64,000 nucleotides of DNA, from positions 193,210 to 257,209 of the forward strand of contig JAAEQR010000072.1 in assembly GCA_024231215.1 (NCBI GenBank), given 5' to 3'. Shown here in pieces: positions 1-64,000 of this stretch. This DNA comes from PVC group bacterium (GTDB lineage: Bacteria > Omnitrophota > Gorgyraeia > B26-G9). How positions within the stretch are numbered: the first letter of the stretch is position 1; each line of letters starts with the position of its first letter. The notes beneath the pieces were generated by a model. That model searched no databases, was not told the DNA's origin, and worked only from the letters and a program-made list of their open reading frames with translations. The translations under genes were made by a program, and so were the position numbers.

Positions 1-710
1 ATATTCTTTTTGAACGGATCCAGTTTTATTTCGATGTATTCAACATTAACTTGTTCTTGTGTCTTAAATTCTTCTTTATGTGTCTGATAGTAATTTGTTA
101 GATTTTCCTCGTTGTCTACAGATATTTGATCCAAATAACTAGTTGTTTGGATCAATACATAAGAGGCCGTTGCTTTTTCCTGATCGGTCACATAAGATTC
201 TTTAATTTCAGCATCATTTATTATGAGCGTATCTGTAATGTTTTCCATAAGTTTGTTTGTTAGTATTGAGCCTTGAATTCCTGCTTCAAACTCAGCTGTT
301 GTCTGGTTAAAGAGACGTGCAGTGAGCATTGTATAATTTTCAGAGTCAAGGTTGTTATAGCTAAATAGAGGTAAACTTTTAATATAAGTAAATAACTCTT
401 CTTTGCTGACTTTTATTTTTTTTTGCTTTGCTTCATGTAGAAGAATGAGTCTTGTCCAGGTTTGTTCTTCTAGATTGATGTATTTTTCAAGCTCATCACC
501 ATATTGCATCCAGGCATTATTTCTTACTGCTTGTTTTGCCTGTTGATATTTATCCCAAGGAACTTTTTCTCCAAAGAGTTCTCCTGCGTACCCTGAACGG
601 CGGTTTTTTACAGCGCTGCCTACGCCATAGAGAACAAAGGCTGGAACAATAAGTATCGCGATTCCCCACATTATTGTTTTAATGAATTTTCTTAAATGTT
701 TAAATATCAT
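1..710 (-). CDS. PpiD/SurA-like periplasmic chaperone (peptidyl-prolyl isomerase family). N-terminal part only; the gene continues past the window start.
   Basis: Minus-strand ATG at 710..708 with GGAGGG RBS upstream. Translation MIFKHLRKFIKTIMWGIAILIVPAFVLYGVGSA... gives an N-terminal TM anchor followed by a PpiD-like chaperone region. It is absent from the ORF track because it is open-ended. Confidence 0.5.
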   Translation of the reverse strand, partial: MIFKHLRKFIKTIMWGIAILIVPAFVLYGVGSAVKNRRSGYAGELFGEKVPWDKYQQAKQAVRNNAWMQYGDELEKYINLEEQTWTRLILLHEAKQKKIKVSKEELFTYIKSLPLFSYNNLDSENYTMLTARLFNQTTAEFEAGIQGSILTNKLMENITDTLIINDAEIKESYVTDQEKATASYVLIQTTSYLDQISVDNEENLTNYYQTHKEEFKTQEQVNVEYIEIKLDPFKKN

Positions 711-801
711 TTTTCCCTCCGTATTGAAATAAACTATTTAATAATAAATTATTATATGTCTTGAATTAGTATAACGAAAAATAACGGATTTTGCAAATAT
801 T

Positions 802-1821
802 TTGACAAATAATAAGTTGTGTGCTACAGTTCAAATTATGCTCGACTTGAAAGTAAAAAACAGGATAAACAGCGCATTAAATTTCCAGGAATACGACAGG
901 GTTCCTGTTTGTGATTTTCTTCATAATAAGAAGATATTTTACTATTTTTCACACCAACACCACCCTACAATCGAAGACAAGGTAAAGGCCTATCACGGTC
1001 TAGGCATAGATATCTGTTGGCGATTTGAACGCAGGCAGACTCATCGTTTTGACAAGTTCTGGCATGCTTTAAAAAAATATACGGTACGACAGCATCGATT
1101 TCATGTTTTAAACAATGAAGAATTACAGACAGAAGTTGTTGATTTTAAAGAGCAGCAGAAACTATTTGAGCCGCATACTTATTTGGCAATGAGTGTCGAA
1201 GGCTGTCTGAGTGTGGCATATCGCAGCTTAGGCTTAAAAAACTTTTGCGAAAGAATGTATGTAGAACCAATTGAAATAGAGAGACTGATTGAAATATTCG
1301 CCGAGAACCTATATATTCGAGCGAGTGAATTTGCCCGCCAGGAGTTAGGGAATATCTTTTTTATTACCGATGACATCGCCTATGAAAAAGGGCTGATTTT
1401 TTCTACTAGTTTCTTGCAGCGCAATTGGCTGCCGCGTATTAAAAATGCTATTGCGCCTTTAAAAGAGAAAAATATAAAAGTCATTTTACATTCGGATGGA
1501 AATATAAGCGATATACTTGAAGACTTAATTGATGCGGGAATTGATGGTATTCATCCGGTAGATAGTATTTCAGGCATGGATATCGGGATATTAAAGAAGA
1601 CATATGCTAAGGGGTTGCTTTTGTTCGGGAATGTGGTATTTACCGGACAAGATGAAAAGGGTATAATTGAGCAAACCCAAAAATGTATTAAAAGTGCGTC
1701 TTACTCCGGAGGTCATTTTATTGGCTCCCGGGCTGGTATATATGACAATATAGAGTTTGCTACTGTTTTCGCCTTTTTTAATGCCATAAATGACTTTGGG
1801 CATTACTCGTCTGAGAAATAA
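802..1821 (+). CDS. URO-D-like (uroporphyrinogen decarboxylase/MtaA-CmuA family) protein
   Basis: 339-aa ORF. The C-terminal segment KVILHSDGNISDILEDLIDAGIDGIHPVD...LFGNV resembles the URO-D/methyltransferase-like fold. The true start may be the internal ATG near 835. Confidence 0.45.
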   Translation: MTNNKLCATVQIMLDLKVKNRINSALNFQEYDRVPVCDFLHNKKIFYYFSHQHHPTIEDKVKAYHGLGIDICWRFERRQTHRFDKFWHALKKYTVRQHRFHVLNNEELQTEVVDFKEQQKLFEPHTYLAMSVEGCLSVAYRSLGLKNFCERMYVEPIEIERLIEIFAENLYIRASEFARQELGNIFFITDDIAYEKGLIFSTSFLQRNWLPRIKNAIAPLKEKNIKVILHSDGNISDILEDLIDAGIDGIHPVDSISGMDIGILKKTYAKGLLLFGNVVFTGQDEKGIIEQTQKCIKSASYSGGHFIGSRAGIYDNIEFATVFAFFNAINDFGHYSSEK

Positions 1822-1932
1822 AGAAAATCTTACCCCAGAATAATGATTATAACATGTTGCCAATAAACAAATTAAAAAGTTTGTAAAAATCATAAATAAG
1901 TGGTATACTTCTAGTAGGATAAGGGAGTTTTT

Positions 1933-2475
1933 ATGGATAATTTGCATGCACTTTATAAAACGTTTATAAAAGATGCTAAAAAATGCAAGTTATCCGTTTT
2001 TTTTATTGTTTTTCTCGTCGTAATGAGTCTTTGGCCGAGTTCTTCTGTAATAGCTGATCAGATTCCTTATATCGTCAATAAAGTAAGCCGGGAATATGAT
2101 ATATCCTCAGATTTTATTTATCGGGTTATTGAGGCAGAAAGCAGTTTTAATGCCCAGGCTGTGAGTAGATGTGATGCCAGGGGATTGATGCAGATAACCA
2201 GACCTACTTGGAATTGGATTTGTCGAGAATTTTTAGATGTAAACTGGGATTTTGATGTATATGCTTTTGACCCGGAAAAGAATATAATAGTTGGAACTAG
2301 GTTTTTGAAATGGATAGAGAAGTACTTGGAATCGAATAGAGAAAAGCTGAATGATTCTAAGGGGGATTTGATTCTTGCCTGTTATAATGCCGGCCCCGGA
2401 GCAGTAAGAACCCATGGTTTTAGGGTTCCACCCTTTCCTGAAACAATAAGCTATGTTAACAAAATCAACAAGTAA
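1933..2475 (+). CDS. Lytic transglycosylase (SLT domain) protein with N-terminal signal/TM
   Basis: SLT catalytic motif ...EAESSFNAQAVSRCDARGLMQIT... and ...ACYNAGPGAV. A hydrophobic N-terminus is present. Confidence 0.7.
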   Translation: MDNLHALYKTFIKDAKKCKLSVFFIVFLVVMSLWPSSSVIADQIPYIVNKVSREYDISSDFIYRVIEAESSFNAQAVSRCDARGLMQITRPTWNWICREFLDVNWDFDVYAFDPEKNIIVGTRFLKWIEKYLESNREKLNDSKGDLILACYNAGPGAVRTHGFRVPPFPETISYVNKINK

Positions 2476-2719
2476 CGATCAAAATACTCTTTTTTGCGTG
2501 CTCACGCCCTCGCCCGGCTGAAGTCCTTATATTGCCCGTAGGGCTGGCTCGGATGATTGCGCGCGTAAAAAAAGCATTTTGATCGTTTTTTTTGTACTTC
2601 TTCAGTCTATAACTCATTCCTTACTAAAATTATAAAAAATATGTCGTTTTTATGTTATATTTGTGATAAAATCAAAAAGTGAGAAAAACATTGTATTTTT
2701 ATGCCCATTTTGTATAATA

Positions 2720-3388
2720 ATGAATCGAATAGGAATATTATATATAGTTGCAACGCCCATTGGTAATTTGAAAGATATTACTTTTAGAGCTGTGGAGGTA
2801 TTGTCTTCGGTTGATCGTATTGCATGTGAAGATACCCGTCGTACGCGAGTTTTGCTCCACCATTATAATATAAAAAAACCGCTTATAAGTTACTTTGAAT
2901 ATAATAAGCTAAAGAGGATCGATTCTATCCTACGGTCTTTGAAAGAAGGTAAAGACATAGCGTTGGTGAGTGATGCGGGAACTCCAGGTATATCCGATCC
3001 CGGAAGTAGTCTTATTAAACGGGTAATTGCTGAAGGAGTACGTGTGGAAGCAATTCCGGGTGCATCAGCTTCTTTAACTGCGCTGGTATCGTCTGGAGTG
3101 CCGATGCATAAATTTATATTTGAAGGATTTTTGCCAGCAAAGTCCGGAGCGCGTAAGAAGGCATTGGCGAATTTGAGTACGGAAAAGCGAACAATAATTT
3201 TCTACGAATCTCCGCACCGGCTTTTGCGTACACTTGAAGATATGAAAGAGGTTCTGGGCGATCGTGATATTGTTGTTGCCCGGGAATTAACAAAAAAATT
3301 TGAAGAAATACGCCGCGAAAATGTAGAAGAATCTATCAGCTATTTTAAACAAGTGAAACCTAAAGGTGAATTTGTAATTATAATGTAA
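2720..3388 (+). CDS. rsmI: 16S rRNA (cytidine1402-2'-O)-methyltransferase RsmI
   Basis: GILYIVATPIGNLKDITFRAVEVL...ACEDTRRT...SDAGTPGISDPG motifs are typical of RsmI/tetrapyrrole-methylase-fold enzymes. The upstream in-frame ATG at 2663 would add 19 non-conserved residues. Confidence 0.75.
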   Translation: MNRIGILYIVATPIGNLKDITFRAVEVLSSVDRIACEDTRRTRVLLHHYNIKKPLISYFEYNKLKRIDSILRSLKEGKDIALVSDAGTPGISDPGSSLIKRVIAEGVRVEAIPGASASLTALVSSGVPMHKFIFEGFLPAKSGARKKALANLSTEKRTIIFYESPHRLLRTLEDMKEVLGDRDIVVARELTKKFEEIRRENVEESISYFKQVKPKGEFVIIM

Positions 3389-3431
3389 TTTAGTTAAAGC
3401 CCGATTTGGGTGAAAAAAAGGGGGCTCAATT

Positions 3432-3824
3432 ATGAGCGCGGATCATAAATTTGTTATTTTGTTGATGGAAGATGATGAAGTCTTACGTCGATACTTGGCG
3501 AAACTTCTTCGGGCAGATGAGTTTGACATTATTGAAACCGGAAGCGTTAAAGAGGCGATGGAGCATGTGAATACGCCGTTGGATCTGGTTGTAGCTGATT
3601 TGAAAATGCCGGATGATACTGCTATCGGATTCATGAAAAAAATTGCTCAAATGCAGATTGAAATTCCGGTGATTATTATAACGGCTTTTGGAGAATGGGA
3701 AACATATTTGGAGGCTTTAGACCTAGGGGTTTGTGATTATTTAAATAAGCCTATTGAATATACAGAATTAAAAGAAAAAATAGAGGGTGTAATCTCTAAA
3801 GATACTAAAAAGAAAGAAATATAA
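3432..3824 (+). CDS. Stand-alone response-regulator receiver (CheY-like) protein
   Basis: 130 aa. Acidic pocket DDE near the N-terminus, a phospho-acceptor-like D in VVADLKMPD, and conserved T/K further on. Confidence 0.65.
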   Translation: MSADHKFVILLMEDDEVLRRYLAKLLRADEFDIIETGSVKEAMEHVNTPLDLVVADLKMPDDTAIGFMKKIAQMQIEIPVIIITAFGEWETYLEALDLGVCDYLNKPIEYTELKEKIEGVISKDTKKKEI

Positions 3825-3834
3825 CATTTAATAT

Positions 3835-4440
3835 ATGAAGAAAATTGCTATATTTTGTTCTGGATTTGGATCCAATCTCCAGGCAGTTATAACCGCAGTC
3901 GAAAAGGGAAAAATAAAAGCAAAAATCTCGGTTGTTGTAAGCGATCAGATTGATTCATATGCTTTAGTCCGGGCTAAAAAAGCTGGTATCCCGATTCTTT
4001 ATGTAGATCCGCAGGCGTATAAAGACAGGCAGAGTTATGAGAGAGTAGTGGTTAACGCTTTAAGAGAAAAAAAAGTAGACTTTGTTGTTTTGGCTGGATT
4101 TATGCGGATTCTAACCCCATATTTTATTCGCCAATTTAAGGATAAAATAATTAATATACATCCTGCGTTATTGCCTTCTTTTAAAGGAATTCACGGGATA
4201 ACAGATGCATTGGAGTATGGGGTTAAGATTACCGGAGTGACTGTACATTTTATTGATGATAAACCTGATAACGGTCCGATAATTTTTCAAGGGGTTGTTA
4301 CAATAAGGCCCGAGGATAATGAGGAAACTTTGGCAAAGCGTATTCATAGACTTGAACACAGACTCTATCCGGAAGCAATACGATTGCTGGTAAAAGGAAA
4401 ATTGATTTTAAAAGGAAGGAAGGTTGAAATAAAAAAGTAA
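3835..4440 (+). CDS. purN: Phosphoribosylglycinamide formyltransferase
   Basis: MKKIAIFCSGFGSNLQAV...NIHPALLPSFKG...HFIDDKPDNGPII are canonical PurN motifs. Confidence 0.85.
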   Translation: MKKIAIFCSGFGSNLQAVITAVEKGKIKAKISVVVSDQIDSYALVRAKKAGIPILYVDPQAYKDRQSYERVVVNALREKKVDFVVLAGFMRILTPYFIRQFKDKIINIHPALLPSFKGIHGITDALEYGVKITGVTVHFIDDKPDNGPIIFQGVVTIRPEDNEETLAKRIHRLEHRLYPEAIRLLVKGKLILKGRKVEIKK

Positions 4441-4441
4441 T

Positions 4442-5866
4442 ATGAAAAAAACCACACAGATTCGTTTCGGAACATCAGGGTGGCGGGCCATAATGGCTGA
4501 TGAGTTTACTTTTGATAATGTCCGTTTGGTAAGTCAGGCTATTGCTGATTATGTTAAATCCGAAAGTTCTTCACATAAAGTCATTGTTGGATATGATACT
4601 CGTTTCTTATCTGGAAGTTTTGCCAAAGCTTGTGCTCAGGTGCTTGCGGCAAATAAAATAAAGGTATTACTTACTGAGAGGGATACCCCCACGCCGGTTC
4701 TTGCATATCATGTTATTGATAAAAAGCTTGCGGGAGCTATAAATTTTACGGCAAGTCATAATCCTCCGGAGTATAATGGAATCAAATTTTCTTCACGTTA
4801 TGGCGGTCCGGCTCCTGAATCGGTAACTTCAGCAATTGAAAAAAGACTGGTTCAATTACAAACAACAGGGTGTATAGCTAAAAAGGGAAATTCGGAAAAT
4901 CCCCTTATAAATATATTTGACCCGAGTAAAGATTATATTAGTCGCATTAAAAAAATTATCGATTTGAAGCTTATTAAAAAAGCGCATTTAAAAATAGGCA
5001 TTGATTGTAAATATGGGACAAGCAGAGATTATATAGATAGAATTTTAAATGGCAGTTGTTCAAAGATGGTAGTGTTCAATAATACAATTAATCCGTTATT
5101 TGGCGGGTTTCCTCCTGAACCGGACAAGCCATATATAAAGCCGTTGATTGCGTTGATTAAAAAAGAGTGTTTTGATTTAGGTCTTGGTTGTGACGGAGAC
5201 GGCGACCGCTTTGGTATTGTTGATCGGGGCGGTATATTTATAACTCCGAATGAGGTTGTTACGCTTTTATTCTATTATCTCTTAAAGACTAGGAGTAGTA
5301 AGGCTAAAAAGGTAGCGCGTACTTTAGCTACAACTCACATGATTGATGCTATTGCGCGTAAAGAAGATATAGAGTTGGTAGAGACTCCGGTTGGCTTTAA
5401 ATATATCGGAGAAGCGTTGAGTAAAGGAGACTGTCTTATTGGAGGAGAAGAGTCCGGCGGACTTTCAATTATGGGTCATGTTCCGGAAAAAGATGGTATT
5501 TTGGCCTGTCTTTTGATTGCCGAGATGGTAGCTTCGGAAAAGAAATCCCTGATGGAAATACTGCGGTTGCTTTACCGTAAGTATGGATATTTCTATTCGG
5601 ATAGAATAAATCTGCATCTTGCTCCGAATCGAAAGAAGGCATTGCTTAACCGTTTACAGAAATTAAGCAGACAGAAGTCTTTTTTCGGAATGACAATAAA
5701 GAGCAAAGACTTAACTGACGGGTATAAATTCATTTTTGAACATAATTGCTGGTTAATGGTTAGGCCGTCGGGGACTGAGCCGATACTACGTTGTTATATG
5801 GAGGCAAGTTCTAAAAAGAAAGTACAAAATCTGAAAAGTTTGTTGAGGAAATATCTTCAGATATAA
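4442..5866 (+). CDS. Phosphoglucomutase/phosphomannomutase family protein
   Basis: FGTSGWRA substrate loop, TASHNPPEYNGIKF active-site serine loop, GCDGDGDRF metal-binding loop and GEESGG motif. Confidence 0.85.
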   Translation: MKKTTQIRFGTSGWRAIMADEFTFDNVRLVSQAIADYVKSESSSHKVIVGYDTRFLSGSFAKACAQVLAANKIKVLLTERDTPTPVLAYHVIDKKLAGAINFTASHNPPEYNGIKFSSRYGGPAPESVTSAIEKRLVQLQTTGCIAKKGNSENPLINIFDPSKDYISRIKKIIDLKLIKKAHLKIGIDCKYGTSRDYIDRILNGSCSKMVVFNNTINPLFGGFPPEPDKPYIKPLIALIKKECFDLGLGCDGDGDRFGIVDRGGIFITPNEVVTLLFYYLLKTRSSKAKKVARTLATTHMIDAIARKEDIELVETPVGFKYIGEALSKGDCLIGGEESGGLSIMGHVPEKDGILACLLIAEMVASEKKSLMEILRLLYRKYGYFYSDRINLHLAPNRKKALLNRLQKLSRQKSFFGMTIKSKDLTDGYKFIFEHNCWLMVRPSGTEPILRCYMEASSKKKVQNLKSLLRKYLQI

Positions 5867-5936
5867 TTTATTGGTTGACTTTTAAAAATATTAGTTGTAT
5901 ATTTATGCTAGACTAAAAAGTAAGAGGAGTGTTTTT

Positions 5937-6815
5937 TTGAGAAAAATATTACTTTTTATTGTTATATGTGCTATATTTTCAACTTCACTGGTTTTTGCGG
6001 AAAAGCAAGATAAAGTAAAGTTGAAATATGAATTTAAAGTTGGGGATACTCTCAATTATAATCTAAAAGTTGACGGAAAAGTTGAAATTGAAATAAAACC
6101 GGCAACGGGTAGAAGTTTGCCTAAAAACACGGCAAAGATGCAAGGTTCTTTTTCATATATGCAGGAAGTTACAGAAGTTGATGATATAAGTGATACAGCC
6201 AAGATTCAGGTGTCCTATGGTAATGCAAATATGGATACAATTATTGGCGATCAGACAATTCCCAATGCAGAGGTGGCGGCTTTAAACGGTAAGGTTGCTT
6301 TATTAACTGTGGCAAAAGACGGTAAAGTGAAAAATTATGATATGCCGGACGGATTGCCGGCATCTTTTCAAGGTAGTGATTTTACTAGACTTTTTGTAGA
6401 ATTCCCGGAGCATGCATTGCGTAGGGGAGAAAGCTGGTTTAGACAATCTGAATCTTCAGAAGATGCACAGGAAAATATATCAGCCAAACATGTGACCAAT
6501 TCTAAATATACTTTCCTTACGGTTGAACAAAGAGGGGCGTATAGTTGTGCTAAGGTGCGGTTAGAGAGTGAGACTAGTTCTTATACGACTTCGAATAAGA
6601 ATGACCTTAGTTTGGAGGGTGTAATAAAAGGAAAGATTAGCGGGATCATTTACTATGATCTAGTCGGTGGATACGTTGTCTATTCTGAAGTGCATACAGC
6701 CTTGGATAATGAAATTGTAACTAAAGTAAATACGGAAACACCAGAAGCTGAGGCAACAGGTTCTATAACAACAATTCTTAATACGACATTACATACGATT
6801 ACAGAATTATTGTAA
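5937..6815 (+). CDS. Secreted hypothetical protein, paralog A of the protein at 35239..36144
   Basis: In-frame TTG at 5937, 9 nt after AAGAGGAG, gives a signal peptide LRKILLFIVICAIFSTSLVFA, then EKQDKVKLKYEFKVGDTLNY... The C-terminus ...ITELL. An ATG at 5895 is an alternative start. Confidence 0.6.
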   Translation: MRKILLFIVICAIFSTSLVFAEKQDKVKLKYEFKVGDTLNYNLKVDGKVEIEIKPATGRSLPKNTAKMQGSFSYMQEVTEVDDISDTAKIQVSYGNANMDTIIGDQTIPNAEVAALNGKVALLTVAKDGKVKNYDMPDGLPASFQGSDFTRLFVEFPEHALRRGESWFRQSESSEDAQENISAKHVTNSKYTFLTVEQRGAYSCAKVRLESETSSYTTSNKNDLSLEGVIKGKISGIIYYDLVGGYVVYSEVHTALDNEIVTKVNTETPEAEATGSITTILNTTLHTITELL

Positions 6816-6832
6816 CCATGTTAAAGAAATGA

Positions 6833-8146
<1,314 letters not shown>

Positions 8147-8155
8147 GAGAAAACC

Positions 8156-8434
8156 GTGAAAATGAATTTGAATTGGTGGAAGATAATTTTAGGGTTTGTG
8201 GTTATAGTTGCGATATTTTTTCCATCATATTCTAAGATTCAAAAGCTTAAATCTAAAGATGCTGATCTTTCTCAGGAGTTAGAACGCAAAAATAAGGAAA
8301 ATAAAGAATTATCGGAAGAAATTGAGATGTTAAAAACAGATCCTGTTTATATCGAAGAGGTTGCTAGAGATACACTCAAAGTTGCCCGGGAGAACGAAAT
8401 TGTTTTTAGAGTTGTTAATGATGAAGAAGAGTAG
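8156..8434 (+). CDS. ftsB: Cell-division protein FtsB/DivIC (septum formation initiator) family
   Basis: 92 aa. N-terminal TM, then a coiled coil (LKSKDADLSQELERKNKENKELSEEIEMLK) and the conserved DPVYIEEVAR motif. Confidence 0.7.
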   Translation: MKMNLNWWKIILGFVVIVAIFFPSYSKIQKLKSKDADLSQELERKNKENKELSEEIEMLKTDPVYIEEVARDTLKVARENEIVFRVVNDEEE

Positions 8435-8436
8435 AT

Positions 8437-8769
8437 ATGGAAGAAAATAGTTTTAAAATCGGCGATTCAGTAGAAGCAGAAGTTACCAAAATTCATGCTT
8501 TTGGTGCAGTAGTAAAACTACCGAACAATAAACGGGGACTAATTCATATTTCACAGATTTCCGATGATTATGTTAAAAATATCAATGAGTATTTAAAAAT
8601 CGGTGACAAAGTAACAGCAAAAATAAAAAAGATTACCAGCGATGGAAAAATTGATCTAACGCTGAAGAAAAAAAAGAAAGTTGATATTCCAGTTTCTCGG
8701 GAGAAGGAGTTTAAAACTTGTGCTTTCGAGGAGAAACTGGATGCATTTTTAAAAAAGACAAAAGAATGA
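8437..8769 (+). CDS. S1 RNA-binding domain protein
   Basis: FKIGDSVEAEVTKIHAFGAVVKL...GLIHISQISDDYVKNINEYLKIGDKVTAKI is a typical S1 fold signature. Confidence 0.7.
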   Translation: MEENSFKIGDSVEAEVTKIHAFGAVVKLPNNKRGLIHISQISDDYVKNINEYLKIGDKVTAKIKKITSDGKIDLTLKKKKKVDIPVSREKEFKTCAFEEKLDAFLKKTKE

Positions 8770-8846
<77 letters not shown>

Positions 8847-9043
8847 AATTAATTGTATCTCCTTAAGTAGATTTGAACTAAAAGGGGATTTTAAGGGGAA
8901 AGATTGTTTCCCCTTATCGGAGTACTAGAACATCATTGCGGAGGGAAAGGGAATATTAAGGGGAAACTGTAAGAGTGTCCCCTTAAAGAGCGCATCCGCC
9001 TGTGGCGGAAAGCGATGTGAAATTCTGTCCCCCGCTACCAATT
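8847..9043 (+). repeat. Imperfect direct repeat of the tRNA-fMet 3' end, enclosing two copies of a 9-10-bp-stem palindromic hairpin
   Basis: ctgtcccccgctacca at 8831..8846 recurs at 9025..9040. Hairpins taaggggaaa/tttcccctta (8892..8916) and ttaagggga/tccccttaa (8956..8986) lie between. A ccgcc-tgt-ggcgg hairpin sits at 8996..9008 and a GC hairpin cggccgca-gatt-tgcggccg at 9051..9070. Confidence 0.6.
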
Positions 9044-9114
9044 TTTGTAACGGCCGCAGATTTGCGGCCGCTACTCGAACCGCAAAAGGGGTTTTTTGAA
9101 ATCAGGAGTTTGTA

Positions 9115-10092
9115 TTGAAATTCGAAGAGATAATTGAAGTAAAACACTGGCAAAACATTCAAAACACCCTTTCCTCAATAGTCAATATTTCCCTCAGAAC
9201 GGTGAATGATTCAGGCGAGATAATTGTTCGTCCTTCAAATTCAGCGGCACTTTGTATGGATGTACTTACTGACTATCCCGAGGCAATAGAAGAATGTTGG
9301 CAGTGGTTTCCACAGCTTGCACAACAGATGAAAAGTTGCCAAGAGTCTAAATATTATCAAATACCTTGTCCTTTCGGGCTGGTGAATTTTGCTTTGCCGA
9401 TCAATATTGGTGCTGACCAGAGGATGAATCTTATTATTGGACCGGTTAATTTTGAAAATAGTATTGATGTATCAGTTGTTATAAACTCCTTGCAGAAATT
9501 GGGTATTAAAGATAAACGTACTCAGGAATGCTTTGACAAACTACCCAAAATTAGTTCTTCACAATTACAATATATTGTGAATTTTTTGCAGACGGTAATT
9601 CAGTTAATGAAACGGTTGAATATTTTTCGGCAGGATTCAGAGACCAAAGTTTTTACTTTGGAGAAAGAATCGATAAACTCTTTCTTGAAGATTTTTTTAG
9701 AATTGTCTATGAAACTTTGCGATGCTGAGTTTGGTTCTGTGATGGTTTTTGAAAAAAGCACACAGCAGTTGTCTATAAAAGAATCAAAGGGATTGAGTAA
9801 AGAAGTTGTAAATGAAACAAAAATTAAACCGGGAGAAGGCCTAGCTGGCTTAACAATTGAACGCCGGAAAGCACTTTTTCTTAATGACCAGCTAAAAGAT
9901 CGTGAGGCTCGGTTGCGCATGAACAAGCCGACGATTAAGTCAGCGTTTGTTATTCCGGTGTTTTACCATAAAGATATTCTAGGTGTAATCAGTGTTGCTA
10001 CAGCAAAACAGCCGAACAGATTTTCGGATCAGTTGATGGAATTACTGAATGAGCTGGTAGGGCTGGCCTTAGAGAGAGTTTCTATTAAGTAG
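9115..10092 (+). CDS. Sensor protein with a C-terminal GAF domain. The N-terminal sensory domain is uncharacterised and possibly PocR-like.
   Basis: TTG start 8 nt after AGGAG. The C-terminal ~150 aa (LSMKLCDAEFGSVMVFEKSTQQLSIKESKG...AFVIPVFYHKDILGVISVA) has the GAF pattern. No output domain was recognised. Confidence 0.5.
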   Translation: MKFEEIIEVKHWQNIQNTLSSIVNISLRTVNDSGEIIVRPSNSAALCMDVLTDYPEAIEECWQWFPQLAQQMKSCQESKYYQIPCPFGLVNFALPINIGADQRMNLIIGPVNFENSIDVSVVINSLQKLGIKDKRTQECFDKLPKISSSQLQYIVNFLQTVIQLMKRLNIFRQDSETKVFTLEKESINSFLKIFLELSMKLCDAEFGSVMVFEKSTQQLSIKESKGLSKEVVNETKIKPGEGLAGLTIERRKALFLNDQLKDREARLRMNKPTIKSAFVIPVFYHKDILGVISVATAKQPNRFSDQLMELLNELVGLALERVSIK

Positions 10093-10093
10093 T

Positions 10094-10170
10094 GGCGGTG
10101 TAGCTCAGCCTGGTAGAGCAAACGGCTCATACCCGTTATGTCAGTGGTTCAAATCCACTCGCCGCTACCA
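10094..10170 (+). tRNA. tRNA with CAU anticodon: elongator tRNA-Met or tRNA-Ile2 (lysidine). tilS is present in this window.
   Basis: ggcggtgtagctcagcctggtagagcaaacggctcatacccgttatgtcagtggttcaaatccactcgccgctacca. The cloverleaf folds with G1:U72, anticodon loop ctCATac and an encoded CCA. Confidence 0.8.
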
Positions 10171-10180
10171 TGTTTTACTT

Positions 10181-10212
10181 GATAACACCACCATTTTCAT
10201 GGTGGTGTTTAC
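10181..10212 (+). terminator. Rho-independent terminator after the tRNA
   Basis: Hairpin aacaccaccat-tttc-atggtggtgtt followed by tacttttat. Confidence 0.6.
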
Positions 10213-10281
10213 TTTTATGATTGTTTTCTTTTCTCTTTACTACTATCATATTATAGAGTTATAATATAAGCGGAAAACGAA

Positions 10282-11205
10282 ATGGAGAAAGTTATGAATT
10301 ATAATTTTAAAAGAATCTGTTTTACTTATTTTTGTCTATTATGTCTTTTACTTCAAGCTCAAAGTTTATGTGCTGCTTCTGTAAATCTTCCTTCAAGTGT
10401 AGGCGAGGATCGTCATGAAAAAAAATCAACAGAAGTTTTTACATTTAAAGAGACCTGGATGAATAATTGGCTGGAAGATGTAAGAGGGTCAATTGGTGCA
10501 GAGATAGATTATTTGTATGGACGGGATATGGATGTAGTTACAGTTATTGGTGCCAAAAATTCTAAAATAGAAGGTCAGTTCTATTCAGTCAAAATGGGTT
10601 TTTCATTGAATGAAAAGATAGATATTTACACTAATATCGGAGTAACAGAAGGAATAAAATATACCTTTTCGTATCCTTCGGGAAGAACACGAGCAATCAG
10701 TTTTGAAAATGCATTGACATATGGAGGTGGTGTTACCTTACGGCTTGTAAAATTCCCGAGTGGTTTGCAATGGTTTGTTGACGGTAATTTTCGAGCGATA
10801 GATTCTTTAGTGGCTGCTGATGTTTCGGATAATGGCTTAACTCGCATATTTTCTAATGCAGTTGAGGTGGAATCATTTTATGAGGAATGGCATGGAGCCG
10901 TAGGTATGAGTCGGGAATTTCAGATTGGAGTTTCTGAAAATTCACCGTATCTATTAATGTATGCCGGAGCAAAATATTCAAATGTTAGCATGCTGGCTAC
11001 TGGAAACGCAACTGCTCCAGGGGCGTATGGCACAGGACATCTTAAAGCGAAAGATAATGTTGGGTTTTTTACTGGTTTATCCTATATTTGTGGGATAGAG
11101 GAGGATACAAGATATACAGATGTTAAGATGTATAGTACGATTGATCTCCAGGCCCGGTTTTGCGATGAGACAGCATTTTCTTTAAATTTTAATTTTAAAT
11201 TTTAA
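10282..11205 (+). CDS. Putative outer-membrane beta-barrel protein (porin/MOMP-like) with signal peptide
   Basis: Signal peptide ending LCAAS. Alternating amphipathic beta-like segments, and a C-terminus ...FSLNFNFKF ending in Phe as in OMP sorting signals. Confidence 0.5.
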   Translation: MEKVMNYNFKRICFTYFCLLCLLLQAQSLCAASVNLPSSVGEDRHEKKSTEVFTFKETWMNNWLEDVRGSIGAEIDYLYGRDMDVVTVIGAKNSKIEGQFYSVKMGFSLNEKIDIYTNIGVTEGIKYTFSYPSGRTRAISFENALTYGGGVTLRLVKFPSGLQWFVDGNFRAIDSLVAADVSDNGLTRIFSNAVEVESFYEEWHGAVGMSREFQIGVSENSPYLLMYAGAKYSNVSMLATGNATAPGAYGTGHLKAKDNVGFFTGLSYICGIEEDTRYTDVKMYSTIDLQARFCDETAFSLNFNFKF

Positions 11206-11217
11206 CGGAGGTAAAAA

Positions 11218-11364
11218 ATGGCTCCCTATGGCAGAAGATATTATGATAAATACTGTCACATTTGTGTGACTCCCAAACAGAGTGTTCTTCTTTTTCACGG
11301 TACATGTCTTAAGTGTCTGGTCAAGAAATTTTTGTTTGGCAGATTGAAACCGATTAGACGGTAA
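11218..11364 (+). CDS. Small (48 aa) CxxC...CxxC zinc-ribbon-like protein. It is below the length cutoff of the ORF track.
   Basis: ATG 8 nt after GGAGG. Translation MAPYGRRYYDKYCHICVTPKQSVLLFHGTCLKCLVKKFLFGRLKPIRR. A strong terminator follows. Confidence 0.4.
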   Translation: MAPYGRRYYDKYCHICVTPKQSVLLFHGTCLKCLVKKFLFGRLKPIRR

Positions 11365-11398
11365 AGAAAAAATTTTAAATATTTTAGAATATAGTAGA

Positions 11399-11428
11399 AA
11401 ACCACCAGCTAGCTGGTGGTTTTCTACT
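11399..11428 (+). terminator. Rho-independent terminator
   Basis: aaaccaccagct-agctggtggtttt is a perfect 11-bp stem followed by a T-run. Confidence 0.75.
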
Positions 11429-11488
11429 ATATAACTTATTGTAAAATAATAAGTTGTGAAACTGTTTGTATTTTTTGCATATATTTAT

Positions 11489-11516
11489 TTGACATTTTAA
11501 TATAAATCATTACAAT
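11489..11516 (+). promoter_or_regulatory. Sigma70-like promoter (TTGACA, 16-nt spacer, TACAAT)
   Basis: ttgaca at 11489..11494 and tacaat at 11511..11516, upstream of the ORF starting near 11549. Confidence 0.5.
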
Positions 11517-11548
11517 TGATACTAAGGGGACGTAAAAGGGCAAATAAT

Positions 11549-11896
11549 ATGGAGAAAGAGATGATGAAGAATAGGGAAAAAATAGATAGGGAGAATGGCT
11601 TGATTTCGAATTATTTAAAAGAAATGGAAGAGCTTATTAATCGATATCCGGAAGATCCTAATGAGTGTGATTTTTCCGAAGATAAACTTAATGAACTCAT
11701 GTCAGATATCGATAAAAGCTGGAAAGCTTTTAATCGTAAGTGGCAGCATAAAATAAGTTTGCCAAAAAAAGATAAGGGCTTGGGAGTTATCAAAAAAGAT
11801 GATAAAGGGATGCATCATTTAGTTATAAAAAGTGATGTTATAAAAGAGCCGATTCTTGATCTAGTTGTTCCTGAAGAAGATGCAATAGAGTCATAA
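11549..11896 (+). CDS. Hypothetical acidic protein
   Basis: The ATG at 11549 follows AAAAGGG. The track start at 11516 is a TTG overlapping the promoter -10 box. No recognisable domain. Confidence 0.4.
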   Translation: MEKEMMKNREKIDRENGLISNYLKEMEELINRYPEDPNECDFSEDKLNELMSDIDKSWKAFNRKWQHKISLPKKDKGLGVIKKDDKGMHHLVIKSDVIKEPILDLVVPEEDAIES

Positions 11897-12164
11897 TCTT
11901 ACCTTTAATCCACACGCTATTTTTTAAATTGCTTGATTTTTCGCTGTTTTATAGTAGAATTATCTCAATGGTATAAACTTAAATTAGTCTAATACTCCTT
12001 ATGAAACCAGATTGTTTTGTGTTCATAGCATGTTCTTCAAAGTTAAACCTACTCAGTATTTCACGCATTTTCTAAGTGGTTGTTTGCACATTTTGAAAAG
12101 AAGCGTGTTTTTTATTGTAGCAAAATATGTATAGCTTGAAATTTAAGAAAGGGGATATGGTTCA

Positions 12165-14267
12165 ATGAGTGATTTTTCATTAGTGTTATTTACGTTTATA
12201 GGTTCAATCTCTGCATTGCTCTTTGCTGGTTATCTTACGATGTTTATTATGAAGCAAAGTGAAGGTAATGAGAAAATGCGTGAGATAGCGCAAGCAGTAA
12301 AAGACGGTTCTGCAGCTTATTTAAAGCGTCAGTATATAGTGGTTGGAGCATTCTTTGGTGTTGTGTTTTTAATTTTATCTTACTTGGTATCTCAGAAGTA
12401 TTTGGTTTTTTTCGTACCTTATGCTTTTTTAAGCGGTGGTTTATTTTCTGGGTTGTCAGGTTTTATCGGGATGTCGATAGCTACTCGGGCAAGTGCACGT
12501 ACTGCTGAGGCAGCAAGGACAAGTTTGAATGCTGGATTGCGGGTTGCTTTTTCTAGCGGTGCGGTTATGGGGCTTGTAGTTGTTGGCTTAGGATTGCTTG
12601 ACTTAAGTATTTGGTATACAGTTTTAAACTGGTATTATTCTTCTAACCCATTGCCACATGGATTAGATAAGATTGGGGCAATAACTTCTACGATGCTTAC
12701 TTTTGGTATGGGAGCAAGTTGCATGGCTTTGTTTGCTAGGGTAGGTGGTGGAATCTATACTAAAGGTGCTGATGTCGGTGCTGATTTAGTTGGAAAAGTT
12801 GAGGCTGGAATTCCTGAAGATGATCCGCGTAATCCAGCGGTTATTGCTGATAATGTTGGTGATAATGTTGGTGATGTTGCGGGTATGGGAGCTGATCTTT
12901 ATGAATCATATGTAGGTTCTATTGTTGCGACCATGGCTTTGGCTGCAGCAGCGGGGCTTGGATTTCGCGGAATTACAGTGCCTTTGATCATGGCAACAGT
13001 TGGTGTGCTTGCTTCGATTGTTGGTACTTTCTTTGTTAAATGCGGAGAGAAAGCAAGTCAGGAAGTTTTGCTTAAGGCCTTACGCAGGGGCGTTATTGTA
13101 AGCGCTGTAATAGTTGCTGTAGTTTGTTATTTCTTAGTGAAGATGACACTTGGTGCTGAAAATATAGGCATTTATTGGTCTATTATTGCGGGATTGCTAG
13201 CTGGTATTTTTATTGGATTTTGCACAGAGTACTACACATCAGCTCAGTATAAGCCAACAATTAGCATTGCTGAGAGTGCAAAGACAGGTCCGGCTACTGT
13301 AATAATTCATGGTTTGTCAGTAGGGATGCTTTCTACTGCAGGTCCGGTACTTGCAGTTGGTGCAGCAATCATTGCTAGTTTTTATTTTTCAGGAGGAGCG
13401 AAAGATTTTAATTTAGGTCTTTATGGTATTGGTATTTCTGCGGTGGGTATGTTAAGTACCTTAGGTATTACCTTAGCTACTGATGCTTATGGTCCGGTTG
13501 CTGATAATGCTGGTGGTAATGCAGAGATGGCTCAATTGCCGCCGGAAGTGCGGGAACGTACTGATGCTTTAGATTCTCTAGGGAATACAACAGCAGCAAC
13601 AGGAAAAGGTTTTGCGATTGGATCTGCGGCATTAACAGCTTTGGCTTTGATCGTTGCTTATAAAGAAGAGCTTCATATTTTTGGTGTGGAGCTGGATTTA
13701 AGTTTACTTAATCCACGTGTTTTGGTTGGCCTTTTCTTAGGCGGAATGATGCCGTTTTTATTTTCTTCTATGACTATGCGCGCAGTAGGAAAAGTTGCGG
13801 GTGATATTGTTGAAGAGGTTCGTAGACAGTTTAAAGAAATTAAGGGGTTGATGGAAGGAAAGGCTAAGGCTGATTATGCAGAGTGTGTAAAAATTGCTAC
13901 AGCTGGAGCACAAAAAGAGATGATTGTGCCGTCACTTTTAGCTATTATTACTCCAGTTGTTGTAGGTTTAGTGCTCGGGGTAGAGGCAGTTGTCGGATTA
14001 CTGACCGGAGCTACAGTGTGTGGTTTCGTTTTAGCGGTAATGATGGCTAATGCCGGCGGAGCATGGGACAATGCAAAGAAATATATAGAAGAAGGTAATG
14101 TCGGAGGAAAAGGTTCTTTTGCTCATAAAGCTGGAGTTGTGGGAGATACCGTGGGTGATCCGTTTAAAGATACCTCAGGACCATCAATAAATATATTGAT
14201 CAAATTGATGTCGATGGTTTCAATTGTGTTTGCTTCATTTGTTGTTGCGAATAGTTTTTTTAAATAA
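12165..14267 (+). CDS. hppA: Membrane-bound proton/sodium-translocating pyrophosphatase
   Basis: 700 aa with about 16 TM helices. Motifs GGG(I/L)[25 protein letters not shown] and [15 protein letters not shown] are diagnostic. Confidence 0.95.
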
Positions 14268-14288
14268 AAGAACATATTAAATTATAAA

Positions 14289-14336
14289 GGGAGGGCCTTC
14301 TCGCTATGGCGGGATAAATGTGCTCTCCCTTTTTTT
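14289..14336 (+). terminator. Rho-independent terminator after hppA
   Basis: aaagggagggcc...gctctcccttttttta. Confidence 0.65.
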
Positions 14337-14353
14337 ATGTTATAATAAAACTT

Positions 14354-15355
14354 ATGGAAAAGATCATTCAAAAAATCACCGGATATATTCAGAATAATAG
14401 ATTGCTGGAAGCAGGCGATAGAATTTTAGTTGCTGTTTCCGGTGGTTCGGATTCGGTTTTTCTGCTTTATATTCTTAAACAATTACAAGGGTTGTTTAAA
14501 ATTGATATAGCTGTAGCTCATGTAAATCATCTTTTGCGGGGCAAAGATTCCGATGGTGATGAAGTTTTTGTACGGAAGCTATCTGACGAATTAGGGTTTA
14601 AATTTTTTTCGCATACTGTGGATGTAAAAGATATTGCGAAGAAAAAGAAACTTTCTTTAGAAGATGCAGCACGCAAAATCCGCTACGAGTTTTTTTTAAA
14701 AATTACTAAGAAGCATAAATTTAATGCTTTAGCAGTGGCACATAATCAGGATGATCAGGCAGAAACGGTATTGATGCGGTTATTAAGGGGGGCGGGGATT
14801 ACCGGATTATCGGCTATGAAAGTAAAAAGGAAACTAGGTGATGTTGTTTTAATTCGTCCTTTACTTGAAATCCAGAAAAAGGATATTATTTCTTATTTAA
14901 AAAAGAAAAAAATAAAAAATCGATTAGATGTTTCAAATTTGAAAGCTGATTTTTTTAGAAATAAAGTGCGGTTAAGAACTTTACCGTATTTAGAAAAAAC
15001 AAGTCCTGGAATTAAAAGTAATTTATTGCGTTTGAGTCAGCAGGCACAGCATCTGGACGATTTTATGAAAAAACAGGTAGCTGAATATTACAAAAAAAAT
15101 GTTTACAAAACCCGTTCAGGTAAGCTGAAAGTTGAGCAAAAAACATTTGCAAGTCTTATGCCGGCATTACGAACAGCTTTGATTCGCAAGATAATTCAAG
15201 AAGTTAAGGGAAGTATTAAGCAGATTGATTATCGGCATATTATGATTATAGATCAATTTATTTTAGAGCAAAAATCTTCCAATAAAAGTCTCGATTTACC
15301 GCAAGGTTTACAGGTAAGAACCAAGTATAAAGAAATATTTTTTAATAAAAAATAG
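14354..15355 (+). CDS. tilS: tRNA(Ile)-lysidine synthetase
   Basis: PP-loop SGGSDS in ILVAVSGGSDSVFLLYIL, and the downstream HNQDDQAETVLMRLLRG motif. The ATG at 14354 lies just after the terminator. Confidence 0.85.
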   Translation: MEKIIQKITGYIQNNRLLEAGDRILVAVSGGSDSVFLLYILKQLQGLFKIDIAVAHVNHLLRGKDSDGDEVFVRKLSDELGFKFFSHTVDVKDIAKKKKLSLEDAARKIRYEFFLKITKKHKFNALAVAHNQDDQAETVLMRLLRGAGITGLSAMKVKRKLGDVVLIRPLLEIQKKDIISYLKKKKIKNRLDVSNLKADFFRNKVRLRTLPYLEKTSPGIKSNLLRLSQQAQHLDDFMKKQVAEYYKKNVYKTRSGKLKVEQKTFASLMPALRTALIRKIIQEVKGSIKQIDYRHIMIIDQFILEQKSSNKSLDLPQGLQVRTKYKEIFFNKK

Positions 15356-15393
15356 AAATTTTTAGTCTGGGGTCTTATGTCGTGAGGCTATAT

Positions 15394-16302
15394 TTAATCT
15401 GCTCGAACTCCATAGTGGTTAATGCTTGGCGGGGCATCGCGTTGTTCATCAGATGGCTTGACCTGCTTAAAATGTGGTTTTGTTTTTCGACAGTAACTAA
15501 TTAGGCAGAGAACAAAATGTTTATTTATCTTTCCACGTTTACTTTCTTCTAAAAGTAAATCTAAAGCTGCACGCACCGTAAACGGTTCATTCCTATAGGG
15601 ACGAAAACTTATAAGCGCGTCAAAAATATCACAGGGAATGATTGTTTGTGCGTATTGATTCAACTCCCGGATTCCCATGGGGTATCCTGTGCCGTCTAAA
15701 CGTTCATGATGTGCAAAAGTAGTCTGAGCTATAAATGCATTGGCATCTTTAAGGTATGCAGAGAGCAGGAGATATTCTATTATAGGATGTGTTTGAATTA
15801 TTTTAAATTCTGCCCGGGTCAGAGGAGTGTTTTTTTCTAATATTTCTAAGGGGATACGTGATTTTCCCATATCGTGTGCTAATGCAACGCTGGCTGTTTT
15901 TACAGGGTCATAGCCTTCATTTTGCAGGTCTAGGCTGATTTTTGTCGCAAGCGAAGCTACAACCAGAATGTGTTTATACGTATGAGGTTGCGTCTGTTTT
16001 ATTGCTTGTAATTCTTTAATTATTGAAGTGTTTAACTGGACGCTTTTCATGATAGAGAGTATCGTTTTCAGATTGTTCTTATCTGAAAATATAGTTTTAT
16101 AACTATCTGAGTTTATGGCAGTTTTAAAGTCGGGAATGATCGAAGTTTTGGAAAGACTGATTTTTTTATTGGAACACTTTGAATTGCGTATAACTTGTTC
16201 AATAAGGGCTTGGGTTATATATTCTTGAGATTTTACTAACAGATTGCCATATATGTCGCAGAGGTCGTTAACAGGATTTTTAAAGTTGATGGATTTCTTC
16301 AT
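15394..16302 (-). CDS. HD-GYP-type phosphohydrolase (putative c-di-GMP phosphodiesterase)
   Basis: HD motif AHDMGKSRIP and ...HHERLDGTGYPMGI (HD-GYP signature). Confidence 0.75.
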   Translation of the reverse strand: MKKSINFKNPVNDLCDIYGNLLVKSQEYITQALIEQVIRNSKCSNKKISLSKTSIIPDFKTAINSDSYKTIFSDKNNLKTILSIMKSVQLNTSIIKELQAIKQTQPHTYKHILVVASLATKISLDLQNEGYDPVKTASVALAHDMGKSRIPLEILEKNTPLTRAEFKIIQTHPIIEYLLLSAYLKDANAFIAQTTFAHHERLDGTGYPMGIRELNQYAQTIIPCDIFDALISFRPYRNEPFTVRAALDLLLEESKRGKINKHFVLCLISYCRKTKPHFKQVKPSDEQRDAPPSINHYGVRAD

Positions 16303-16518
16303 AGCCTTTTTAAAAGAGTTTATTTCTTAATTTAAAAAAAATGCCGCATTTTCAGGGCTTCTATTACAATCTTATCATAGCTGATTTAAGATTGCAACTG
16401 TTCAAAAAAAATAATATGTGTAACTACCTGAAAATATTAGACATACAATAGTGAGAGATGGAACAAATCAAAAAGCATATCCAAAAGCTTTGGTATGGTA
16501 GTTGCTACCCCCATTTTT

Positions 16519-16553
16519 CTTGACAACAGCATGGTTTTGGTTATATAATCAAC
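16519..16553 (+). promoter_or_regulatory. Sigma70-like promoter (TTGACA, 17-nt spacer, TATAAT) about 240 nt upstream of lysS
   Basis: ttgacaacagcatggttttggttatataat. The leader contains the hairpin tacccgatgggta followed by a T-run (about 16640..16670). Confidence 0.45.
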
Positions 16554-16765
16554 TGGTTGATAGGCAATCCCAAAATTTGCATTAATCCACAGCGAATAGC
16601 ACTAATCTTTTTGGCCTAAACAAGTTCCAAAAAGCCTCGACGTACCCGATGGGTATGCCTGTGTTTTTTGTAACTGTTTAATCTCAAAAATATTAGCACT
16701 CTTCAGCTGTTTTTAATGTAAAATCTGGGATTATAAAACACAAGTTATTACAGGGAGTTATTGCA

Positions 16766-18199
16766 ATGATAGATGATCTGATTCAGCAGAGATTAAATAA
16801 GCTGGAAGAGTTGAAAAAGCAGGGAATTAATGCCTATGGGCACCGGTATGCCAGAACTCACTATGCGCAGGAGATTAGAGATAATTTTAAGGAAAATGAG
16901 CATGTTTGCTGTGCGGGAAGAGTAACTGCTTTAAGAGCGCACGGCAAGAGTATGTTTGGGGATATTAAGGATAATAGTGGTAAAGTCCAGTTTTATATAA
17001 AGAAAGATATCATTGGAGAGGAAAATTTTGCTTTTTTAAAAAAACTGGATATCGGAGATATTATTGGTGTGGAGGGGGATCTTTTCCTGACGCATACCCA
17101 GGAACCGACGATATTGGTTAAACAGGCGGAATTGCTTTCAAAATCAATAAGGCCGTTGCCTGAGAAATGGCATGGGTTAAAAGATGTTGAGGTTCGTTAT
17201 CGGAAGCGTTATTTGGATTTGATTTCAAATGATAAGGTTCGGGATGTGTTCATTTTAAGAAGCAAGGTGATCAAAAACATTAGAAGTTTTTTAGATAACC
17301 GAGGTTATTTAGAGGTGGAAACCCCGATGATGCATCCGATTGCCGGAGGGGCAGCAGGCAAGCCTTTCCAGACACATCTTGATGCATTAGGTATGGATTT
17401 GTTCTTAAGAATTGCTCCTGAATTGTATCTTAAAAAATTACTTGTAGGTGATTTGGAACGAGTCTATGAAATAAATCGTTCTTTTCGCAATGAAGGTCTT
17501 TCCGTTAGACATAATCCAGAGTTTACAATGCTTGAGGTTTATACTGCATATGCTGATTATAAAGATGTAATGGAGCTGACTAAAGGGATTATTCAATCTG
17601 TTGCTGATGAAGTTTTGGGGACAAGAGAAGTTGCTTTTAAAGGACAGACAATAAATTTCGATAAATGGGAAGAAATATCTTTTGCAGACTTAATGAAAAA
17701 GAGGTTCGGGATTAATCCCGATGATTCGTCTGATGTTTGGCTTGAGAAACTCGAAAAAAATGACGTAAAAGTAGAATTGAAAAAGGGCAAGATCAGTCGT
17801 ACATTCATTTTAAATCTTATTAGCGATATGATTGAAGTGGATGAACCCCATCCGGTATTTATTACAGATATTTATACAGAGCTTTGTCCTTTAGCAAAAA
17901 AGAAGAAAGACAATCCGCTTCTAAGTGAGCGGTTTGAATTATTTATCGGGGGAATGGAGATAGCGAATGCCTATTCTGAGTTAAATGATCCGTTGGAACA
18001 AAAGCAGAGATTCTTAGAACAGATAGAGGATGCTTCGGATGCAGTGATGGACGAGAGCTTTGTCGAAGCTCTGGAATATGGAATGCCTCCGGCTGGCGGA
18101 TTGGGAATTGGAATCGATCGTTTGGTTATGCTTTTTGCTGATCAGCCGTCGATCAAAGACGTAATACTATTCCCGCAATTAAAACCAGAAATAGAATAA
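16766..18199 (+). CDS. lysS: Lysine--tRNA ligase (class II)
   Basis: N-terminal OB fold, then class II motifs FRNEG, and the motif 3 region GGLGIGIDRLVML. Confidence 0.95.
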   Translation: MIDDLIQQRLNKLEELKKQGINAYGHRYARTHYAQEIRDNFKENEHVCCAGRVTALRAHGKSMFGDIKDNSGKVQFYIKKDIIGEENFAFLKKLDIGDIIGVEGDLFLTHTQEPTILVKQAELLSKSIRPLPEKWHGLKDVEVRYRKRYLDLISNDKVRDVFILRSKVIKNIRSFLDNRGYLEVETPMMHPIAGGAAGKPFQTHLDALGMDLFLRIAPELYLKKLLVGDLERVYEINRSFRNEGLSVRHNPEFTMLEVYTAYADYKDVMELTKGIIQSVADEVLGTREVAFKGQTINFDKWEEISFADLMKKRFGINPDDSSDVWLEKLEKNDVKVELKKGKISRTFILNLISDMIEVDEPHPVFITDIYTELCPLAKKKKDNPLLSERFELFIGGMEIANAYSELNDPLEQKQRFLEQIEDASDAVMDESFVEALEYGMPPAGGLGIGIDRLVMLFADQPSIKDVILFPQLKPEIE

Positions 18200-18211
18200 A
18201 CCAAATTTATC

Positions 18212-19393
18212 ATGAAATATGAATTCTGGATCGGCATAAGGTATCTATTCGGCCGCAGTAAAGAAAAATTTATTTCTATAATCACCTTGATATCTGTTGT
18301 TGGTGTGGCTACTGGAGTTGCTGCGCTGATTATTGTTATTGGTGTGATGAGCGGTTTCGATAATGAATTACGGGATCGGATTATTGGGACCAGCAGCCAT
18401 CTTGTAATTAATAAAATCGGCGGGATTGATGATGCTGATCATGTTAAAGAGAGTGTTAGCAAAATAAAACATGTTACTGCGGTTGCACCGTTTGTTAATA
18501 CTCAGGCTCTTTTAATAGATGATGCTAGACAATTTCCGGTGGTCATTCGCGGTGTTGACCAGGAGTTAGAGTCACAGGTAACTGGAATAAAAAAATTTGT
18601 TACCATTGGGAAATTAGATTTAGCTCAAAATAATATCATCATCGGCCGGGAGCTGGCAAATCGTTTGCTGCTTAAAGTTGGGGATGAAGTAGTATTGATT
18701 GGATTGGGGAGTGTTGCAGAAGAAAGTTTTAAAATATCCGGAATTTTTACTAGCGGTATGTATGATTATGATTCCGGAGTTGTGTTTATTTCTTTGTTTA
18801 AAGCAAAAGAATTATCGGAAACACCTAATCTGGTAAGCGGCATTAGCGTTAAGCTTGATGATGTGTATAGAGCAAAAAAAGTAAAGAAGGCAATTCAGGA
18901 TGAACTTGGATTTCCATACTTTACTCGTACCTGGATGGATTTAAATCGCAATCTTTTTAATGCGCTTAAATTAGAAAAGACAGCCATGTTTGTTATTTTG
19001 ACTTTGATTGTTCTCGTGGCGTCTTTAAACATTGCCAGTACTTTGATAATGATGGTCATGGAAAAGACAAAAGATGTTGGGATCTTAAAAGCTATCGGTG
19101 CTTCCGGGAATAGTATTCGTACGATATTCACTGCAGTAGGGATAACCATAGGAATGATCGGGACGATATTAGGCACGGCTGGTGGTTTGGGCATGGCCTA
19201 TATTTTGAAAACGTATAAATTCATAAAATTACCTAAAGATGTTTATTATATAGATACATTACCGGTAAGGATTGAATATTTAGATATTTTTTGGATTATT
19301 GCCGCAGCTTTGTGTATTAGCTTGATTGCTACGTTTTATCCGGCATATCAGGCGGCTCGGCTTAATCCCGTGGAGGCACTTAGATACGAATGA
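18212..19393 (+). CDS. lolE: Lipoprotein-releasing system permease LolC/LolE (FtsX family)
   Basis: N-terminal MKYEFWIGIRYLFGRSKEKFISIITLISVVGVA and a MacB-like periplasmic domain with four TM helices. Overlaps lolD by 4 nt (ATGA). Confidence 0.85.
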   Translation: MKYEFWIGIRYLFGRSKEKFISIITLISVVGVATGVAALIIVIGVMSGFDNELRDRIIGTSSHLVINKIGGIDDADHVKESVSKIKHVTAVAPFVNTQALLIDDARQFPVVIRGVDQELESQVTGIKKFVTIGKLDLAQNNIIIGRELANRLLLKVGDEVVLIGLGSVAEESFKISGIFTSGMYDYDSGVVFISLFKAKELSETPNLVSGISVKLDDVYRAKKVKKAIQDELGFPYFTRTWMDLNRNLFNALKLEKTAMFVILTLIVLVASLNIASTLIMMVMEKTKDVGILKAIGASGNSIRTIFTAVGITIGMIGTILGTAGGLGMAYILKTYKFIKLPKDVYYIDTLPVRIEYLDIFWIIAAALCISLIATFYPAYQAARLNPVEALRYE

Positions 19394-20058
19394 TCTTGCA
19401 AGCTGTTAATCTCCACAAATACTATAACACCCGAAAAACAAAAGTTAATGTGCTTAAAGGGTTAAACATTGATATTGTTGAAGCGGAATTTGTTACAGTG
19501 TTGGGGGCTTCGGGGGCTGGTAAGTCTACATTGCTGCATCTTTTAGGCGGCTTGGATATGCCCTCGGAAGGACAAGTCTTGCTTGATGGCTCAGATTTTT
19601 ATAAAATAAAAGATAGAGAAAGAGCTTACTTAAGAAGTCGCAATATTGGATTTGTTTTTCAATTTTATCATTTGTTACCAGAATTCACAGCCTTGGAAAA
19701 TGTGATGATGCCTGGACTTGTTGGTGGTTCTATTACGGCTGCAGAAGCTAAGCAAAAGGCATCGCAATTACTGGAAGAGGTTGGTTTAGAACATAGAACA
19801 TCTCATCATCCGGCTGAACTTTCCGGAGGGGAACAGCAGCGTGTGGCAATTGCTCGTGCATTAATGAATGATCCTCGGATTCTTCTTTGTGATGAACCGA
19901 CGGGTAATCTTGATTCAAAAACCGGGTCGAAAATTTGCGAATTATTGATGCGGTTAAACAGGGAAAAAGAATACACAATAATAATTGCTACACATTCTGA
20001 AGATATCGCAAAATTGTCATCAAGAGTAGTTCATGTTAGAGATGGAAAAATAGAATAA
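19390..20058 (+). CDS. lolD: Lipoprotein-releasing ABC transporter ATP-binding protein
   Basis: Walker A GASGAGKST, signature LSGGEQQRVAIARAL, and Walker B LLCDEPTGNLD. Confidence 0.9.
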   Translation: MILQAVNLHKYYNTRKTKVNVLKGLNIDIVEAEFVTVLGASGAGKSTLLHLLGGLDMPSEGQVLLDGSDFYKIKDRERAYLRSRNIGFVFQFYHLLPEFTALENVMMPGLVGGSITAAEAKQKASQLLEEVGLEHRTSHHPAELSGGEQQRVAIARALMNDPRILLCDEPTGNLDSKTGSKICELLMRLNREKEYTIIIATHSEDIAKLSSRVVHVRDGKIE

Positions 20059-20091
20059 TAGTTTTTGTTTTGCTAGTGTAGGAGGATTTAT

Positions 20092-20970
20092 ATGTCATTA
20101 AAAATTTATATTGATGGTAAATTGGTAGATAAAAAAGACGCAAAGATTTCTGTGTTTGATCATGGTCTTTTATACGGAGACGGGGTTTTTGAAGGAATCC
20201 GCTCATATAATTGTTTGGTATTTAAACTGACTGAACACATTGACCGGCTTTATGAAAGCGCCCATACGCTTATGATTAATATTCCCCTGAATAAAGATCA
20301 AATGATCAAGGCGGTGATAAAAACGCTTAAGGCAAATAAGCTTAAAGATGCATATATTAGATTGCTGGTGACCAGAGGGGTAGGAGACTTAGGATTAGAT
20401 CCTCGTAAATGTAAAACCCCATCAATAATTATTATCACAGATACGATAGTATTGTATCCGGAAAAATTATATAAGCAGGGTCTGGAAATAATTACCGTGC
20501 CGACAATTCGTAATTTGCCGGAAGCATCTAATCCGCAGGTTAAGTCTTTAAATTATTTGAACAATATTTTGGCGAAAATTGAAGCGGTAAATGCCGGATA
20601 TCAAGAGGCGATAATGCTTAATTCTCTGGGGTATGTGGCTGAGTGCACAGGAGATAATATTTTTATTATAAAAAATAATAGGCTTTATACTCCGCCTGAG
20701 TCAATGGGCACATTGCGTGGGATTACGCGGGATGTGGTTATCGAATTGGCAAAGAAAGCAAAGCTTACTATTCAGGAACAAATACTAACCAGGCATGATA
20801 TATTTAATGCCCAAGAAGCTTTCTTGACCGGAACTGCAGCTGAGGTTATTCCTGTGGTATGTGTAGACGGTAGAAAGATAGGTTTAGCAAAACCGGGAAA
20901 AATAACCTGTAAACTTCTGGAAGGGTTTAAGAGGGTAACCCGTAGAGATGGTATCAAATATAAATGTTAA
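20092..20970 (+). CDS. ilvE: Branched-chain amino acid / D-amino-acid aminotransferase (PLP fold type IV)
   Basis: DHGLLYGDGVFEGIR, ...RLLVTRG, and the PLP-Lys region typical of class IV aminotransferases. Confidence 0.8.
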   Translation: MSLKIYIDGKLVDKKDAKISVFDHGLLYGDGVFEGIRSYNCLVFKLTEHIDRLYESAHTLMINIPLNKDQMIKAVIKTLKANKLKDAYIRLLVTRGVGDLGLDPRKCKTPSIIIITDTIVLYPEKLYKQGLEIITVPTIRNLPEASNPQVKSLNYLNNILAKIEAVNAGYQEAIMLNSLGYVAECTGDNIFIIKNNRLYTPPESMGTLRGITRDVVIELAKKAKLTIQEQILTRHDIFNAQEAFLTGTAAEVIPVVCVDGRKIGLAKPGKITCKLLEGFKRVTRRDGIKYKC

Positions 20971-20982
20971 CGGAGGCATTTT

Positions 20983-21486
20983 ATGGTGTGTCAAATTTGT
21001 GGAAATAAAACGGCAACAGTTCATTTAACGGAAATTATTAATGACCAGATGACAGAATTACACCTTTGTGAACACTGTGCTAAAGATAAAGGTATTGCCG
21101 GGTTGGGACAGCCGTTTGGGTTACAGGATTTATTGGCCGGACTGGTTGATTTTGGAGCTCCGGTGACCAGTAGCGGAGGCAAGAAGGTAGTAGTTAAATG
21201 TCCTAATTGTAAGATGACCTATGAAGACTTCCGAAAATCAGGAAGATTGGGATGCAGTCAGTGCTACGATGTTTTTAAAGAGACATTAGAGCCATTGCTG
21301 AAAAAAATACATGGTTCGATACAACACTTGGGAAAGGCCCCGGTACGCAGTGGAGAAATTATGAAAACAAAAAAAACTTTGCAGGATTTACAACTTAGAC
21401 TTCAAAAAGCAATTCAGGCCGAGGCTTTCGAAGACGCGGCAAAACTCCGGGATGAAATTAAAAAAATAGAGAAGAAAAATAAGTAA
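20983..21486 (+). CDS. mcsA: McsA-like protein (zinc-finger plus UVR domain activator of protein arginine kinase)
   Basis: N-terminal CxxC pairs (CQICGNK, CEHCA, CPNCK, CSQC), a C-terminal UVR motif FEDAAKLRDEIKKIEK, and a position immediately upstream of mcsB. Confidence 0.75.
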   Translation: MVCQICGNKTATVHLTEIINDQMTELHLCEHCAKDKGIAGLGQPFGLQDLLAGLVDFGAPVTSSGGKKVVVKCPNCKMTYEDFRKSGRLGCSQCYDVFKETLEPLLKKIHGSIQHLGKAPVRSGEIMKTKKTLQDLQLRLQKAIQAEAFEDAAKLRDEIKKIEKKNK

Positions 21487-21501
21487 CAGGAGAAAGATGC
21501 G

Positions 21502-22551
21502 ATGAAATTGAACGACTTGGTAAAACAGACGAGTGGTTGGTTAAAAGGTACGGGACCGAACTCTGATATTGTGATTTCAAGTCGTGTGCGGTTAGCGAGA
21601 AATTTGGAAAAGGTAACTTTTTCTAATTGGGCAAATAAGAAACAAAAAGAGCAGGCATTGGGAATTATTAGCCCGGTAGTTAAAGATGTGGATTCGATAA
21701 AAAATAACGGATTGCTGCTGAAAGTTGCAGACATGTCCAATATTGATAAACAGTTTTTGGTGGAACGTCATCTTGTTAGCCGTGAGCATATTACTAATAT
21801 CGAATCGCATGCTGTAGCGATAAGCAATGATGAAACACTTTCGGTAATGATAAACGAGGAAGATCATTTGCGTATTCAGATATTACAGCCGGGTTTGAAT
21901 CTTGATGAATGCTGGAGAAAAAGTGAGCAAATGGATGCTACTTTATCTAAAAAATTAAGTTTTGCGTTTTCTCCTAAATGGGGATATCTCACAGCTTGCC
22001 CGACAAATACGGGCACAGGAATGCGTGCTTCAATAATGCTTCATCTTCCGGCGTTGGTATTGACTAAACAGATTAATCGGGTTATCCAGGCGATTATAAA
22101 ACTTGGATTAACTGTCCGTGGACTCTTTGGAGAGGGCACAGAAGCTGCGGGAAATTTCTTCCAGATTTCTAACCAGGTGTCTTTAGGGCGAAGTGAAGAA
22201 GAAATAGTTGATAATATAAAGCGGATTATCAGGCAGGTATTGGAATATGAACAGAATGCGCGCAAAGCTTTAATTACCCAGAATAAAAGCGGATTGTCGG
22301 ATCAGGTTTGGCGTTCATACGGAATATTAAAAAACGCGCATATTATATCAAGTTCAGAGACTATAGAATTGTTGTCCAATGTGCGATTAGGGATAGACCT
22401 GGGATTGATTAAGGGATTAACAACAAAGGTAATAAATGAATTATTTATATTTACCCAGCCGGCTCATTTACAGAAGCTGGAAAATAAAGTTTTAAATTCG
22501 CAACAAAGGGATATTAAGAGAGCAGAATTGATTAGAGAGAAAATAAAATAG
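21502..22551 (+). CDS. mcsB: Protein arginine kinase McsB (ATP:guanido phosphotransferase family)
   Basis: The CPTNTGTGMRAS active-site loop of phosphagen-kinase-like proteins, in the mcsA-mcsB-clpC context. Confidence 0.85.
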   Translation: MKLNDLVKQTSGWLKGTGPNSDIVISSRVRLARNLEKVTFSNWANKKQKEQALGIISPVVKDVDSIKNNGLLLKVADMSNIDKQFLVERHLVSREHITNIESHAVAISNDETLSVMINEEDHLRIQILQPGLNLDECWRKSEQMDATLSKKLSFAFSPKWGYLTACPTNTGTGMRASIMLHLPALVLTKQINRVIQAIIKLGLTVRGLFGEGTEAAGNFFQISNQVSLGRSEEEIVDNIKRIIRQVLEYEQNARKALITQNKSGLSDQVWRSYGILKNAHIISSSETIELLSNVRLGIDLGLIKGLTTKVINELFIFTQPAHLQKLENKVLNSQQRDIKRAELIREKIK

Positions 22552-22565
22552 GAGGAAATAATATT

Positions 22566-25001
22566 ATGTTTGATCGTTTTACAGAGCGAGCACGGAAGGT
22601 AATTCTGTTGGCAAAAGAAGAAGCCAAACGTTTTAACCATGATTATATTGGGACCGAACATATGCTGCTTGGTCTGATCAAAGAAGGCGAAGGAGTTGCG
22701 GCTGCGGTATTGCAGAACTTAGGGCTTAATCTCGATATGATTCGTTTAGAGGTCGAAAAGCTGGTTCAGCCGGGACCAAGTACGGTTACCTCAGGGGATA
22801 TTCCCTTTACACCTAAGGCGAAAAAAGTAATTGAATTATCAATGGATGAAGCGCGTAACTTAGGCCACAACTATATTGGAACAGAACATTTACTTTTAGG
22901 GTTAATTCGTGAAAACGAAGGAGTAGCTTCACAGGTGCTTTTGAATTTAGGTCTTGATTTAAATAAAGTACGTAAAGAAATAATGGAGCTTTTGGGTACA
23001 ACCTCAGCGGCGTATGATAATAACCAGGCTGCAGCTGTTCCGGGGAAGGCTAAAACACCGGCTTTGGACGCTTTTGGCCGTGATCTTACGAAATTAGCAA
23101 TAGATGGAAAACTGGATCCGGTTATCGGCAGGTCTATGGAAATTGAGAGGGTTATTAGAATATTAAGCCGTAGAACAAAGAATAATCCCGTACTTTTGGG
23201 AGAAGCCGGAGTGGGTAAAACAGCTATTGTGGAAGGTCTTGCGCAAAAAATCATCAGTGGTGATGTGCCGGAAGTTCTTAGGGACAAAAGACTGGTGGTT
23301 CTGGATTTAGCGCTTATGGTTGCCGGGACAAAATATCGCGGACAATTTGAAGAACGGATTAAAGCGGTTATGGATGAAATTAAGCGTTCGGAAAACGTTA
23401 TGATCTTTATTGATGAATTACATACACTTGTCGGAGCTGGCGGTGCTGAAGGTGCAATCGACGCATCGAATATATTGAAGCCGGCTTTAGCTAGAGGGGA
23501 AATCCAGTGTATCGGAGCAACTACGATTGATGAATATAGAAAACACATTGAAAAAGACGCGGCATTAGAACGTCGTTTTCAGACGATTATGGTAGAACCG
23601 CCGACCATCGCCCAGACGGTTGAAATTTTAAAAGGGTTACGTGATAAATATGAAGCACATCACCGTGTGAAATATTCTGATATTGCTTTGGAAGCAGCGG
23701 CAAAATTATCGGAACGATATATAAGCGGTAGATTTCTGCCGGATAAGGCTGTAGATATTATTGATGAGGCTGGGTCTCGGGCACGTTTGATGGTTATGAC
23801 TGCACCGCCTGATCTAAAAGATTTAGAAAATAAGATAGAAGATTTACGTAAAGAAAAAGAAGCTTCGGTTAAAGCTCAGGATTTTGAAAAAGCGGCTTCG
23901 TATCGTGATCAGGAAAGAGAATCACGCGGCGAATTGGACAAAATACGTAAAAGCTGGAAAGAAAGCCGCATGGAAATGAGTGTGGAGGTAATGGAAGAGG
24001 ATATTGCCGAAATAGTTTCGCAGTGGACCGGAGTGCCGATTGCTCGTTTGGAAGAAAAGGAAACTGAAAAATTACTTAAAATGGAAGATGAACTACATAC
24101 TCGTGTGGTAGGGCAGAATGAAGCGATTACTGCGATTACCCATGCGGTAAGGCGTTCCAGGGCTGGATTAAAAAGCGCAAAACGTCCGATCGGTTCGTTT
24201 ATCTTTTTAGGGCCGACTGGTGTGGGTAAGACACTTTTAGGTAAAGCATTAGCTGAATTTTTATTTGGAGATGTTGATGCTGTAATCCAGATCGATATGT
24301 CTGAATATATGGAAAAATTCAATGTTTCCCGGTTAGTAGGTGCTCCTCCGGGATATGTTGGGTATGAAGAAGGCGGCCAGCTTACGGAAAAGGTGAGACG
24401 ACGTCCTTATTCGGTAATTCTTTTGGATGAAATTGAAAAAGCACATCCGGATGTATTTAATCTGTTGCTGCAGGTATTGGAAGAAGGTCGTCTTACGGAT
24501 AGTTTTGGGCGTAAAGTTGATTTCCGTAACACAGTACTGATCATGACTTCTAATATTGGAGCGGATCTTTTGCGTAAACAAGGATCACTTGGATTTAAAC
24601 CTCAGGAAGATGAGATGAATTATCAGTCCATGAAATCCAAATTGATGGATGAGGTCAAAAAAGTATTTAAACCTGAGTTTGTAAATCGTGTAGATGACCT
24701 AATTGTTTTCAGACCGTTAACTAAAAATGATTTGTATAAAATCATTGAGATAGAAATGAAAGAAGTTCAGGCTCAGCTTAGCGAGCAGGAAATAACTATA
24801 GAGCTGGATCAGGATGCTAAAGATATGCTTATTACTAAAGGGTTTGACCAGCTTTACGGGGCTCGTCCGTTAAAGAGGACAATACAAAGATATTTGGAAA
24901 ATTCTCTAGCAGAAGCTATTATTTCCGGTAAGGTAGATAAAACTAAACCAATTAAGATTCATGCGGATAAAGAAAAAGAAAATCTGGTGTTTAGCAGTTA
25001 A
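22566..25001 (+). CDS. clpC: ATP-dependent Clp protease ATP-binding subunit ClpC
   Basis: Two Clp_N repeats, two AAA+ modules (GEAGVGKT, GPTGVGKT), and a UVR-like linker. Confidence 0.95.
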   Translation: MFDRFTERARKVILLAKEEAKRFNHDYIGTEHMLLGLIKEGEGVAAAVLQNLGLNLDMIRLEVEKLVQPGPSTVTSGDIPFTPKAKKVIELSMDEARNLGHNYIGTEHLLLGLIRENEGVASQVLLNLGLDLNKVRKEIMELLGTTSAAYDNNQAAAVPGKAKTPALDAFGRDLTKLAIDGKLDPVIGRSMEIERVIRILSRRTKNNPVLLGEAGVGKTAIVEGLAQKIISGDVPEVLRDKRLVVLDLALMVAGTKYRGQFEERIKAVMDEIKRSENVMIFIDELHTLVGAGGAEGAIDASNILKPALARGEIQCIGATTIDEYRKHIEKDAALERRFQTIMVEPPTIAQTVEILKGLRDKYEAHHRVKYSDIALEAAAKLSERYISGRFLPDKAVDIIDEAGSRARLMVMTAPPDLKDLENKIEDLRKEKEASVKAQDFEKAASYRDQERESRGELDKIRKSWKESRMEMSVEVMEEDIAEIVSQWTGVPIARLEEKETEKLLKMEDELHTRVVGQNEAITAITHAVRRSRAGLKSAKRPIGSFIFLGPTGVGKTLLGKALAEFLFGDVDAVIQIDMSEYMEKFNVSRLVGAPPGYVGYEEGGQLTEKVRRRPYSVILLDEIEKAHPDVFNLLLQVLEEGRLTDSFGRKVDFRNTVLIMTSNIGADLLRKQGSLGFKPQEDEMNYQSMKSKLMDEVKKVFKPEFVNRVDDLIVFRPLTKNDLYKIIEIEMKEVQAQLSEQEITIELDQDAKDMLITKGFDQLYGARPLKRTIQRYLENSLAEAIISGKVDKTKPIKIHADKEKENLVFSS

Positions 25002-25037
25002 TAATGATGAATTAGTAATAGCATATAGGGGGAGATA

Positions 25038-25817
25038 ATGCATCGTCGGCTATTATCGCCATATACAAAATTTGATAAATTTGTTGTCTATGTAGGTGGA
25101 CTGACCATGTTGTTTTTACGTACGATTACATGGGCGGTAAGGCCTCCGTTTAAGAAAAAAGAACTACTTTACCAGATGAAGAAGACCGGGGTAGACAGCA
25201 TTTCCATTGTATTTTTAACTGCGTTTTTTACCGGGATTGTACTTGCTTTTCAGTCAGCCTATACTATGCGACAGATGTCGGCGGAAATCTATATAGCAAG
25301 TTTAGTTGCGCTTTCTATGACCAGGGAATTAGGACCGGTACTTACGGCTTTAGTTGTTGCGGCACGTGTAGGAGCTTCGATAACCGCAGAAGTTGGTACA
25401 ATGAAGGTTACTGAGCAAATAGATGCATTGGAAACAATGGGGACTAATCCCATAAAATATCTGGTAGTTCCGCGTTTTTTAGCTTTGGCTATGATGTTGC
25501 CGTTGTTGACTATATATGCGGATTTTGTTGGGATGGCTGGTGGTTTACTTGTTGGGGTTTCAAAACTTCATTTGGCGCCAACCCTATATATGAAAAAAAC
25601 ATTTGATGCCTTGGTATACAAAGATCTTTATACCGGTCTTTTGAAATCTGTAGTGTTTGCAGGTATTATATCTATTGTAGCTTGTTATGAAGGAATGCGA
25701 ACTCGCGGCGGAGCCGAAGGGGTTGGAAAGTCAACAACACTTTCGGTAGTTATTTCCTGTGTTCTTGTAATTAGCTTTGACTGTTTTTTTACCGCGCTTT
25801 TTTACTTTATGTTCTGA
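25038..25817 (+). CDS. mlaE: Mla-type ABC transporter permease (MlaE family)
   Basis: 259 aa, multi-TM, with the MlaE-like conserved block ...ELGPVLTALVVAARVGASITAEVGTMKVTEQIDALETMG. Confidence 0.85.
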   Translation: MHRRLLSPYTKFDKFVVYVGGLTMLFLRTITWAVRPPFKKKELLYQMKKTGVDSISIVFLTAFFTGIVLAFQSAYTMRQMSAEIYIASLVALSMTRELGPVLTALVVAARVGASITAEVGTMKVTEQIDALETMGTNPIKYLVVPRFLALAMMLPLLTIYADFVGMAGGLLVGVSKLHLAPTLYMKKTFDALVYKDLYTGLLKSVVFAGIISIVACYEGMRTRGGAEGVGKSTTLSVVISCVLVISFDCFFTALFYFMF

Positions 25818-25824
25818 GGGAATT

Positions 25825-26589
25825 ATGATTAAAATACATAACCTACATAAATCTTTTGACGGCCAGCAGGTTTTAAAGGGCTTGGATTTGAATATCCAAA
25901 AAGGGGAAACGATTGTAATTATCGGTCGTTCCGGTTGCGGTAAGAGCGTATTACTTAAACACATGATTGGTTTAATGGATCCGGATAAAGGAAAGGTTTT
26001 TGTAGATAATCAAAATGTAGCAGATTTAAGGGGCAAGGCTTTGGATATGTTACGCATGAAATTCGGAATGTTGTTTCAGGGGGCTGCGCTGTTTGATTCA
26101 CTAGATGTTTATGGCAACGTAGGTTTTTCACTGATTGAGCATACTGATATGAAGAAAAAACAAATTTGCGACCGAGTACGACAAGCATTAGAGAGTGTTG
26201 ATTTAACGGATGTAGAGAATAAACGTCCGGCAGAACTAAGCGGGGGAATGAAGAAAAGAGTTGGCTTGGCTCGGGCTATTTGCAATAATCCACAGATAAT
26301 ACTTTATGATGAGCCGACAACAGGCTTGGATCCGATAATGGCGGATATGATTAACGATTTGATTGTTCGTTTGCATAAGCAACTGAAGGTTACTTCTGTG
26401 GTGGTTACACATGATATGACTTCAGCGTATAAAGTTGGAACAAAGATTGCGATGCTTTATGATGGGCGGATTATTGCTCAAGGTCCTCCGGAAGAAATAA
26501 AGAATACAAAAGATCCTATTGTACGGCAATTTATAACCGGGGCGGCAAGCGGTCCGATAACAAATAATCGGAATTATAATTACAAATAA
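25825..26589 (+). CDS. mlaF: Mla-type ABC transporter ATP-binding protein (MlaF family)
   Basis: Walker A GRSGCGKS, signature LSGGMKKRVGLARA, Walker B ILYDEPTTGLD. The ATG at 25825 is chosen over the overlapping extension from 25777. Confidence 0.85.
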   Translation: MIKIHNLHKSFDGQQVLKGLDLNIQKGETIVIIGRSGCGKSVLLKHMIGLMDPDKGKVFVDNQNVADLRGKALDMLRMKFGMLFQGAALFDSLDVYGNVGFSLIEHTDMKKKQICDRVRQALESVDLTDVENKRPAELSGGMKKRVGLARAICNNPQIILYDEPTTGLDPIMADMINDLIVRLHKQLKVTSVVVTHDMTSAYKVGTKIAMLYDGRIIAQGPPEEIKNTKDPIVRQFITGAASGPITNNRNYNYK

Positions 26590-26622
26590 TGTTTATACTT
26601 TTACACAGGGGGAATAACGGAT

Positions 26623-27441
26623 ATGAGTACTGAATTTAAAGTAGGAATATTTGTTTTGCTGGCGATAATTGTATTATCGTTTATTGTTTTTAAAATCGGC
26701 GGACCGGATATCTTTAATACAAATAGATATCAATTAGATGTGGTCTTTGATTTTGTAAACGGGATTGGAATGGATGCTCCGGTTCATGTTGCCGGGGTTA
26801 AAGTAGGTAAAGTCGAAACTGTAGAGATATTCTATAGCCCCCAGACTCAAAAGACTCAGGTAAAGCTGCAGTTTTTAGTTAATAATAATGTTAAGATTCC
26901 GATAGACTCAGTTGCTTATATTAACAGCCTCGGGATTCTAGGTGAGAAATATGTAGAGATTGTACCCGGGGAAAACAGGACTGATTTCTTAGCCGATGGA
27001 GATACAATTATCGGTAATAATCCGGTACAGCTGGAAAAATTAACCGAATCCTTGGTCGATATCGTGGGAGATCAGACAGTAAGAGATTCTCTAAAGCAGA
27101 GTTTTTCGAATGTTCGTCAGGCGACCGATAATTTACTTGCGGTTAGTATAACGCTTAATGAAGTAGCAGATGAGGTTAAGAACGGGCAGGGAACGATAGG
27201 AAGATTTATAAATGATGATTCTATTTATATGGAAACAGAGAAGATGGTAATCAATTTAAATGAAAAGCTAGAGAAGACAATCACTGATCTTAATTTGCAG
27301 CTTAATGCATTAATTCAGGATTTAAAGAGTCATCCCTGGAAATTGCTACATAAGCCCAAGACGCCTAAGAAAAAGAAGTCTTCAAAAGAGAAGAAAAAAA
27401 TTAAAACTACAAACAATAGCGGAGTTCTTTATCAAAACTAA
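26623..27441 (+). CDS. mlaD: MCE-domain substrate-binding protein (MlaD family)
   Basis: N-terminal TM anchor and the MCE domain GMDAPVHVAGVKVGKVETVEI..., in the mlaE-mlaF-mlaD order. Confidence 0.8.
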   Translation: MSTEFKVGIFVLLAIIVLSFIVFKIGGPDIFNTNRYQLDVVFDFVNGIGMDAPVHVAGVKVGKVETVEIFYSPQTQKTQVKLQFLVNNNVKIPIDSVAYINSLGILGEKYVEIVPGENRTDFLADGDTIIGNNPVQLEKLTESLVDIVGDQTVRDSLKQSFSNVRQATDNLLAVSITLNEVADEVKNGQGTIGRFINDDSIYMETEKMVINLNEKLEKTITDLNLQLNALIQDLKSHPWKLLHKPKTPKKKKSSKEKKKIKTTNNSGVLYQN

Positions 27442-28814
27442 TGAAAACGAAAGCAGTATTTGTTTGTCAAGAATGCGGGCATACCTCAGCTAAATGGTTA
27501 GGAAAATGTCCTGAATGTAATAACTGGAATTCTTTGGTGGAAGAATTTAATACTACTGTTAAGTCCCGTGATCGGGGATTTCGGTTAGAGGCTCTTTCCA
27601 AACCGAAACGTCTTTTGGATATTACGGTAAAGAATGAAGTCAGGACAACCACAGATATCCAAGAATTGGACCATGTTTTAGGCGGCGGGATAGTTGAAGG
27701 TTCCGTGGTTTTGGTTGGAGGAGCTCCGGGTATCGGGAAATCTACATTGCTTTTGCAGGTTTGCAGTGCTTTAAGCCAAAAAGGCAAAAAAGTTCTATAT
27801 ATTAGTGCTGAAGAATCAGGCCAGCAGACTAAACTACGTGCAGAACGTTTAGGAGCTGTTGGCAGTGAATTATATATTGTTTCCGAAACAAATCTTGATG
27901 TTATTTTAGGGCATATTAAGAAAGTTTCTCCGGATATAGTTGTTATTGATTCGATTCAGGTTCTTTATTTAGATGATATTTCAAGTGCAGCAGGAAGTGT
28001 GAGTCAGGTAAGGGAATGTGCTGGGAAACTTACGATTCTAGCTAAGCATTCCGGTATTTCTGTTTTTCTGGTTGGGCATGTTACAAAAGAAGGGTCTCTT
28101 GCCGGTCCCCGTGTATTAGAACATTTGGTGGATTGTGTGCTTTATTTTGAAGGAGAAAGCCAAACCAGTTTCAGAATATTGCGTGCTATAAAAAATCGAT
28201 TTGGATCGACAAATGAAATTGGTATCTTTGAAATGACTGCGAGTGGGTTACTTGATGTCGAGAATCCTTCTCAGATGTTTTTGACCGAAAGGCCCGAGCA
28301 GACATCAGGCTCAGCCGTAACTGCAACCATGGAAGGCACGAGGCCTTTACTTGTAGAGATACAGGCTTTGGTCAGCCAGACAAGTTTTGGACTGCCGCGT
28401 AGACGTACAACAGGTATTGATTTTAACAGGGCTACTCTTTTAACGGCAGTACTGGAAAAGCGAGCTCATTTAGCTTTGCAGAACCAGGATATTTTTATTA
28501 ATGTTGCCGGCGGGGTGAAGATCGTTGAACCGGCAGCGGATTTAGCGGTGATTTGCGCAATTGCTTCCGGGTTCCGGGAAAAAGATATATCTTCTGGTGA
28601 TGTGGTTTTTGGAGAGGTCGGGCTTGGCGGTGAAATAAGAGCTGTGGCTCAGGCACATCTACGGATTAACGAAGCTAAAAAATTAGGATTTAAACGGGTT
28701 ATTTTACCAAAGAATAATTTAAATAACTTAGAAGAAAAATTTAAAAAAAGTGGAATTACTTTGATTGGTGTTTCTACGGTAAAAGAAGCACTCGATATTA
28801 TATTTGATAATTAA
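27441..28814 (+). CDS. radA: DNA repair protein RadA/Sms
   Basis: N-terminal zinc ribbon CQECGHTSAKWLGKCPECNNW, RecA-like Walker A GAPGIGKST, KNRFG motif, and a C-terminal Lon-like domain. Confidence 0.95.
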   Translation: MKTKAVFVCQECGHTSAKWLGKCPECNNWNSLVEEFNTTVKSRDRGFRLEALSKPKRLLDITVKNEVRTTTDIQELDHVLGGGIVEGSVVLVGGAPGIGKSTLLLQVCSALSQKGKKVLYISAEESGQQTKLRAERLGAVGSELYIVSETNLDVILGHIKKVSPDIVVIDSIQVLYLDDISSAAGSVSQVRECAGKLTILAKHSGISVFLVGHVTKEGSLAGPRVLEHLVDCVLYFEGESQTSFRILRAIKNRFGSTNEIGIFEMTASGLLDVENPSQMFLTERPEQTSGSAVTATMEGTRPLLVEIQALVSQTSFGLPRRRTTGIDFNRATLLTAVLEKRAHLALQNQDIFINVAGGVKIVEPAADLAVICAIASGFREKDISSGDVVFGEVGLGGEIRAVAQAHLRINEAKKLGFKRVILPKNNLNNLEEKFKKSGITLIGVSTVKEALDIIFDN

Positions 28815-28914
28815 AACGGACCCGCCAATTATGGCGAGGTTCAATTCACACTGTGATTTGTGTTGGTTCATTGCATCCCATAAATCACGTGTTCATTGAA
28901 GGAGGTATAGAAAC

Positions 28915-29955
28915 ATGACTATATTGTTTGTGCGTACATTTTTTGTTTTAATCAGTGTACTTGTAGGATATCAAATCGGATCATTATTAGGTGGCGGGGA
29001 AACCAATGGTGCGACTATTGGTTTATTCGCCGGATTAGGTATTAGTTTGGGGATTATTTTGATTGAGCGCGGTATGCGTCGTATTTCCGTAAGAGGACTC
29101 TCAAGTGCTGTGTTTGGTTTGATTTTCGGATTGTTAGCGGCGAAATTGCTTACAGACTCTTTTATCTTACTGCCGGTAGATGAATCAACCGCACGTACTA
29201 TGCGTGTGATTTTTACTTTAATTCTTTGTTACTTAGGAATGATCGTAGCGATCAGAGGACGTGATGAGTTTAATCTCATTATTCCATATGTAAAACTTAC
29301 ACGCCATGACCAGGTGCAGGAAAATATAGTTTTAGATACGAGTGTGATCATTGATGGTAGAATAAGCGATCTTTGTCAGACAAAATTTGTGGAAGGCCGT
29401 TTAATTATTTCCCGTTTTGTGTTAAAAGAATTACAGCAGATCGCGGATTCTGCAGATCCATTGAAAAGAAATAGAGGGCGTCGCGGACTTGATATTTTAA
29501 ATAAATTACAGAAGAACAGCAAGATTGTAGTTAAAATACATGATGAAGATTTTCCGGAGATTACCGAAGTAGACGCTAAGCTGGTAAAACTGGCTAAAGT
29601 GTTAGATGGCAAGGTTTTCACCAATGATTATAATCTAAATAAAGTGGCGGAATTAGAAGGTGTAGCTGTACTGAACATAAATGAATTGGCAAACGCGTTA
29701 AAGCCGATTGTTCTCCCCGGAGAAATTATGGAAGTAAAGATAGTTAAAGATGGGAAGGAACATAATCAGGGGGTGGCTTATCTTGATGATGGGACAATGG
29801 TTGTGGTTGAGGAAGGCCGTAAACTTATCGGTCAGACGATTCAGGCAACAGTTACCAGTGTGCTGCAGACTTCCGCAGGAAGAATGATCTTTGCGAAGAA
29901 CGATAATAACGATGTAAATAATAAGCAGGACAAGAACCGTTACCCAAAAAAATAA
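28915..29955 (+). CDS. yacL: PIN/TRAM domain membrane protein (YacL family)
   Basis: N-terminal TM helices, a PIN domain (VLDTSVIIDGR...FTNDYNLNKVA) and a C-terminal TRAM-like beta domain. Sits between radA and ispD as in Bacillus. Confidence 0.75.
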   Translation: MTILFVRTFFVLISVLVGYQIGSLLGGGETNGATIGLFAGLGISLGIILIERGMRRISVRGLSSAVFGLIFGLLAAKLLTDSFILLPVDESTARTMRVIFTLILCYLGMIVAIRGRDEFNLIIPYVKLTRHDQVQENIVLDTSVIIDGRISDLCQTKFVEGRLIISRFVLKELQQIADSADPLKRNRGRRGLDILNKLQKNSKIVVKIHDEDFPEITEVDAKLVKLAKVLDGKVFTNDYNLNKVAELEGVAVLNINELANALKPIVLPGEIMEVKIVKDGKEHNQGVAYLDDGTMVVVEEGRKLIGQTIQATVTSVLQTSAGRMIFAKNDNNDVNNKQDKNRYPKK

Positions 29956-30635
29956 TGAAAATAACTGCTATTGTACCTGCTGCCGGTTCCGGGCAGCGAT
30001 TAGGTTGTAAAACACCAAAGCCTTATTTGAGATTGGCAGATAAACCGCTTTTGGCGCATACCTTGTCTGCATTGCAAAGATCTAAATTAATAAACGAGAT
30101 TATAATTGCTGCAGAACCTCAGCATATTCAGCGGGCTAAAAATGTGGTTCGAGGGTTTGATATCCTTAAGGTCAAGGCGGTTATTGCCGGAGGATGTACC
30201 CGTAGTGAATCTGTGCGTAATGGATTAAATGTATTAGATAAAGATACTGATTTTGTGCTTATCCATGACGCGGCACGTCCGTTTATCAGCGTAGATATTA
30301 TTGATAAGTGTATAAAGGCAGCAATTAAAAATAAAGCGGCAGTGTGTGCGGTAAGGTGTTCTTCAACCATAAAGTCTGCGGACAAATTGCTTAATGTAAC
30401 TGCTACTTTAGACCGCAATAAATTGTGGACAGTTCAGACTCCCCAGGTTTTTTCTTATGCGTTATTAGCAAAGGCCTATAAGAAGGTTGCTTTGAAAAAG
30501 TCCGGGTTTTTTGATGATGCGTCATTGATTGAGCAGATGGGGCATAAAGTTAAGATTGTAGAAGGATCAGATTTAAATATAAAGATTACAACGAAAGAAG
30601 ATTTAAAAATAGCGAAATTGCTAGAGCAATTATAA
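29955..30635 (+). CDS. ispD: 2-C-methyl-D-erythritol 4-phosphate cytidylyltransferase
   Basis: AIVPAAGSGQRLG N-terminal nucleotide-binding loop and IHDAARPF motif. Confidence 0.9.
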   Translation: MKITAIVPAAGSGQRLGCKTPKPYLRLADKPLLAHTLSALQRSKLINEIIIAAEPQHIQRAKNVVRGFDILKVKAVIAGGCTRSESVRNGLNVLDKDTDFVLIHDAARPFISVDIIDKCIKAAIKNKAAVCAVRCSSTIKSADKLLNVTATLDRNKLWTVQTPQVFSYALLAKAYKKVALKKSGFFDDASLIEQMGHKVKIVEGSDLNIKITTKEDLKIAKLLEQL

Positions 30636-30770
30636 ATGGCTGATAGCTCATAGCTGATGGCTAATAGGGTAAAACAAAAGAAGAAAGAATAGAAATAAAT
30701 AGGGATATTGACATTTTTTAACTATTGACTATAGGCTATAAACTATAGACTAAATTGGAGAGATTTTAAT

Positions 30771-31238
30771 ATGAGAATTGGTTTAGGTCATGATCTTCAT
30801 CAGCTGGTAGAAGGCCGGAAGCTTTTTTTAGGGGGCATAGAGATAGCTTCTGATAAAGGCTTGTTAGGGCATTCAGATGCAGATGTTTTACTGCATGCAG
30901 TATGCGATGCAATGCTTGGCGCGGCCGGGCTGGGTGATATCGGAGAGCATTTTCCGGACACAGATCCGAAATTCAAGGATATATCTAGTGTGGTTTTGTT
31001 ACGACAAGTTTATCAGCTGGTTGGAGGCAAGGGGCATCAGATTGAAAATATTGATTGTACGATTTTTTCCGAAGCAATAAAAATTGCACCATATAAGGTT
31101 CAGATAAGAGAAAATATAAGCGACATACTTTGTATTCCTACAGAACGAATTAACATTAAAGCTAAAACGAACGAAAAACTTGGCCCAATAGGTGAGGGCA
31201 AAGCAATTGCCGCGTCTTGTGCGGTATTATTAACCTAA
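30771..31238 (+). CDS. ispF: 2-C-methyl-D-erythritol 2,4-cyclodiphosphate synthase
   Basis: [12 protein letters not shown]...[15 protein letters not shown] metal-binding motif. 155 aa. Confidence 0.9.
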
Positions 31239-31248
31239 GGAGAGAGAA

Positions 31249-31926
31249 ATGTGTGTGGATATCCTATTGTTTATCCTGATATTTTTTGTGGTAAGTATTG
31301 CATTGATAAGTTTGACGTTTAAAGATGAAATAAAGTCGACTCGGAATCGTGATCCCGCAGCCACAAATATTTTAGAGATATTACTGACTTATGCTGGACT
31401 ACATGCAATTATTTTGCATAGGATTGCACATTTTTTGAATCGGTTAAGATTGCCTTTTTTCCCGCGCTGGTTATCCCAGTTCAACCGTTGGTTTACAGGC
31501 ATAGAAATTCATCCTGCGGCACAGATTGGCAAAGGGCTATTTATTGACCATGGCATGGGTGTGGTTATCGGGGAAACCACAGTTGTTGGAGATAATGTTA
31601 CTTTATACCAGGGTGTTACTCTGGGTGGGACGGGCAAGGAACAAGGAAAACGTCATCCTAATATCGGAAATAATGTAGTGATTGGTGCCGGAGCGAAGAT
31701 ACTGGGTAATATTACGATTGGTGATAATTCTTATGTCGGAGCTAATGCTGTGGTAATTAAAGATGTTCCTGAGAACTCTACGGTTGTTGGTGTTCCCGGC
31801 CGAATTACCAAGCAGGCCGGGGAAAAGATTGAAACAGAGCTGGATCACATCCATGTACTTGATCCTTTGATGCAGACAATAGAGCAGTTGCAGAAGAGAC
31901 TTGATAGTTTAGAGAAACGAAAATAA
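31249..31926 (+). CDS. cysE: Serine O-acetyltransferase
   Basis: SAT N-terminal helices, then hexapeptide repeats ([44 protein letters not shown]). Confidence 0.85.
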
Positions 31927-32067
31927 TAAATTCTTGATACAGCAAACTTTTTGTATTACATACGATTTTTTCATCGAAATCAGCAGGCTACGCCCCCTTG
32001 CCTTCGGCAGGGGACTATTTCTCTTCAAAAATTGCATGTAATCCAAAATAACTTGGATAATAAAATT

Positions 32068-33480
32068 ATGTCTATTAAAATTTACAATTCATTAACTTCC
32101 AAAAAGGAAGAATTCAAACCGCTTAAAGAAGGCGTTGTTAAGATGTATGTATGCGGGCCTACGGTATATGATGTAAGTCATATTGGGCATTTACGGGCAG
32201 CATATGTTTTTGATGTTATTCGCCGTTATTTAGAATGTAGAGAATTTAAAGTGACCTTTGTCCGGAATATTACGGATATTGACGATAAGATAATTAAAAA
32301 AGCTCAGCAGGAATTAGATGAGGATAATGAGGGGCTTAACGATAAAGTTAAAGAGGTCGCGGAAAAGTATACACGTTTGTATGAAGAAGATATGCAGAGC
32401 TTTGGCATAAAAGACCCGGATATCCAGCCTAAAGCAACAGAACATATCCAGGATATGATTTCCATGATCCGGACTTTAATTGATAAAGACATGGCTTATG
32501 CTTCAGACGGAGATGTGTATTTTTCAGTGCGTAATTTTCCTGGATACGGAAAACTTTCCCATCAGAGCGTGGATCAAATGGCTGAAGGAGTAAGAAAAGC
32601 TCAGGAGACAAACAAAAGAGACCCACTTGATTTTGCTTTATGGAAAAAGGCTAAGCCGGGCGAACCTTATTGGGAGAGTCCTTGGGGTAACGGCAGGCCG
32701 GGCTGGCATATTGAATGTTCGGTAATGAGTACTAATTATTTGGATTCTACTTTTGATATTCACGGCGGAGGCCGGGATTTGATCTTTCCACATCATGAAA
32801 ATGAAATTGCACAAGCAGAAGCAGCTACGGGAAAGCCTTTTGCTAATTGCTGGATACATAACGGCTTGCTTACAGTAGAAAAAGAAAAAATGGCGAAATC
32901 TTTAGGTAATTTTGTTACGATAAAAGAAATATTAGAGAAATATCACCCGGATGTGTTGAAAATATTTTTTCTCCAGGCGCATTATGCAAGTACAATGGAT
33001 TTTTCCTGGCAGAAAATGGAAGAAGCAAAAAAAGCCTATGAGAGAATTTTAATTTTTCTGGATAAAGCAGAAAAAATTTCAGGAGATAAAGATGGAACAG
33101 AAGTAATTGGTTCTTTTAAAGAGCAGTTTATGGAAGCTATGGATGATGATTTTAATACAGCCAAGGCACTTGCGGTATTATTTGATAGGATAAATAAATG
33201 TAATAAATTGTTTGAAAGTGATGAAGAAGATAAAGATTCTATGATACGTAGTGCTTTTGAAAATATTAAAGAAATAGCAAATGTATTCGGGTTGACCTTC
33301 TTAAAGAAAGAAAATAAGATTTCAGACTCGGAAATCGAAGAAAAAATAGAACTTCGTTTGAAATATAAAAAAGAGAAGAATTTTAAAGCTGCGGATGAGG
33401 TCCGGGACCAATTATTGGCATTGGGAATTGTGCTTGAAGATGCAAAGGACGGTAATACGGTCTGGCGGGCAGATTTATAG
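32068..33480 (+). CDS. cysS: Cysteine--tRNA ligase
   Basis: HIGH motif (HIGHLRA), zinc ligands (CGPTVYD...), KMSKS variant KMAKS, and a C-terminal DALR/anticodon domain. The ATG at 32068 is preferred over the 39-codon extension in the track. Confidence 0.9.
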   Translation: MSIKIYNSLTSKKEEFKPLKEGVVKMYVCGPTVYDVSHIGHLRAAYVFDVIRRYLECREFKVTFVRNITDIDDKIIKKAQQELDEDNEGLNDKVKEVAEKYTRLYEEDMQSFGIKDPDIQPKATEHIQDMISMIRTLIDKDMAYASDGDVYFSVRNFPGYGKLSHQSVDQMAEGVRKAQETNKRDPLDFALWKKAKPGEPYWESPWGNGRPGWHIECSVMSTNYLDSTFDIHGGGRDLIFPHHENEIAQAEAATGKPFANCWIHNGLLTVEKEKMAKSLGNFVTIKEILEKYHPDVLKIFFLQAHYASTMDFSWQKMEEAKKAYERILIFLDKAEKISGDKDGTEVIGSFKEQFMEAMDDDFNTAKALAVLFDRINKCNKLFESDEEDKDSMIRSAFENIKEIANVFGLTFLKKENKISDSEIEEKIELRLKYKKEKNFKAADEVRDQLLALGIVLEDAKDGNTVWRADL

Positions 33481-33694
33481 GGTGCAATATTGTGAATTTA
33501 CATATAAGATTTTAAACCAAAATATATGATTTTGCTAATATTTAGTACCTCTTGACACCTAAAAGATAACGTGTTATACTTTTTTGTAAGATTTTAAAAA
33601 TATATTAAAATATTATTACTTTTTAAATATTTAGTATTATTAAAAGTATTTTTGTAAGATTTTGAAATATTTATGTGGACTTGAAAAGTGAGGT

Positions 33695-34912
33695 GTGATT
33701 ATGAAAGGGGCATTATTTAAAGACCAGATTCTATCGGACCGGGAGCGAAAAAATCTTGATATACTGGAAGTTGTACGCAGGTATGGACCGGTTACCAGGA
33801 CGGAGATTTCACGCATAACAAAGTATAACATTGTGACAGTTTCTAATTATGTTAATAATTACATTAAAAAAGATTTAGTAGTAGAAAAGGGGCTTGATAT
33901 ATCAAGCGGTGGCAGAAAACCTACTTTAGTCGAGCTAAATTCCCGTAACTGCTTTGTTATTGGTATTGATATTGGGCCGGAGCATGTGATTGCCATCCTT
34001 ACTGATCTTTCTTTGAATATGATCACCAAGGTTAAAAAGGCTCGTCCCAAAGAGTCAATGGAAGATGTAGTAAGTAAATCCATAGAGCTGATCTATGAGG
34101 TGATTGAAAAATCACAGATTGAAGCTAAGAAAATAAAGGGATTGGGTATTGGAATTTCCGGGATTATTGATGCTAAGGCCGGGACAGTGAGAGATACTGA
34201 TCCTCAGCGTGGCAGAACCGCGGCCAGTTATATTTCAATTAAAAATCTGATTGAAAGAGAATTTGGCATTCCTACTTTTGTGGGTAATGATGCTACGGTA
34301 GCGGCATTTGGGGAAAAGCGGATAGGATTAGATGCTGAGATTGAAAATGTGCTTTATATGTTTTCCGATGTAGGGTGCGGTATTATTATTAAAGGAGAAA
34401 TATACGCCGGTGCCGGTGGTAGTGCAGGAGAAGTTCAATTGAATATGAATAACCAGGGGGATGACCTGATAAAGGACTTGGGATTGTTCAGGTCGGGCAG
34501 TATAAGCTTAGGGATTGTTGAATCGGCCAGAACCGCAGCTAAAGACAGCAATGGGACAAAGATCAAAGCTATAGTAAACGGGGATACAGCTTCAATTACG
34601 GCTGAAACCGTAATTGAAGCAGCGCGTCAGGGTGATAAAGTTGCTATAGAAATTTTAGAAAAAGCCGGACTTAATCTTGGAGTAAGGATTGCATATTTAA
34701 TTAATCTATTTAATCCGGAGATAGTTATTCTTGGCGGTGGTATGGAGCAAGGAGGAGATTTGATTCTTGAACCGATCAAGCGAATGGTGCGTAGGCTAGC
34801 ATTTGAAGAGCCAGCAAGTATGGTTCGAATCATTCCTTCCCGCTTAGGTGAAAATGCGGTATCGTTGGGTGCAGCAAGTTTGGTTATTCGGGAAATATTT
34901 ATACACGCGTAA
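33695..34912 (+). CDS. ROK-family transcriptional regulator (N-terminal wHTH plus ROK sugar-kinase-like domain)
   Basis: N-terminal HTH ILEVVRRYGPVTRTEISRITKYNIVTVSNYV and a ROK-domain glycine-rich sugar-kinase fold (GIGISGIID...GNDATVAAFGE...). The ROK zinc-motif Cys/His are not obvious, so it may be a regulator rather than a kinase. Confidence 0.7.
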   Translation: MIMKGALFKDQILSDRERKNLDILEVVRRYGPVTRTEISRITKYNIVTVSNYVNNYIKKDLVVEKGLDISSGGRKPTLVELNSRNCFVIGIDIGPEHVIAILTDLSLNMITKVKKARPKESMEDVVSKSIELIYEVIEKSQIEAKKIKGLGIGISGIIDAKAGTVRDTDPQRGRTAASYISIKNLIEREFGIPTFVGNDATVAAFGEKRIGLDAEIENVLYMFSDVGCGIIIKGEIYAGAGGSAGEVQLNMNNQGDDLIKDLGLFRSGSISLGIVESARTAAKDSNGTKIKAIVNGDTASITAETVIEAARQGDKVAIEILEKAGLNLGVRIAYLINLFNPEIVILGGGMEQGGDLILEPIKRMVRRLAFEEPASMVRIIPSRLGENAVSLGAASLVIREIFIHA

Positions 34913-34927
34913 AAAAAAGGAGAAAAA

Positions 34928-35212
34928 ATGGATCAGGAACTTAAATTTTTGAAAACAGCAGCTGTAATTTTTAAGGTTTTAGCTTGGGTTTCAGCGATTT
35001 TCTTTCTGGTTGTGACTATGATTGTGCTTTTTGGGGCAGCAGGGCCGGACACGCCTAGAGCCGCAAGCATAGTTTTCTTATTGGGCGGTGGTTTTTATTT
35101 TCTGGTTCTTTTTGGTCTTTCAGAGGCATTGAAACTTCTTTTTAGTTTATCTGCGAAAGTTGATAAGATTCTCGGGCTTCTGTCGGGAAAGCCTGTTGAT
35201 AGAAATATATAA
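34928..35212 (+). CDS. Small two-TM membrane protein (hypothetical)
   Basis: 94 aa with two long hydrophobic segments. No domain recognised. Confidence 0.4.
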   Translation: MDQELKFLKTAAVIFKVLAWVSAIFFLVVTMIVLFGAAGPDTPRAASIVFLLGGGFYFLVLFGLSEALKLLFSLSAKVDKILGLLSGKPVDRNI

Positions 35213-35238
35213 AGGGCTAATATCGGAGGGTATTTCTT

Positions 35239-36144
35239 TTGAAAAAAGCATTGTTAGTTGCAATATGTATGATATTTTTATGTCCATTGGTCTTTGCTGA
35301 AAAACAAGAGCAGGATAAAGTGAAATTAAAATATAATTTTAAGGTTGGAGATAACTTAACTTATCATTTGAAGATGAAAGATGAGTTATTGCTTGAAGAT
35401 GAGAGGCTAGGGGGAGAGCCTTTTAAATCAACTATAAAGTCTACGGGATTTATTAATTATGAGCAAGAAGTGCAAGGGGTTGATTTGTCGGCAGACGAAA
35501 TTAAGATAAAAGTTAGTTATGGAAGAGGTAATAAGTATATGTTTCATGGGGATAAGTTAAGCTCTAATCCAGTCTCGACTGCGCTGGATGATAAAAGTAT
35601 TCTTTTGACAATGCATTTGTCTGGCAAGTTAAAAGATAAGAATGTGATAAAAGGGCAAGGATTTTCTTTGCATGATCGTGATATTATGCAATTACTCTTT
35701 GTCGAGTTCCCCGAGAATGAATTGCAGTCAGGAGATAGTTGGGTTAAAGAGAATAATTTGCCTTTAAATATTCCTTCTAGGGATGGAGTAAAGATCTTAG
35801 CAGAGAAAAGCATCAAATCAAAATATACGCTTCTTAGTATAGAGAAGAGAGGTGTTTATGATTGTGCAAAGGTTAATCTGGAAGCAAATATTAATGGTTT
35901 TCGTGATACTGCAGGGCATGGTATTATTGTTAAGGAAAAAACCCTGGTAATTATTGACGGCTTAATATATTATGATCTGGCAACAGGGTATGTGGTATAT
36001 GCTGATCTCTCTAAGTCTATACATACCAAAGAAGTTATAAAGATTGATTCTAAGCATGAAAAAGCAACTGAGGCGAGTAAAAAATCATCTCCTGGAACAA
36101 TTATTATGGACAGAGAAGTCCATACTTCTGTAGAATTATTGTAA
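35239..36144 (+). CDS. Secreted hypothetical protein, paralog B of 5937..6815
   Basis: Signal peptide, then EKQEQDKVKLKYNFKVGDNLTYHLKMKDE... (compare paralog A EKQDKVKLKYEFKVGDTLNYNLKVDGK). Both end ...ELL. Confidence 0.6.
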   Translation: MKKALLVAICMIFLCPLVFAEKQEQDKVKLKYNFKVGDNLTYHLKMKDELLLEDERLGGEPFKSTIKSTGFINYEQEVQGVDLSADEIKIKVSYGRGNKYMFHGDKLSSNPVSTALDDKSILLTMHLSGKLKDKNVIKGQGFSLHDRDIMQLLFVEFPENELQSGDSWVKENNLPLNIPSRDGVKILAEKSIKSKYTLLSIEKRGVYDCAKVNLEANINGFRDTAGHGIIVKEKTLVIIDGLIYYDLATGYVVYADLSKSIHTKEVIKIDSKHEKATEASKKSSPGTIIMDREVHTSVELL

Positions 36145-36161
36145 TATGCAATCAGCTCACC

Positions 36162-36190
36162 TTGACAACTAACCCCTTGTATGGTATAAT
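36162..36190 (+). promoter_or_regulatory. Sigma70-like promoter (TTGACA, 17-nt spacer, TATAAT) driving the riboswitch leader
   Basis: ttgacaactaaccccttgtatggtataat is a textbook consensus. It lies about 85 nt upstream of the aptamer. Confidence 0.65.
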
Positions 36191-36269
36191 TTTAACAGGA
36201 TAGCTGTAAGAATTTAAGACATTATAAAATGATTTTAAAAAGACATTCGTAAGTGTCTACAGCTGTTGA

Positions 36270-36372
36270 GGATGTTAAAATCCGAAAAGGCAAACCTCAG
36301 GAAATTGAGGGGCGCAAAGCTACGGGTCTAAAGCTAGATTGCTACGATCGCCGGGCGCACCGACAACGATAT
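36270..36372 (+). ncRNA. c-di-GMP-I (GEMM) riboswitch aptamer (putative)
   Basis: aaaaGGCAAACCtcagGAAAttgaggGGCGCAAAGCTACGGGTCtaaagc... parallels the Vibrio Vc2 aptamer (...agGGCAAACCattcGAAAgagtggGACGCAAAGCCuCCGGCCuaaacc...): a GGCAAACC strand, a GNRA-capped P1b, and a GCGCAAAGC-YR-CGGG core. Confidence 0.6.
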
Positions 36373-36385
36373 AGCATAAGTTATG

Positions 36386-36443
36386 ATAGCCGAGCTGCCG
36401 AAATTTTAGTAATTTAATTGCGGTTGTTCGGCTATTTTTATTT
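36386..36443 (+). terminator. Putative expression-platform terminator of the riboswitch leader
   Basis: atagccga ... tcggctat stem (36386..36435) followed by tttttattt, directly before the RBS and ATG of the 36455 ORF. Confidence 0.5.
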
Positions 36444-36454
36444 AGAAGGGAAAG

Positions 36455-36907
36455 ATGATGAAAAGAAACTTCTGGCTCAAATTGATTGCAGTATTAATCA
36501 TCCAGGCGTTATTTTTGACGCAGGTTGATTTTTCTTTGGCTGCAGTTTATCAGAGTAAAGAAGTTTTGCAGGAAGGCGTCTTGAAACTAGTGAGAATAAA
36601 AGATGCCGATACCAGCTTGATTAGCGGTATTAGCTGTGTATACTTTGCAGTATTTTCTATCTTAAGGGGATCTGGAACATCCATAACAGAATTGGTTTAC
36701 GGGGGAGAAGTACGCACAGATACTAAACATATTTATAAAGCGTTTATTCATCAGGAAGACAAGATAATTGCAGATAATACAGGTTTTAGTATTATAGAGA
36801 TTATAAATAATGGCAAACAACTAGAACAGGCAAGTACTCAAAATTCAAGAGCACCTCCGGCTGAAGAAAAAATAGCGTTGATGTTTACACAAACCCGAAC
36901 TACATAA
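36455..36907 (+). CDS. Small secreted protein whose N-terminal leader is homologous to that of the giant protein
   Basis: MMKRNFWLKLIAVLIIQALFLTQVDFSLAAVYQSKEV compared with the giant protein MQGLTGKLWFKIIAFIVLQTFMFVQADISWAANYRQQ. 150 aa, no other domain recognised. Confidence 0.6.
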   Translation: MMKRNFWLKLIAVLIIQALFLTQVDFSLAAVYQSKEVLQEGVLKLVRIKDADTSLISGISCVYFAVFSILRGSGTSITELVYGGEVRTDTKHIYKAFIHQEDKIIADNTGFSIIEIINNGKQLEQASTQNSRAPPAEEKIALMFTQTRTT

Positions 36908-36928
36908 TTTAATAGTTCGGGTTTTTTG
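36891..36928 (+). terminator. Rho-independent terminator enclosing the stop codon of the 36455 ORF
   Basis: aaacccgaacta...tagttcgggtttttt. Confidence 0.7.
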
Positions 36929-36953
36929 TGTCTAAAATATATACAGAAGGGAG

Positions 36954-37343
36954 ATGAGAAAGATGATTGAAAAACGCAGATTTCCCAGAGTAAATCATGA
37001 GTGCCCTGTTCAGTTGAAAACAATGCGTGGAACCGGCTCTAACTTGATGAAAAATTCATTTTCTAAGAATGTAAGCCAGAGCGGAATGGAACTAGTTTCT
37101 TTTGATTTTTATCCGGTTAATGACAGGGTTCAGGTACAAGTTTTTTCAAGCAGTTATGCTAGCATGATGCAGGCAGTAGGCAGAATAGTATGGGTGCAGC
37201 AGTTACCTAACCAAGAAAAATATCGCATAGGTATTGAATTAGTGGAAGTAAGCCGTAGTGCTTACCGAAAACTTACATCTTTGGTTCAGAATACGTTGTT
37301 AAGTCATGGGATTGGATTACAGGGGGATATGAATGTTGCATAA
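36954..37343 (+). CDS. PilZ-domain (c-di-GMP-binding) protein
   Basis: RRFPR (RxxxR) followed about 30 aa later by NVSQSG ((D/N)xSxxG). These are the two c-di-GMP-contacting motifs of PilZ. 129 aa, single domain. Confidence 0.7.
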   Translation: MRKMIEKRRFPRVNHECPVQLKTMRGTGSNLMKNSFSKNVSQSGMELVSFDFYPVNDRVQVQVFSSSYASMMQAVGRIVWVQQLPNQEKYRIGIELVEVSRSAYRKLTSLVQNTLLSHGIGLQGDMNVA

Positions 37344-38664
37344 GCAGAGCGTATTAACATATCTTAGACATAGTCAACAGTCTTTTTCAATATTTTGGGA
37401 CTGTTCTGCTTTGAATCTGAAGTGTTGGAGCCGGATTATAATATTTGCTTTGGTATTTATTTTATTACTTTCGACACTTGTTCGAGGTCAGTTTTCGGAT
37501 AAAGAATACGGTAGTTCTAATGGTAAACGCAAGCCGATATTAAGAGAAGATCAGATTCCGGTAAAAGACGGGGTTTCATATTCAGCATTTGAAGAGACGT
37601 CTGTTTCCAAGAGCCGGGAGTCAGAAGGAGTCAGAACTACAATTAGCGGCTTATTGGATGCGGGATATGACTTAGAGGAAGTTGTTGTGCTTTTAGAAAA
37701 ACAAGGACATAGCGCGGCATCAATTAGTATCGTTTGTCTGGATCCTCAGTTTAAACTAGATGCCAAGCAGATACATAGTGCTTTGCATAAAGCTGGGTTT
37801 TCAAAGCAGGAAGCAGATGGCGCTGTTCCTGTATCATTGCGCCAGGCAAAACAGTTATTTTATCAGCCGGCGAAGAATAATTCTAAATCAGTTATTGCAG
37901 AAAAATCATTAGAGTCTCAGGCAGTTGAATCGCTTCAAGTGAGTGCTCCGGCAGTCAAACCTTTAATAAATAGTGAAACAGAATTAAAAAGTACAATCAA
38001 TACTCTTAAACGCTCAAGGGTTTCTACTCCTCAGATTGTAGAAGTTTTAAAAGAACTTGGCGTATCTTCAGATAGTATAGTTAAAGCTTTTGATGAGATC
38101 CAAAGCGGGAGTTCAACCGATGGGTTTAATGGTCTGGGGGAATGGAAATCATTTCAAAACGCAAGATACGATAATGTAAAAAGTGAAGCAGCGATAATTG
38201 CTTCGGATATAGAACTTGTCAGTTCGCTTCGCGCTTCAGGTTATACGACTAAAGATATTGTACAAAGTATAATGTCTAGACCTAAAAATAAAAACATTTC
38301 AGATAGTTCTAATTTAATAAGAAAAATGGTTAAAATTTTATGTAAATCCGAGATTAATTTAGAAGATACCGTGAATACTTTAAAAGATAATGGGGTTTCC
38401 TCAGAAACGATTATTATTGCGTTTATGGGAAAGCCTGTTTCATTGATAGATAAAATAAAATCAGGAATGTTATTTAGCAATAATACTACTAAAACAGCTA
38501 ATAAAATTATTAAAGGAGTAGTTAACGGAGTAACTTTAAAAACTGTAATTAAAGACCTGCAGCATTCAGGTCATAAAAATAAAGATATTGTTAGTGCCCT
38601 GGATTTTTTGCAGGTTTCCGGAGTGCAGACATCTGAAATATTTAATCAGACAGCGAGGAGGTAA
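37333..38664 (+). CDS. Membrane-anchored repeat protein with at least 8 copies of a ~18-aa 'G(F/Y)S..(D/E)I..A' motif
   Basis: Single N-terminal TM (RIIIFALVFILLLSTLV). Repeats include ISGLLDAGYDLEEVVVLL, IHSALHKAGFSKQEADGAVP, IVEVLKELGVSSDSIVKAF, LVSSLRASGYTTKDIVQSI, TVNTLKDNGVSSETIIIAF and VIKDLQHSGHKNKDIVSAL. Confidence 0.6.
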   Translation: MLHKQSVLTYLRHSQQSFSIFWDCSALNLKCWSRIIIFALVFILLLSTLVRGQFSDKEYGSSNGKRKPILREDQIPVKDGVSYSAFEETSVSKSRESEGVRTTISGLLDAGYDLEEVVVLLEKQGHSAASISIVCLDPQFKLDAKQIHSALHKAGFSKQEADGAVPVSLRQAKQLFYQPAKNNSKSVIAEKSLESQAVESLQVSAPAVKPLINSETELKSTINTLKRSRVSTPQIVEVLKELGVSSDSIVKAFDEIQSGSSTDGFNGLGEWKSFQNARYDNVKSEAAIIASDIELVSSLRASGYTTKDIVQSIMSRPKNKNISDSSNLIRKMVKILCKSEINLEDTVNTLKDNGVSSETIIIAFMGKPVSLIDKIKSGMLFSNNTTKTANKIIKGVVNGVTLKTVIKDLQHSGHKNKDIVSALDFLQVSGVQTSEIFNQTARR

Positions 38665-38669
38665 TAGCG

Positions 38670-39944
38670 ATGAAAAACTTAATAACCAGGATTTTGTGTA
38701 TAACGGTTATATTTTTATTTACGCTTGCGCCGTATTGCTTTGCAGGGTGGGGAAACGTAAGAAAAACAATAGATATGGAGACTAATAAAGATAAAGTTGA
38801 TTCTGCTCAAATAGATAATAAAGAGACTCCATATTCTCATATAAGTACACTAGAGCAAGGTAAAGCAGAGGTTAAGACTTCGAATGAAGAGACAAAAGCT
38901 ACGGTTACAGGGTTAAAAGATGCGGGTTTTTCTGTAGATGCGATTGTGAATAATTTAAAGAACGGGGGCAAAAATGCTTCTGAGATAAGTGTGGCTTGTT
39001 TAGGTTGCAATATCAGTGGCGCGGCAGTACATGCAGCGTTGATTAAATCTGGATTTTCCAAAGAAAGCGCTGATTCAGTAGTGCCGGCAGGATTAATAAA
39101 TCAAGAGTCTGAGGCTTCAATAGCACAGAGCCAAACAGGAAATACTTTAAGCGAAGTGACTGCTCCATTAATTAGTGATTTAGTTTTTGTTCCAATGGAT
39201 AATAATGTTGGAGAAGTATCAGCTAGTGTAGGAGAAGTGGCTTCTGTTGGGTTGAACGATACCAAGCAGGAAGCTTTACAGTTTGCAAAAGATGAACTTG
39301 GAGAAATGCCTCAGAAACCGGAACTTAAAGGGAGAGGTTTCTTTAGCAAAATTATTCGAATATTAGTTTTTCGTATTAAAGTTATCAATAAGATGAAAAA
39401 AGCAGAGAAGACTTCTAAAAAAATGGTAGAAAATGGATATTCTTCTGCGGAAATAGGACATGCTTTTGCTGGAATCGGATACAGTCAGAGACAGACGGCA
39501 ATATTATTAAAAACATCTGGTTTTTCGACAGAAGAAGCATATACAGGTTTGCTGGAAAGCACGGACATTTGGCAGGGGGCAGAGGAGAAAACTATTGCGA
39601 AGTCTATGATTGAAGCAGGATATAATGAAACAGAAGTTGATGCCGCTTTAATCGGTAGTCTGAAAAAACAGGGATATACAGCACAGGAAGTGGTTAATAC
39701 TATTTTTTCAGACATGCCTGAACAGCCAAAAGCAAAAGCGTTAAGTGGTTGGAGAGGTATTATGGTTAGAATCTTAAGAACTGTTTATAATCGTAATATG
39801 GAGGTAAAAGTACAAAAGGCGGAAAAAGCAGCTCAGAATATGATTCGCAGTGGATATAGTAGTGAAGAAGTAAAGGGAGCTTTTAGAAATGCAGGATTTA
39901 ATGATACAAACGCAGTTAAAATATTAAATGCCATTGGCGCGTAA
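38670..39944 (+). CDS. Secreted repeat protein, paralog of 37333..38664 (same G(F/Y)S repeat family)
   Basis: Signal peptide MKNLITRILCITVIFLFTLAPYCFA. Repeats TVTGLKDAGFSVDAIVNNL, VHAALIKSGFSKESADSVVP, MVENGYSSAEIGHAFAGIGYSQRQTAILLKTSGFSTEEAY, MIEAGYNETEVDAALIGSLKKQGYTAQEVVNTIF and MIRSGYSSEEVKGAFRNAGFNDTNAVKILNAIGA. Confidence 0.6.
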   Translation: MKNLITRILCITVIFLFTLAPYCFAGWGNVRKTIDMETNKDKVDSAQIDNKETPYSHISTLEQGKAEVKTSNEETKATVTGLKDAGFSVDAIVNNLKNGGKNASEISVACLGCNISGAAVHAALIKSGFSKESADSVVPAGLINQESEASIAQSQTGNTLSEVTAPLISDLVFVPMDNNVGEVSASVGEVASVGLNDTKQEALQFAKDELGEMPQKPELKGRGFFSKIIRILVFRIKVINKMKKAEKTSKKMVENGYSSAEIGHAFAGIGYSQRQTAILLKTSGFSTEEAYTGLLESTDIWQGAEEKTIAKSMIEAGYNETEVDAALIGSLKKQGYTAQEVVNTIFSDMPEQPKAKALSGWRGIMVRILRTVYNRNMEVKVQKAEKAAQNMIRSGYSSEEVKGAFRNAGFNDTNAVKILNAIGA

Positions 39945-40004
39945 TTATTGATAAAATATATAAAAAAATGATAAACTAATAAATGAATAAACAAAGGAGA
40001 AAAA

Positions 40005-43000
40005 ATGCAAGGACTAACTGGTAAGCTGTGGTTTAAAATCATAGCCTTCATCGTTTTACAAACTTTTATGTTTGTGCAGGCAGATATATCCTGGGCGGCA
40101 AATTATCGTCAGCAAAAAGGCCAGGGCGAGAGGGTTGTTGATGAACGCGATAAAGTATCTAAAGACGCGTTAAATACCCAGGTAGTTCTAAATCAGCCTG
40201 CAGTACCGTTTATTAGTTTTGATCCGGGGATTGCTCCGCCTCGTTCGGAAAAACTATCTTTAATCGAGACAACCATAGAAGGTTTGTCGATGGCCGGTAC
40301 GAATTTAAAAACTATATTTGGTACTTTAAAGAATTCCGGTTGTTCGGTATCAGAAACTGGTTTTGCGGCGATGCGGCAGGGATATCCAAAACACGAAATC
40401 TATAAAGCTTTGATCAGCGCCGGGTATGATAAAGAAGAAGTAAAGACAATGCTTGGTAGTATATTACAGCGTGAAGAAGAAAAGAAATCAGAAGATGAAT
40501 CAGCTAACCAGAAGACAGGACCGCCGCTAGACAAAGAGAAAAAGGATGCTGATAAAGAAGCTTCCTTTTTAGACGCAGAACAACCAATCCCCGAATCTTC
40601 CGAAGTGACCGCCCTTTCTGTGGGCAAAGATCCCGTTAAAATAATCGAAAAAGCAACAGCTGATAATGCGGTAATGAACCAGACAGTTGCGTTTGTACGT
40701 TTAATGATCAATGAAGGTAAACGTGGTAAAGAGCTTATAAAGACTTTAAAGAAAGCCGGACTTACTAATGAAAGAATTGTCATGGCTTTGGCTCAGTTAG
40801 GTTTTAGCTTGGATGATATTGTCGCTATATTTAAAGAAGCGGATATCAGCGCTACAGAAATTATTCAGGCCATACACAATGGCTTTTTGGCGTTTAGCGA
40901 TAAAGATATTTATAATGCCCTGCTTAAAAACGGATTTAGTGATAAAGATATTATTGCCGCATTTAAAACAGCCGGAGTATCTTCAGAAGATGTTTTAAAG
41001 ATAGCTACACAATTAAGCCGGAATATGGTGAGTGTGGCCAAGGCAATGGTGGAGGTAGGTTTTAGTTATGCTGATATTGCCAAAGCATATCTTTTAAAGG
41101 CAATGAAATGGACTTTTGATAAGAGTGTGCATGTTGTGAACTGTGCGGTCAAGGCATTTGACGCATTTCTTACTAATATCGGCCGTAAATTTACAAGCAA
41201 AGAAGAACTTGCCTATGAACTCATTGTAGATGATATCCTGCGTACCGGAGAAGTAGAGATTACCGGTAAAGATGTAATGACTTCTATGCTGGCAATAAAG
41301 AATGTTGCCCAGAAATATGGAATAGATATGCAGGGGTATAATTTGACCCTGGAAAGCCTGATGGAATTAAATGACGCAGCGATTGTGCATTTAGACGGTG
41401 ATCACTGGGTAAGTTTGCAAAATATAGATGGTGATCAGGTTTCAATTATTGATAACGGAGAAGAGAAGACAATTTCTCTTACTGAACTAAAAATTCGTTG
41501 GGATGGCAATACATTAGCGATCAATCAGGAGAGAACACAATACCAAGAGCTTTTAGATTTACAGATGCGTCAGATACGTGGTGGTAGAGGTTGGAATCCT
41601 TTTAAAGCGATAAAGAAAATATTTAAAGCAGTTAAAAATTTTATTGTAAAGACTGTTAAAGCTATAGTTAATATAACTAAAGCTGTATTTTATACAATTA
41701 CGGGAAATACACAAAAAGCAGATTATTATTATAACAGGGGTTTTCAACAGTTAAGCCAAGCGCTTAACTCGCTTATCAATGCAGTAGTTCCTGGTAAGTT
41801 CCTACAGAAAATTTTTAAATCTATTGCCAATGGATTGGTTATGTTTGCCCGAGGAATGGTTAATCAGATAAGAGGCTTGTGTATGATGGCTCGGGGTGAT
41901 TTTAAACAGGGATTTAAAACATATCTTATGGGAGTTGTGCAGACTGCGGTTGCTCCGCTAGTTAGTCTCTATGGGATGTTAGGAGAAAAAGTAGGTAGGG
42001 TCGTAGCCAAGGTTATTCAGTGGGTAGTACGTATTGTTGCAGCTGTATTAAGTTTTGTTTGTACTAAAATTTTTGGCTGGACAGGAATAGGAATGGCTAT
42101 AGGAATGGCTATTGCTTTTGTAGCTACCGTAATTACCTGTATGGTGGATTATGATTTTGTTCAGATGGTTCAACGTGGTGATGCGAATGAAATTGCGAGT
42201 GTTATGGGCAAAATATTTAAGGCGGCAGCTATATCCGCAGTAATTGCTGCTGTTGCTTTTTGTATAGGAGGAGCTATCCAGGGATTAGGAGGCACCGCAT
42301 CAACAACAGGCTCAACAATAGCAACAACAGTAGGTAGTATTGTGAGTACTGTAGCCAAGGCAGCAATTACTGTAGCTAAGACTGCAATGACTGTAGCCAA
42401 GTTTGTATTAGCTCCTGTAATAACGGTAGTCAATGTTTTAGCTAGAGCTGCAATGACTGTAGTTACTGCTATAACTAAAATTGTAATGACTGTAGTTAAG
42501 GTTATAGTTGATGGTATGAATCATGTAGTGAGAATGGTGACAAACTTTTTAAAACCTATGATTGAGAATCTTAAGAATTCTATAGTGAATATGGTGAAAG
42601 CTATAAAACCAGATGCAGTTATTCAGGAGATAGGAAGCGAGGTAATTGAAGAAGCTATAACAAAGGTAGTAAAGGAACAAATTGCAATGTATGTTGCTAC
42701 TAAAGGATTGGACTCTGCTGGGATTGATGATCCTTATGTGAGGGCTGGTATTGTAGGTGCTATTGGTGCATGGGCTGGGGGAGACGGCTTTAAAATTGAT
42801 GCAAAAGATGTGGTTGAAGGAGTTTTTATCGGGACAACTCAGGAGACAATAAGGCAGCAGGGATATAAACGTAATTGGGATCCTTTACTTATAGAAAGTC
42901 TCGCTACTGTAGGAGGGACAGTAGTTGGTGCGTCTATAGGTGCTATTCAAACTTCTAGGACAGTTTATACTGGTACCTGGGCGAGTAGAACAATGGATAA

Positions 43001-46000
43001 TTTAAAAGCTTCTTTTGGCCAGATGGTTGGTAATATAGCGACAAACGCTGTACAACGTATTTGCCTGGAAAATGGTATGGATCCTATTGCCACCAGCGCA
43101 ATATCTTCACTTGCAGGTGGTCTTGTCACTGGGCTGGGAAATTATGCTGTTGGAAACAGTCCAGGTGGTTTTCGTAGAAATATGGGGTTTGCATTGGTCC
43201 AAGGAATTAATGATGGGTTTACGTCAGCTGGTTCTATGTTGTATAAAAAGATTTTAGTCGAAGACTTAGCCTTTACTGATAGTCAGGCGTCTTCGATGGT
43301 AAATGGTACTTTTGGTCAATTGAAATATCAAATGGAGCTGCACAATGAATTCGGTTATGGAAAATGGGAAGGGACCGATGACCTGACTTTTAGTCAAAAG
43401 CTTCAACTCGCGGGAACAAAACTTGGTGAGGGTGGAGTGTTTAGTGATTCTTTAAAGGTATTAAATAGAAATGATGGTCTTAAAAATGATCTTATTTCTG
43501 CTATGGGTTTGAACTCAGGTTCGTATTCCGGAACTGCGTATGATAAAGCGAGCTATATAGATGGTTTTAATAGCAAAATAGACTCCATGGATTACATGAT
43601 GAATGGCTTGGATTCCAATATAGAGCTTAAAGCAGATGGTAAATATTATAATTCTGATGGTAGTATTAATACTTATATGTCCCGCAATAAAGCGAAAAAC
43701 GAATATTGGAATCATTGGAAAGAAGCAAAACCAGAAATATTTGGACAATCAGCAGGTGATAGCAATGGAGGGCAATCAACAAATTTAAGTTTTGGCGATG
43801 CTTATTTTGAGACTATTTCTACTCGGCAGCTAAGTTGGCAGAATACCAATGCGAGAAGTTCCCTTAGTTTTATTACTGCTCCTATACGTAATAGCTTAAA
43901 CGTTTCCATATATAATGCTACACGCACTGCATATGAACCTCGCGCTATTATGCAGGGCGCTGAAATTATAAAGATCGCGGACAATTCAGCACAACAGAAA
44001 TATTTAGCAAATTCTATTAGCCCACAGTTTAATTCAATAATAGATGTCAATAATGTAACTTCTGTAGCTTTTAATAGCTGGAATCATTTTCAAACTAATA
44101 CTGCTGCCTATTTTACGACAATTTCCAGCAGTGTTAATAATAAGGGAAGGGAAGTATATGTTTTTAATACAGGCAGAAGAGTTGGTTCTAATTTGGTTTG
44201 CGCGGAAACTCCAAATAAGCAGGCTATGGAAAGTTTTTTCAAAACGGAAGAAATCAATAATTTAACGATCAGTCCTTTTACTAGTAAAACACTGGGTAAT
44301 TTTGAGGCTCAAAACAAGGAAGAATTCATTATTACCGGAGCTATTCAGCAGTTGACGAAAACCGGGATAATTGTAGATTATCAGCTGGTAAGTATGACCG
44401 AGGGTGCAGATATTCTTCTTGCAACAACAATTAATAATGTTGACTTGTTTACTACTGTTGCCAGCGGGGTGCAATTCAGTTCTCAGTCATTAGTATTGAA
44501 GGATAAGAATAACAGTACTTATAAGACTGCGATTGATAAAGTATCCGTAGATTTAGGCATTAATGAAAGTGTTGATAAAATTGCTAATCAGGTAAAGTTA
44601 ACTTCTGCAGTTGAATTATGTATTAATGCTAATGGAAACTTGAGTATAACGGGAGAATCTCTGGACGAACTTAATACAGAGTTAGGAGCCTTGGAAAATC
44701 TGGCAAAGAAATCTAAGGCTATTGATTTGCCGGGCGGTTGTGTTCTTGCAAATACGTCTCTTGAGTATATTGAAACTTCAGAAGGATTAGAGCTTATCGC
44801 AAAAGAGACATTACAGAAAGATCGTAATATTGAATATGAGGGACTAGGTTATACAATTGATACAAGTAAAGGTACGGTTCAGTATGTTTATAATAATAAG
44901 GGAAAAATTACGAGTTTATTGAATTTCGATAAGGGGTATAAAGGAGTAACGCTTAAAGGTTCAGATGGCAAATCAATAATGATTTTTAACGGAAATAATG
45001 TGACTTTAAGTAATGATAAAAAGTCATTTTTTAACTCAATGTTAGTGAAATTGAATTATCGCAAAGGAAATGAATTGAGTATTCGTAGTGCGGAAGTATT
45101 AGCTATAGATGATTATAATCTCGGGAAAGTAAATAGCTTTGAAGTTATGCGACAAGGAAAATCTTTAGCATCATCATCAATAACTGATTCTGCTAAAGAT
45201 TTGTCTACCGAGGGGAAATTAAATTATATTCGTTTAGGTTCTGATTCGGATAGTAATACGATTATTAAAGCAGGAAGTGTTTTTACTATTATTGAAAATG
45301 AGGTCAAATTCAAGAACAATGATGTTTTAATTAATGAAGGAACCAATTCGATTAGTATTACTGGACAAGACAGGTCTTTAATGACTTTGAATGGAAAAGA
45401 ATCAGCAATAATATTGAAGGGTAGTGCGCGTAAATTTGATCTGACTAAAGAAAGTGTCCAAGAGCAGATGAGACAGAAACAAGGCATTCCTACGGATGAT
45501 ACATTAGTAGAGAAGGATACCTTTGTCTTGGGAGACGGCAGCACTGTTGTAATCTATGCAGACCAGGATTCTAATTCTAAGGTATTACAGGTGTTTTCTG
45601 GAAACTTGGGGACAAATGATAAAGGACATAGAACTATCGATGTTTCATTTGTTAATGAAAATGGAATACTGGAAACAATGTCTATGAACAACGATATGCT
45701 AAGGCAGAAGGTCAATTCCAATAGATTTATTAATGGAGTACAAGGGGTATATCAAATTACTTCTGGAGATCAATTAGCATTGGTATTTGAGTTTGGGACA
45801 GGTTCTAATATGCAGCGGAAAGTTTTAGATTTTAGTCTCGGGGAAGATACCAATGGCAGTAGTGTATATACATTGAATGACTGTAGTTTAAATACAGATA
45901 CAAACACTATTAATATGGGCGGGGTGTCTTTTGATAAAACAGAGACATCTTTGCAAACAGCTGTCTTTTATCGTTCGGAAGATACTTCAGCTGTTCAGGG

Positions 46001-49000
46001 GAAAACTGAGGAGATGAATAATGATAGGCTTGATACATTAAATACAGGTATTACTATTGGAGGACATGAAGCTCATTATCAGATAACGACTGATAATAGA
46101 AATAAAGTTGTTTTATCTTATGATGATAAGGTAGTGATGTTTTCTAAAACTACACAGGGGACTGTGGTACAGGCGCCGAAGAATGCAGATGGACTAAGGG
46201 AAATCGGTGACATGGTTAATACTGCGGAAACAGGAGAAAAGACAATAGATGTTATAACTTTTGATGATTCTCAGGTAACTGCGACTATAAATACGATTAC
46301 TCTAGAAGCAGAAGTTTCTCAGCCTAAGAGCATAAATGATATAGACTATTCCGGCAAGAAAATTATGGTTGATGGAGTGAATGGGAGATTTAATAAGGAT
46401 TTGCCAATTAATCAGAATAAAGATGAACTTGTTCCGCGGTCATTTGAACTTGCTGACGGAACAATGCGGGAATGTGTGGTTTTGGCTGAGGCTGATGTTA
46501 ATGCCGGAGAATTTTTGGGAAAATTAGGTGGAGCTAAAATAATCGGGCTTTATGCTACAAAAGATAACCAGGTTTTTATGCATGTACAGGGCAGACAGAA
46601 TATTGTTATGCCGGAAGATAGCTCTGGGCCATCTGATCAGAGTCCTGCGTATACTATTAGTAAGTTTGATATTAAGAGGAAGACAAGTAATGGTTTTAGA
46701 GTTGAAGGTCTTGTTGAGTACCAGCTTTCAGCAGTGGACAATAAAGGTGATTTTGAATTTAATCCCATGGCTTTTAATCCTGGCGCACAATTTTCTGTTT
46801 CCGAAAAGTTTAATAAGAGAGAAGTTATAATCAAAAATAAAGTGCTATTGCGTGGAGATGAGTGTGTTGTTACAAGTCAAGGTGTGGAGGTCGAGAACAG
46901 GATTGATGTTGATTTTATCACGCAGTCACTAGCAGTAAATGATAAAGCATCTACGATTTTTAATCAAATGGTTAGAGTTGATGTGTCTTTACATAAGAGT
47001 GAAGAAGCAGATGCTAATCCAGCGTTAATGATTGATAATGTATTAAGTGTAGATGGTAAAAAAATAGATTTGGACGAGCTATCAGGGATAATTGTTTCTG
47101 AAGGGGAACTTAAGGCAGAGTTTCAGGGAGTGAAACTGGAGAACGGAATAATATCTTTGTCAGCTAAAGGGACAGGTATTATTAATACAATTGGTCAAAA
47201 CCCAGGAGATGAAGAAGATATAGGGTACAATCTGCCAGGTATCACAGTTGCTAATTCAAACTATAAATTAACTCAGAATCTGGGGGAAGGATTTGCAGTT
47301 TGGGAAGGCTTGATGGATTTTGCTGTAATGCCGACAGGTAATGTAAAAGCTTTGTATGAGCAGCAGGGAGTAAAAGGCATTATTGCGGATACATTTGAAG
47401 GCGAGGTTACTATTGCCGGACATAAAGTTAAGAAGTCAGAACAGTTTGAAGTAAATTATGCGGGTGTTACAGTTATTCCTATTGTGCAGCCGAAAACTGT
47501 ACGAAATTTAATGTCTGGAATAGGAGAAAATATATCAGCTGATATTATAAATAGTCTTCGTCAAAATTCAGGCGGTCTTTTTGGAGAGGATCAGTCAATA
47601 ACTGGAGTTATGCATAAAATAAACGAAGACCTTACCGTAGTTAAACTTGATGATAGCAACTCTGTTTTTGATGGGGTAGATTCCTTATTGCAAAATGTAA
47701 ATGTATCAGAAAATGCATTTGATATTGTACAGGTTAATAATGTTCAGCCGTTGGTTCTTATAAGAGGCGACAATGTATCTGTTACTTATTGTGAGATTGA
47801 TAGTAAAGGATTGCCGGTTATAATTGGTAGTTCTGGTATTGATAGCCAACAGGGTATTATTTCGGTAGGCATCGAAAAAGCAGAGCGTAGTTTTAGTGCT
47901 TTTGCCAATGATAACCAGTCCTATGTATATAATAAAACTTCTACAAATGATTTTAGTTTAGAATTAATGCCGCAGCAAGGGAATAAGAATAGTTACTATG
48001 GTACATTGACTAGTAAAAAAGGAGTTGTTACAGGAACTGGTGTTTTTAATAAGAAAAATGCAAGTGATAACCCTATGGTGGCATCGGCGGCTATTTCGAA
48101 ATTTACCGCGGATAATTTAGCTGTAACACAAATAACCCCGCTTGTGCAGGAAGGGAAAGCTCAAGGTTTTAGAATAGATAGTATTTCCGAAACAGCTGTT
48201 GCTTCCTTATCTTTTGTTCCTACAGATAGAGGGGATGCTCTTTTTGCACGGCATTCAAATAAGGAAACAGGAAATCAATATGAGAAGATTTTCTATCTTA
48301 GTGGTTCTAAAATATATCCTAATAGTAAGGCTGGAAATTGCGCGTATTCTTATATCAAGACATTTGATGAGAACAATGATTTAAATATTAGGATAGAAAC
48401 CACAGATGCTTATCGTGGAAGTAAGGAATTTCAGAATAAAGTTTTACTAGTAGACGGAACCTATAATAAAGAGTCAAAGGATTGGAAATACAGTTTAAAT
48501 AGAGAAGGAATTAAAGAAGAAAATTTATTCATAAATAAACATGAGTTTAAGGCATTAACTGATACAATACTTGGTGAGTTTGGAGCTGTCTTAGGTAAAG
48601 ATCTTGGTTTAGATAAGATTAAGGTTGCAGATATTAAGCTAGAGGGGAGTGGAAGTTCTAAAACAGAAAAATATTTTGGGCTTACTGCTGAAGTCTCAGA
48701 AACCGGGTTTAGATTGTATGATCCAAGGGGTGGATATAGTCTCTCTTTGAATGAGAAGAATATCGAAGTGGGGGTGCGGGGAGAATCAATCACATTGTTG
48801 ACCAGAAGCTCAGACAGAGATGAGAGTCATATTAATGAAATCGCTGTTTTAAGAGAATCGTCTTATCATGTAAGTACGGTTAAAGATAAATCAGCCGGAC
48901 TTATCGTTGATGATAAACTTGTCTTGCAAAGAAATGAAAGTGGCTGGCAGTTAGGAGCAGAACATACAGGGAAGTACGAAAAAATATCTAAAGAAGGATC

Positions 49001-52000
49001 AAATATAAGTTTTGACGCGGCTGATCAAATATTTAAAGTTTTACAAAGCGATACTGATATTAATAATTTAGAAGTTGATTTGTCTAATCTTACGACTTCG
49101 CGTATTGCAATGGGGGTTTTTGGCAATTATCAGAAAGTAGTGAGTAGTTGGAATGCAATTTATGGTTCTGAATTCCAGAAACAAATATATGGGGAAGTAA
49201 TAGATAATATAGATTTTGTTTCTAAGTTTGTGGGTGAATATAGTTCCTGGGGCAATGCTAGAAAGGAATTCTTTAAAACTACAGAAGAAGGGAAACAAAT
49301 AGCGGAAGAATTTAAAGAGTTATTTACCAAAGCAATTTCCCAGGTAAACATCAGCGATTGTCCAGAGATCAAAAAGCTTATTGGTTCCCCGGATAAAGAT
49401 TCTAAGGATAAAGAATTTAAAGCAGACTTAGGTTTATTTGGGAAATATCTTAAAGAAGCAATTTCTTCCTATAATACTGCTCAGAGTAATGAGTCTAATC
49501 CTTTGGTTTTTTCTCAGAATATGGCTTTAGCGGAAAAGAATAATAAAATTGCAGGATATGCTTCATTGGGAGCAAATACCGGATTTAGAGATCTTGTATA
49601 TTCATCGCAACATAAAGTGGTTAGTAAGCAGTTGAAGCTTTCTATTGCGCAGTTTAAAGAAATAAACATTATTCCGGAAAAAGAAAATTTATCGGAAGAA
49701 GCTAAAGCTAATTATGCAAAATTTGAGGCGTTTCTAGCTAGTTTTGAATCGGAAGAAGCTAAAGCTGATTATGCAAAACTTGAGGCGTTTCTAACTAGTT
49801 TTGAAAATGCAGGGACATATGATGCTACACGTAAACCTGATGATTCTAACCCTATAGTCAATGATCCTCAAGTAGAGCAGTTAGCGATAAAATTAAATAG
49901 TGATATGGAAGCTCTCGTTGTTACTTTAGAAAATAAACCTGTGAACGGTGAAGAAAAAGATGTAAGTCTTACTGATGTAGCTAAAATATCAGCCAGGATT
50001 CAGGGTACGACAGAAGCCAAACACAGCATTGCAGTGATAAATCAGAGGGAGGCAATAATTTACTTAGCGGAAATGTCTGAAGTTGCCAGTAAGATTGACA
50101 AAGCTTTTGATCAGGAAGTGGAATACTGGCAAAATCAAGTAGATACTGCTGAGGAGTATGATTATTATGATGAAGGTTATTCCGCTAAACAGAAACTCGC
50201 TGAGACAATCCGCAACCAGCATGATTTAAAAATCGAAGTTCTTGTGAAAGCTTATGAAAAACTGCAAAATCCGGATGTTCGTTTAGCCTCTGGTGAACAT
50301 GATATCTCACTTATGACTATAGATTTTTCCAGATCGAAAACTTTTGGTGACAGTCGGGAAGTTTATCTTGCGATCAATAGAGAAGTTTATCGAGAAGCAG
50401 GATTTTTACACTCTGCTAAAGGTCAAACAAAAGAGTTTATTAATGCATTGAATATAGATAAATCTGCTGTATCTTTAACCAATACCCAGATAAAAGCGAT
50501 TACAACAGAATCAGCAAAGACTAAGCCTTATATTTCTTTGTGTGAGTTAGCGACAAAACTAGATACATTTGAAGTTGGGATTGTGGGAGTTATTGGTGAA
50601 TCGCAGGGGTTTTTACAGCAGAACAAAGCAATTTTGGCTAAATATTATGATTATGCTACATCAAAGTTTTTTCCCTGGCAGGAAGAAGGGCAAAAAGAGG
50701 AGTTTAAACAACTCTATGAGGATCAGATTAAAGAACATGGGGCAATAGTTGATTTAAATCCGTTCACAGCTTTGTTGAATGAAATTAAGGTTAATAAGAA
50801 AGTAACAGAGAAAGTAGACGAAAGATATGATGATTTACAAGCATATGAGCATAATATCACAATGCAGAATAACCTGGAAAGTGTTTTTTCTGATTTTAAT
50901 AAAAAATTTGAAGGGCTGAAGACTGATTTTCTTAATGCAAGAGATTCTTTTGTCAGTGAGCCGGCATTTGATATTAATGGTATCAGTGATATTTCTAAAA
51001 AATTAGAAAAGACATCACTTGGTTTTCAGATCGATTCTTTTCAGGTAAAAATTGATAAAGTTCTTTTTTCTATGGGTATGATCACAAGTAAGCTTAATGA
51101 CCAAATAGAAAAGTCATTAAGTAAAAAAACAGTAAGCAAGATGCTCTTTACTACGCCGTCACGCAAAATGTCATTGCAAAGAGAGCATAATCAAAGAATG
51201 GGCAGCTTAAGACGTAATATTCTGAAACTTGATATTCGAACTGAAGTAAGTCAACAGTTCCAGGATCTTGAAGTTAAACTCAAAGATTTGTCTGTACAAT
51301 TAAATAATGCTATAGACAGTGATGATATTAAAGAGGTAACAAGACAATTATCTATAGCTGATGCTAAGGTTCTTTCTGCGTCAATAACCATGGTTTCTGA
51401 ACATATTACCCAGCCGATTGCCGGAAAGTTTCCGCTTCGTATGGATAGTTATAAATTCATGGATACTATGATAGAAGATGATAAGGGTTTGAAGAGGAAG
51501 GGGCTGGGGCAGACGTTAACCGAGGGGTTTCAAAATATTTCGATTAATTTAGTTAATTTACAAAAGGTACTTGATGTTTCCATTGAAATGATGGAACAAA
51601 ATAATACTTCATTTGATTCAGCTAGTTTTGGGAAAGCTTTGTTAAATGTTTCTACCCCATTAATAGATAAGAATATAAGGTTTGCCAATGCTCTTTATGA
51701 AAGCCTTGGCGTAATAGATCAGGTATTTGCTACACAAAAAAATGCGGAAAATTGGTGGACTCAGGTAACAAGTGTTGGACAAAGTAAGGGAATATTTGAA
51801 AGGAATGTTGGTGGTACAGTAAAAAAAGCCTTAGTTGATATTATACAAAAGGCTAGTAATCTAAAATCTTTCATGGATACAGCTATTGACGAGGCAGTAG
51901 AGATTTATGAGAATGAACTTATTGCCACGGTTGATTATAAGCCTTTAATTAAATCACTTCCTCAGTTTGGCCAGCGAGCAGTTTCTAAGATAGAAACGGC

Positions 52001-55000
52001 ATTTAAAGGTTATACCAGGGGAATGGTGTTGAATTTGGTTATTGTTACGGCAGTTGAAGTTATTGGAGCCGTGGCGTTTACATTGCTTACTGGTGGATTT
52101 GGAGCCGGAGTATCAGGGGGAATCTTAGCTGGAAAATGGGGGATCCGGATAAATCGGGCTGCAAAAATGGCTTTGCTTTTCGGAGGTATGATGGCAGCTA
52201 CTCGTGTTTCAGTTCACAATGTGAGGAAATTTTTAAAAGAAGGTTCTGCGGCATTTTCTGATTATTCTATGCTTGAAGATTTCCTTGCTCCGGCAGCGCA
52301 GGGATATCAGAGTGGGAAATGGGTAGGCTATTTCATGGGCGGTGTTGGAGGTATGACGGTAAAAAGTTTAAAGGGAATGCTCTATCTTGGTAAGAAAGAA
52401 TTAGCTAATAAAACTGCTTTGAAGATTTTTGGTCGGACAATAATAAAAGAAGGCATACTTAAACATAGTCAGCAAGTTTTTATTGGATATTTTACAGCGG
52501 GAACAATTGCTCATGCTACCTATGATGTAATTAAACAAGGGTGGAGAGACGGTAAGACCTGGGGAGCAATTAATTGGAAGGATGTGGCTATTGATGCGGT
52601 AACTTTTGGCGGTGAATCTGCATTTTTAGGGACATTAGGCAGAACTATGAGTACTGGATCTGGGATAATGCATAGTAAGATGATGAATAAACCTGCAATA
52701 GAGAAAATTACTAGATCAGATATTATTGGAAAGACTTATACTGAAGGCAAAGTTTTGAAAAATTTCTTTTATACAACTTTCCCAGGGGCCAAGACTTTTG
52801 GAGCTAATTTGTTAGCAGGTGATTCCATAAAGTCCCGGGCGGCACGATATTTATTAGCTGAGCGCATGTTTAGTACTGCTAATGTATTACTTGATTTTAA
52901 TATCTTTGGGAAAATGGTTGTTTCTCCGTCAATGGATATTTGGCGTGGAAGCGGTGGAGAAAAGGTTGAAGATAAGTTTGCTTATAAGATGTTGGCTGGA
53001 TTTGGAGAAGGCGAAGCCGGAGATAGCTGGATGCAGGGCATGCAATTTGGCGGCAGTTTAGCATTTTTTAGTAAGGGAAGTGAATTCATTGAAGCTGGCT
53101 GGTCTAATATGACTAAGAAGGTTTCAATGGGTAAAACACTTAGTCGTCTTAAAATGAGGTCTTACGATAAGTTGCCGGGAACATTTAGACAGCTTACTTC
53201 TGGAACTATAAAAGAAGCGTTTATTGAAGGTCCGATTGCGCATATGCTTGTAAATAGCGGTATAGTTCATCCATATCTCGCGGAAATGTTGGTGGAATTT
53301 ATTCCCGGGGATGGTGGAGCTGATGCAGCTCTTTTTGCGAAGCATGCTGGGGTTTCTACGATGGAAGCAGTTGATATGCATGCTGTTTTGGAAATGGGTA
53401 AAAATACAAGAATAAATCAGATAGTAACGAATAAAGATAGATTACAGGAACTTGCGACAGAATCGAATATTGACGCAGAAAAATTAGGTAAGATGAGTGC
53501 TTTTGATTGGATGACTTCAATGAATACATCTACAGAAAATTCTTCTACTACGTATACAATGTCTGGAGCTTTTGAAACTATTTCCAAAGGGAGCATTACT
53601 ACAGTATCTGACGTGGTGAATTTACACGGAGATAATTCGCATGGATTTATGAAGGATTGCGGGTTTAAAATGGTTTCAATGGCTCATGGTGGCATAGTTG
53701 TAAAAGATATGATTAAGAGTGGTAGTACAAAAGACGGTAATCTGATAGAAGATACAATTATGAGTTTTACTACTGATGATGTTGCGTATATAACTGGAAA
53801 AAGTATTATGGAACTTGGATTGGATAAAGATACTTATTCCGGTAAAACATTAACTCAAGCTGTTGAGCAATTGAACAGTACTGGAGAAGGCAGAATTAGC
53901 CAAAATGAGTTTCTTGAGCTGATAGGGATGAATAATGTTACATTAAGCAGCATTGCAAAATTGCCGGGTTTTCAGGGAATGAAGAAGTCTGAAGTAGCCA
54001 AGGAACTTGGCTTTGAAAAATATAATCCGCATATTCTTTTTTCTAACGATTCATTCCTAGATTTTATGGTAAAAACGGAAATTCTTCCGGTTTATAAATC
54101 AATGGAGAATATGAGTGATTCATATAGGCATATGGCATTGCAGGAACTGGGATTGCTTACTGTCGAGGGAACAACAATTTTCGAACAGCTTGATCAGATG
54201 AAACAGATTCAACAGAAATTGGAAGCAGCGGGTACAACTATTGATAACGCTAGTTTAGAACAAGTTGCTCGCGCGGCAGATAAAAATAATGATCTTGTTA
54301 AGATGTTTGAGGGCAATACAGAATACCAGTATAACAGAGTTAATGCGGCTAGGATTGAAATTGCTAAAGATGCGCAGGGGGAAATAATTACGGATAATGC
54401 TACTAAGCAAGCTAAGATAAGGATGCAAGTTGGTAAAGAATCCCAGGTGCTTAGTTTGACTGATTTTAATAAACAGATTATGGAATTCAGCCGTATTCCG
54501 TATGCAACAATAGACATCGGTGATGGCAAGTCACGGCGTAAGATAGATATTTCTAAGATGAATCCGGAAGTTTTGATTAAGAATCAAAATGGGAACCACC
54601 AGCTGGTAATAACCCTGATGGATACTTCGGTATCAGATCTTGCGAATTTAGGAGTGCAAGGCAGTTCTGAAATCAGAGTTGATAGTAATAATAACGCGGA
54701 AGTCTTTCTAACTACAACTAATGGACGTTATTATAAAACCGGAAAAGTTCTTTTGCAGGATCATCTGGTGCAAGCAGGTATAGTTGATAATGCGCAGGCT
54801 GCGGATCAATTACTGCAAGATCTATTTAATGAAGGAAATGGATTTGTTGATAGAAACGGGGTTATCAATATTAACAAACTTGAAGCAGTAGAAAAAGCTT
54901 ATAATGCAACCATAGAAAAGACAGATAGTGTTGAGATTAAAGAGCAACAACAGCAGTTAGTTAACTTTTTACAGCAGAGTATGGGAAAAACAACCACATT

Positions 55001-58000
55001 TATTTTAGGTAATGATGGGAACTATACTGTAGGACAAAAAGCTGAAATACTAAGTGTGTTATTACAGACTGCGGATCAGGGAATAATGCAGGTAAGGTTT
55101 GATCTGGAGGCATCTGGGCTTGAAAACTTAACAGCCAATGATATTAAAGAGGCTCAAAACGTAGAAGCAAAGATAAATAATGAGATCCAAGGCATGTTTG
55201 GTTACCGCAGAGTAGTGCTTGAGAAAGGAACTCTTAACAAGATTGTGGGTACTGATAGGGCCTTACTAGAAAATCTAGTCAAGTCCGGATATGTTTCTGT
55301 AAGAGAAATAAAAAATGTAAAAACTTATGCGATTACACGTAAATTTGTTGATTTAAAGAATTCAGATGGTATGGAAATATCAGGAGTATCTGCAGAGCAG
55401 AAGAATCTAGTATTTAATACATTACGTAATGAATTTGATAGTCATAGTCAGGATAAATCTTCATATACTCCGCTTATTCAGGAAGGGGTAAATCAGGTAG
55501 ATGCTGTATTAAATCTGATTATTAATCCGAATACATTATTCAGGATCCCGACTGGAACCGGAAAAACATATTATATCTTTACAGCAGCAGCTTCGATTAA
55601 TAAAGCATTAGGTCGAAAGACTGTATACGTGGTGCATGATTTGAATCAGTTTTCTATACAGGCAGATGATGAATCCCGTGCAAATTGGTTTGAATATAAC
55701 GGAATGAAATGGGCAACGATATCCAACGGCCAGAATAATCTTGTCGGTGATCATCACTTTGAACTCAATGCTTTGGAAGCAAATAAAAATGGAGAAGCAC
55801 AGCGATTGCAGGAAAACAGTGATGTGATAATCATGTCTGCGGATGTACTTTCCTTCTTTGAAAATGCTTTGGGTAAAGAAAAAGGTTCTGAAACTACGCA
55901 TATGCAGAAAACATGGGATACGATTTTTGGGAATAATACCATGTTGTTATTTGATGAAGCAGATACGATTTTCTTTAAACAGAGAGCCCAGTCAGGAGAA
56001 GGCGCTAAATCGCTTACTATAGAGAATAAGTTAATTCAAAGAGGTGTGCATTATGAATTTATAGGTAATACATTAGGTTTATGGGGGAAAATCAACAAAA
56101 GTGATTTTAGTGAAACTGAATTGAATCAGATGCATGATGAAGGATATATTAATAAGGATACGGGAAATATTCAGTATGGTTTTGTGCATTTGGTGAGAAC
56201 TAGTGATAAATCAGCAGATAGCAGAAAAACTTTATCTGGGGCTTTGGAAACAAAATTAAGTGATATTGTTAACAAACAAGATTCTCAGGGGCAAACCTTG
56301 TTGACTAAACCTGGAGAACAAATGGACCATCTAAGGTCAATGCTAACGGCTACCTATACTGTGTATAATTGGGAGGGGACAAAAATTGTTCCCCAGAAAA
56401 AAGCCTCTTATATAGAGTACAAACAGGACAAACAGAAGGCTGAAAAAGAAGGAAATCAGGTTGTTGTTACTGGATTTATGTTTAATCAAGAGCTTGTCGA
56501 TCAGTATAAAGGCTGGGTGGAAAAACAATTACCCGGAGATGTAAAGATTGATGATATAGAAAATCCAACTAATATTTCCGAAGAGAATAAGCATAAAGTG
56601 CGTGAATACCGTCGTTCTTTAAAGGCTGTGGCTAAGGTAATATTGCAAGTAGATGGTATTGATGTTGGATATGATCCTGATTCTGGATTAATTCGTCCAG
56701 CTCCGGGTGGTGTTGTTACTCCGGAACTTCAGCTTCAGGATCCTTATTTTGCGGGGCATACACAGTTATTATTTGCCGAAATGAGAGATGTCGAGCAGTC
56801 AGCTATAACTAAGCGTTATGAAAAGGAACTTAAAGCTCAACAGCAAAAAGATGTTAAAGCAGATGCGGAAGACCTGAAATATGCGGATAATTTATATAAA
56901 GTGACAGTATCTGACTGGTCTCGTGTAACTACTATAGATAAGAGTATACGCCGGGCGATGGCTTCCGGCGCTAATATTTGCGGGTTTACCGGTACTTATG
57001 ATGCGGTAACAGACATGGCTTTTCAGCTTTATGGCTTACGTCATAAGTATATGGGGAATAAGTTCCAGTATATCACTTCTATCAGCTGTGATGATCTGGT
57101 GAAAAACGGCGTAGAGGAATCCGCTGCTGATGCTGTATTTAACGACCTTTTTCAGCAGGGATATATTAATAAAGACGGTGTTGTTAGAATAGAGAAATTC
57201 TATGAACTAAATAATGCTTCTGAGTTACAGTTATCTACTCAGGATACGTTTTTACAGAACGCTGTGTTTAATACTTTGAACAATGCTCAGGAAGGCAGAA
57301 TAAATCATGTTTATGAAGCTGATAACTCAGCAAATGCTTTAGAGCATGTATTTAATGATATTGCGGCTAAGGTAATTAAGAACGGTTATATTATGAATGG
57401 TATGCAAACGTTCAATGAAGGTGAAATCAGTAAGAATGTTGTTAATAATTTTGAATCGCTGTTTGCAAATAATCTGAAGAATTTTGTAATTAATAAAGAG
57501 ACTGGAGCAGCGGAGCTAACTGTTGTGGTTAAAGATCAGAAAACAGAATGGGATGTGTATAGAATCCACTATGACCATCAGATAGGAAAAATAGATGTCG
57601 AACATGTGAAGACTCAGGATAAACAAGGTCTCGAAACAACAAAACATAAAACTGGTAAGATTCAGAAATATATGGAAAATCATCAGAATGTATTTTTCTA
57701 TCTTAACCCTTCGGCGAGTAGAGCTACTGATATTGAATCGGTGCATAGTTGGTTAAGCGAGCAGCAAGCAAAATCTATGGAAGCAGATGATTTAAAATCA
57801 GCGGTCAGGAGTAATCTAAAAAACTATGCTCTCTGTGATCGGGAATCCACCAGATGGATGTTTGAACAGTTGGCTGGCCGTGACCGCGGGGCACGAAATA
57901 ATAGCGGCCAACGCGATAACTTTGTTACGATAAACGGACAGAAAATATATCATGACCTTGATGTTTATGTGGTTGACCCGGCGGCACAGTCAGGTGTTAA

Positions 58001-61000
58001 TGATTTTGCCGAAAGCCATGAAGCAGCAATCAGCAAATTTAGATCAATGCTGGGCAATGCCGATATTATTGCGAAACAGAAGTCATTGTACAAGAACATG
58101 TCTGACTTGATGTATTCTAAGGTAGCGGAATATGTGGAAGATTTAAAGGATACGATTTATCGGGAGGTTAAGGAAAAACAGAATAAGGCTGCTAGCAAGA
58201 GACAGGAAAAAAAGATTGGCTGGCTGGCAAATACAGAACAGCAAGTAGCGATATTAGAATCTTATTTAGGTGAATACCAAAATACTATTGGCGTCGACGA
58301 TAAATTTGGCGTTCCTGAAACAGCAGCTACTCCTCAGGAGGCTTTACAGAATGTTGTAGATAGCTTTAGAATGTTTTTAAAGGAGAAAGTTGTTGTTGAT
58401 GAGAAATTTGGTTTCTTATCGAAAAATATACAGGCTTCTTTGATCAGTGAGTCGAAAGCGACTAATTCGATTCAGTTGAAACGAGAGATTAAAAATCACA
58501 CCGGTGGGATCTCTTTTGGTATGACTTTATCAGATACAGTAGATCTTATTTCCGAAAATATTACTGAGCATGATCTTCCGATAAGAATTACTGAAGCTGG
58601 ATCTGATCAAAATATGGTTTTTGTCGGAAAACAATGGAGTGATTTAGAGACTGGTGAGTTGTCTAATATGACTTCTAAACAAAGAGGTATGGTAAAGAAA
58701 AAACTGATAAATTCCGGGCATATGAGTGTTGATGGAATAGTGAGCAGTAGCGGAGTGGGAACTGCTACGCATTCAGCTAATATTTTTAAACGTTTAGGCC
58801 AAGGTATGGTGCTTAAGATTATCAGTAATCTATTCAAAGGCGCAACTGGCGGAGGGGATGATGAAAAGGCTTTTGCATTGGTTGATATCCTAACCAGTAA
58901 TAATATATTATCTTTAGGCCGTAATAATTTTGAAGGAGTATTTAATCAGCTACAGTCTGCGGCAGAATTAATAGAGAAAGGGGTTGTTTTAAAAGATGTA
59001 ATTTCTGAGCAGGATATTATACGTAGTTTAACTTCAACTAAGCCGCACGCATTTTTTGAATTATTAGCTCAAAATATGACAAGCACAGCAATAGGAAAAG
59101 ACTGTTCGGGTATAGCTAATAAATATATCAAAGGAGATCGCAATTTTTCTAATATTGAAGTATCGGCGCAAAGATTATTAGATAGAATTTCTTTGTATAA
59201 AGATGGGCAGATAGATGCAATTACATTTATGCCAATGCATATAGGGAAACGATTTCTCTTTGAACAGACAAAAGATGATAAGTCAATTGACCTTGAAAAA
59301 TCATTGTCTAACTTTGTTGTTTCTACAATAGGTTCTGTAGCACTTATTGTTGCTTTGACGGCAGGTAATTTACTGCGCTCTACTTTTGGGGAAATAACGG
59401 GTGGGTTGCTAGGCATGGCTGTTTTTCCATTGTATATAATTGTTTCTGCCGGAATAACTGCTGCTTCTATCCCTGTTCAGAAAATTTTCAGGGATCAAGC
59501 TGGTAAGTCTGCCCTAACAAAGTTAAAAAATGCAGAAAAAGGAATGGCAGCGACTTTTGATAGTTATGTTGCTGCTGTAAGAAAACTTGGATGTAGCTCT
59601 GAAATCAAAAATAGCATGTTAAGTCTGGTAAAACCGGGGCTTAAACTGGATACAATAAGCAGGGCAGAAAGAATCAGAGACAATCTTCTTAATGTTAAAG
59701 GGCTTTCCCCGAAAGCTAAAGGGATTATTGATAAACTTACATTTAAAGAATTGGTGGATTTTAATAGTATATCGCAAGATAAACAAAAGGTGATTGTCAA
59801 TGCTTTGGCTGAAAATAAGGATAAGGTAGAAGAATTAAATAAGGCTATAACAGATGTCTCTTCACAAAAATTTTCACAGGATCGTTTGGGACTTGTGGAT
59901 GTAGTTATGGATAATTTATCTGATATTAAGATTAAGGTTGATGATAAAACACAGCGGGTAGCTTCCACAAAAGAGAAACTGGATCTGGTCAATTGGCTAG
60001 GCGGAACCAATTATAGTGACGTTGATTACTTTGGTTATGTATTACAAAAAGGCGAGATTGATACAAAACAAGCAGAAACAAAGGTGCGAGAGGCAGTAGA
60101 TCAGCTCATGGAAGTGGTGAGTAAGGAAACTTCTACTGAAAAGGAAGAAATAGATAAAGTCCAAGCAAGATTCTATTTGGCGGACGCTTATTCCAATAAA
60201 GATTTGATTGAAGTAATGAGTGTTGTTAATCAGGAAGAAAGTTTTGCTAAAGCCGGAGAACAGTTAAAGTCAGCAGTTACAGAATCCAGGCAGATTATAG
60301 ATGAGAAAACATCAAAAAGGCTAACTGCTAAAGCATATTTAAAATTAATTAGTCTATATGCTAAAGAAGATGCGTTAAAAGGGAATAAGCAAGAAGAAAG
60401 TGTTCAGATCAGACAAATCAAGGATATCTGTGCAGAGATGGAGCAGTTAGCAGATAAAGGTGGACTTAATCGTGATTCTGTTATTGATGCACATATGGTT
60501 TTAGCTCAGGTATATGCTGACCGGGGCTGGACAAGTGAGGCAGAAGCAGAGTATAACAAAATAATTAATAGTGATGCAAACGTAGAGACAAAGATAAAAG
60601 CACTTGGCCGACAGGTGATCATTCTTGCTAGACAGAATAAGTTTGATGTAAATGGCGAAAATCATGTAGAAAAAACAGTTAATAAACTTGAAGAACTAGT
60701 AGCTAGCTCAAAAACAGACACAAAGGGTGATCAGTTTATGCAGATGTTTTCTGCGGCAAAGAAGGCGGCAGTTGATATTATAAAAGCTTTTGCTAAAGGA
60801 GAAAATGATTTTTCTAAATTCCAGGATGAGTATGGATTTATTAAAGTTTCTCTGGCTGAGATCATTGGTGCGGAAACAGTATTTAATGAGATCAAATCAA
60901 GTGTTGATAAATACAAAAATGGAAACGATGCAAATAGTGTTCCGGATGTGATCAAAGCAGTATTAGCAGATAAATTTATAGAAAAAATTAACCCGGAACA

Positions 61001-63452
61001 AAAGCAAAGCATGATGCAATTAGCTTACTGGCTGTGCGGATTTAATGCCGATGATATTCAGAAACATGAGTCAGGGGTGCAAAAGCAACAGGAGATTATT
61101 AGTAAAGTAAATGAAAACGATAGTCTTGGTAATGTTAAACAGATAGCTGAAGAAAACGGCCTTACCGTAGATCAGGTTGTGTTTATTAGTAATTCGGAGC
61201 TAAGTACGAAGCTGGATGCAGGGGCACTGGATAAGAGTATTAAGGCGGCAACGGATATTGTTGGGACTAATGAAGTAGCCGGGGGTACAATTAGTGGATT
61301 AGCGCTAGAGTTTAAGAAAAAGCAGAAAATCAGTACCCAAGAATTATTTATAGAAATGGTCAAGAAATCAGTACCTCAAGATTTAACCGAAAAGATAGAA
61401 GAAATACAGAAAGAATTATCTCCTGATGCAAGTTTAACTCAGGTAATTGAATTAAGCCAGAAATTAGAGGGTACAGCGATTGCGGACAACGCAGATTTAT
61501 TTGTGGCTAATCTGGCAGTAGAAGGAATAGATAGGAAGCAGTTAGACAAGATAAGCGATACTTATAATGCATTAGCAGATATTGCTTATGGATATTTTGA
61601 TTCAGAGACAACCGAAGGCTCGGCGCTTTATTTAGAGACAGGCAAGAAAGAGCTATCTGAGCAGATTGGTAATTTGAGTTTAGAAAATCTGAATGCTTTT
61701 CAGAGTATTCCTGAAGCCAGCCGAAAAACAATATTAAAGCATTTGGCAGAAGGTAAAGAAGTTGATTTGTTTACCAAAGCAGTGGATAGTTTTAAAACAG
61801 AAGCTGAAAATGGTAAATTCACTTCTTTAGGAATCGTGATGGATAAGCTTTCCGGGATAACTGTTATTGCGGAAGACGGAGAACAAACAAAATTATTGCT
61901 TAAAGATAAACTATCTATTATCAACTGGATGTGTGGAACGAATATCACTGAAAAGATATATCACAGTTTAGTAAAAATACAATCAGCCAAAGCAGAACAT
62001 CAATATAATGTAGCTAAGGAAAAAGCAGCAAGCATGAATGATATTAAAGGCGAAATTAAGAGTGATGTGCCATTGCCGGCTGATGAAGTTAAACCCGAAG
62101 ACTCAGCCATTCCGACACAAGATAAGCAAAAAGTGGATTATCTGGTATCTGATGTAGATATTGAAGGAATGAGCAACCAACAGGCGATTGATCTGATTAT
62201 CGGCAGGGAAAGTAAATTGGGATTTTCAAGAACCAGATATTTTATTCAGGATATTGGTAAGAAAAATCAGGTGATAGAGGTAGATCAGAAAATAATGAAT
62301 AATATCGGGAATAGGGCTAGAAATGCGCTTGCAGAAGGAAATGCTTTGGAGATAACTGATGGTAATGATGTTAAAATTGGAGATGTTTTCTTGCTGGGAA
62401 ACAGGACTTTTGTGGTTATTGCGGTAGATAATAAGAATAATAACGTTTATATTGCTTTTAGTGAAAAGGGCAGGGTATTAGGTAGAACACTATTAAGCAG
62501 AGTCGGATCTTTAGGTAAGCCGCTGCAGGTAAGATTCAAAGATGTATCTGTTTTACCCAAAGGCGGAGCAATAGGTAAAATTAAGTATATTGATAATAAG
62601 GGAGAGATCCAGATGGCTGATTTGGCCGGAGAAATAAGGACTGATGCAGCAGGAGAAAAACACCTGATATTAACGATTGAACAGACCGGTATGGAAGTTG
62701 TGATTCCAGTGATTGGAGAAGTCGGTGCAGAACTTTTATCAAAAGTAAAGAATTCGATTAGTATAAGCCTGAGTAAAGGGGCGATGTTGTTTGACGATGA
62801 TCAGGCATTGGTAAAAGAGATAGAGTCAGCGATAGCTACTGATAAACCTTCATATATAATTGATAAAAACATATACAATATTCATGGTTTTGGTAATAAA
62901 AATCTCTGGGCAGTTTCCAAATTATTAATCAATCATGAGAATAAAGAGATACCACCTATTGCGCTTTTACATGAAGTTATGGAAGGTAAAGATGCTCCTC
63001 AGGGCTTAAACAGCCATACATATTTACGAGGTTGCGGTAAAGATCTTCGTAATGTTGCGGATGTATTAACGGATAGTGATACTGACGCTCAGACGATTAT
63101 TACTAAGCTTAACAGCGCAGGTAAACGACAAGTAAGTGGAGAAGAACAAAAACTTATTCAATATAATGTCGAAAACGGGTATACTGGGAAGAAAGCTCTT
63201 TATGGCCTGCAGGATCGTATATTCGGAGAAGAGGCTAATAATGCGTTTACTGAAGCGCTTACGAATCTTAAATCTGAAATCAGTGAAAAGGTACTGGCTG
63301 AAGCTGGGATTATTCCGCTTAAACCTTCTCAGGATATTTTGGAAGATCAAAGAACCGAAGCAATTGATATTAAAGGACGGTTTGTTCCACAAACAGTAGA
63401 TTCAATCGGAAAGACTAAAGGATTAATTAACGCTTTTAGTTTCTCTAATTAA
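40005..63452 (+). CDS. Giant multidomain protein of 7,815 aa. It has a signal-like leader, G(F/Y)S repeats, a C39/papain-like segment, three TM-helix clusters, a long beta-rich S/T/N/G region, coiled-coil regions, an SF2-type ATPase core, and duplicated C-terminal modules.
   Basis: A single stop-free frame of 23,448 nt in an AT-rich genome, with AAAGGAGA RBS 7 nt upstream. The motifs are detailed in the findings. All minus-strand ORFs inside it are short and overlapping. Confidence 0.8.
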   Translation: MQGLTGKLWFKIIAFIVLQTFMFVQADISWAANYRQQKGQGERVVDERDKVSKDALNTQVVLNQPAVPFISFDPGIAPPRSEKLSLIETTIEGLSMAGTNLKTIFGTLKNSGCSVSETGFAAMRQGYPKHEIYKALISAGYDKEEVKTMLGSILQREEEKKSEDESANQKTGPPLDKEKKDADKEASFLDAEQPIPESSEVTALSVGKDPVKIIEKATADNAVMNQTVAFVRLMINEGKRGKELIKTLKKAGLTNERIVMALAQLGFSLDDIVAIFKEADISATEIIQAIHNGFLAFSDKDIYNALLKNGFSDKDIIAAFKTAGVSSEDVLKIATQLSRNMVSVAKAMVEVGFSYADIAKAYLLKAMKWTFDKSVHVVNCAVKAFDAFLTNIGRKFTSKEELAYELIVDDILRTGEVEITGKDVMTSMLAIKNVAQKYGIDMQGYNLTLESLMELNDAAIVHLDGDHWVSLQNIDGDQVSIIDNGEEKTISLTELKIRWDGNTLAINQERTQYQELLDLQMRQIRGGRGWNPFKAIKKIFKAVKNFIVKTVKAIVNITKAVFYTITGNTQKADYYYNRGFQQLSQALNSLINAVVPGKFLQKIFKSIANGLVMFARGMVNQIRGLCMMARGDFKQGFKTYLMGVVQTAVAPLVSLYGMLGEKVGRVVAKVIQWVVRIVAAVLSFVCTKIFGWTGIGMAIGMAIAFVATVITCMVDYDFVQMVQRGDANEIASVMGKIFKAAAISAVIAAVAFCIGGAIQGLGGTASTTGSTIATTVGSIVSTVAKAAITVAKTAMTVAKFVLAPVITVVNVLARAAMTVVTAITKIVMTVVKVIVDGMNHVVRMVTNFLKPMIENLKNSIVNMVKAIKPDAVIQEIGSEVIEEAITKVVKEQIAMYVATKGLDSAGIDDPYVRAGIVGAIGAWAGGDGFKIDAKDVVEGVFIGTTQETIRQQGYKRNWDPLLIESLATVGGTVVGASIGAIQTSRTVYTGTWASRTMDNLKASFGQMVGNIATNAVQRICLENGMDPIATSAISSLAGGLVTGLGNYAVGNSPGGFRRNMGFALVQGINDGFTSAGSMLYKKILVEDLAFTDSQASSMVNGTFGQLKYQMELHNEFGYGKWEGTDDLTFSQKLQLAGTKLGEGGVFSDSLKVLNRNDGLKNDLISAMGLNSGSYSGTAYDKASYIDGFNSKIDSMDYMMNGLDSNIELKADGKYYNSDGSINTYMSRNKAKNEYWNHWKEAKPEIFGQSAGDSNGGQSTNLSFGDAYFETISTRQLSWQNTNARSSLSFITAPIRNSLNVSIYNATRTAYEPRAIMQGAEIIKIADNSAQQKYLANSISPQFNSIIDVNNVTSVAFNSWNHFQTNTAAYFTTISSSVNNKGREVYVFNTGRRVGSNLVCAETPNKQAMESFFKTEEINNLTISPFTSKTLGNFEAQNKEEFIITGAIQQLTKTGIIVDYQLVSMTEGADILLATTINNVDLFTTVASGVQFSSQSLVLKDKNNSTYKTAIDKVSVDLGINESVDKIANQVKLTSAVELCINANGNLSITGESLDELNTELGALENLAKKSKAIDLPGGCVLANTSLEYIETSEGLELIAKETLQKDRNIEYEGLGYTIDTSKGTVQYVYNNKGKITSLLNFDKGYKGVTLKGSDGKSIMIFNGNNVTLSNDKKSFFNSMLVKLNYRKGNELSIRSAEVLAIDDYNLGKVNSFEVMRQGKSLASSSITDSAKDLSTEGKLNYIRLGSDSDSNTIIKAGSVFTIIENEVKFKNNDVLINEGTNSISITGQDRSLMTLNGKESAIILKGSARKFDLTKESVQEQMRQKQGIPTDDTLVEKDTFVLGDGSTVVIYADQDSNSKVLQVFSGNLGTNDKGHRTIDVSFVNENGILETMSMNNDMLRQKVNSNRFINGVQGVYQITSGDQLALVFEFGTGSNMQRKVLDFSLGEDTNGSSVYTLNDCSLNTDTNTINMGGVSFDKTETSLQTAVFYRSEDTSAVQGKTEEMNNDRLDTLNTGITIGGHEAHYQITTDNRNKVVLSYDDKVVMFSKTTQGTVVQAPKNADGLREIGDMVNTAETGEKTIDVITFDDSQVTATINTITLEAEVSQPKSINDIDYSGKKIMVDGVNGRFNKDLPINQNKDELVPRSFELADGTMRECVVLAEADVNAGEFLGKLGGAKIIGLYATKDNQVFMHVQGRQNIVMPEDSSGPSDQSPAYTISKFDIKRKTSNGFRVEGLVEYQLSAVDNKGDFEFNPMAFNPGAQFSVSEKFNKREVIIKNKVLLRGDECVVTSQGVEVENRIDVDFITQSLAVNDKASTIFNQMVRVDVSLHKSEEADANPALMIDNVLSVDGKKIDLDELSGIIVSEGELKAEFQGVKLENGIISLSAKGTGIINTIGQNPGDEEDIGYNLPGITVANSNYKLTQNLGEGFAVWEGLMDFAVMPTGNVKALYEQQGVKGIIADTFEGEVTIAGHKVKKSEQFEVNYAGVTVIPIVQPKTVRNLMSGIGENISADIINSLRQNSGGLFGEDQSITGVMHKINEDLTVVKLDDSNSVFDGVDSLLQNVNVSENAFDIVQVNNVQPLVLIRGDNVSVTYCEIDSKGLPVIIGSSGIDSQQGIISVGIEKAERSFSAFANDNQSYVYNKTSTNDFSLELMPQQGNKNSYYGTLTSKKGVVTGTGVFNKKNASDNPMVASAAISKFTADNLAVTQITPLVQEGKAQGFRIDSISETAVASLSFVPTDRGDALFARHSNKETGNQYEKIFYLSGSKIYPNSKAGNCAYSYIKTFDENNDLNIRIETTDAYRGSKEFQNKVLLVDGTYNKESKDWKYSLNREGIKEENLFINKHEFKALTDTILGEFGAVLGKDLGLDKIKVADIKLEGSGSSKTEKYFGLTAEVSETGFRLYDPRGGYSLSLNEKNIEVGVRGESITLLTRSSDRDESHINEIAVLRESSYHVSTVKDKSAGLIVDDKLVLQRNESGWQLGAEHTGKYEKISKEGSNISFDAADQIFKVLQSDTDINNLEVDLSNLTTSRIAMGVFGNYQKVVSSWNAIYGSEFQKQIYGEVIDNIDFVSKFVGEYSSWGNARKEFFKTTEEGKQIAEEFKELFTKAISQVNISDCPEIKKLIGSPDKDSKDKEFKADLGLFGKYLKEAISSYNTAQSNESNPLVFSQNMALAEKNNKIAGYASLGANTGFRDLVYSSQHKVVSKQLKLSIAQFKEINIIPEKENLSEEAKANYAKFEAFLASFESEEAKADYAKLEAFLTSFENAGTYDATRKPDDSNPIVNDPQVEQLAIKLNSDMEALVVTLENKPVNGEEKDVSLTDVAKISARIQGTTEAKHSIAVINQREAIIYLAEMSEVASKIDKAFDQEVEYWQNQVDTAEEYDYYDEGYSAKQKLAETIRNQHDLKIEVLVKAYEKLQNPDVRLASGEHDISLMTIDFSRSKTFGDSREVYLAINREVYREAGFLHSAKGQTKEFINALNIDKSAVSLTNTQIKAITTESAKTKPYISLCELATKLDTFEVGIVGVIGESQGFLQQNKAILAKYYDYATSKFFPWQEEGQKEEFKQLYEDQIKEHGAIVDLNPFTALLNEIKVNKKVTEKVDERYDDLQAYEHNITMQNNLESVFSDFNKKFEGLKTDFLNARDSFVSEPAFDINGISDISKKLEKTSLGFQIDSFQVKIDKVLFSMGMITSKLNDQIEKSLSKKTVSKMLFTTPSRKMSLQREHNQRMGSLRRNILKLDIRTEVSQQFQDLEVKLKDLSVQLNNAIDSDDIKEVTRQLSIADAKVLSASITMVSEHITQPIAGKFPLRMDSYKFMDTMIEDDKGLKRKGLGQTLTEGFQNISINLVNLQKVLDVSIEMMEQNNTSFDSASFGKALLNVSTPLIDKNIRFANALYESLGVIDQVFATQKNAENWWTQVTSVGQSKGIFERNVGGTVKKALVDIIQKASNLKSFMDTAIDEAVEIYENELIATVDYKPLIKSLPQFGQRAVSKIETAFKGYTRGMVLNLVIVTAVEVIGAVAFTLLTGGFGAGVSGGILAGKWGIRINRAAKMALLFGGMMAATRVSVHNVRKFLKEGSAAFSDYSMLEDFLAPAAQGYQSGKWVGYFMGGVGGMTVKSLKGMLYLGKKELANKTALKIFGRTIIKEGILKHSQQVFIGYFTAGTIAHATYDVIKQGWRDGKTWGAINWKDVAIDAVTFGGESAFLGTLGRTMSTGSGIMHSKMMNKPAIEKITRSDIIGKTYTEGKVLKNFFYTTFPGAKTFGANLLAGDSIKSRAARYLLAERMFSTANVLLDFNIFGKMVVSPSMDIWRGSGGEKVEDKFAYKMLAGFGEGEAGDSWMQGMQFGGSLAFFSKGSEFIEAGWSNMTKKVSMGKTLSRLKMRSYDKLPGTFRQLTSGTIKEAFIEGPIAHMLVNSGIVHPYLAEMLVEFIPGDGGADAALFAKHAGVSTMEAVDMHAVLEMGKNTRINQIVTNKDRLQELATESNIDAEKLGKMSAFDWMTSMNTSTENSSTTYTMSGAFETISKGSITTVSDVVNLHGDNSHGFMKDCGFKMVSMAHGGIVVKDMIKSGSTKDGNLIEDTIMSFTTDDVAYITGKSIMELGLDKDTYSGKTLTQAVEQLNSTGEGRISQNEFLELIGMNNVTLSSIAKLPGFQGMKKSEVAKELGFEKYNPHILFSNDSFLDFMVKTEILPVYKSMENMSDSYRHMALQELGLLTVEGTTIFEQLDQMKQIQQKLEAAGTTIDNASLEQVARAADKNNDLVKMFEGNTEYQYNRVNAARIEIAKDAQGEIITDNATKQAKIRMQVGKESQVLSLTDFNKQIMEFSRIPYATIDIGDGKSRRKIDISKMNPEVLIKNQNGNHQLVITLMDTSVSDLANLGVQGSSEIRVDSNNNAEVFLTTTNGRYYKTGKVLLQDHLVQAGIVDNAQAADQLLQDLFNEGNGFVDRNGVININKLEAVEKAYNATIEKTDSVEIKEQQQQLVNFLQQSMGKTTTFILGNDGNYTVGQKAEILSVLLQTADQGIMQVRFDLEASGLENLTANDIKEAQNVEAKINNEIQGMFGYRRVVLEKGTLNKIVGTDRALLENLVKSGYVSVREIKNVKTYAITRKFVDLKNSDGMEISGVSAEQKNLVFNTLRNEFDSHSQDKSSYTPLIQEGVNQVDAVLNLIINPNTLFRIPTGTGKTYYIFTAAASINKALGRKTVYVVHDLNQFSIQADDESRANWFEYNGMKWATISNGQNNLVGDHHFELNALEANKNGEAQRLQENSDVIIMSADVLSFFENALGKEKGSETTHMQKTWDTIFGNNTMLLFDEADTIFFKQRAQSGEGAKSLTIENKLIQRGVHYEFIGNTLGLWGKINKSDFSETELNQMHDEGYINKDTGNIQYGFVHLVRTSDKSADSRKTLSGALETKLSDIVNKQDSQGQTLLTKPGEQMDHLRSMLTATYTVYNWEGTKIVPQKKASYIEYKQDKQKAEKEGNQVVVTGFMFNQELVDQYKGWVEKQLPGDVKIDDIENPTNISEENKHKVREYRRSLKAVAKVILQVDGIDVGYDPDSGLIRPAPGGVVTPELQLQDPYFAGHTQLLFAEMRDVEQSAITKRYEKELKAQQQKDVKADAEDLKYADNLYKVTVSDWSRVTTIDKSIRRAMASGANICGFTGTYDAVTDMAFQLYGLRHKYMGNKFQYITSISCDDLVKNGVEESAADAVFNDLFQQGYINKDGVVRIEKFYELNNASELQLSTQDTFLQNAVFNTLNNAQEGRINHVYEADNSANALEHVFNDIAAKVIKNGYIMNGMQTFNEGEISKNVVNNFESLFANNLKNFVINKETGAAELTVVVKDQKTEWDVYRIHYDHQIGKIDVEHVKTQDKQGLETTKHKTGKIQKYMENHQNVFFYLNPSASRATDIESVHSWLSEQQAKSMEADDLKSAVRSNLKNYALCDRESTRWMFEQLAGRDRGARNNSGQRDNFVTINGQKIYHDLDVYVVDPAAQSGVNDFAESHEAAISKFRSMLGNADIIAKQKSLYKNMSDLMYSKVAEYVEDLKDTIYREVKEKQNKAASKRQEKKIGWLANTEQQVAILESYLGEYQNTIGVDDKFGVPETAATPQEALQNVVDSFRMFLKEKVVVDEKFGFLSKNIQASLISESKATNSIQLKREIKNHTGGISFGMTLSDTVDLISENITEHDLPIRITEAGSDQNMVFVGKQWSDLETGELSNMTSKQRGMVKKKLINSGHMSVDGIVSSSGVGTATHSANIFKRLGQGMVLKIISNLFKGATGGGDDEKAFALVDILTSNNILSLGRNNFEGVFNQLQSAAELIEKGVVLKDVISEQDIIRSLTSTKPHAFFELLAQNMTSTAIGKDCSGIANKYIKGDRNFSNIEVSAQRLLDRISLYKDGQIDAITFMPMHIGKRFLFEQTKDDKSIDLEKSLSNFVVSTIGSVALIVALTAGNLLRSTFGEITGGLLGMAVFPLYIIVSAGITAASIPVQKIFRDQAGKSALTKLKNAEKGMAATFDSYVAAVRKLGCSSEIKNSMLSLVKPGLKLDTISRAERIRDNLLNVKGLSPKAKGIIDKLTFKELVDFNSISQDKQKVIVNALAENKDKVEELNKAITDVSSQKFSQDRLGLVDVVMDNLSDIKIKVDDKTQRVASTKEKLDLVNWLGGTNYSDVDYFGYVLQKGEIDTKQAETKVREAVDQLMEVVSKETSTEKEEIDKVQARFYLADAYSNKDLIEVMSVVNQEESFAKAGEQLKSAVTESRQIIDEKTSKRLTAKAYLKLISLYAKEDALKGNKQEESVQIRQIKDICAEMEQLADKGGLNRDSVIDAHMVLAQVYADRGWTSEAEAEYNKIINSDANVETKIKALGRQVIILARQNKFDVNGENHVEKTVNKLEELVASSKTDTKGDQFMQMFSAAKKAAVDIIKAFAKGENDFSKFQDEYGFIKVSLAEIIGAETVFNEIKSSVDKYKNGNDANSVPDVIKAVLADKFIEKINPEQKQSMMQLAYWLCGFNADDIQKHESGVQKQQEIISKVNENDSLGNVKQIAEENGLTVDQVVFISNSELSTKLDAGALDKSIKAATDIVGTNEVAGGTISGLALEFKKKQKISTQELFIEMVKKSVPQDLTEKIEEIQKELSPDASLTQVIELSQKLEGTAIADNADLFVANLAVEGIDRKQLDKISDTYNALADIAYGYFDSETTEGSALYLETGKKELSEQIGNLSLENLNAFQSIPEASRKTILKHLAEGKEVDLFTKAVDSFKTEAENGKFTSLGIVMDKLSGITVIAEDGEQTKLLLKDKLSIINWMCGTNITEKIYHSLVKIQSAKAEHQYNVAKEKAASMNDIKGEIKSDVPLPADEVKPEDSAIPTQDKQKVDYLVSDVDIEGMSNQQAIDLIIGRESKLGFSRTRYFIQDIGKKNQVIEVDQKIMNNIGNRARNALAEGNALEITDGNDVKIGDVFLLGNRTFVVIAVDNKNNNVYIAFSEKGRVLGRTLLSRVGSLGKPLQVRFKDVSVLPKGGAIGKIKYIDNKGEIQMADLAGEIRTDAAGEKHLILTIEQTGMEVVIPVIGEVGAELLSKVKNSISISLSKGAMLFDDDQALVKEIESAIATDKPSYIIDKNIYNIHGFGNKNLWAVSKLLINHENKEIPPIALLHEVMEGKDAPQGLNSHTYLRGCGKDLRNVADVLTDSDTDAQTIITKLNSAGKRQVSGEEQKLIQYNVENGYTGKKALYGLQDRIFGEEANNAFTEALTNLKSEISEKVLAEAGIIPLKPSQDILEDQRTEAIDIKGRFVPQTVDSIGKTKGLINAFSFSN

Positions 63453-63516
63453 TCATTTTATTTATTATTCATATTATTATAAACCGGGGCATGCCCCAAA
63501 AGGGAGGATTGGTTTT

Positions 63517-64000
63517 ATGAGGTTAAAATCATTGTTTAGGCTATTATGGATTTTAGTAATGATCTTTATGTTCAGTGGTCAGCTTTTAGCTACGGAAGCT
63601 TCAGAGCTATTAGATTTCAAAATACCTTCTTCCTGGGGAGTGATTAGAGATTCTTTTGATGCCGGTACGGACAAGATTGTGATAAATATACAAGATGCGC
63701 ATGCTAACCTGGAGGCTCAGGAGAATATTGCCAAGATTCTTGACCGCCTGGTGTCTCAATATAATTTAGAACTTGTAGCGTTAGAAGGTGCTTCCGGGAA
63801 AATTGATGCAACAGTGCTTTCTGCTTTTCCGGATAATGCATTGAAAAAGGATGTTTCCGCTTATTTCCTGCAGGAAGGGAAGATCAGCGGAGCAGAATAT
63901 TTGGCAGTAAATAGTGATTATGATTTTAAATTATATGGAGTAGAAGATTTTGATTTATATTTAGATAATCTCGAGGCTTTTCATAATGCCCAGGATTTCA
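63517..64000 (+). CDS. Secreted hypothetical protein (N-terminal part; continues beyond the window)
   Basis: ATG at 63517, 7 nt after AGGGAGGA. Signal peptide MRLKSLFRLLWILVMIFMFSGQLLATEA. Open-ended, so not in the ORF track. Confidence 0.5.
   Translation, partial: MRLKSLFRLLWILVMIFMFSGQLLATEASELLDFKIPSSWGVIRDSFDAGTDKIVINIQDAHANLEAQENIAKILDRLVSQYNLELVALEGASGKIDATVLSAFPDNALKKDVSAYFLQEGKISGAEYLAVNSDYDFKLYGVEDFDLYLDNLEAFHNAQDF

Follow-up and report, generated by a model that had tools for sequence, protein, structure and literature searches.

The giant-protein locus of this Candidatus Omnitrophota genome is headed by a c-di-GMP-I (GEMM-I) riboswitch, the aptamer of which has a single 5' half and two nested 3' halves, either of which could complete it, an arrangement apparently not described before. 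The riboswitch lies within the window, by which we mean the whole stretch of 64,000 nucleotides that was analysed, and it very probably functions as a transcription-termination switch gating the first open reading frame behind it (ORF1). For the account as a whole, namely an ON-type riboswitch gating ORF1 with read-through to the giant gene, our confidence is slightly better than even. Omnitrophota giant genes rank among the largest bacterial genes known, and their hosts are uncultured. To our knowledge, nothing is known about how these genes are regulated. In the literature, we found no earlier report of a riboswitch in Omnitrophota (or Omnitrophica), or of giant genes tied to c-di-GMP.

The promoter, leader, aptamer and first terminator are arranged as follows:

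36162..36190, forward strand: sigma-70 promoter with extended -10 (TTGACA at 36162..36167, 17-nt spacer, TG at 36182..36183, TATAAT at 36185..36190)
36197..36278, forward strand: 5' leader preceding the aptamer, with AU-rich hairpins and the motif GATTTTAAA at 36231..36239
36279..36402, forward strand: c-di-GMP-I (GEMM-I) aptamer, long form (RF01051, 74.9 bits)
36295..36310, forward strand: P1a helix with a GAAA loop at 36301..36304
36318..36328, forward strand: 5' strand of P2 (strand 1)
36385..36443, forward strand: intrinsic terminator T1, with its 5' arm at 36385..36399 (strand 3), its 3' arm at 36419..36436 (strand 4) and a U-run at 36435..36443

The promoter agrees with the consensus at 12 of 12 positions (TTGACA-17-TGnTATAAT), just as the sequence-only reading had proposed, and is the sole perfect site within 35800..40200. 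The same pattern, TTGACA-17-TGnTATAMT, also stands 5' of the aptamer in at least 17 related loci. Transcription probably starts near 36197, and such a promoter would be strong and constitutive, driving a leader of ~258 nt. RWTTTTAAA hairpins resembling those of the window's leader occur in L001, L003, L006, L007, L008 and L036. A reading frame at 36253..36417 was dropped as a candidate leader peptide because it merely overlaps the aptamer. A perfect consensus promoter would also yield much terminated leader of ~240 nt, which raises the thought that this abundant short RNA is itself the product and buffers c-di-GMP, as proposed for merRNA in the predatory bacterium Bdellovibrio (PMC3627812). 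We consider this very improbable, given that a coding gene invariably accompanies the aptamer, its ribosome-binding site lying a few nucleotides past the U-run.

The GEMM-I assignment, previously made from the leader motifs GGCAAACC, a GAAA-capped helix and GGCGCAAAGCTACGGGTC, was borne out by cmsearch. RF01051 matched with 74.9 bits, far above the gathering score of 35 (E 7e-13 over the whole window), untruncated across model positions 1-87, and all of these motifs fall within the alignment. The GAAA loop at 36301..36304 (a GNRA tetraloop) has its partner in the tetraloop receptor CUAAAG...UAUGAU. Furthermore, alignment to the Rfam consensus showed intact equivalents of G20, A47 and C92 (Vc2 numbering), the ligand-contact nucleotides of the crystal structures; they are G36289, A36316 and C36399, respectively. 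Judged by its sequence, the leader aptamer is expected to bind c-di-GMP.

Three variants with related models were rejected. In the GEMM-Ib variant sensing 3',3'-cGAMP, A replaces G at position 20. Position 36289 is G, as in 12 of 12 aligned sequences, and the clan scores are lower, so that the cGAMP alternative is excluded at the level of sequence and the c-di-GMP type stands. The c-di-GMP-I-GGC variant (RF03167), recognized by G at the A47 position together with a best score with RF03167, is ruled out by GCAAAG in the window, with A at this position, and by RF01051 outscoring the clan members. L007 alone scores marginally higher with RF03167, yet retains A at the A47 position. The UAU variant is likewise ruled out by the identities at G20 and A47 and by lower clan scores.

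The relatives place the riboswitch in a recurring unit. A search for ORF1 homologues returned nine distinct loci, among which L002 could not be scored for the aptamer, its sequence ending 121 nt short of ORF1. The aptamer exceeded the gathering score in six of the eight scorable loci (the window, L001, L003, L006, L007 and L008); in the other two, L005 and L009, it is rearranged and scores below gathering. L004 is a homologous contig without the 5' half of the aptamer. Every named relative from the homologue searches is affiliated with Candidatus Omnitrophota, and the unit that the relatives share runs from promoter, riboswitch, ORF1 and terminator to PilZ, two accessory genes and the giant gene. 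Covariation in P1 and P2, on which the family call had also been staked, spoke for P1a only: both partners vary in five of its six pairs, and a 12-sequence alignment has 98.9% of its cells paired. P2 is 100% pairable in the 12 sequences, but as its 5' strand does not vary among them, it is uninformative for covariation in the long and the short form alike, and this invariance was partly produced by the search pattern used for collecting the relatives.

The 5' arm of T1 consists of the distal P2 3' strand plus GCC, so that terminator and aptamer overlap. The T1 hairpin (36385..36436) has a folding energy of -23.7 kcal/mol (z -5.5; 0 of 200 shuffles equal) and is followed by UUUUUAUUU, which substantiates the terminator-like hairpin and U-run noted earlier ahead of the first ORF. 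An aptamer-overlapping terminator with compensatory changes is present in 22 of 23 class-2 sequences, the exception being L036 with a long insertion. For a transcript stopping just past 36399, the minimum-free-energy fold is exactly the aptamer consensus; among 18 loci, 17 have the aptamer fold no more than 2 kcal/mol off the minimum for transcripts ending at the distal strand. The minimum-free-energy structure of the full-length leader includes T1.

In the mechanism that we propose, the aptamer 3' strand GAUAGCCGAGCUGCC doubles as the 5' arm of the intrinsic terminator. Without ligand, the downstream arm would invade the aptamer and complete the terminator, and transcription would stop short of ORF1. 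Binding of c-di-GMP would let the long aptamer resist invasion, and the polymerase would enter ORF1. The ON sign is a prediction that we do not regard as settled.

P2 accommodates a 41-nt "insertion", which is itself a second, nested 3' half; the sequence-only reading had missed that there are two alternative halves. The elements concerned are:

36279..36364, forward strand: short aptamer form, made of the shared 5' half and the proximal 3' half (RF01051, 62.0 bits)
36335..36381, forward strand: P2 apical extension, in whose predicted fold a basal stem of UGCUA (36340..36344) with UAGCA (36372..36376) encloses the proximal half
36346..36367, forward strand: proximal pseudo-3' half (strand 2), GAUCGCCGGGC, with the tail GCACCGACAAC

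When the window was cut at 36369, RF01051 still scored 62.0 bits over the full model (1-87), and the short form scored 66.1 bits in L006 and 56.2 bits in L001. Both 3' halves are kept in 23 of 23 class-2 sequences; the "class 1" relatives were fetched using a pattern drawn from the proximal strand. Since the proximal half is nested inside P2, the two versions of the aptamer are mutually exclusive rather than independent. In the long form, the proximal half makes a mini hairpin, CGG-GCGCA-CCG (36352..36362), with the C92-like C at 36361, and one pair of this hairpin covaries (G:C in 10 sequences, A:U in 6, G:U in 2, A:C in 2). The basal stem of the extension is found in every locus with differing sequences (UUGCA/UGCAA, AUAGCU/AGCUAU, GCUUA/UAAGC, GUG/CAC and others). 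Relatives also carry further two-hairpin insertions, either before GCAAAGC in the junction or between the CCGAAAA element and G20.

The predicted energies bear on how the two halves might be used. By nearest-neighbour energies, the short aptamer together with the terminator comes out at -50.0 kcal/mol, as against -47.5 kcal/mol for the less stable long aptamer. A ligand that stabilized both forms equally would therefore not stop termination by binding alone, and an ON switch would then require kinetic trapping. Moreover, the 3' arm of the terminator begins only about 5-12 nt past the distal strand in some relatives, leaving scant time for a slow-binding aptamer unless the ligand is caught earlier. 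The proximal half, being made first, might provide such an early ligand-competent fold and later be swapped for the distal, terminator-linked half. That both completions are functional in this way, with the proximal one capturing c-di-GMP early before handing over to the distal half or locking, has in our view clearly less than an even chance. If it were true, kinetic competition between two holo folds would decide the outcome, which could lengthen the time for sensing or make the response inverted or non-monotonic (band-pass). Such a switching architecture would be undescribed for any riboswitch class and kept across an Omnitrophota clade at giant-protein loci. The idea that a decoy strand stabilizes the OFF state, with strands 1:2 and 3:4 paired in the ground state, found no support in the energies, as the extension hairpin plus terminator is 4.3 kcal/mol better.

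The same strands could also build an OFF switch, in which the short aptamer (36279..36364) is the sensor. Ligand would lock the short form, leaving the distal copy and the 3' arm to terminate; without ligand, the extension hairpin would withdraw the proximal strand, and the 5' strand would pair with the distal copy as an antiterminator and permit read-through. The short form on its own is a full-length RF01051 match (62.0, 66.1 and 56.2 bits) and is made first, with 60-80 nt of sensing time left. In 22-23 of 23 sequences, the proximal half keeps its receptor-like GC-N4-6-GC-NAN context and the C92-like CGA, even though these are partly unpaired in the long fold. As long as the distal strand is still to be transcribed, the short fold is a mere 0.2-6 kcal/mol less stable than the minimum-free-energy structure and could be trapped by ligand. 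We nevertheless judge an OFF switch unlikely. In most loci, the antiterminator that would form without ligand (1:3) falls short of the terminator by 4-16 kcal/mol; it also offers a toehold for invasion, and an OFF design would therefore tend to terminate in both states. Besides, the Rfam model scores the distal copy higher, and this copy keeps the receptor A and GCCGAA, aptamer-only features that would be superfluous for an antiterminator strand.

A plainer possibility is that the proximal copy has only a structural part at the periphery, or is left over from a duplication, decorating the P2 tip of an ordinary ON-type GEMM-I riboswitch, for example as a folding aid or as a docking site for a protein or a tertiary contact. 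We give this somewhat less than an even chance. P2 tips of GEMM-I aptamers vary in length, the Rfam model accommodates the insertion, the basal stem and the mini hairpin covary, and the extension folds on its own in all predicted states having the long aptamer or the terminator. What a decorated tip explains poorly is that GAUYGC and the upstream A never vary, not even in L001, L027, L011 and L037, whose extension folds leave them without a partner. The likeness to the 3' half is under selection rather than a trace of recent ancestry, because the ORF1 proteins of these loci are merely 34-45% identical and neutral RNA positions are randomized.

Behind T1, the following features were delimited, together with one distant gene that had been connected with the locus:

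36455..36907, forward strand: ORF1, 150 aa, with the ribosome-binding site AAGGGA at 36446..36451
36891..36930, forward strand: intrinsic terminator T2 on the ORF1 stop, AAACCCGAACUA, a loop holding the TAA stop, UAGUUCGGGUUU, then UUUGUG
36963..37343, forward strand: single-domain PilZ protein (PF07238), 126 aa from ATG, in an ORF that opens at 36954
37333..38664, forward strand: ORF3, 443 aa, with a signal or anchor sequence and helical repeats of ~35 aa
38670..39944, forward strand: ORF4, 424 aa, with a signal peptide and helical repeats like those of ORF3
40005..63452, forward strand: giant ORF, 7815 aa, with an N-terminal signal like that of ORF1
15394..16302, reverse strand: HD-GYP phosphodiesterase (PF13487, HD_5, 56.2 bits) with HDMGK and HHERLDGTGYP

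The product of ORF1 is identical to NCBI GY853_03665 ("PVC group bacterium"). Its N-terminus resembles a signal peptide and includes the invariant motif IQALxLTQVDFxLAA. Residues 8-137 of the giant protein are paralogous to it (BLASTP E 1e-5), a relationship that the sequence-only reading had overlooked. The ORF1 product may be a small secreted or membrane-anchored protein in which the giant protein's signal and first helical module are copied. The AlphaFold model of ORF1 was unusable (pLDDT 46, pTM 0.22). No Pfam or NCBIfam family scored above the cut-offs in ORF1, ORF3, ORF4 or the 301-aa upstream ORF, and weak matches to RepB_primase_C, Rep_fac_C, RuvA and UBA-like models reflect short helical-repeat likeness and were not taken as evidence of function.

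T2 bears directly on how far the control by the riboswitch extends. Its hairpin (36891..36924) has -15.3 kcal/mol in the window, and an equivalent hairpin with a U-run is present in 20 of 20 ORF1-type loci (-11 to -24 kcal/mol, core CCGAAYUGUU/AACARUUCGG). With T2 on the ORF1 stop in all of them, the riboswitch's own transcription unit is ORF1, and the earlier claim that the whole locus is under cyclic-di-GMP control at the RNA level is not supported as it was put. PilZ, ORF3, ORF4 and the giant gene would be co-regulated solely via read-through of T2, which is plausible.

Alternatively, the riboswitch might control ORF1 only, while the downstream genes are transcribed from a promoter of their own in ORF1/T2 or upstream of 40005. 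The strength and universal conservation of T2 speak for such a separation, as do weak promoter-like sites at 36909..36938 and 39948..39977. These sites match at only 9 of 12 positions, no better than chance would give (18 such sites found vs 14 expected), and they are not conserved. In most loci, merely 15-45 nt of intergenic sequence follow T2, and the next ribosome-binding site lies about 15-45 nt after the U-run; the genes keep a rigid order, and in L036 it is the giant gene that abuts the ORF1 terminator. We therefore find control of ORF1 alone rather unlikely. As there is no room for a second promoter, the downstream genes probably receive attenuated, riboswitch-dependent read-through; as T2 is apparently strong, the riboswitch may control the giant gene weakly or not at all. 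In our preferred account of read-through, T2 would limit the transcription passed on to PilZ, the two accessory paralogues and the 7815-aa giant gene.

The PilZ domain scored 38.5 bits with PF07238 against a cut-off of 22.5, and both motifs, RRFPR (RxxxR) and NVSQSG (NxSxxG), are intact. Domain and motifs had been correctly recognized from the sequence; the gene had been placed two genes downstream, whereas it immediately follows the first ORF. Most related loci have a PilZ gene at the equivalent position with both motifs conserved, and PilZ could supply an extra c-di-GMP input at the protein level. The ORF3 repeats are paralogous to the N-terminal region of the giant protein (BLASTP E 9e-9), and relatives have a gene of about 210-250 aa at this position. 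ORF4 is likewise paralogous to the giant protein's N-terminus (E 3e-7), with a homologue of 437-469 aa at its position in relatives. The giant ORF contains Peptidase_C39 at aa 426-509 (39.6 bits) and, at ~aa 5170-5330, a helicase segment matching the ResIII and DEAD models but not SecA_DEAD. The upstream neighbours of the giant locus are housekeeping genes. The HD-GYP gene, which had been cited as part of the same regulatory picture, is real; its bearing on the locus is not upheld, as it lies 20 kb off, on the opposite strand and among housekeeping genes, between those for TilS and a class II aminoacyl-tRNA synthetase (tRNA-synt_2).

A consensus sigma-70 promoter and a well-understood riboswitch class together offer a handle testable in vitro or in E. 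coli without the native host. The locus opens the question of whether c-di-GMP decides the timing of deployment of a giant-protein apparatus, and ORF1, the mini-copy of the giant protein's signal and first module, is singled out as its most tightly regulated component. The nested 3' halves are a compact natural case bearing on how slow-binding riboswitches gain co-transcriptional sensing time.

Giant genes of Omnitrophota have been reported with pilZ downstream and T2SS-like loci upstream (West-Roberts et al., 2023, bioRxiv 10.1101/2023.11.21.568195), and riboswitches go unmentioned there. Those proteins come from very long ORFs and combine an N-terminal C39 domain and a SecA-DEAD-like domain with numerous transmembrane segments. 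The window's giant protein, a candidate member of this group, resembles theirs in its C39 domain near the N-terminal signal, its DEAD-type helicase segment, the small adjacent pilZ and its Omnitrophota relatives. It differs in having PilZ upstream, with housekeeping genes as the neighbours on that side, and in the riboswitch at the head of the unit; at 7815 aa, it is well under their >30,000 aa class. The locus would share with the Lap system of Pseudomonas (LapA/LapD/LapG) a link between c-di-GMP and the deployment of a very large surface protein. Control would here be exerted by RNA and PilZ. The sequence-only reading had called the locus reminiscent of Lap-type systems, though of different architecture; in ORF1, PilZ, ORF3, ORF4 and the giant ORF, Pfam and NCBIfam gave no hit to a LapD-like degenerate GGDEF-EAL receptor, a LapG-type protease, type I secretion genes or RTX repeats.

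Among GEMM-I riboswitches, Vibrio cholerae Vc2 is the type example (Sudarsan et al., 2008, cited in PMC12448109). The window's riboswitch agrees with Vc2 and RF01051 in its full-length model match, GNRA tetraloop and receptor, the G20/A47/C92 equivalents and its location in a 5' UTR, ahead of a gene with a surface or secretion role. It departs from them in the 41-nt extension of P2 with the nested 3' half, which gives two full-length matches (74.9 and 62.0 bits). The ON-type GEMM-I riboswitch Bc2 of Bacillus thuringiensis was shown experimentally to control the collagen adhesion protein Cap (PMC4933901). The two have in common a GEMM-I aptamer on a terminator/antiterminator platform, with the ON logic predicted in our case, and, according to that report, a surface adhesion function as the target. 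However, Bc2 directly precedes the adhesin gene, whereas here a 150-aa mimic of the N-terminus comes first, with T2 before the large gene. Bc1 of the same species, a GEMM-I riboswitch with a long dual-terminator platform and alternative structures (PMC11218506), is similar in that its platform is more complex than a single aptamer with a single terminator. Bc1 has two terminators after one aptamer, while the window has two alternative aptamer 3' halves before one terminator. In the tandem GEMM-I riboswitches of Bacillus, complete aptamers stand in series, so that aptamer sequence is repeated within one leader, as it is here; the window repeats the 3' half only, nested inside P2. The riboswitch is a clear member of the GEMM-I family; its context is new, and so is the architectural variant that it represents.

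The leader preceding the giant-protein locus is a clear member of a known riboswitch class, and its presence upstream of surface-protein genes is therefore unsurprising to a specialist. The sequence-only reading had proposed a c-di-GMP-I riboswitch and a PilZ gene at the head of the locus; the observation is confirmed, with all the elements it named found in place, and its interpretation is partly supported. The features concerned are listed here (L001-L039 denote related loci or contigs outside the window):

36162..36190, promoter TTGACA-17-TATAAT with an extended -10 TG
36279..36402 (+), c-di-GMP-I aptamer (RF01051)
36385..36436 (+), hairpin of T1, the terminator overlapping the aptamer (-23.7 kcal/mol, z -5.5, no shuffle equally stable)
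36455..36907, ORF1, the first gene after the riboswitch
36891..36924, followed by a U-run, T2, the terminator on the ORF1 stop codon (-15.3 kcal/mol)
36954/36963..37343, single-domain PilZ gene (PF07238, 38.5 bits against a cut-off of 22.5)

The RF01051 match, at 74.9 bits (gathering score 35; E 7e-13), spans model positions 1-87 without truncation, and is the sole riboswitch match in an Rfam scan of the whole window, with which a focused scan agrees. At the sequence level, the aptamer is predicted to be a c-di-GMP sensor. Aligned to the Rfam consensus, the equivalents of the Vc2 ligand contacts are G at 36289, A at 36316 and C at 36399, which we take to be G20, A47 and C92 in the numbering of the crystal structures. 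Position 20 is A in the cGAMP-type variants, and position 47 is G in the GGC variant; both were ruled out by the G at 20 and the A at 47, and the related clan models score below RF01051. The promoter is the only 12-of-12 site within 35800..40200 and is kept in related loci. A short AU-rich hairpin that contains RWTTTTAAA lies upstream of the aptamer, about 35-45 nt past the inferred transcription start, in the window (36231..36239) and at equivalent positions in L001, L003, L006, L007, L008 and L036, and may stabilise the 5' end as a stem-loop or serve as a binding site.

The ORF1 product exactly matches an NCBI protein encoded on a 708-kb contig of a 'PVC group bacterium' MAG, and scanning GTDB species genomes with the ORF1 alignment returned matches only in Candidatus Omnitrophota MAGs. 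The ORF1 search yielded nine distinct homologue loci; L002 ends 121 nt before ORF1 and was left unscored. ORF1 has few homologues, and these share one gene arrangement: ROK regulator, small ORF, aptamer, ORF1, PilZ, two accessory genes, giant ORF. A GEMM-I aptamer above the gathering score occupies the same position in six of the eight scorable loci (window, L001, L003, L006, L007, L008; 44-77 bits), and rearranged aptamers below that score are found in L005 and L009, the latter at only 28 bits. The exception is L004, a 1.3-kb contig that retains just the aptamer 3' end, GAUGGCCGAGUUGCCGAAG, and the terminator upstream of its ORF1 homologue; coding-looking sequence resembling the end of a pre-peptidase-like ORF (1..460) stands in place of the aptamer 5' half. 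Either this contig is an assembly chimera, or the sensor was lost naturally and a constitutive terminator was left behind. In the window, the small membrane ORF (34928..35212) is separated from the riboswitch promoter by a 301-aa ORF (35239..36144) that encodes a signal peptide and has no family match; L001 and L003 lack it at this position, which makes it a lineage-specific insertion.

The Rfam alignment revealed a 41-nt insertion at the P2 tip of the window aptamer, which opens with GC-N4-6-GC-NAN-GAUCGCCGGGC-GCACCGA. In a canonical GEMM-I, this opening stretch would be the 3' half of the receptor followed by the P2 3' strand and the C92-G-A tail. The two alternative 3' halves are referred to as the proximal and distal copies, closing a short and a long form of the aptamer, respectively. 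Cut at 36369, without the distal copy, the window short form gives a full-length RF01051 match of 62.0 bits, and those of L006 and L001 reach 66.1 and 56.2 bits. A metagenome pattern scan raised the set to 23 distinct leaders with two 3' halves ('class 2'), and also gave 12 canonical 'class 1' aptamers, whose sole 3' half is GAUCGCCGRGCUGCCGAA. Both class 2 copies retain the receptor A, the C-G-A tail and the complement of the invariant 5' strand, and both were present in all eight leaders found via the protein, independently of the pattern. The basal stem of the extension differs in sequence at every locus, the closing pair of its mini hairpin covaries (G:C 10, A:U 6, G:U 2, A:C 2), and GAUYGC is invariant even where it is partnerless in the extension; the long fold is thus real, and the short-fold features are likewise under selection.

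In many related aptamers the core junction is expanded by two hairpins, inserted after the P1a 3' strand (GGAC/GGGC) and before GCAAAGC:

L005 27..100; L008 2603..2640; L009 9560..9637; L012, L019-L021, L024-L026 and L032, junction insertion

In L001, L003, L007 and L027, two hairpins lie instead between the conserved CCGAAAA element and G20. One inserted hairpin of L005 and L009 has a stretch resembling GCCGGA(A/G)AAGGCA, possibly a degenerate version of the aptamer 5' part.

The terminator-like hairpin and U-run expected before the first ORF are present as T1, whose hairpin is followed by UUUUUAUUU and, about 10 nt on, by the ORF1 ribosome-binding site and ATG. The 5' arm of T1 (36385..36399) is the aptamer's own 3' strand and C92 region, GAUAGCCGAGCUGCC, so that aptamer and terminator are mutually exclusive. 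This overlap, with compensatory changes in the 3' arm, recurs in 22 of 23 related leaders. When transcript growth was modelled, RNA ending just past the distal strand folded into the exact Rfam consensus as its minimum-free-energy structure, the aptamer fold at that stage being the minimum or at most 2 kcal/mol off at 17 of 18 loci, and addition of the 3' arm caused the terminator to displace the aptamer. Such an overlap is the usual ON-switch arrangement. Nearest-neighbour energies for the window are:

-54.3 kcal/mol, extension hairpin plus terminator
-50.0 kcal/mol, short aptamer plus terminator
-47.5 kcal/mol, long aptamer

An ON sign is favoured here, though not established, because the distal copy is the better fit to the aptamer model and retains aptamer-only residues. 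An OFF switch, with the short aptamer as sensor and the distal copy as antiterminator, is less probable; its unliganded antiterminator is 4-16 kcal/mol weaker than the terminator, which would make a poor OFF design. For the favoured ON switch, the proximal copy could be structural decoration in an otherwise ordinary device. It could also form an early ligand-capturing fold, later swapped for the distal one, an attractive idea given a terminator arm only 5-12 nt past the distal strand in several relatives.

The proposal that the riboswitch controls the whole locus needs qualifying, as the genes after ORF1 lie beyond T2. A T2 equivalent was found at all 20 ORF1-type loci examined, making ORF1 a self-contained unit between riboswitch and terminator. 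The ribosome-binding site of the next gene lies about 15-45 nt past the T2 U-run, no conserved promoter after T2 was visible in a promoter scan and comparison of loci, and in L036 the giant gene directly follows the ORF1 terminator. Most economically, transcription of PilZ, ORF3, ORF4 and the giant gene would come from attenuated T2 read-through, which would make them riboswitch-dependent and far less abundant than ORF1. Some related loci carry 2-4 repeated units, (C/A)AGGAUGAAAUAAUCC-stem-...AGGAUG...-stem-GGAUAAR, between the riboswitch terminator and the ORF1 start, which are absent from the window:

L001 9838..9990; L005 250..415 and 944..1020; L008 ~2745..2880; L009 ~9800..9980; L026 and L027, repeated AGGAUG units

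The units recur past the ORF1 terminator in some loci, L005 having the same ~80-nt sequence after both terminators, and their CAGGAUG motif is reminiscent of the CsrB-type sites bound by CsrA/RsmA.

ORF1 matched no Pfam or NCBIfam family, and its AlphaFold model was unusable. It aligns to residues 8-137 of the giant protein, a stretch that takes in the signal and the first helical module (E 1e-5). The regulated product is thus a separate copy of the N-terminal end of the giant protein; it might serve as a partner, an export competitor or an anchor. ORF3 and ORF4 are paralogous to the N-terminal helical repeats of the giant protein (E 9e-9 and 3e-7). The ORF1 N-terminus is signal-peptide-like, with IQALxLTQVDFxLAA invariant in all homologues. 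Such an invariant core is atypical for ordinary Sec signal peptides and points to recognition by a dedicated mechanism, in which the C39 or helicase domains of the giant protein itself may act. The signal-like N-terminus is common to ORF1 (36455..36550, FWLKLIAVLIIQALFLTQVDFSLAA) and the giant protein (40005..40110, LWFKIIAFIVLQTFMFVQADISWAA). The giant ORF contains a C39 peptidase near its N-terminal signal and a DEAD/ResIII helicase segment. The PilZ motifs are intact as claimed (RRFPR, NVSQSG). L027, a close relative of L001, lacks PilZ between ORF1 and the 239-aa gene, so at least one lineage can do without PilZ in this unit.

The HD-GYP phosphodiesterase cited in favour of c-di-GMP control is genuine (15394..16302, minus strand; PF13487, 56 bits; HD and HHERLDGTGYP motifs). 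However, it sits among housekeeping genes (H+-PPase, TilS, class II aminoacyl-tRNA synthetase, MacB, McsB/ClpC, Mla), and thus is not evidence for this locus. The McsB-type ATP:guanido phosphotransferase adjoins a ClpC-type AAA+ chaperone with a UVR motif (21502..25001); this protein arginine kinase/ClpC module, best known from Firmicutes, is here present in an Omnitrophota genome. The housekeeping part also holds:

8770..8843 and 10094..10167, two tRNA genes (RF00005, 61.6 and 65.5 bits)

Several kinds of gene lie downstream of related aptamers that share the P2 sequence: a T2SS-F/PilC-like gene, a TadE-like gene, a clostripain-family peptidase, and genes for FN3-domain proteins and for unknown secreted proteins of 1425-2294 aa. 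Such a surface and secretion regulon is usual for c-di-GMP riboswitches. Those upstream of the T2SS-F/PilC-like, TadE-like, clostripain-family (C11) and FN3-domain genes are canonical aptamers with a single 3' half (L013 560..2049; L038; L015, L014, L023, L028, L039; L017, L022, L035), and the C11 peptidases carry a signal anchor. Unlike in the window, the terminator in these metagenome contigs is separate, without aptamer-strand overlap.

With this riboswitch, an Omnitrophota giant-protein locus gains its first regulatory handle, and the tightest control lands on a mini-copy of the giant protein's N-terminus. The riboswitch architecture, in which two nested 3' halves are conserved as a pair, is also new. 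No previous report linking a riboswitch to such a locus came up in the literature searches; the Omnitrophota giant-gene paper mentions pilZ and GGDEF but not a riboswitch (bioRxiv 10.1101/2023.11.21.568195), and a 2026 survey likewise does not mention one. The domain content of the giant ORF and its neighbouring pilZ match the giant genes of the bioRxiv paper, although the gene after the giant ORF (63518..64000; start 63518) encodes a signal-peptide protein, not the PilZ reported as the typical downstream neighbour. A domain search of the locus genes found no Lap components; the sequence-only reading had called the locus architecturally unlike Lap systems. The closest tested case for the ON layout of the window is Bc2 of Bacillus thuringiensis, in which antitermination de-represses an adhesin gene (PMC4933901).

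Follow-up and report, generated by a model that had tools for sequence, protein, structure and literature searches.

Organization of the Locus

The analyzed window is a 64,000-nt stretch of contig JAAEQR010000072.1, and all features described here lie on its forward strand. A sigma-70-type promoter (36162..36190; TTGACA, 17-nt spacer, TATAAT, extended TG), matching the consensus at 12 of 12 positions, is located about 90 nt upstream of a c-di-GMP-I riboswitch aptamer (36279..36402). The aptamer matches Rfam RF01051 over its full length with 74.9 bits (gathering score 35), in agreement with the initial annotation, which had placed a c-di-GMP riboswitch ahead of the small ORF. In 13 distinct loci the small ORF comes after an aptamer of this clan, and nearly all loci have a c-di-GMP-I riboswitch in this place; L002 and L008 are duplicates of L001 and L003 and gave no separate match. 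The expression platform is terminator T1 (36385..36445), whose stem includes the 3' strand of the aptamer, followed by UAUUUUUAUUU (RNAfold −23.7 kcal/mol, z −5.5), and equivalent hairpins were found in L001 and L003. We inferred that c-di-GMP binding prevents T1, which would make the element an ON switch. With a terminator as its platform, the riboswitch most likely controls whether the operon as a whole is transcribed and not, as had been suggested at first, whether the small protein is translated.

The small ORF (36455..36907, 150 aa), which has about 30 homologues, all linked to Omnitrophota, is followed by four genes. The first encodes a 129-aa PilZ-domain protein (36954..37343; Pfam PF07238, E 1.6e-9) with the motifs RRFPR and NVSQSG. 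Two secreted repeat proteins come next. The one of 443 aa (37333..38664; ORF listing, true start codon uncertain) carries, by sequence, the same helical repeats as the giant protein's N-terminal region, while that of 424 aa (38670..39944) matches giant residues 90-380 (BLASTP, E 2e-7) and has an ordinary signal peptide. The giant protein itself (40005..63452, 7,815 aa; ORF listing) contains a C39 peptidase-like domain (E 5.5e-10) and weak ResIII/DEAD matches at about residues 5170-5330. The giant gene lies 3' of the small ORF in every locus whose contig extends far enough, and in L014 it follows directly.

The Leaders of the Small and Giant Proteins

Both proteins start with what reads as a Sec-type signal layout: the n-region is positive, the hydrophobic core spans about 13 residues, and [S/A]-x-A precedes an A. 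Sec dependence and cleavage are predictions from the sequence. The small-ORF leader (36455..36553) consists of the n-region MMKRNFWLK, the core LIAVLIIQALFLT and the c-region QVDFSLA, with A and then VYQ after the putative cleavage site. The giant leader (40005..40109) reads MQGLTGKLWFKIIAFIVLQTFMFVQADISWA, with ANYR after the site, and is conserved in orthologous giants with the consensus KLWFK.IA.IV.[QE].F....D[IV][ST]WAA[ND]Y.

The likeness of the two leaders, which had been noticed when the locus was first read, is real. It links residues 7-33 of the small protein (WLKLIAVLIIQALFLTQVDFSLAAVYQ), as originally given, with residues 9-35 of the giant (WFKIIAFIVLQTFMFVQADISWAANYR), not 8-34. 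In register, 11 of 27 residues are identical (41%), so that "near-identical" was an overstatement and "similar" is the better word. BLASTP of the small against the giant protein gave 11/31 identities and 18/31 positives (E 4e-5 for the pair), and none of 100,000 in-register shuffles matched the score or the identity count of the leader pair (p below 1e-5). Against the small leader the giant N-terminus scored 65, and all other N-termini of the 72 window ORFs of at least 80 aa, about 18 of them hydrophobic, scored 37 or less. In a six-frame translation of the window, Q.D.S.AA occurs in these two ORFs only.

The leader profile found 37 matches among 1.84 billion representative proteins, and these were small ORFs or giant N-termini, except for two low-complexity false matches. 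The two leader families are all linked to Candidatus Omnitrophota. Mean leader identity among orthologues is 66% in the small family, compared with 35% for the remainder of the ORF, and 63% in the giant family, whereas the signal peptides of the neighboring 443-aa and 424-aa proteins are not conserved (19 and 24%, respectively). Moreover, the invariant leader residues are encoded by three to four synonymous codons. These results show that the leader is conserved by selection on the peptide and that its presence in both proteins is homology kept by selection, which bears out the earlier view that its conservation exceeds that of a generic signal peptide. The search for further leader-bearing proteins, which had been proposed as a check, returned these two families alone, and a general sorting tag was rejected on this ground. 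YSIRK-G/S, ESPR, and KxYKxGKxW are likewise Sec-type signal peptides with a conserved motif beyond the n/h/c pattern, but they mark many unrelated cargo proteins per genome, while the leader described here is confined to two paralogous families.

Homology Past the Leader

Profile comparison with hhalign aligned small-protein residues 2-138 with giant residues 4-177 (probability 99%, E 2.8e-18). The alignment of the small family with the giant N-termini spans 130 columns, and the homology covers about 135 residues, well beyond the leader alone. With the leaders removed, the probability was 94% (E 8.6e-8), and reversed and column-shuffled controls gave E of at least 0.04. The small ORF is a truncated paralogue, of ancient origin, of giant residues 1 to about 177; this module is made up of the leader, a single helical repeat and an xGPP motif.

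The two leaders share only 47 of 81 nucleotides (58%). Every small-versus-giant combination from five genomes gave 9-15 identities in 27, so the likeness persists in related genomes, and same-genome pairs were no closer than cross-genome pairs. The duplication is therefore ancient; the earlier proposal was right about the origin and wrong in calling it recent. It is hardly conceivable that the resemblance is that of any two hydrophobic Sec signal peptides, or the product of recent duplication or gene conversion: although an ordinary n/h/c layout and an [S/A]-x-A site are seen in each leader, this reading is contradicted by the shuffles, the scores of the other hydrophobic N-termini, the five genomes, the nucleotide divergence, and the homology past the leader.

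A Candidate Arrest Motif Ahead of a Conserved Terminator

Residues 132-135 of the small protein are RAPP (36848..36859), a candidate ribosome arrest site that occurs once in the 19,498 aa of window proteins. All 29 aligned family members carry x[AG]PP (TGPP 14, RAPP 5, RGPP 4, TAPP 4, QAPP 1, QGPP 1), as does L017 (IGPP); P0048 alone is without it. Variants starting with R or Q appear in at least four clades. The small ORFs are 124-228 aa long with an N-terminal signal, and x[AG]PP sits 11-17 residues before the C-terminus. About 10 residues directly upstream of PP form a conserved island, and the tail past PP is not conserved. The motifs catalogued for candidate arrest uORFs include RAPP, RGPP, QAPP, and TGPP (PMC10987492). 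Bacterial proteomes avoid no tetrapeptides more strongly than RAPP and RGPP, and small secreted uORF products show an enrichment of the two near their C-termini (PMC12992588).

The stop codon of the small ORF is enclosed by a second predicted terminator, T2 (36894..36927), composed of CCCGAACUA, a loop with the stop UAA (36905-36907), UAGUUCGGG, and U6 (RNAfold −19 kcal/mol, z −6.1). Its 5' arm is formed by the last codons of the ORF. T2 was found in 13 of 13 distinct loci and is unique within each; the pattern CCGAAY..RTTCGG has a single match in the window and a single match in each of ten loci, without exception at the small-ORF stop. Although the tail peptide is not conserved and translation passes through the stem in either of two frames, the hairpin nucleotides and their distance from PP are: the Pro-Pro codons lie 30-36 nt from the stem overall, and 35-36 nt in 11 of 13 loci. 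This fixed spacing of 35-36 nt is not accounted for by the mechanism proposed below. In the window the pilZ start codon lies 26 nt past the U-run, and across loci the next start codon follows T2 by 26-55 nt. With so little room after T2, and with the giant gene directly next in L014, downstream transcription must pass T2.

These features could also belong to a small protein that truly works as a partner of the giant, secreted or in the membrane, being paralogous to its N-terminal module and having the same leader because of the same destination. T2 would then be a constitutive partial terminator that keeps the ratio of small to giant protein high, and xGPP, which the giant shares, would serve in structure or processing. 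Internal terminators commonly grade expression within operons, the small protein is homologous to a real domain of the giant, and most members conserve the mid-region motifs SL..G..CVQL..SGL.LP and IYKVF. The giant also has a TGPP (residues 171-174; 40515..40526), within a variable charged linker, which hhalign aligned to the small-ORF xGPP. The giant contains just three PP dipeptides over its 7,815 aa, 11 of 15 giant N-termini retain KTGPP, and no hairpin follows KTGPP in the giant gene. However, the mature small protein is only 35% identical among orthologues whose giant N-termini are 59% identical, and in an AlphaFold2 model its residues 52-150 had pLDDT below 50 even with a 20-sequence alignment. 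Furthermore, the minimal and most divergent members, L003 (124 aa) and L017 (151 aa), represent two lineages that have lost the mid-region; all that they retain is the leader, xGPP, the hairpin and the length of the tail. The conservation of hairpin nucleotides and PP distance, but not of the tail peptide, likewise fits a partner poorly. We thus consider a partner role unlikely, though worth keeping in view, and the co-exported partner or chaperone-like factor of the initial annotation is not favored.

A Proposed Export-Sensing Attenuator

Tentatively, and with real room for doubt, we propose that an arrest ORF of the RAPP type is coupled to a transcription attenuator, with the giant's own leader as the sensor. 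The small ORF would serve as a translated "test cargo" with a part in the decision to transcribe the giant gene, and it would act mainly in cis, as a translated operon leader. Once c-di-GMP opens T1, a ribosome translating the small ORF would pause or arrest on reaching the RAPP-like motif, some 80-120 residues past the point at which the leader emerges from the ribosome. If the leader is engaged by the export machinery, the pull on the nascent chain would release the arrest, and the ribosome, close behind RNA polymerase, would run onto T2, preventing the hairpin and allowing transcription into the pilZ and giant genes. If the arrest persists, the polymerase would run ahead, T2 would form, and the 23-kb gene would remain untranscribed. 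With the leader of the cargo itself built into the sensor, the export route reported on would be the one that the giant needs.

The homology of the small family to the giant N-termini, the specificity of the leader and the selection on it, the arrest-peptide anatomy, the minimal members, the conservation of T2, and published precedent support this proposal. In E. coli, a polyproline stall 5' of the pyrL terminator uncouples ribosome and polymerase and increases termination 26- to 32-fold if unrelieved (PMC5021804). Several observations count against it. Half of the small family has T, not R, before [AG]PP, and Arg substitution abolishes arrest in ApdA and ApdP (PMC7897499), so TGPP may cause no more than an EF-P-type pause. 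Most members conserve a mid-region for which a pure spacer would have no use, and the homologous KTGPP of the giant, with no hairpin behind it, suggests that the motif may serve a function unrelated to attenuation. In addition, a ribosome stalled on PP stops short of the hairpin, and the proposal therefore needs kinetic transcription-translation coupling, which would have to operate in Omnitrophota.

PP and T2 might instead form a translation-coupled attenuator that responds to the overall capacity for translation (EF-P activity, prolyl-tRNA, ribosome speed), with the leader merely localizing the by-product peptide. An engineered PPPPPP-pyrL construct behaves exactly so in an EF-P-dependent manner (PMC5021804), and the commonest variants, TGPP and TAPP, are ordinary EF-P-type motifs rather than the canonical RAPP. 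This reading is nevertheless improbable: it leaves unexplained why conservation within the ORF is strongest in the leader and why this leader matches that of the downstream cargo, and it does not fit the repeated shifts to RAPP and RGPP, which are reported to be EF-P-resistant (PMC12992588).

Comparison With Known Systems

As in the RAPP-like arrest peptides (ApdA, ApdP, the RQH family), SecM, VemP, and MifM, the small ORF is a uORF of 100-200 aa that lacks an annotated function, starts with a signal or anchor, continues through a spacer longer than 30 residues to a conserved R/Q/T-[A/G]-P-P near the C-terminus, and has co-directional downstream genes (PMC7897499, PMC10987492, PMC12992588). 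It also differs from monitoring substrates. The downstream genes encode cargo (PilZ and a giant secreted protein) instead of Sec/YidC components, the tail past PP has 11-17 residues instead of about 5, the uORF is paralogous to the N-terminus of the very protein under regulation, and arrest is predicted from sequence. The RNA element is an intrinsic terminator around the stop codon instead of a Shine-Dalgarno-sequestering helix, so that the predicted polarity is reversed.

The SecM-like polarity would mean that prolonged arrest upon export failure turns the downstream genes on, upregulating a giant whose helicase-like module drives its own export. All characterized monitoring substrates (SecM, MifM, VemP, uDF_RQH) work in this direction (PMC10987492, PMC7897499), and SecA-like DEAD domains are reported in giant Omnitrophota proteins (bioRxiv 10.1101/2023.11.21.568195). 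Here, however, the stall site precedes the hairpin by 35 nt, a distance over which a stalled ribosome could not melt it; no conserved anti-terminator or Shine-Dalgarno-sequestering helix was found; and the giant has weak ResIII/DEAD matches only, with no SecA_DEAD match in Pfam. We regard this polarity as very improbable at this locus.

The proposed attenuator also resembles pyrBI attenuation through pyrL and the PPPPPP-pyrL reporter, in which a translated leader ORF likewise runs into an intrinsic terminator, a close-following ribosome blocks the hairpin, and an upstream proline stall uncouples the two machines and leads to termination (PMC5021804). The input of pyrL is UTP-sensitive polymerase pausing, whereas here it would be the export-driven release of nascent-chain arrest; no polymerase pause site was identified at this locus. 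The CutF and CruR uORFs, as briefly mentioned in PMC10987492, lie ahead of non-Sec genes and have a C-terminus that is proline-rich or carries RAPP; they differ in not being paralogous to the regulated gene, and that mention describes no stop-enclosing terminator.

The loci related to the window are Candidatus Omnitrophota MAGs, and the giant resembles the "Archaeovorin-type" proteins of this phylum in its signal peptide, its C39 peptidase-like domain near the N-terminus, and its adjacent pilZ (bioRxiv 10.1101/2023.11.21.568195, 10.64898/2026.06.07.730766), differing in the missing SecA_DEAD match. The full text of the former contains neither "riboswitch" nor "c-di-GMP", and that of the latter neither "leader" nor "arrest". 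In both studies pilZ lies downstream of the giant genes, while in the window it lies upstream.

Leaders of the Small ORF and the Giant Protein

The small ORF (150 codons; 36455-36907, + strand in the ORF listing) and the ORF of the giant protein (7,815 codons; 40005-63452, + strand) both open with a signal-like leader. Both N-termini read as quoted in the initial annotation, except that the giant's stretch, placed there at residues 8-34, occupies residues 9-35 and pairs with residues 7-33 of the small ORF. The two leaders had been called near-identical. Their similarity was clear (BLASTP E 4e-5), while 11 identities in 27 in-register positions fall short of near-identity. None of 100,000 shuffles aligned as well, and against the small leader the giant scored 65, compared with 37 or less for all remaining N-termini of the window, of which about 18 are hydrophobic. 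The motif Q.D.S.AA, which the initial annotation proposed to look for in further proteins, was found nowhere else in a six-frame translation of the window.

About 30 homologues of the small ORF were found. Their leader (IIQALLLTQVDF[AS]LA[AS]) was nearly invariant and the remainder about 35% identical; the orthologous giants retained the leader KLWFK.IA.IV.[QE].F....D[IV][ST]WAA[ND]Y. At matching evolutionary distances, two neighbouring secreted proteins had signal peptides that were only 19-24% identical, as is expected of ordinary signal peptides. The suspicion that the conservation goes beyond a generic signal peptide was borne out, and the similarity persisted in relatives. Each invariant leader residue was encoded by 3-4 synonymous codons. 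Selection therefore acts on the peptide, and an explanation of the leader's conservation by an RNA element, such as one belonging to the riboswitch platform, was rejected. An n/h/c layout and an [S/A]-x-A|A site were visible in the small-ORF leader. AlphaFold2, run from a 20-sequence alignment, modelled residues 3-52 as a helix; only the leader helix was confident, with pLDDT below 50 for residues 52-150.

A profile of both leaders was searched against 1.84 billion representative proteins and gave 37 matches at E ≤1e-3. Apart from two low-complexity false positives, all were small ORFs (124-228 aa, or fragments) or the N-terminal ends of giants, whether whole or fragmentary. With giant residues 1-200 as query, a word-indexed protein search yielded one match, and the giant N-termini were recovered from the loci and by profile search. 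The leader is not a general sorting tag, as the motif is not shared by many unrelated cargo proteins. In this it differs from the YSIRK/ESPR-like class, which occurs on many unrelated cargoes, whereas the window leader occurs only in two paralogous families.

Origin of the Small ORF

When the small family was compared by hhalign with the first 215 residues of 14 giants, small residues 2-138 aligned with giant residues 4-177 (probability 99%, E 2.8e-18). With both leaders removed the probability was 94% (E 8.6e-8), and the reversed and 20 column-shuffled controls gave E values of at least 0.04. The alignment without leaders contained one 'IF..LK.SG.S..E..IYKAL' repeat and, at its end, placed S[TR][GA]PP of the small ORF on KTGPP of the giant. 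The similarity is one of homology over about 135 residues.

The resemblance of the leaders had been attributed to a possible recent duplication. The homology supports the duplication and not the recent date: the two window leaders were identical at 47 of 81 nt (58%), and identity between small and giant leaders ranged from 9 to 15 of 27 over all genome combinations, with no same-genome excess. Chance and recent duplication are both excluded as the source of the resemblance. Gene conversion between the two leaders was rejected on the same two observations.

Of 15 giant N-termini, 11 kept the KTGPP motif; the charged linker around it was otherwise variable. PP dipeptides number only three over the 7,815 residues of the window's giant. 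No conserved hairpin was found behind the giant's own KTGPP. A distant giant of 7,803 aa (P0045; locus L011, 8001-31412) occupies the same ROK-linked position and has a leader intermediate between the small-ORF and giant types (KKLWFKFITVLLIQAFLFTNSNFSLAADF). KTGPP is missing from it, and upstream of it there is neither a riboswitch nor a small ORF nor a PilZ gene; this may be the state before duplication. Given the hhalign homology, the alignment of S[TR][GA]PP with KTGPP and the absence of KTGPP and the small ORF in this locus, the small ORF arose when the 5' end of a giant gene with KTGPP was duplicated, in a single Omnitrophota subclade.

Operon Layout and the c-di-GMP-I Riboswitch

A sigma-70-type promoter with perfect consensus (TTGACA, 17 nt spacer, TATAAT, extended TG; 36162-36190, + strand) lay about 90 nt 5' of the aptamer and probably marks the start of the operon. 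The c-di-GMP-I riboswitch aptamer (RF01051; 36279-36402, + strand) scored 74.9 bits against the Rfam gathering threshold of 35, and aptamers of the same clan were present at 13 distinct loci. The 3' strand of the aptamer is the 5' arm of T1, the intrinsic terminator of the expression platform (36385-36445, + strand, -23.7 kcal/mol in the window; 9795-9845 in L001 and 5990-6040 in L003, two related loci). This implies that the riboswitch would be a c-di-GMP ON switch acting on transcription. In three other loci (L005 2126-2249, L010 8101-8224, L014 2760-2880) the best aptamer score belonged to the variant RF03167 (c-di-GMP-I-GGC), not to RF01051, and the ligand specificity of the aptamer may differ between lineages.

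The small ORF ends in a second terminator, T2 (36894-36927), so that the operon contains two terminators in series. The PilZ gene (36954-37343, + strand; domain match, motifs RRFPR and NVSQSG) starts 46 nt past the small ORF stop codon and is followed by two secreted repeat proteins of 443 and 424 aa (37333-39944, + strand). These consist of the helical 'GLxxAGxSxxxIVxxLK' repeats that also make up giant residues ~90-380; the operon is thus assembled from pieces paralogous to the giant's N-terminal region. The exact small protein is already recorded, annotated as hypothetical and assigned to a 'PVC group bacterium' MAG, and the related genomic loci all came from Candidatus Omnitrophota MAGs. 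Across these the gene order was kept: ROK-family gene, ~94-aa membrane protein, riboswitch, small ORF, T2 and, further on, the giant gene. The PilZ gene and one to three repeat proteins between T2 and the giant gene were optional, and in L014 the giant gene stands directly 3' of the small ORF, about 55 nt past its stop codon with T2 between. The distance from the U-run to the next start codon was 26-40 nt in the window, L001 and L009, and 26-55 nt with L014 included. The only promoter-like match near T2 had 9 of 12 consensus positions and overlapped T2. From the gaps of only 26-40 nt in the first three of these loci, polymerase is predicted to have to cross T2 in order to reach the downstream genes.

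A 16-nt element, CAGGATGAAATRAYCC, occurred in one to three copies in several related loci, mostly right after T1 or T2 (L001 9841-9856; L006 2747-2762, 2856-2871 and 3448-3463; L007 6512-6527; L012 2787-2802 and 2841-2856; L016 946-961), and was absent from the window.

A Conserved x[AG]PP Motif and a Terminator at the End of the Small ORF

No Pfam or NCBIfam family was found for the 150-aa small ORF. A reading of it as one half of a C39 peptidase, the N-terminal one with the catalytic Cys, was rejected, with no Pfam match even at E up to 10. The giant has a complete C39-like region of its own.

The leader is not the only conserved part of the small ORF: a second island, about 10 residues long, ends in x[AG]PP. 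The motif was present in all 29 aligned members (TGPP 14, RAPP 5, RGPP 4, TAPP 4, QAPP 1, QGPP 1) and as IGPP in L017; only the family member P0048 was without it. The forms beginning with R or Q occurred in at least four separate clades. The window's small ORF carries RAPP, the sole RAPP among the 19,498 residues encoded in the window. The tail after the motif comprised 11-17 residues and was not conserved. In L003 (124 aa) and L017 (151 aa), both highly divergent members, the similarity of the mid-region was no longer recognisable, and the leader, xGPP, tail length and hairpin were retained.

The small ORF always terminated inside the hairpin CCGAAYUG...CARUUCGG, which was followed by a U-run. 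In all 13 distinct loci T2 had a stem of 8-13 bp (-15 to -23 kcal/mol) and U5-U9, its 5' arm being the last codons of the ORF; the stop codon was in the loop, 9, 10 or 16 nt into the element. Exactly one copy was present in the window and one in each of ten loci. Across loci the ORF runs through the stem in either of two frames (C-termini ..PNC, ..NRIV and ..NRTxxI), which argues for conservation of the stem at the nucleotide level. The stem followed the last Pro codon of the motif at a distance of 35-36 nt in 11 of the 13 loci; the two exceptions had 30 and 33 nt. A consensus terminator scan missed T2, whose loop of 10 nt exceeds the limit of 8 nt, and T2 was defined by folding and pattern search. 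No conserved alternative helix that could serve as an anti-terminator was found between the Pro-Pro codons and T2. Pairing of the anti-Shine-Dalgarno-like Pro-Pro codons (CCUCCG) with the PilZ Shine-Dalgarno as a SecM-like switch was rejected, as the pairing was not conserved: RNAfold gave 3-5 bp in some loci, and the codons vary (CCU CCG, CCG CCU, CCG CCG).

Comparison With Known Systems and a Possible Mechanism

The small ORF was compared with published search criteria for arrest peptides (PMC7897499; PMC10987492). Like RAPP-like arrest peptides, for which 80-200 aa are asked, it is a small ORF of unknown function upstream of co-directional genes and has a conserved C-terminal RAPP-like motif; its leader is a candidate for the required N-terminal secretion signal or transmembrane segment; 78-121 residues separate its predicted cleavage site from the second Pro, where more than 30 are expected between signal and arrest point. 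The downstream genes encode PilZ, two repeat proteins and the giant rather than parts of the Sec or YidC machinery. Only the narrow 'Sec monitor' class is excluded by this, because RAPP uORFs also lie upstream of other gene classes (PMC12992588). No tetrapeptides are avoided more strongly in bacterial proteomes than RAPP and RGPP, which show enrichment close to the C-terminal ends of small secreted proteins encoded 5' of diverse genes (PMC12992588). Since Arg is essential in ApdA and ApdP (PMC7897499), the motifs beginning with T may be weaker pauses.

In the known arrest-peptide cases a helix hides a Shine-Dalgarno sequence, whereas the small ORF here overlaps an intrinsic terminator, as in pyrL-type attenuators; this overlap was found in 13 distinct loci. 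In E. coli, a polyproline stall 5' of the pyrL terminator uncouples the ribosome from the polymerase, and an unrelieved stall leads to termination (PMC5021804). That ribosome-polymerase coupling decides termination has its precedent in E. coli only (PMC5021804). A ribosome stalled on the Pro-Pro codons would leave the T2 stem out of its reach, and one that had run on to the stop codon would cover the whole hairpin. From the RAPP-type features, this ribosome geometry and the pyrL precedent, we infer as the most economical reading that fast passage through xGPP would let the ribosome mask T2 and transcription read through, and that prolonged arrest at xGPP would let T2 form. A SecM-like polarity, as in known arrest peptides, is a rival to this reading.

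Release of the arrest might depend on an export route engaging the leader, with the small ORF serving as a test cargo. The grounds for this proposal are that no part of the ORF is more constrained than the leader and that the cargo has a matching leader; a rival keeps the same attenuator and has it sense EF-P or translation speed, not export. The attenuator with a test cargo does not account for the conserved mid-region and the fixed spacing of 35-36 nt. Another rival takes the small protein as a real secreted partner and T2 as a terminator that sets stoichiometry.

The test-cargo attenuator can be extended to a secretion checkpoint on the cargo side, which we consider improbable as a whole. 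The giant's leader, the following ~140 residues and KTGPP would form a force-released pause that holds translation until the leader is engaged, and the duplicate would act as an upstream test cargo licensing read-through of T2. Together with the riboswitch, the two attenuators in series would form an AND gate, and the 23-kb gene would be transcribed only if c-di-GMP is high and the export route accepts the leader. The polarity would be opposite to that of SecM.

Recent work on giant Omnitrophota genes asks how a bacterium commits itself to the synthesis and export of proteins of thousands to >100,000 residues, and describes no cis-regulatory element for these genes. The locus offers a concrete candidate for a control unit 5' of a giant gene: a riboswitch, then a translated leader ORF with the cargo's export leader, a RAPP-like motif and a terminator. 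The components are of known kinds (c-di-GMP-I riboswitches, RAPP-like uORFs, ribosome-masked terminators and giant Omnitrophota proteins). Their combination appears to be undescribed; what appears new in particular is a uORF paralogous to the N-terminus, leader included, of the very protein that it would regulate. In full text, two Omnitrophota papers contained no mention of a riboswitch, the first none of c-di-GMP and the second none of a leader or arrest; the 2025 RAPP survey had no mention of Omnitrophota, PilZ or terminators. If true, the model would extend arrest peptides from inducers of the export machinery to cargo-licensing sensors, and from translational to transcriptional control, and would be an example of a sensor originating by duplication of the regulated gene's 5' end. 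If the model fails, there is still a well-defined Omnitrophota-specific family of ~30 members whose leader is under unusually strong peptide-level selection.

Other Features of the Giant Protein and the Window

The giant's C39 peptidase-like domain, close to its N-terminus, fits what has been published on giant proteins of Omnitrophota (bioRxiv 10.1101/2023.11.21.568195). In addition to the leader, the sequence shows a hydrophobic cluster at about aa 640-800. The helicase-like region (aa ~5100-5900; window 55302-57704) gave weak ResIII and DEAD Pfam matches only (E 2e-5 and 2e-3), and no SecA_DEAD match or PDB sequence match was found for it. Archaeovorin-type giants are characterised by a signal peptide, an N-terminal C39-like domain, many transmembrane segments and a SecA_DEAD-like domain. 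Of these features, the window's giant has the C39-like domain, and SecA_DEAD was not detected; the SecA-like assignment reported for other giant Omnitrophota proteins was not confirmed for this one.

Two tRNA genes on the + strand (8770-8843 and 10094-10167) had no connection with the leader finding. Two paralogous signal-peptide proteins of ~300 aa (5895-6815 and 35239-36144) shared 38% identity (E 2e-59); the second is inserted between the 94-aa membrane protein and the riboswitch, an insertion absent in related loci. This two-helix membrane protein of ~90 aa (34928-35212; ..FKVLAW.SA.FF..V..IVL.GAGG.D.PRAA...FLLGGG.YFL.LF..) gave no family match. It had counterparts in L001, L004-L007, L009-L011 and L014, always between the ROK-family gene and the riboswitch position, and was present even in L011, where there is no riboswitch or small ORF.

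What the first reader, a model, noticed from the sequence alone, without database searches (positions are those of the whole stretch)
41187..41550. Degenerate C39/papain-like segment near the N-terminus of the giant protein
aa ~395-515 read ...VVNCAVKAFDAFL...(85 aa)...AAIVHLDGDHWVSLQNIDGDQVSIIDNGEEKTISLTELKIRWDGNTLAI. The His-containing half (aIvHl..dHWVsL, then v.IiDpg) matches the conserved core of C39 bacteriocin-processing peptidase or C39-like domains, and a candidate Cys (NCAVKAF) sits at the expected distance. The segment lies immediately before the first TM cluster, as in C39-ABC exporters. It could be a catalytic or vestigial leader-processing domain.
Basis: inference. Interest (0 to 1): 0.55.

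Follow-up and report, generated by a model that had tools for sequence, protein, structure and literature searches.

The report
Self-cleaving C39 protease head on giant protein
The flagged segment is a real, apparently active C39 cysteine protease domain at the start of a 7,815-residue Omnitrophota-type giant membrane protein, a placement already reported for such proteins, and it is followed by a built-in copy of the sequence C39 proteases normally cut, which predicts where the giant protein is clipped.

Summary
Giant-protein residues ~372-509 (ORF 40005-63452, +) are a genuine Peptidase_C39 domain: Pfam E=3e-11, above the curated cut-off. An AlphaFold model (pLDDT 91) best matches LahT150, PCAT1 and ComA. 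It is not degenerate. Cys380, His467 and Asp483 are invariant in nine orthologues and largely kept across ~119 related domains. His467 and Asp483 align with the catalytic His/Asp of solved C39 proteases. Only the canonical oxyanion Gln is missing.

The comparison with C39-ABC exporters fails, because no ABC domains lie in the protein or beside it. The source is a PVC-group/Omnitrophota MAG. N-terminal C39 domains on Omnitrophota giant proteins are already published (West-Roberts 2023), so the domain itself is not new.

The addition is a conserved double-glycine-leader-like motif just after the domain: LLDLQMRQIRGG|R, residues 516-527, with Leu-12, Gln-8, Met-7, Ile-4 and Gly-Gly. It is shared across the family as G-[G/A/S]. 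In a family-library scan, related tails matched almost only bacteriocin/RiPP leader families. Similarity between otherwise unrelated giant proteins stops at this motif.

Best reading, as inference: a leader protease that cuts itself off after Gly527. I could not measure the Cys-to-Gly distance, and cleavage is untested.

The parts
40005..63452 (+). Giant ORF of 7,815 aa. It is identical to GenBank MCP4649168.1, 'hypothetical protein GY853_03685 [PVC group bacterium]'.
   Evidence: ORF list. 100% match to P0009. Source name from the cluster look-up.
40023..40097 (+). N-terminal hydrophobic, signal-peptide-like segment (aa 7-31, KLWFKIIAFIVLQTFMFVQADISWA|AN). It is unusually well conserved among homologues.
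   Evidence: Hydropathy scan and alignment A1. Signal-peptide function and cleavage after SWA are inferred from n/h/c-region rules and were not predicted with a dedicated tool.
40260..41057 (+). Two blocks of ~14-aa helix-loop repeats (aa 86-138 and 241-351, motif L.K.G[FY]S..[DE]I), separated by a poorly conserved acidic linker.
   Evidence: Motif scan. AF2 secondary structure with pLDDT 70-88 in these blocks. Conservation profile.
41118..41531 (+). Peptidase C39 domain (aa ~372-509).
   Evidence: Pfam PF03412 at E=3.3e-11. AF2 pLDDT 91. Foldseek top hits 6mpz, 4ry2, 5xe8, 3k8u and 3zua.
41142..41144 (+). Cys380 (TGT), the predicted nucleophile, in the motif (V/I)NCA.
   Evidence: Invariant in nine orthologues. 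Cys in 93 of 105 aligned family domains, otherwise Ser or Thr. First residue of model helix 23-34. Codon checked.
41403..41405 (+). His467 (CAC), the predicted catalytic His, in the motif DHWV.
   Evidence: His in 118 of 118 family domains. Aligns with the catalytic His of PCAT1, ComA and LahT150.
41451..41453 (+). Asp483 (GAT), the predicted third triad residue, 16 residues after His, in the motif IIDNG.
   Evidence: Asp or Glu in 112 of 116 family domains. Aligns with the DP motif of PCAT1 and ComA.
41550..41585 (+). Cis double-glycine-leader-like motif, aa 516-527, LLDLQMRQIRGG (Leu-12, Gln-8, Met-7, Ile-4, Gly-2, Gly-1). The predicted scissile bond is Gly527|Arg528, at nt 41585|41586.
   Evidence: M521, R522, I524, R525, G526, G527 and R528 are invariant in orthologues. 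The AF2 tail has pLDDT ~97, with a helix at -10..-5 and an extended stretch at -3/-2. Tail peptides hit double-glycine leader families and the reversed control hits none. BLASTP similarity to long homologues ends here.
41592..41924 (+). Lys-rich amphipathic helices after the predicted cleavage site (aa 530-640; the new N-terminus would be RGWNPFKAIKKIFK...).
   Evidence: Sequence. AF2 helices 532-656. Conservation falls from 0.82 to about 0.3 and then near 0.
41925..42509 (+). First cluster of transmembrane-like hydrophobic segments (aa ~641-835). It has no similarity to ABC transporter membrane domains.
   Evidence: Hydropathy scan. No ABC_membrane Pfam hit at E<=1.

Best explanation
Residues ~372-509 of the giant protein form a catalytically competent C39 (double-glycine-type) cysteine peptidase with the triad Cys380/His467/Asp483. 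It belongs to a conserved N-terminal 'head': a signal-peptide-like segment, 14-aa helical repeats, the C39 domain and a leader-like helix.

The head ends in a built-in substrate motif, LLDLQMRQIRGG (residues 516-527). This reproduces the recognition code of C39 substrates: a hydrophobic residue at -12, Glu/Gln at -8, Leu/Met at -7, a hydrophobic residue at -4, and Gly-[Gly/Ala/Ser] at -2/-1.

The proposed mechanism is as follows. The leader-like helix folds back into the hydrophobic groove of its own C39 domain. This places Gly526-Gly527 in the active site. The domain then cuts after Gly527. The ~527-residue head separates from the ~7,290-residue membrane-embedded body, whose new N-terminus is RGWNPFKAIKK.... 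This is how a viral leader protease works.

Shown: domain identity, fold, residue conservation, the motif and its family-wide conservation, and the coincidence of the module boundary with the motif. Inferred: docking of the tail in the active site, cleavage itself, cis rather than trans action, and the cellular compartment.
For: **Domain**
- Pfam PF03412 at E=3.3e-11, above the gathering cut-off.
- AF2 mean pLDDT 91.4 and pTM 0.87.
- Foldseek top PDB hits are all C39 domains: 6mpz, 4ry2, 5xe8, 3k8u and 3zua.
- His467 and Asp483 align with the catalytic His/Asp of PCAT1, ComA and LahT150.
- Cys380, His467 and Asp483 are invariant in nine orthologues at 37-61% identity. Across 119 family domains the counts are Cys 93/105, His 118/118 and Asp/Glu 112/116.

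**Cis substrate motif**
- M521-R528 is invariant in the orthologues, and residues 521-530 form one of the best-conserved 10-aa blocks of the first 700 aa (0.82). Conservation then collapses.
- Family-wide, the column of G526 is Gly in 72 of 80 and the column of G527 is G/A/S in 72 of 79.
- In the 69 tails that carry G-[G/A/S], -12 is L/I/M/V in 68, -8 is Q/E in 49, -7 is M/L in 49 and -4 is I/V/L in 62.
- This matches the published consensus Leu(-12)-X3-Glu(-8)-Leu(-7)...Gly-Gly/Ala/Ser and the Val-4/Leu-7/Leu-12 groove contacts of LahT150 (PMC6363468).
- The 69 tails scanned against 18,950 NCBIfam models gave 14 matches. Thirteen were to bacteriocin, RiPP or pheromone peptide families, most of which carry double-glycine leaders (bacteriocin_sig, BlpC, lactococcin G, cerein 7B, mersacidin, GG_sam_targ). 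The reversed tails gave none.
- The AF2 tail is confident (pLDDT ~97), with a two-turn helix at -10..-5 and an extended -3/-2. That is the bound-leader conformation described for LahT150. Confidence drops to 64 right after G527.

**Module boundary**
- BLASTP of the giant protein against long homologues aligns only residues 1-551 (P0010, 6,321 aa), 1-527 (P0013, 7,803 aa) and 10-526 (P0015, 4,961 aa).
- Many phmmer alignments end at residues 526-530.
- Second C39 copies in multi-C39 relatives lack the tail, so the fold does not require it.

**Precedent**
- The C39 domain of StbD-CT auto-processes in cis after a Gly-Gly in its own linker. Cys-to-Ala and Gly-to-Ser substitutions block this (bioRxiv 10.64898/2026.05.07.723447).
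Against: - No model coordinates were available, so neither the Cys380-Gly527 distance nor the spatial adjacency of the triad was measured.
- A second AF2 run (aa 1-700, nine-sequence alignment) was low-confidence overall (pLDDT 59, tail below 50). It did not reproduce the docked tail.
- The canonical oxyanion Gln six residues before the Cys is absent. The window has Ser374, and the family has S/T/G there.
- Each leader-family hit is individually weak (E 0.005-0.1). At that threshold about seven hits would be expected by chance, so only the identity of the families is informative. The CtA leader hit in PDB is non-significant (E=0.79).
- Family members with Ser or Thr in place of Cys keep the tail. 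The tail's conservation therefore does not strictly track a Cys nucleophile.
- In a subset of members the P' side is also conserved (GW(W/N)..), so the motif could be partly structural or membrane-related.
- If the N-terminal segment is a true signal peptide, the domain works in an oxidising compartment, unlike PCAT C39 domains.
- No experimental or proteomic evidence of cleavage exists.
Confidence: 0.55

Rival explanations
1. The C39 domain is active but works in trans, on other secreted or membrane proteins or at other sites in giant proteins. The conserved tail is then a pseudo-substrate or autoinhibitory plug, or simply a structural C-terminal cap, and is not cut.
For: West-Roberts et al. 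raise other substrates as an alternative. The tail persists in Cys-to-Ser/Thr variants. In some members the P' side is also conserved. The high-confidence docking in AF2 fits an inhibitory plug equally well.
Against: No N-terminal double-glycine-leader ORF is present in the window. Loose double-glycine motifs elsewhere in the giant protein are not significantly enriched: 7 observed against 3.6 +/- 1.9 expected. The small upstream ORF's G-S site is not conserved in the syntenic locus. The homology boundary falling exactly at the Gly-Gly is more naturally explained by a processing junction.
Confidence: 0.25
2. The domain is a non-catalytic C39-like domain that binds or chaperones an unfolded substrate, as in the HlyB-type RTX exporters.
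For: The HlyB C39-like domain 3zua is among the structural matches. The oxyanion Gln is missing. The Cys-bearing half is not aligned by the Pfam profile.
Against: C39-like domains are defined by loss of the catalytic Cys. Here Cys380, His467 and Asp483 are invariant in orthologues and strongly conserved family-wide. Catalytic C39 domains (LahT150, PCAT1, ComA) match better than HlyB. The role of the oxyanion Gln is doubted even in LahT150 (PMC6363468).
Confidence: 0.08
3. The domain is the peptidase part of a PCAT/AMS-like exporter built into the giant protein. It would remove leaders from separate double-glycine peptides, and the following transmembrane cluster would be the export channel.
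For: The giant protein also carries an ATPase-like ResIII/DEAD region far downstream.
Against: There is no ABC_membrane or ABC_tran similarity in the protein at E<=1. No ABC exporter or cargo peptide genes lie adjacent, here or in the syntenic Omnitrophota locus. A signal-peptide-like N-terminus would place the domain outside the cytoplasm, which is an inference.
Confidence: 0.07

Closest known systems
N-terminal C39 peptidase domains of Omnitrophota giant proteins (West-Roberts et al. 2023, bioRxiv 10.1101/2023.11.21.568195; PF03412 architecture cluster in bioRxiv 10.64898/2026.06.07.730766)
   Same: The taxon is the same: all named homologues and all 11 GTDB loci are Candidatus Omnitrophota. 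The placement near the N-terminus, next to a predicted signal peptide and ahead of transmembrane regions, is also the same. Those authors already proposed autocatalytic cleavage of giant proteins.
   Different: Neither paper mentions a glycine or leader motif or any cleavage point. West-Roberts et al. state that information on cleavage points was lacking. What is added here is the conserved cis double-glycine-type site and the observation that homology between giant proteins ends at it. This particular protein is labelled only 'hypothetical protein' in GenBank.
C39 peptidase domains of PCAT/AMS bacteriocin exporters (LahT150 6mpz, PCAT1 4ry2, ComA 3k8u/5xe8)
   Same: These are the best structural matches. 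The catalytic His and Asp align. The substrate code (Leu-12, Glu-8, Leu-7, hydrophobic -4, Gly-Gly/Ala/Ser) equals the cis tail consensus.
   Different: There is no ABC transporter. The substrate-like motif is in the same polypeptide, C-terminal to the domain. The Cys-His spacing is 87 aa, against ~74 in LahT147 (Cys27, His101) and ~78-79 in ComA and PCAT1 as I recall them. The oxyanion Gln is absent. The domain is probably extracytoplasmic.
StbD-CT (Citrobacter rodentium CdiA-like toxin) C39 peptidase, 8ssk/8ssm
   Same: It is a C39 domain that auto-processes in cis after a canonical Gly-Gly in its own chain. It is also a structural hit for the model.
   Different: In StbD the Gly-Gly lies about 25 residues upstream of the catalytic Cys, in a linker, and cleavage releases the protease as a toxin. 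Here the site lies 44 residues downstream of the catalytic Asp and would release the head from a giant membrane protein.
Viral papain-like leader proteases that cut at their own C-terminus (FMDV Lpro; potyvirus HC-Pro, which cleaves at Gly-Gly) - from general knowledge, not tested here
   Same: The logic is the same: a papain-fold protease at the N-terminus of a very long polyprotein frees itself by a single cut at its own C-terminal boundary, after small residues.
   Different: These belong to different peptidase families, with no homology claimed. The hosts are viral, and there is no signal peptide or membrane context.
HlyB-type C39-like domains of RTX type I exporters (3zua)
   Same: The fold is the same.
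   Different: C39-like domains lack the catalytic Cys and are cytoplasmic parts of ABC transporters. Here the triad is intact and there is no ABC transporter.

Membership tests
Peptidase family C39 (Pfam PF03412; bacteriocin-processing, double-glycine peptidases) | Sequence match to the family profile above the curated threshold | tested here: met
   PF03412 scores 43.6 bits against a gathering cut-off of 22, E=3.3e-11, covering profile positions 45-131 of 133. All eight close homologues carry precomputed PF03412 hits.
Peptidase family C39 (Pfam PF03412; bacteriocin-processing, double-glycine peptidases) | Papain-like alpha+beta fold superimposable on solved C39 domains | tested here: met
   The AF2 model has pLDDT 91.4. 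Foldseek gives 6mpz_B at E=1.3e-5, rmsd 2.5 A over 130 columns and target TM 0.73, followed by 4ry2, 5xe8, 3k8u and 3zua.
Peptidase family C39 (Pfam PF03412; bacteriocin-processing, double-glycine peptidases) | Nucleophilic Cys at the N-terminus of helix alpha-1 | tested here: met
   Cys380 is the first residue of model helix 23-34. It is invariant in orthologues and is Cys in 93 of 105 family domains. It was not aligned by sequence profiles to the PDB Cys, and its distance to His467 was not measured.
Peptidase family C39 (Pfam PF03412; bacteriocin-processing, double-glycine peptidases) | Catalytic His and Asp on adjacent beta-strands, with Asp ~16 residues after His | tested here: met
   His467 and Asp483 align with the HF/HY...DP motifs of PCAT1, ComA and LahT150. 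The family counts are His 118/118 and Asp/Glu 112/116.
Peptidase family C39 (Pfam PF03412; bacteriocin-processing, double-glycine peptidases) | Oxyanion-hole Gln about six residues before the Cys | tested here: not met
   Position -6 is Ser374 in the window and S/T/G in the family. A conserved Asn379 sits at -1 instead. The role of this Gln is questioned in LahT150 itself, so it is a weak criterion.
Peptidase family C39 (Pfam PF03412; bacteriocin-processing, double-glycine peptidases) | Cleaves after a Gly-Gly/Ala/Ser that follows an amphipathic leader helix | not testable with these tools
   A matching motif exists in cis. Cleavage needs biochemistry.
PCAT/AMS peptidase-containing ABC exporters | C39 domain fused to an ABC transmembrane domain and a nucleotide-binding domain | tested here: not met
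   There are no ABC_membrane or ABC_tran hits at E<=1 in the 7,815-aa protein. None is adjacent here or immediately upstream in the syntenic locus L002.
HlyB-type C39-like domain | Loss of the catalytic Cys | tested here: not met
   Cys380 is present and invariant in orthologues.
Omnitrophota giant proteins with an N-terminal C39 domain (West-Roberts 2023) | Omnitrophota origin | tested here: met
   The record is labelled 'PVC group bacterium'. All named homologues and all 11 GTDB loci are Candidatus Omnitrophota. The gene order radA-PIN-ispD-ispF-cysS-ROK-giant is syntenic with Omnitrophota MAG GCA_016213925.1.
Omnitrophota giant proteins with an N-terminal C39 domain (West-Roberts 2023) | Very long ORF (>=7,000 aa) with a C39 domain near the N-terminus next to a signal peptide, and multiple transmembrane regions | tested here: met
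   The ORF is 7,815 aa. The C39 domain is at residues 372-509, after a hydrophobic N-terminus. Hydrophobic clusters lie at ~641-835, 4007-4037 and 6434-6486.
Omnitrophota giant proteins with an N-terminal C39 domain (West-Roberts 2023) | Divergent SecA_DEAD helicase domain | tested here: inconclusive
   Only ResIII (E=1.4e-5) and DEAD (E=0.022) hits were found, at residues ~5166-5330. There was no SecA_DEAD hit and no PDB sequence hit.

The most novel reading that the evidence does not exclude
The head (signal peptide, helical repeats, C39 domain and double-glycine leader) is a self-excising leader-protease cassette that Omnitrophota attach to many unrelated giant or large membrane proteins. 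The Gly-[Gly/Ala/Ser] site would be both the proteolytic junction and the evolutionary recombination boundary. This would be the first defined maturation step and cleavage point for bacterial giant proteins. It would also be a new configuration of C39 peptidases, with the substrate leader fused C-terminally to its own protease.
Probability: 0.45. Interest if true: 0.65.

Novelty: new variant of a known kind. Interest (0 to 1): 0.45.

Why it matters
Whether bacterial giant proteins of 7,000 to over 100,000 residues act as single chains or are cut into pieces is an open question. The main paper on them notes that no cleavage points are known.

A conserved, sequence-defined candidate site (after Gly527 here, G-[G/A/S] across the family) next to an intact C39 protease makes that question testable. 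The tests are a short recombinant construct with point mutants, or N-terminomics on enrichment cultures.

The motif also gives annotators a simple rule for the boundary of the conserved head. It also extends the known repertoire of C39 peptidases beyond ABC exporters and the recently described StbD toxin.

The C39 domain itself is ordinary and already reported for this group.

Tried and rejected
- **Word-index homologue searches.** The search with the domain alone found nothing. With a 36-sequence profile it found only three proteins. Useful homologues came from the 1,200-aa N-terminal query and the exhaustive representative search.
- **Single-sequence PDB search.** This gave only a marginal LahT150 hit at E=0.35. 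The profile search was needed.
- **Second AF2 run.** Residues 1-700 with nine close sequences gave pLDDT 59. It is uninformative for the C39 domain and tail, and useful only for the helical repeats.
- **Model coordinates.** They are not exposed.
- **Further double-glycine-type sites in the giant protein.** Seven loose matches against 3.6 +/- 1.9 expected is not significant. I rejected these as evidence for multi-site processing.
- **Double-glycine-leader small ORFs in the window.** Only spurious internal matches in housekeeping genes turned up. A G-S site in ORF 36455-36907 is not conserved in its orthologue.
- **PCAT-like architecture.** Rejected, because no ABC domains are present.
- **Polymorphic-toxin C39 (Tox-PL-C39; Zhang et al. 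2012).** Considered. One family member is named RHS-associated. The window protein has no detectable toxin or RHS domain.
- **GTDB scan.** The scan with profile A2 failed for lack of conserved stretches. It was repeated with A1.
- **Helicase-like region.** It gave no PDB sequence hit.
Full report
**1. Observation**

The window carries one uninterrupted ORF, 40005-63452 on the + strand, encoding 7,815 aa. Nucleotides 41187-41550 translate in that frame to residues 395-515 and contain the quoted His-bearing string.

The quoted Cys string VVNCAVKAFDAFL is at residues 377-389, nt 41133-41171. The coordinates given therefore omit the candidate nucleophile Cys380 (TGT, 41142-41144). Cys380 to His467 is 87 aa, and His467 to Asp483 is 16 aa.

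The resemblance is not chance:
- Pfam Peptidase_C39 (PF03412) matches residues 426-509 at E=3.3e-11 and 43.6 bits, against a gathering cut-off of 22.
- Several NCBIfam C39 models match weakly: the NHLM ABC peptidase, FilB and FapD.
- Only profile positions 45-131 of 133 align.

**2. What the domain is**

The exhaustive protein search returned the identical protein, P0009. This is GenBank MCP4649168.1, 'hypothetical protein GY853_03685 [PVC group bacterium]', on a 708-kb contig.

It also returned 121 relatives. Every relative that carries a taxon name is Candidatus Omnitrophota/Omnitrophica, apart from one entry labelled only 'sediment metagenome'. Several are named 'cysteine peptidase family C39 domain-containing protein' by NCBI. 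A scan of GTDB species genomes found 11 loci, all in Candidatus Omnitrophota MAGs.

The chromosomal context is housekeeping:
- The window carries enolase, H+-PPase, lysS, clpC, radA, cysS and a ROK kinase.
- The order radA-PIN-ispD-ispF-cysS-ROK-giant is syntenic with Omnitrophota MAG GCA_016213925.1.

In nine orthologues at 37-61% identity, Cys380, His467 and Asp483 are invariant. Across 119 related domains the counts are:

| Residue | Kept | Notes |
|---|---|---|
| Cys380 | 93 of 105 | otherwise Ser or Thr |
| His467 | 118 of 118 | |
| Asp483 | 112 of 116 | as Asp or Glu |

An AlphaFold2 model of residues 358-532, built on a 36-sequence alignment, is confident, with mean pLDDT 91.4 and pTM 0.87. 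It places Cys380 at the start of a helix.

Its best PDB matches are all C39 domains:
- LahT150 6mpz: E=1.3e-5, rmsd 2.5 A over 130 columns, target TM 0.73.
- PCAT1 4ry2, ComA 5xe8 and 3k8u, the StbD-CT peptidase 8ssk/8ssm, and the HlyB C39-like domain 3zua.

A family profile aligns His467 and Asp483 with the catalytic His and Asp of PCAT1, ComA and LahT150.

The one canonical feature missing is the oxyanion Gln six residues before the Cys. The window has Ser374, and the family has S/T/G there with a conserved Asn at -1. The LahT150 structure paper itself doubts that Gln's role (PMC6363468).

So this is a bona fide C39 domain of apparently catalytic type. It is neither vestigial nor an HlyB-type C39-like domain.

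**3. What it is not**

The giant protein has no ABC_membrane or ABC_tran match at E<=1. No ABC exporter lies beside the gene, here or immediately upstream in the syntenic locus.

The N-terminus (KLWFKIIAFIVLQTFMFVQADISWA|AN) looks like a Sec signal peptide and is unusually well conserved. By inference, the domain may lie outside the cytoplasm, unlike PCAT peptidase domains.

**4. The cis double-glycine motif**

The orthologue alignment shows a second island of invariance just after the domain: M521, R522, I524, R525, G526, G527 and R528. Residues 521-530 have mean pairwise identity 0.82, among the highest in the first 700 residues. Conservation then falls to about 0.3 and then to near zero.

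Counted back from Gly527, the segment LLDLQMRQIRGG has Leu at -12, Gln at -8, Met at -7, Ile at -4, and Gly-Gly at -2/-1.

The published recognition code for C39 substrates is Leu(-12)-X3-Glu(-8)-Leu(-7) ahead of Gly-Gly, Gly-Ala or Gly-Ser. [quoted passage not shown]

The motif is shared across the family:

| Position | Residues | Count |
|---|---|---|
| column of G526 | Gly | 72 of 80 |
| column of G527 | Gly/Ala/Ser | 72 of 79 |
| -12 | L/I/M/V | 68 of 69 |
| -8 | Q/E | 49 of 69 |
| -7 | M/L | 49 of 69 |
| -4 | I/V/L | 62 of 69 |

The last four rows are counted on the 69 tails that carry G-[G/A/S]. Typical examples are LSDAEMMNIRGA, LTIKEMLEIRGS and LSENEMKNIYGA.

An unbiased test supports the likeness:
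- The 69 thirty-residue tails were scanned against all 18,950 NCBIfam models and gave 14 matches at E<=0.1.
- Thirteen were to bacteriocin, RiPP or pheromone peptide families, most of which carry double-glycine leaders: TIGR01847 bacteriocin_sig, BlpC, lactococcin G-alpha, cerein 7B, mersacidin/lichenicidin, GG_sam_targ_CFB, CCRG-2 and EntF. In a preliminary ten-peptide scan, one tail exceeded the bacteriocin_sig cut-off, at 16.1 against 15.7 bits.
- The same peptides reversed gave no match at all.
- The window's own tail hit the BlpC leader at E=0.033.
- The individual E-values are weak, and about seven chance hits would be expected at this threshold. It is the identity of the families that carries the weight.
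- A tail profile searched against PDB placed the CtA leader of PCAT1 fifth, but not significantly (E=0.79).

In the AF2 model the tail is confidently placed, with pLDDT ~97 for residues 518-527. It forms a helix at -10..-5 and an extended, beta-bridged stretch at -3/-2. Confidence drops to 64 immediately after Gly527. This is the conformation of a bound leader.

**5. The motif marks a module boundary**

BLASTP of the giant protein against its long relatives aligns only the head:

| Homologue | Length | Window residues aligned |
|---|---|---|
| P0010 | 6,321 aa | 1-551 |
| P0013 | 7,803 aa | 1-527 |
| P0015 | 4,961 aa | 10-526 |

The thousands of residues that follow are unrelated at E<1e-5. 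Many phmmer alignments also end at residues 526-530.

A complete 1,490-aa paralogue in another MAG carries the same head on a different body. Of three such relatives scanned whole, none gave a Pfam hit other than C39.

In relatives with two or three C39 copies, only the first copy has the tail. The others end in Pro-rich linkers. The tail is therefore an add-on with its own role, not part of the fold.

**6. Mechanism proposed**

The head consists of a signal-peptide-like segment, two blocks of ~14-aa helix-loop repeats, the C39 domain and the leader-like helix. I propose that it is a self-excising cassette:
1. The leader-like helix docks in the groove of its own C39 domain.
2. Gly526-Gly527 enter the narrow active site.
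3. Cys380 cuts after Gly527.
4. The ~527-aa head separates from the ~7,290-aa body, which starts with Lys-rich amphipathic helices and a transmembrane cluster at residues ~641-835.

A direct precedent for cis auto-processing by a C39 domain after its own Gly-Gly now exists in StbD-CT. There, Cys-to-Ala and Gly-to-Ser substitutions block cleavage, and mixing experiments show that it acts in cis (bioRxiv 10.64898/2026.05.07.723447). In StbD the site lies upstream of the domain. Here it lies downstream, as in viral leader proteases (general knowledge).

What is shown: identity, fold, conservation, the motif, and the module boundary. What is inferred: docking geometry, cleavage, cis versus trans action, and compartment.

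**7. Weak points**

- I could not obtain model coordinates. The triad geometry and the Cys-to-Gly527 distance are therefore unmeasured.
- A second AF2 run on residues 1-700 with only nine sequences was of low confidence (pLDDT 59). It did not reproduce the docked tail.
- Members with Ser or Thr in place of Cys keep the tail.
- A subset of members also conserves the P' side as GW(W/N)...
- Other loose double-glycine motifs in the giant protein are not enriched: 7 against 3.6 +/- 1.9 expected. There is therefore no support for multi-site processing.
- No trans substrate gene with a double-glycine leader is present in the window.

**8. Comparison with the literature and novelty**

West-Roberts et al. 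(2023) already report C39 domains near the N-terminus of full-length Omnitrophota giant proteins, next to predicted signal peptides. They suggest that these domains may cleave the giant proteins or other substrates. A 2026 preprint lists a 24-protein PF03412 architecture cluster among Omnitrophota long proteins. NCBI names several relatives as C39 domain proteins.

Neither preprint mentions a glycine or leader motif. [quoted passage not shown] A full-text search for C39 together with Omnitrophota found nothing else relevant.

The cis double-glycine site and its coincidence with the homology boundary appear to be new. They make this a new variant of a known kind.

**9. Verdict**

- The C39 assignment is supported, with about 0.9 confidence that this is a genuine C39 domain of catalytic type.
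- Self-cleavage after Gly527 is the best-supported mechanism, at about 0.55.
- Interest is moderate at 0.45. The domain is ordinary and already published for this group, but the predicted cleavage point makes an open question about giant proteins directly testable.

Noticed in passing
window 37333-38664 and 38670-39944 (+): Two ORFs (443 and 424 aa) directly upstream each have an N-terminal hydrophobic segment and the same ~14-aa helix-loop repeat (L.K.G[FY]S..[DE]I) as giant-protein residues 86-138 and 241-351. They have no significant Pfam match. They are absent from the otherwise syntenic Omnitrophota locus L002.
   Followed up: partly
window 36455-36907 (+); L002:9481-9945: A 150-aa ORF has a signal peptide (NFWLKLIAVLIIQALFLTQVDFSLAAVY) resembling the giant protein's own conserved N-terminus. 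An orthologue sits at the same position in the syntenic MAG. Its internal G-S motif is not conserved.
   Followed up: partly
window 55527-55883 (+), giant aa 5175-5293: A ResIII/DEAD helicase-like region (E=1.4e-5) with no PDB sequence hit. It is possibly the 'divergent SecA DEAD' domain reported for Omnitrophota giant proteins. SecA_DEAD itself did not hit.
   Followed up: partly
family members P0043, P0052, P0057, P0058, P0097, P0098, P0114, P0123: In this sub-group the C39 nucleophile is replaced by Ser or Thr (motif SLHFGxSA), while His, Asp/Glu and the G-[A/S] tail are kept. It could be a Ser-His-Asp variant of the papain fold or an inactive form.
   Followed up: no
family members P0024, P0025, P0027, P0028, P0030, P0031, P0034, P0039: These proteins have two or three C39 domains. 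Only the first copy, at aa ~600-800, carries the double-glycine-type tail. Later copies end in Pro-rich linkers.
   Followed up: partly
window 41586-41615 (+), giant aa 528-537; also P0043, P0077, P0056, P0095, P0104: The residues just after the predicted cut recur in distant members: GG|RGWNPFKAIK here, GA|GWNPFKAIGK, GA|GWNPFS and GA|GWWSK elsewhere. This suggests a conserved aromatic or amphipathic new N-terminus, perhaps a membrane-interface element.
   Followed up: no
P0103 (2,141 aa, JGI): One family member with a C39 domain and a KGG tail is labelled 'RHS repeat-associated protein'. This hints that the same cassette may occur on polymorphic-toxin-like proteins.
   Followed up: no
window 36954-37343 (+): A PilZ-domain protein (E=1.6e-9) lies between the small secreted ORF and the repeat proteins upstream of the giant gene. 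West-Roberts et al. note secretion and pilus-type genes near giant genes.
   Followed up: no
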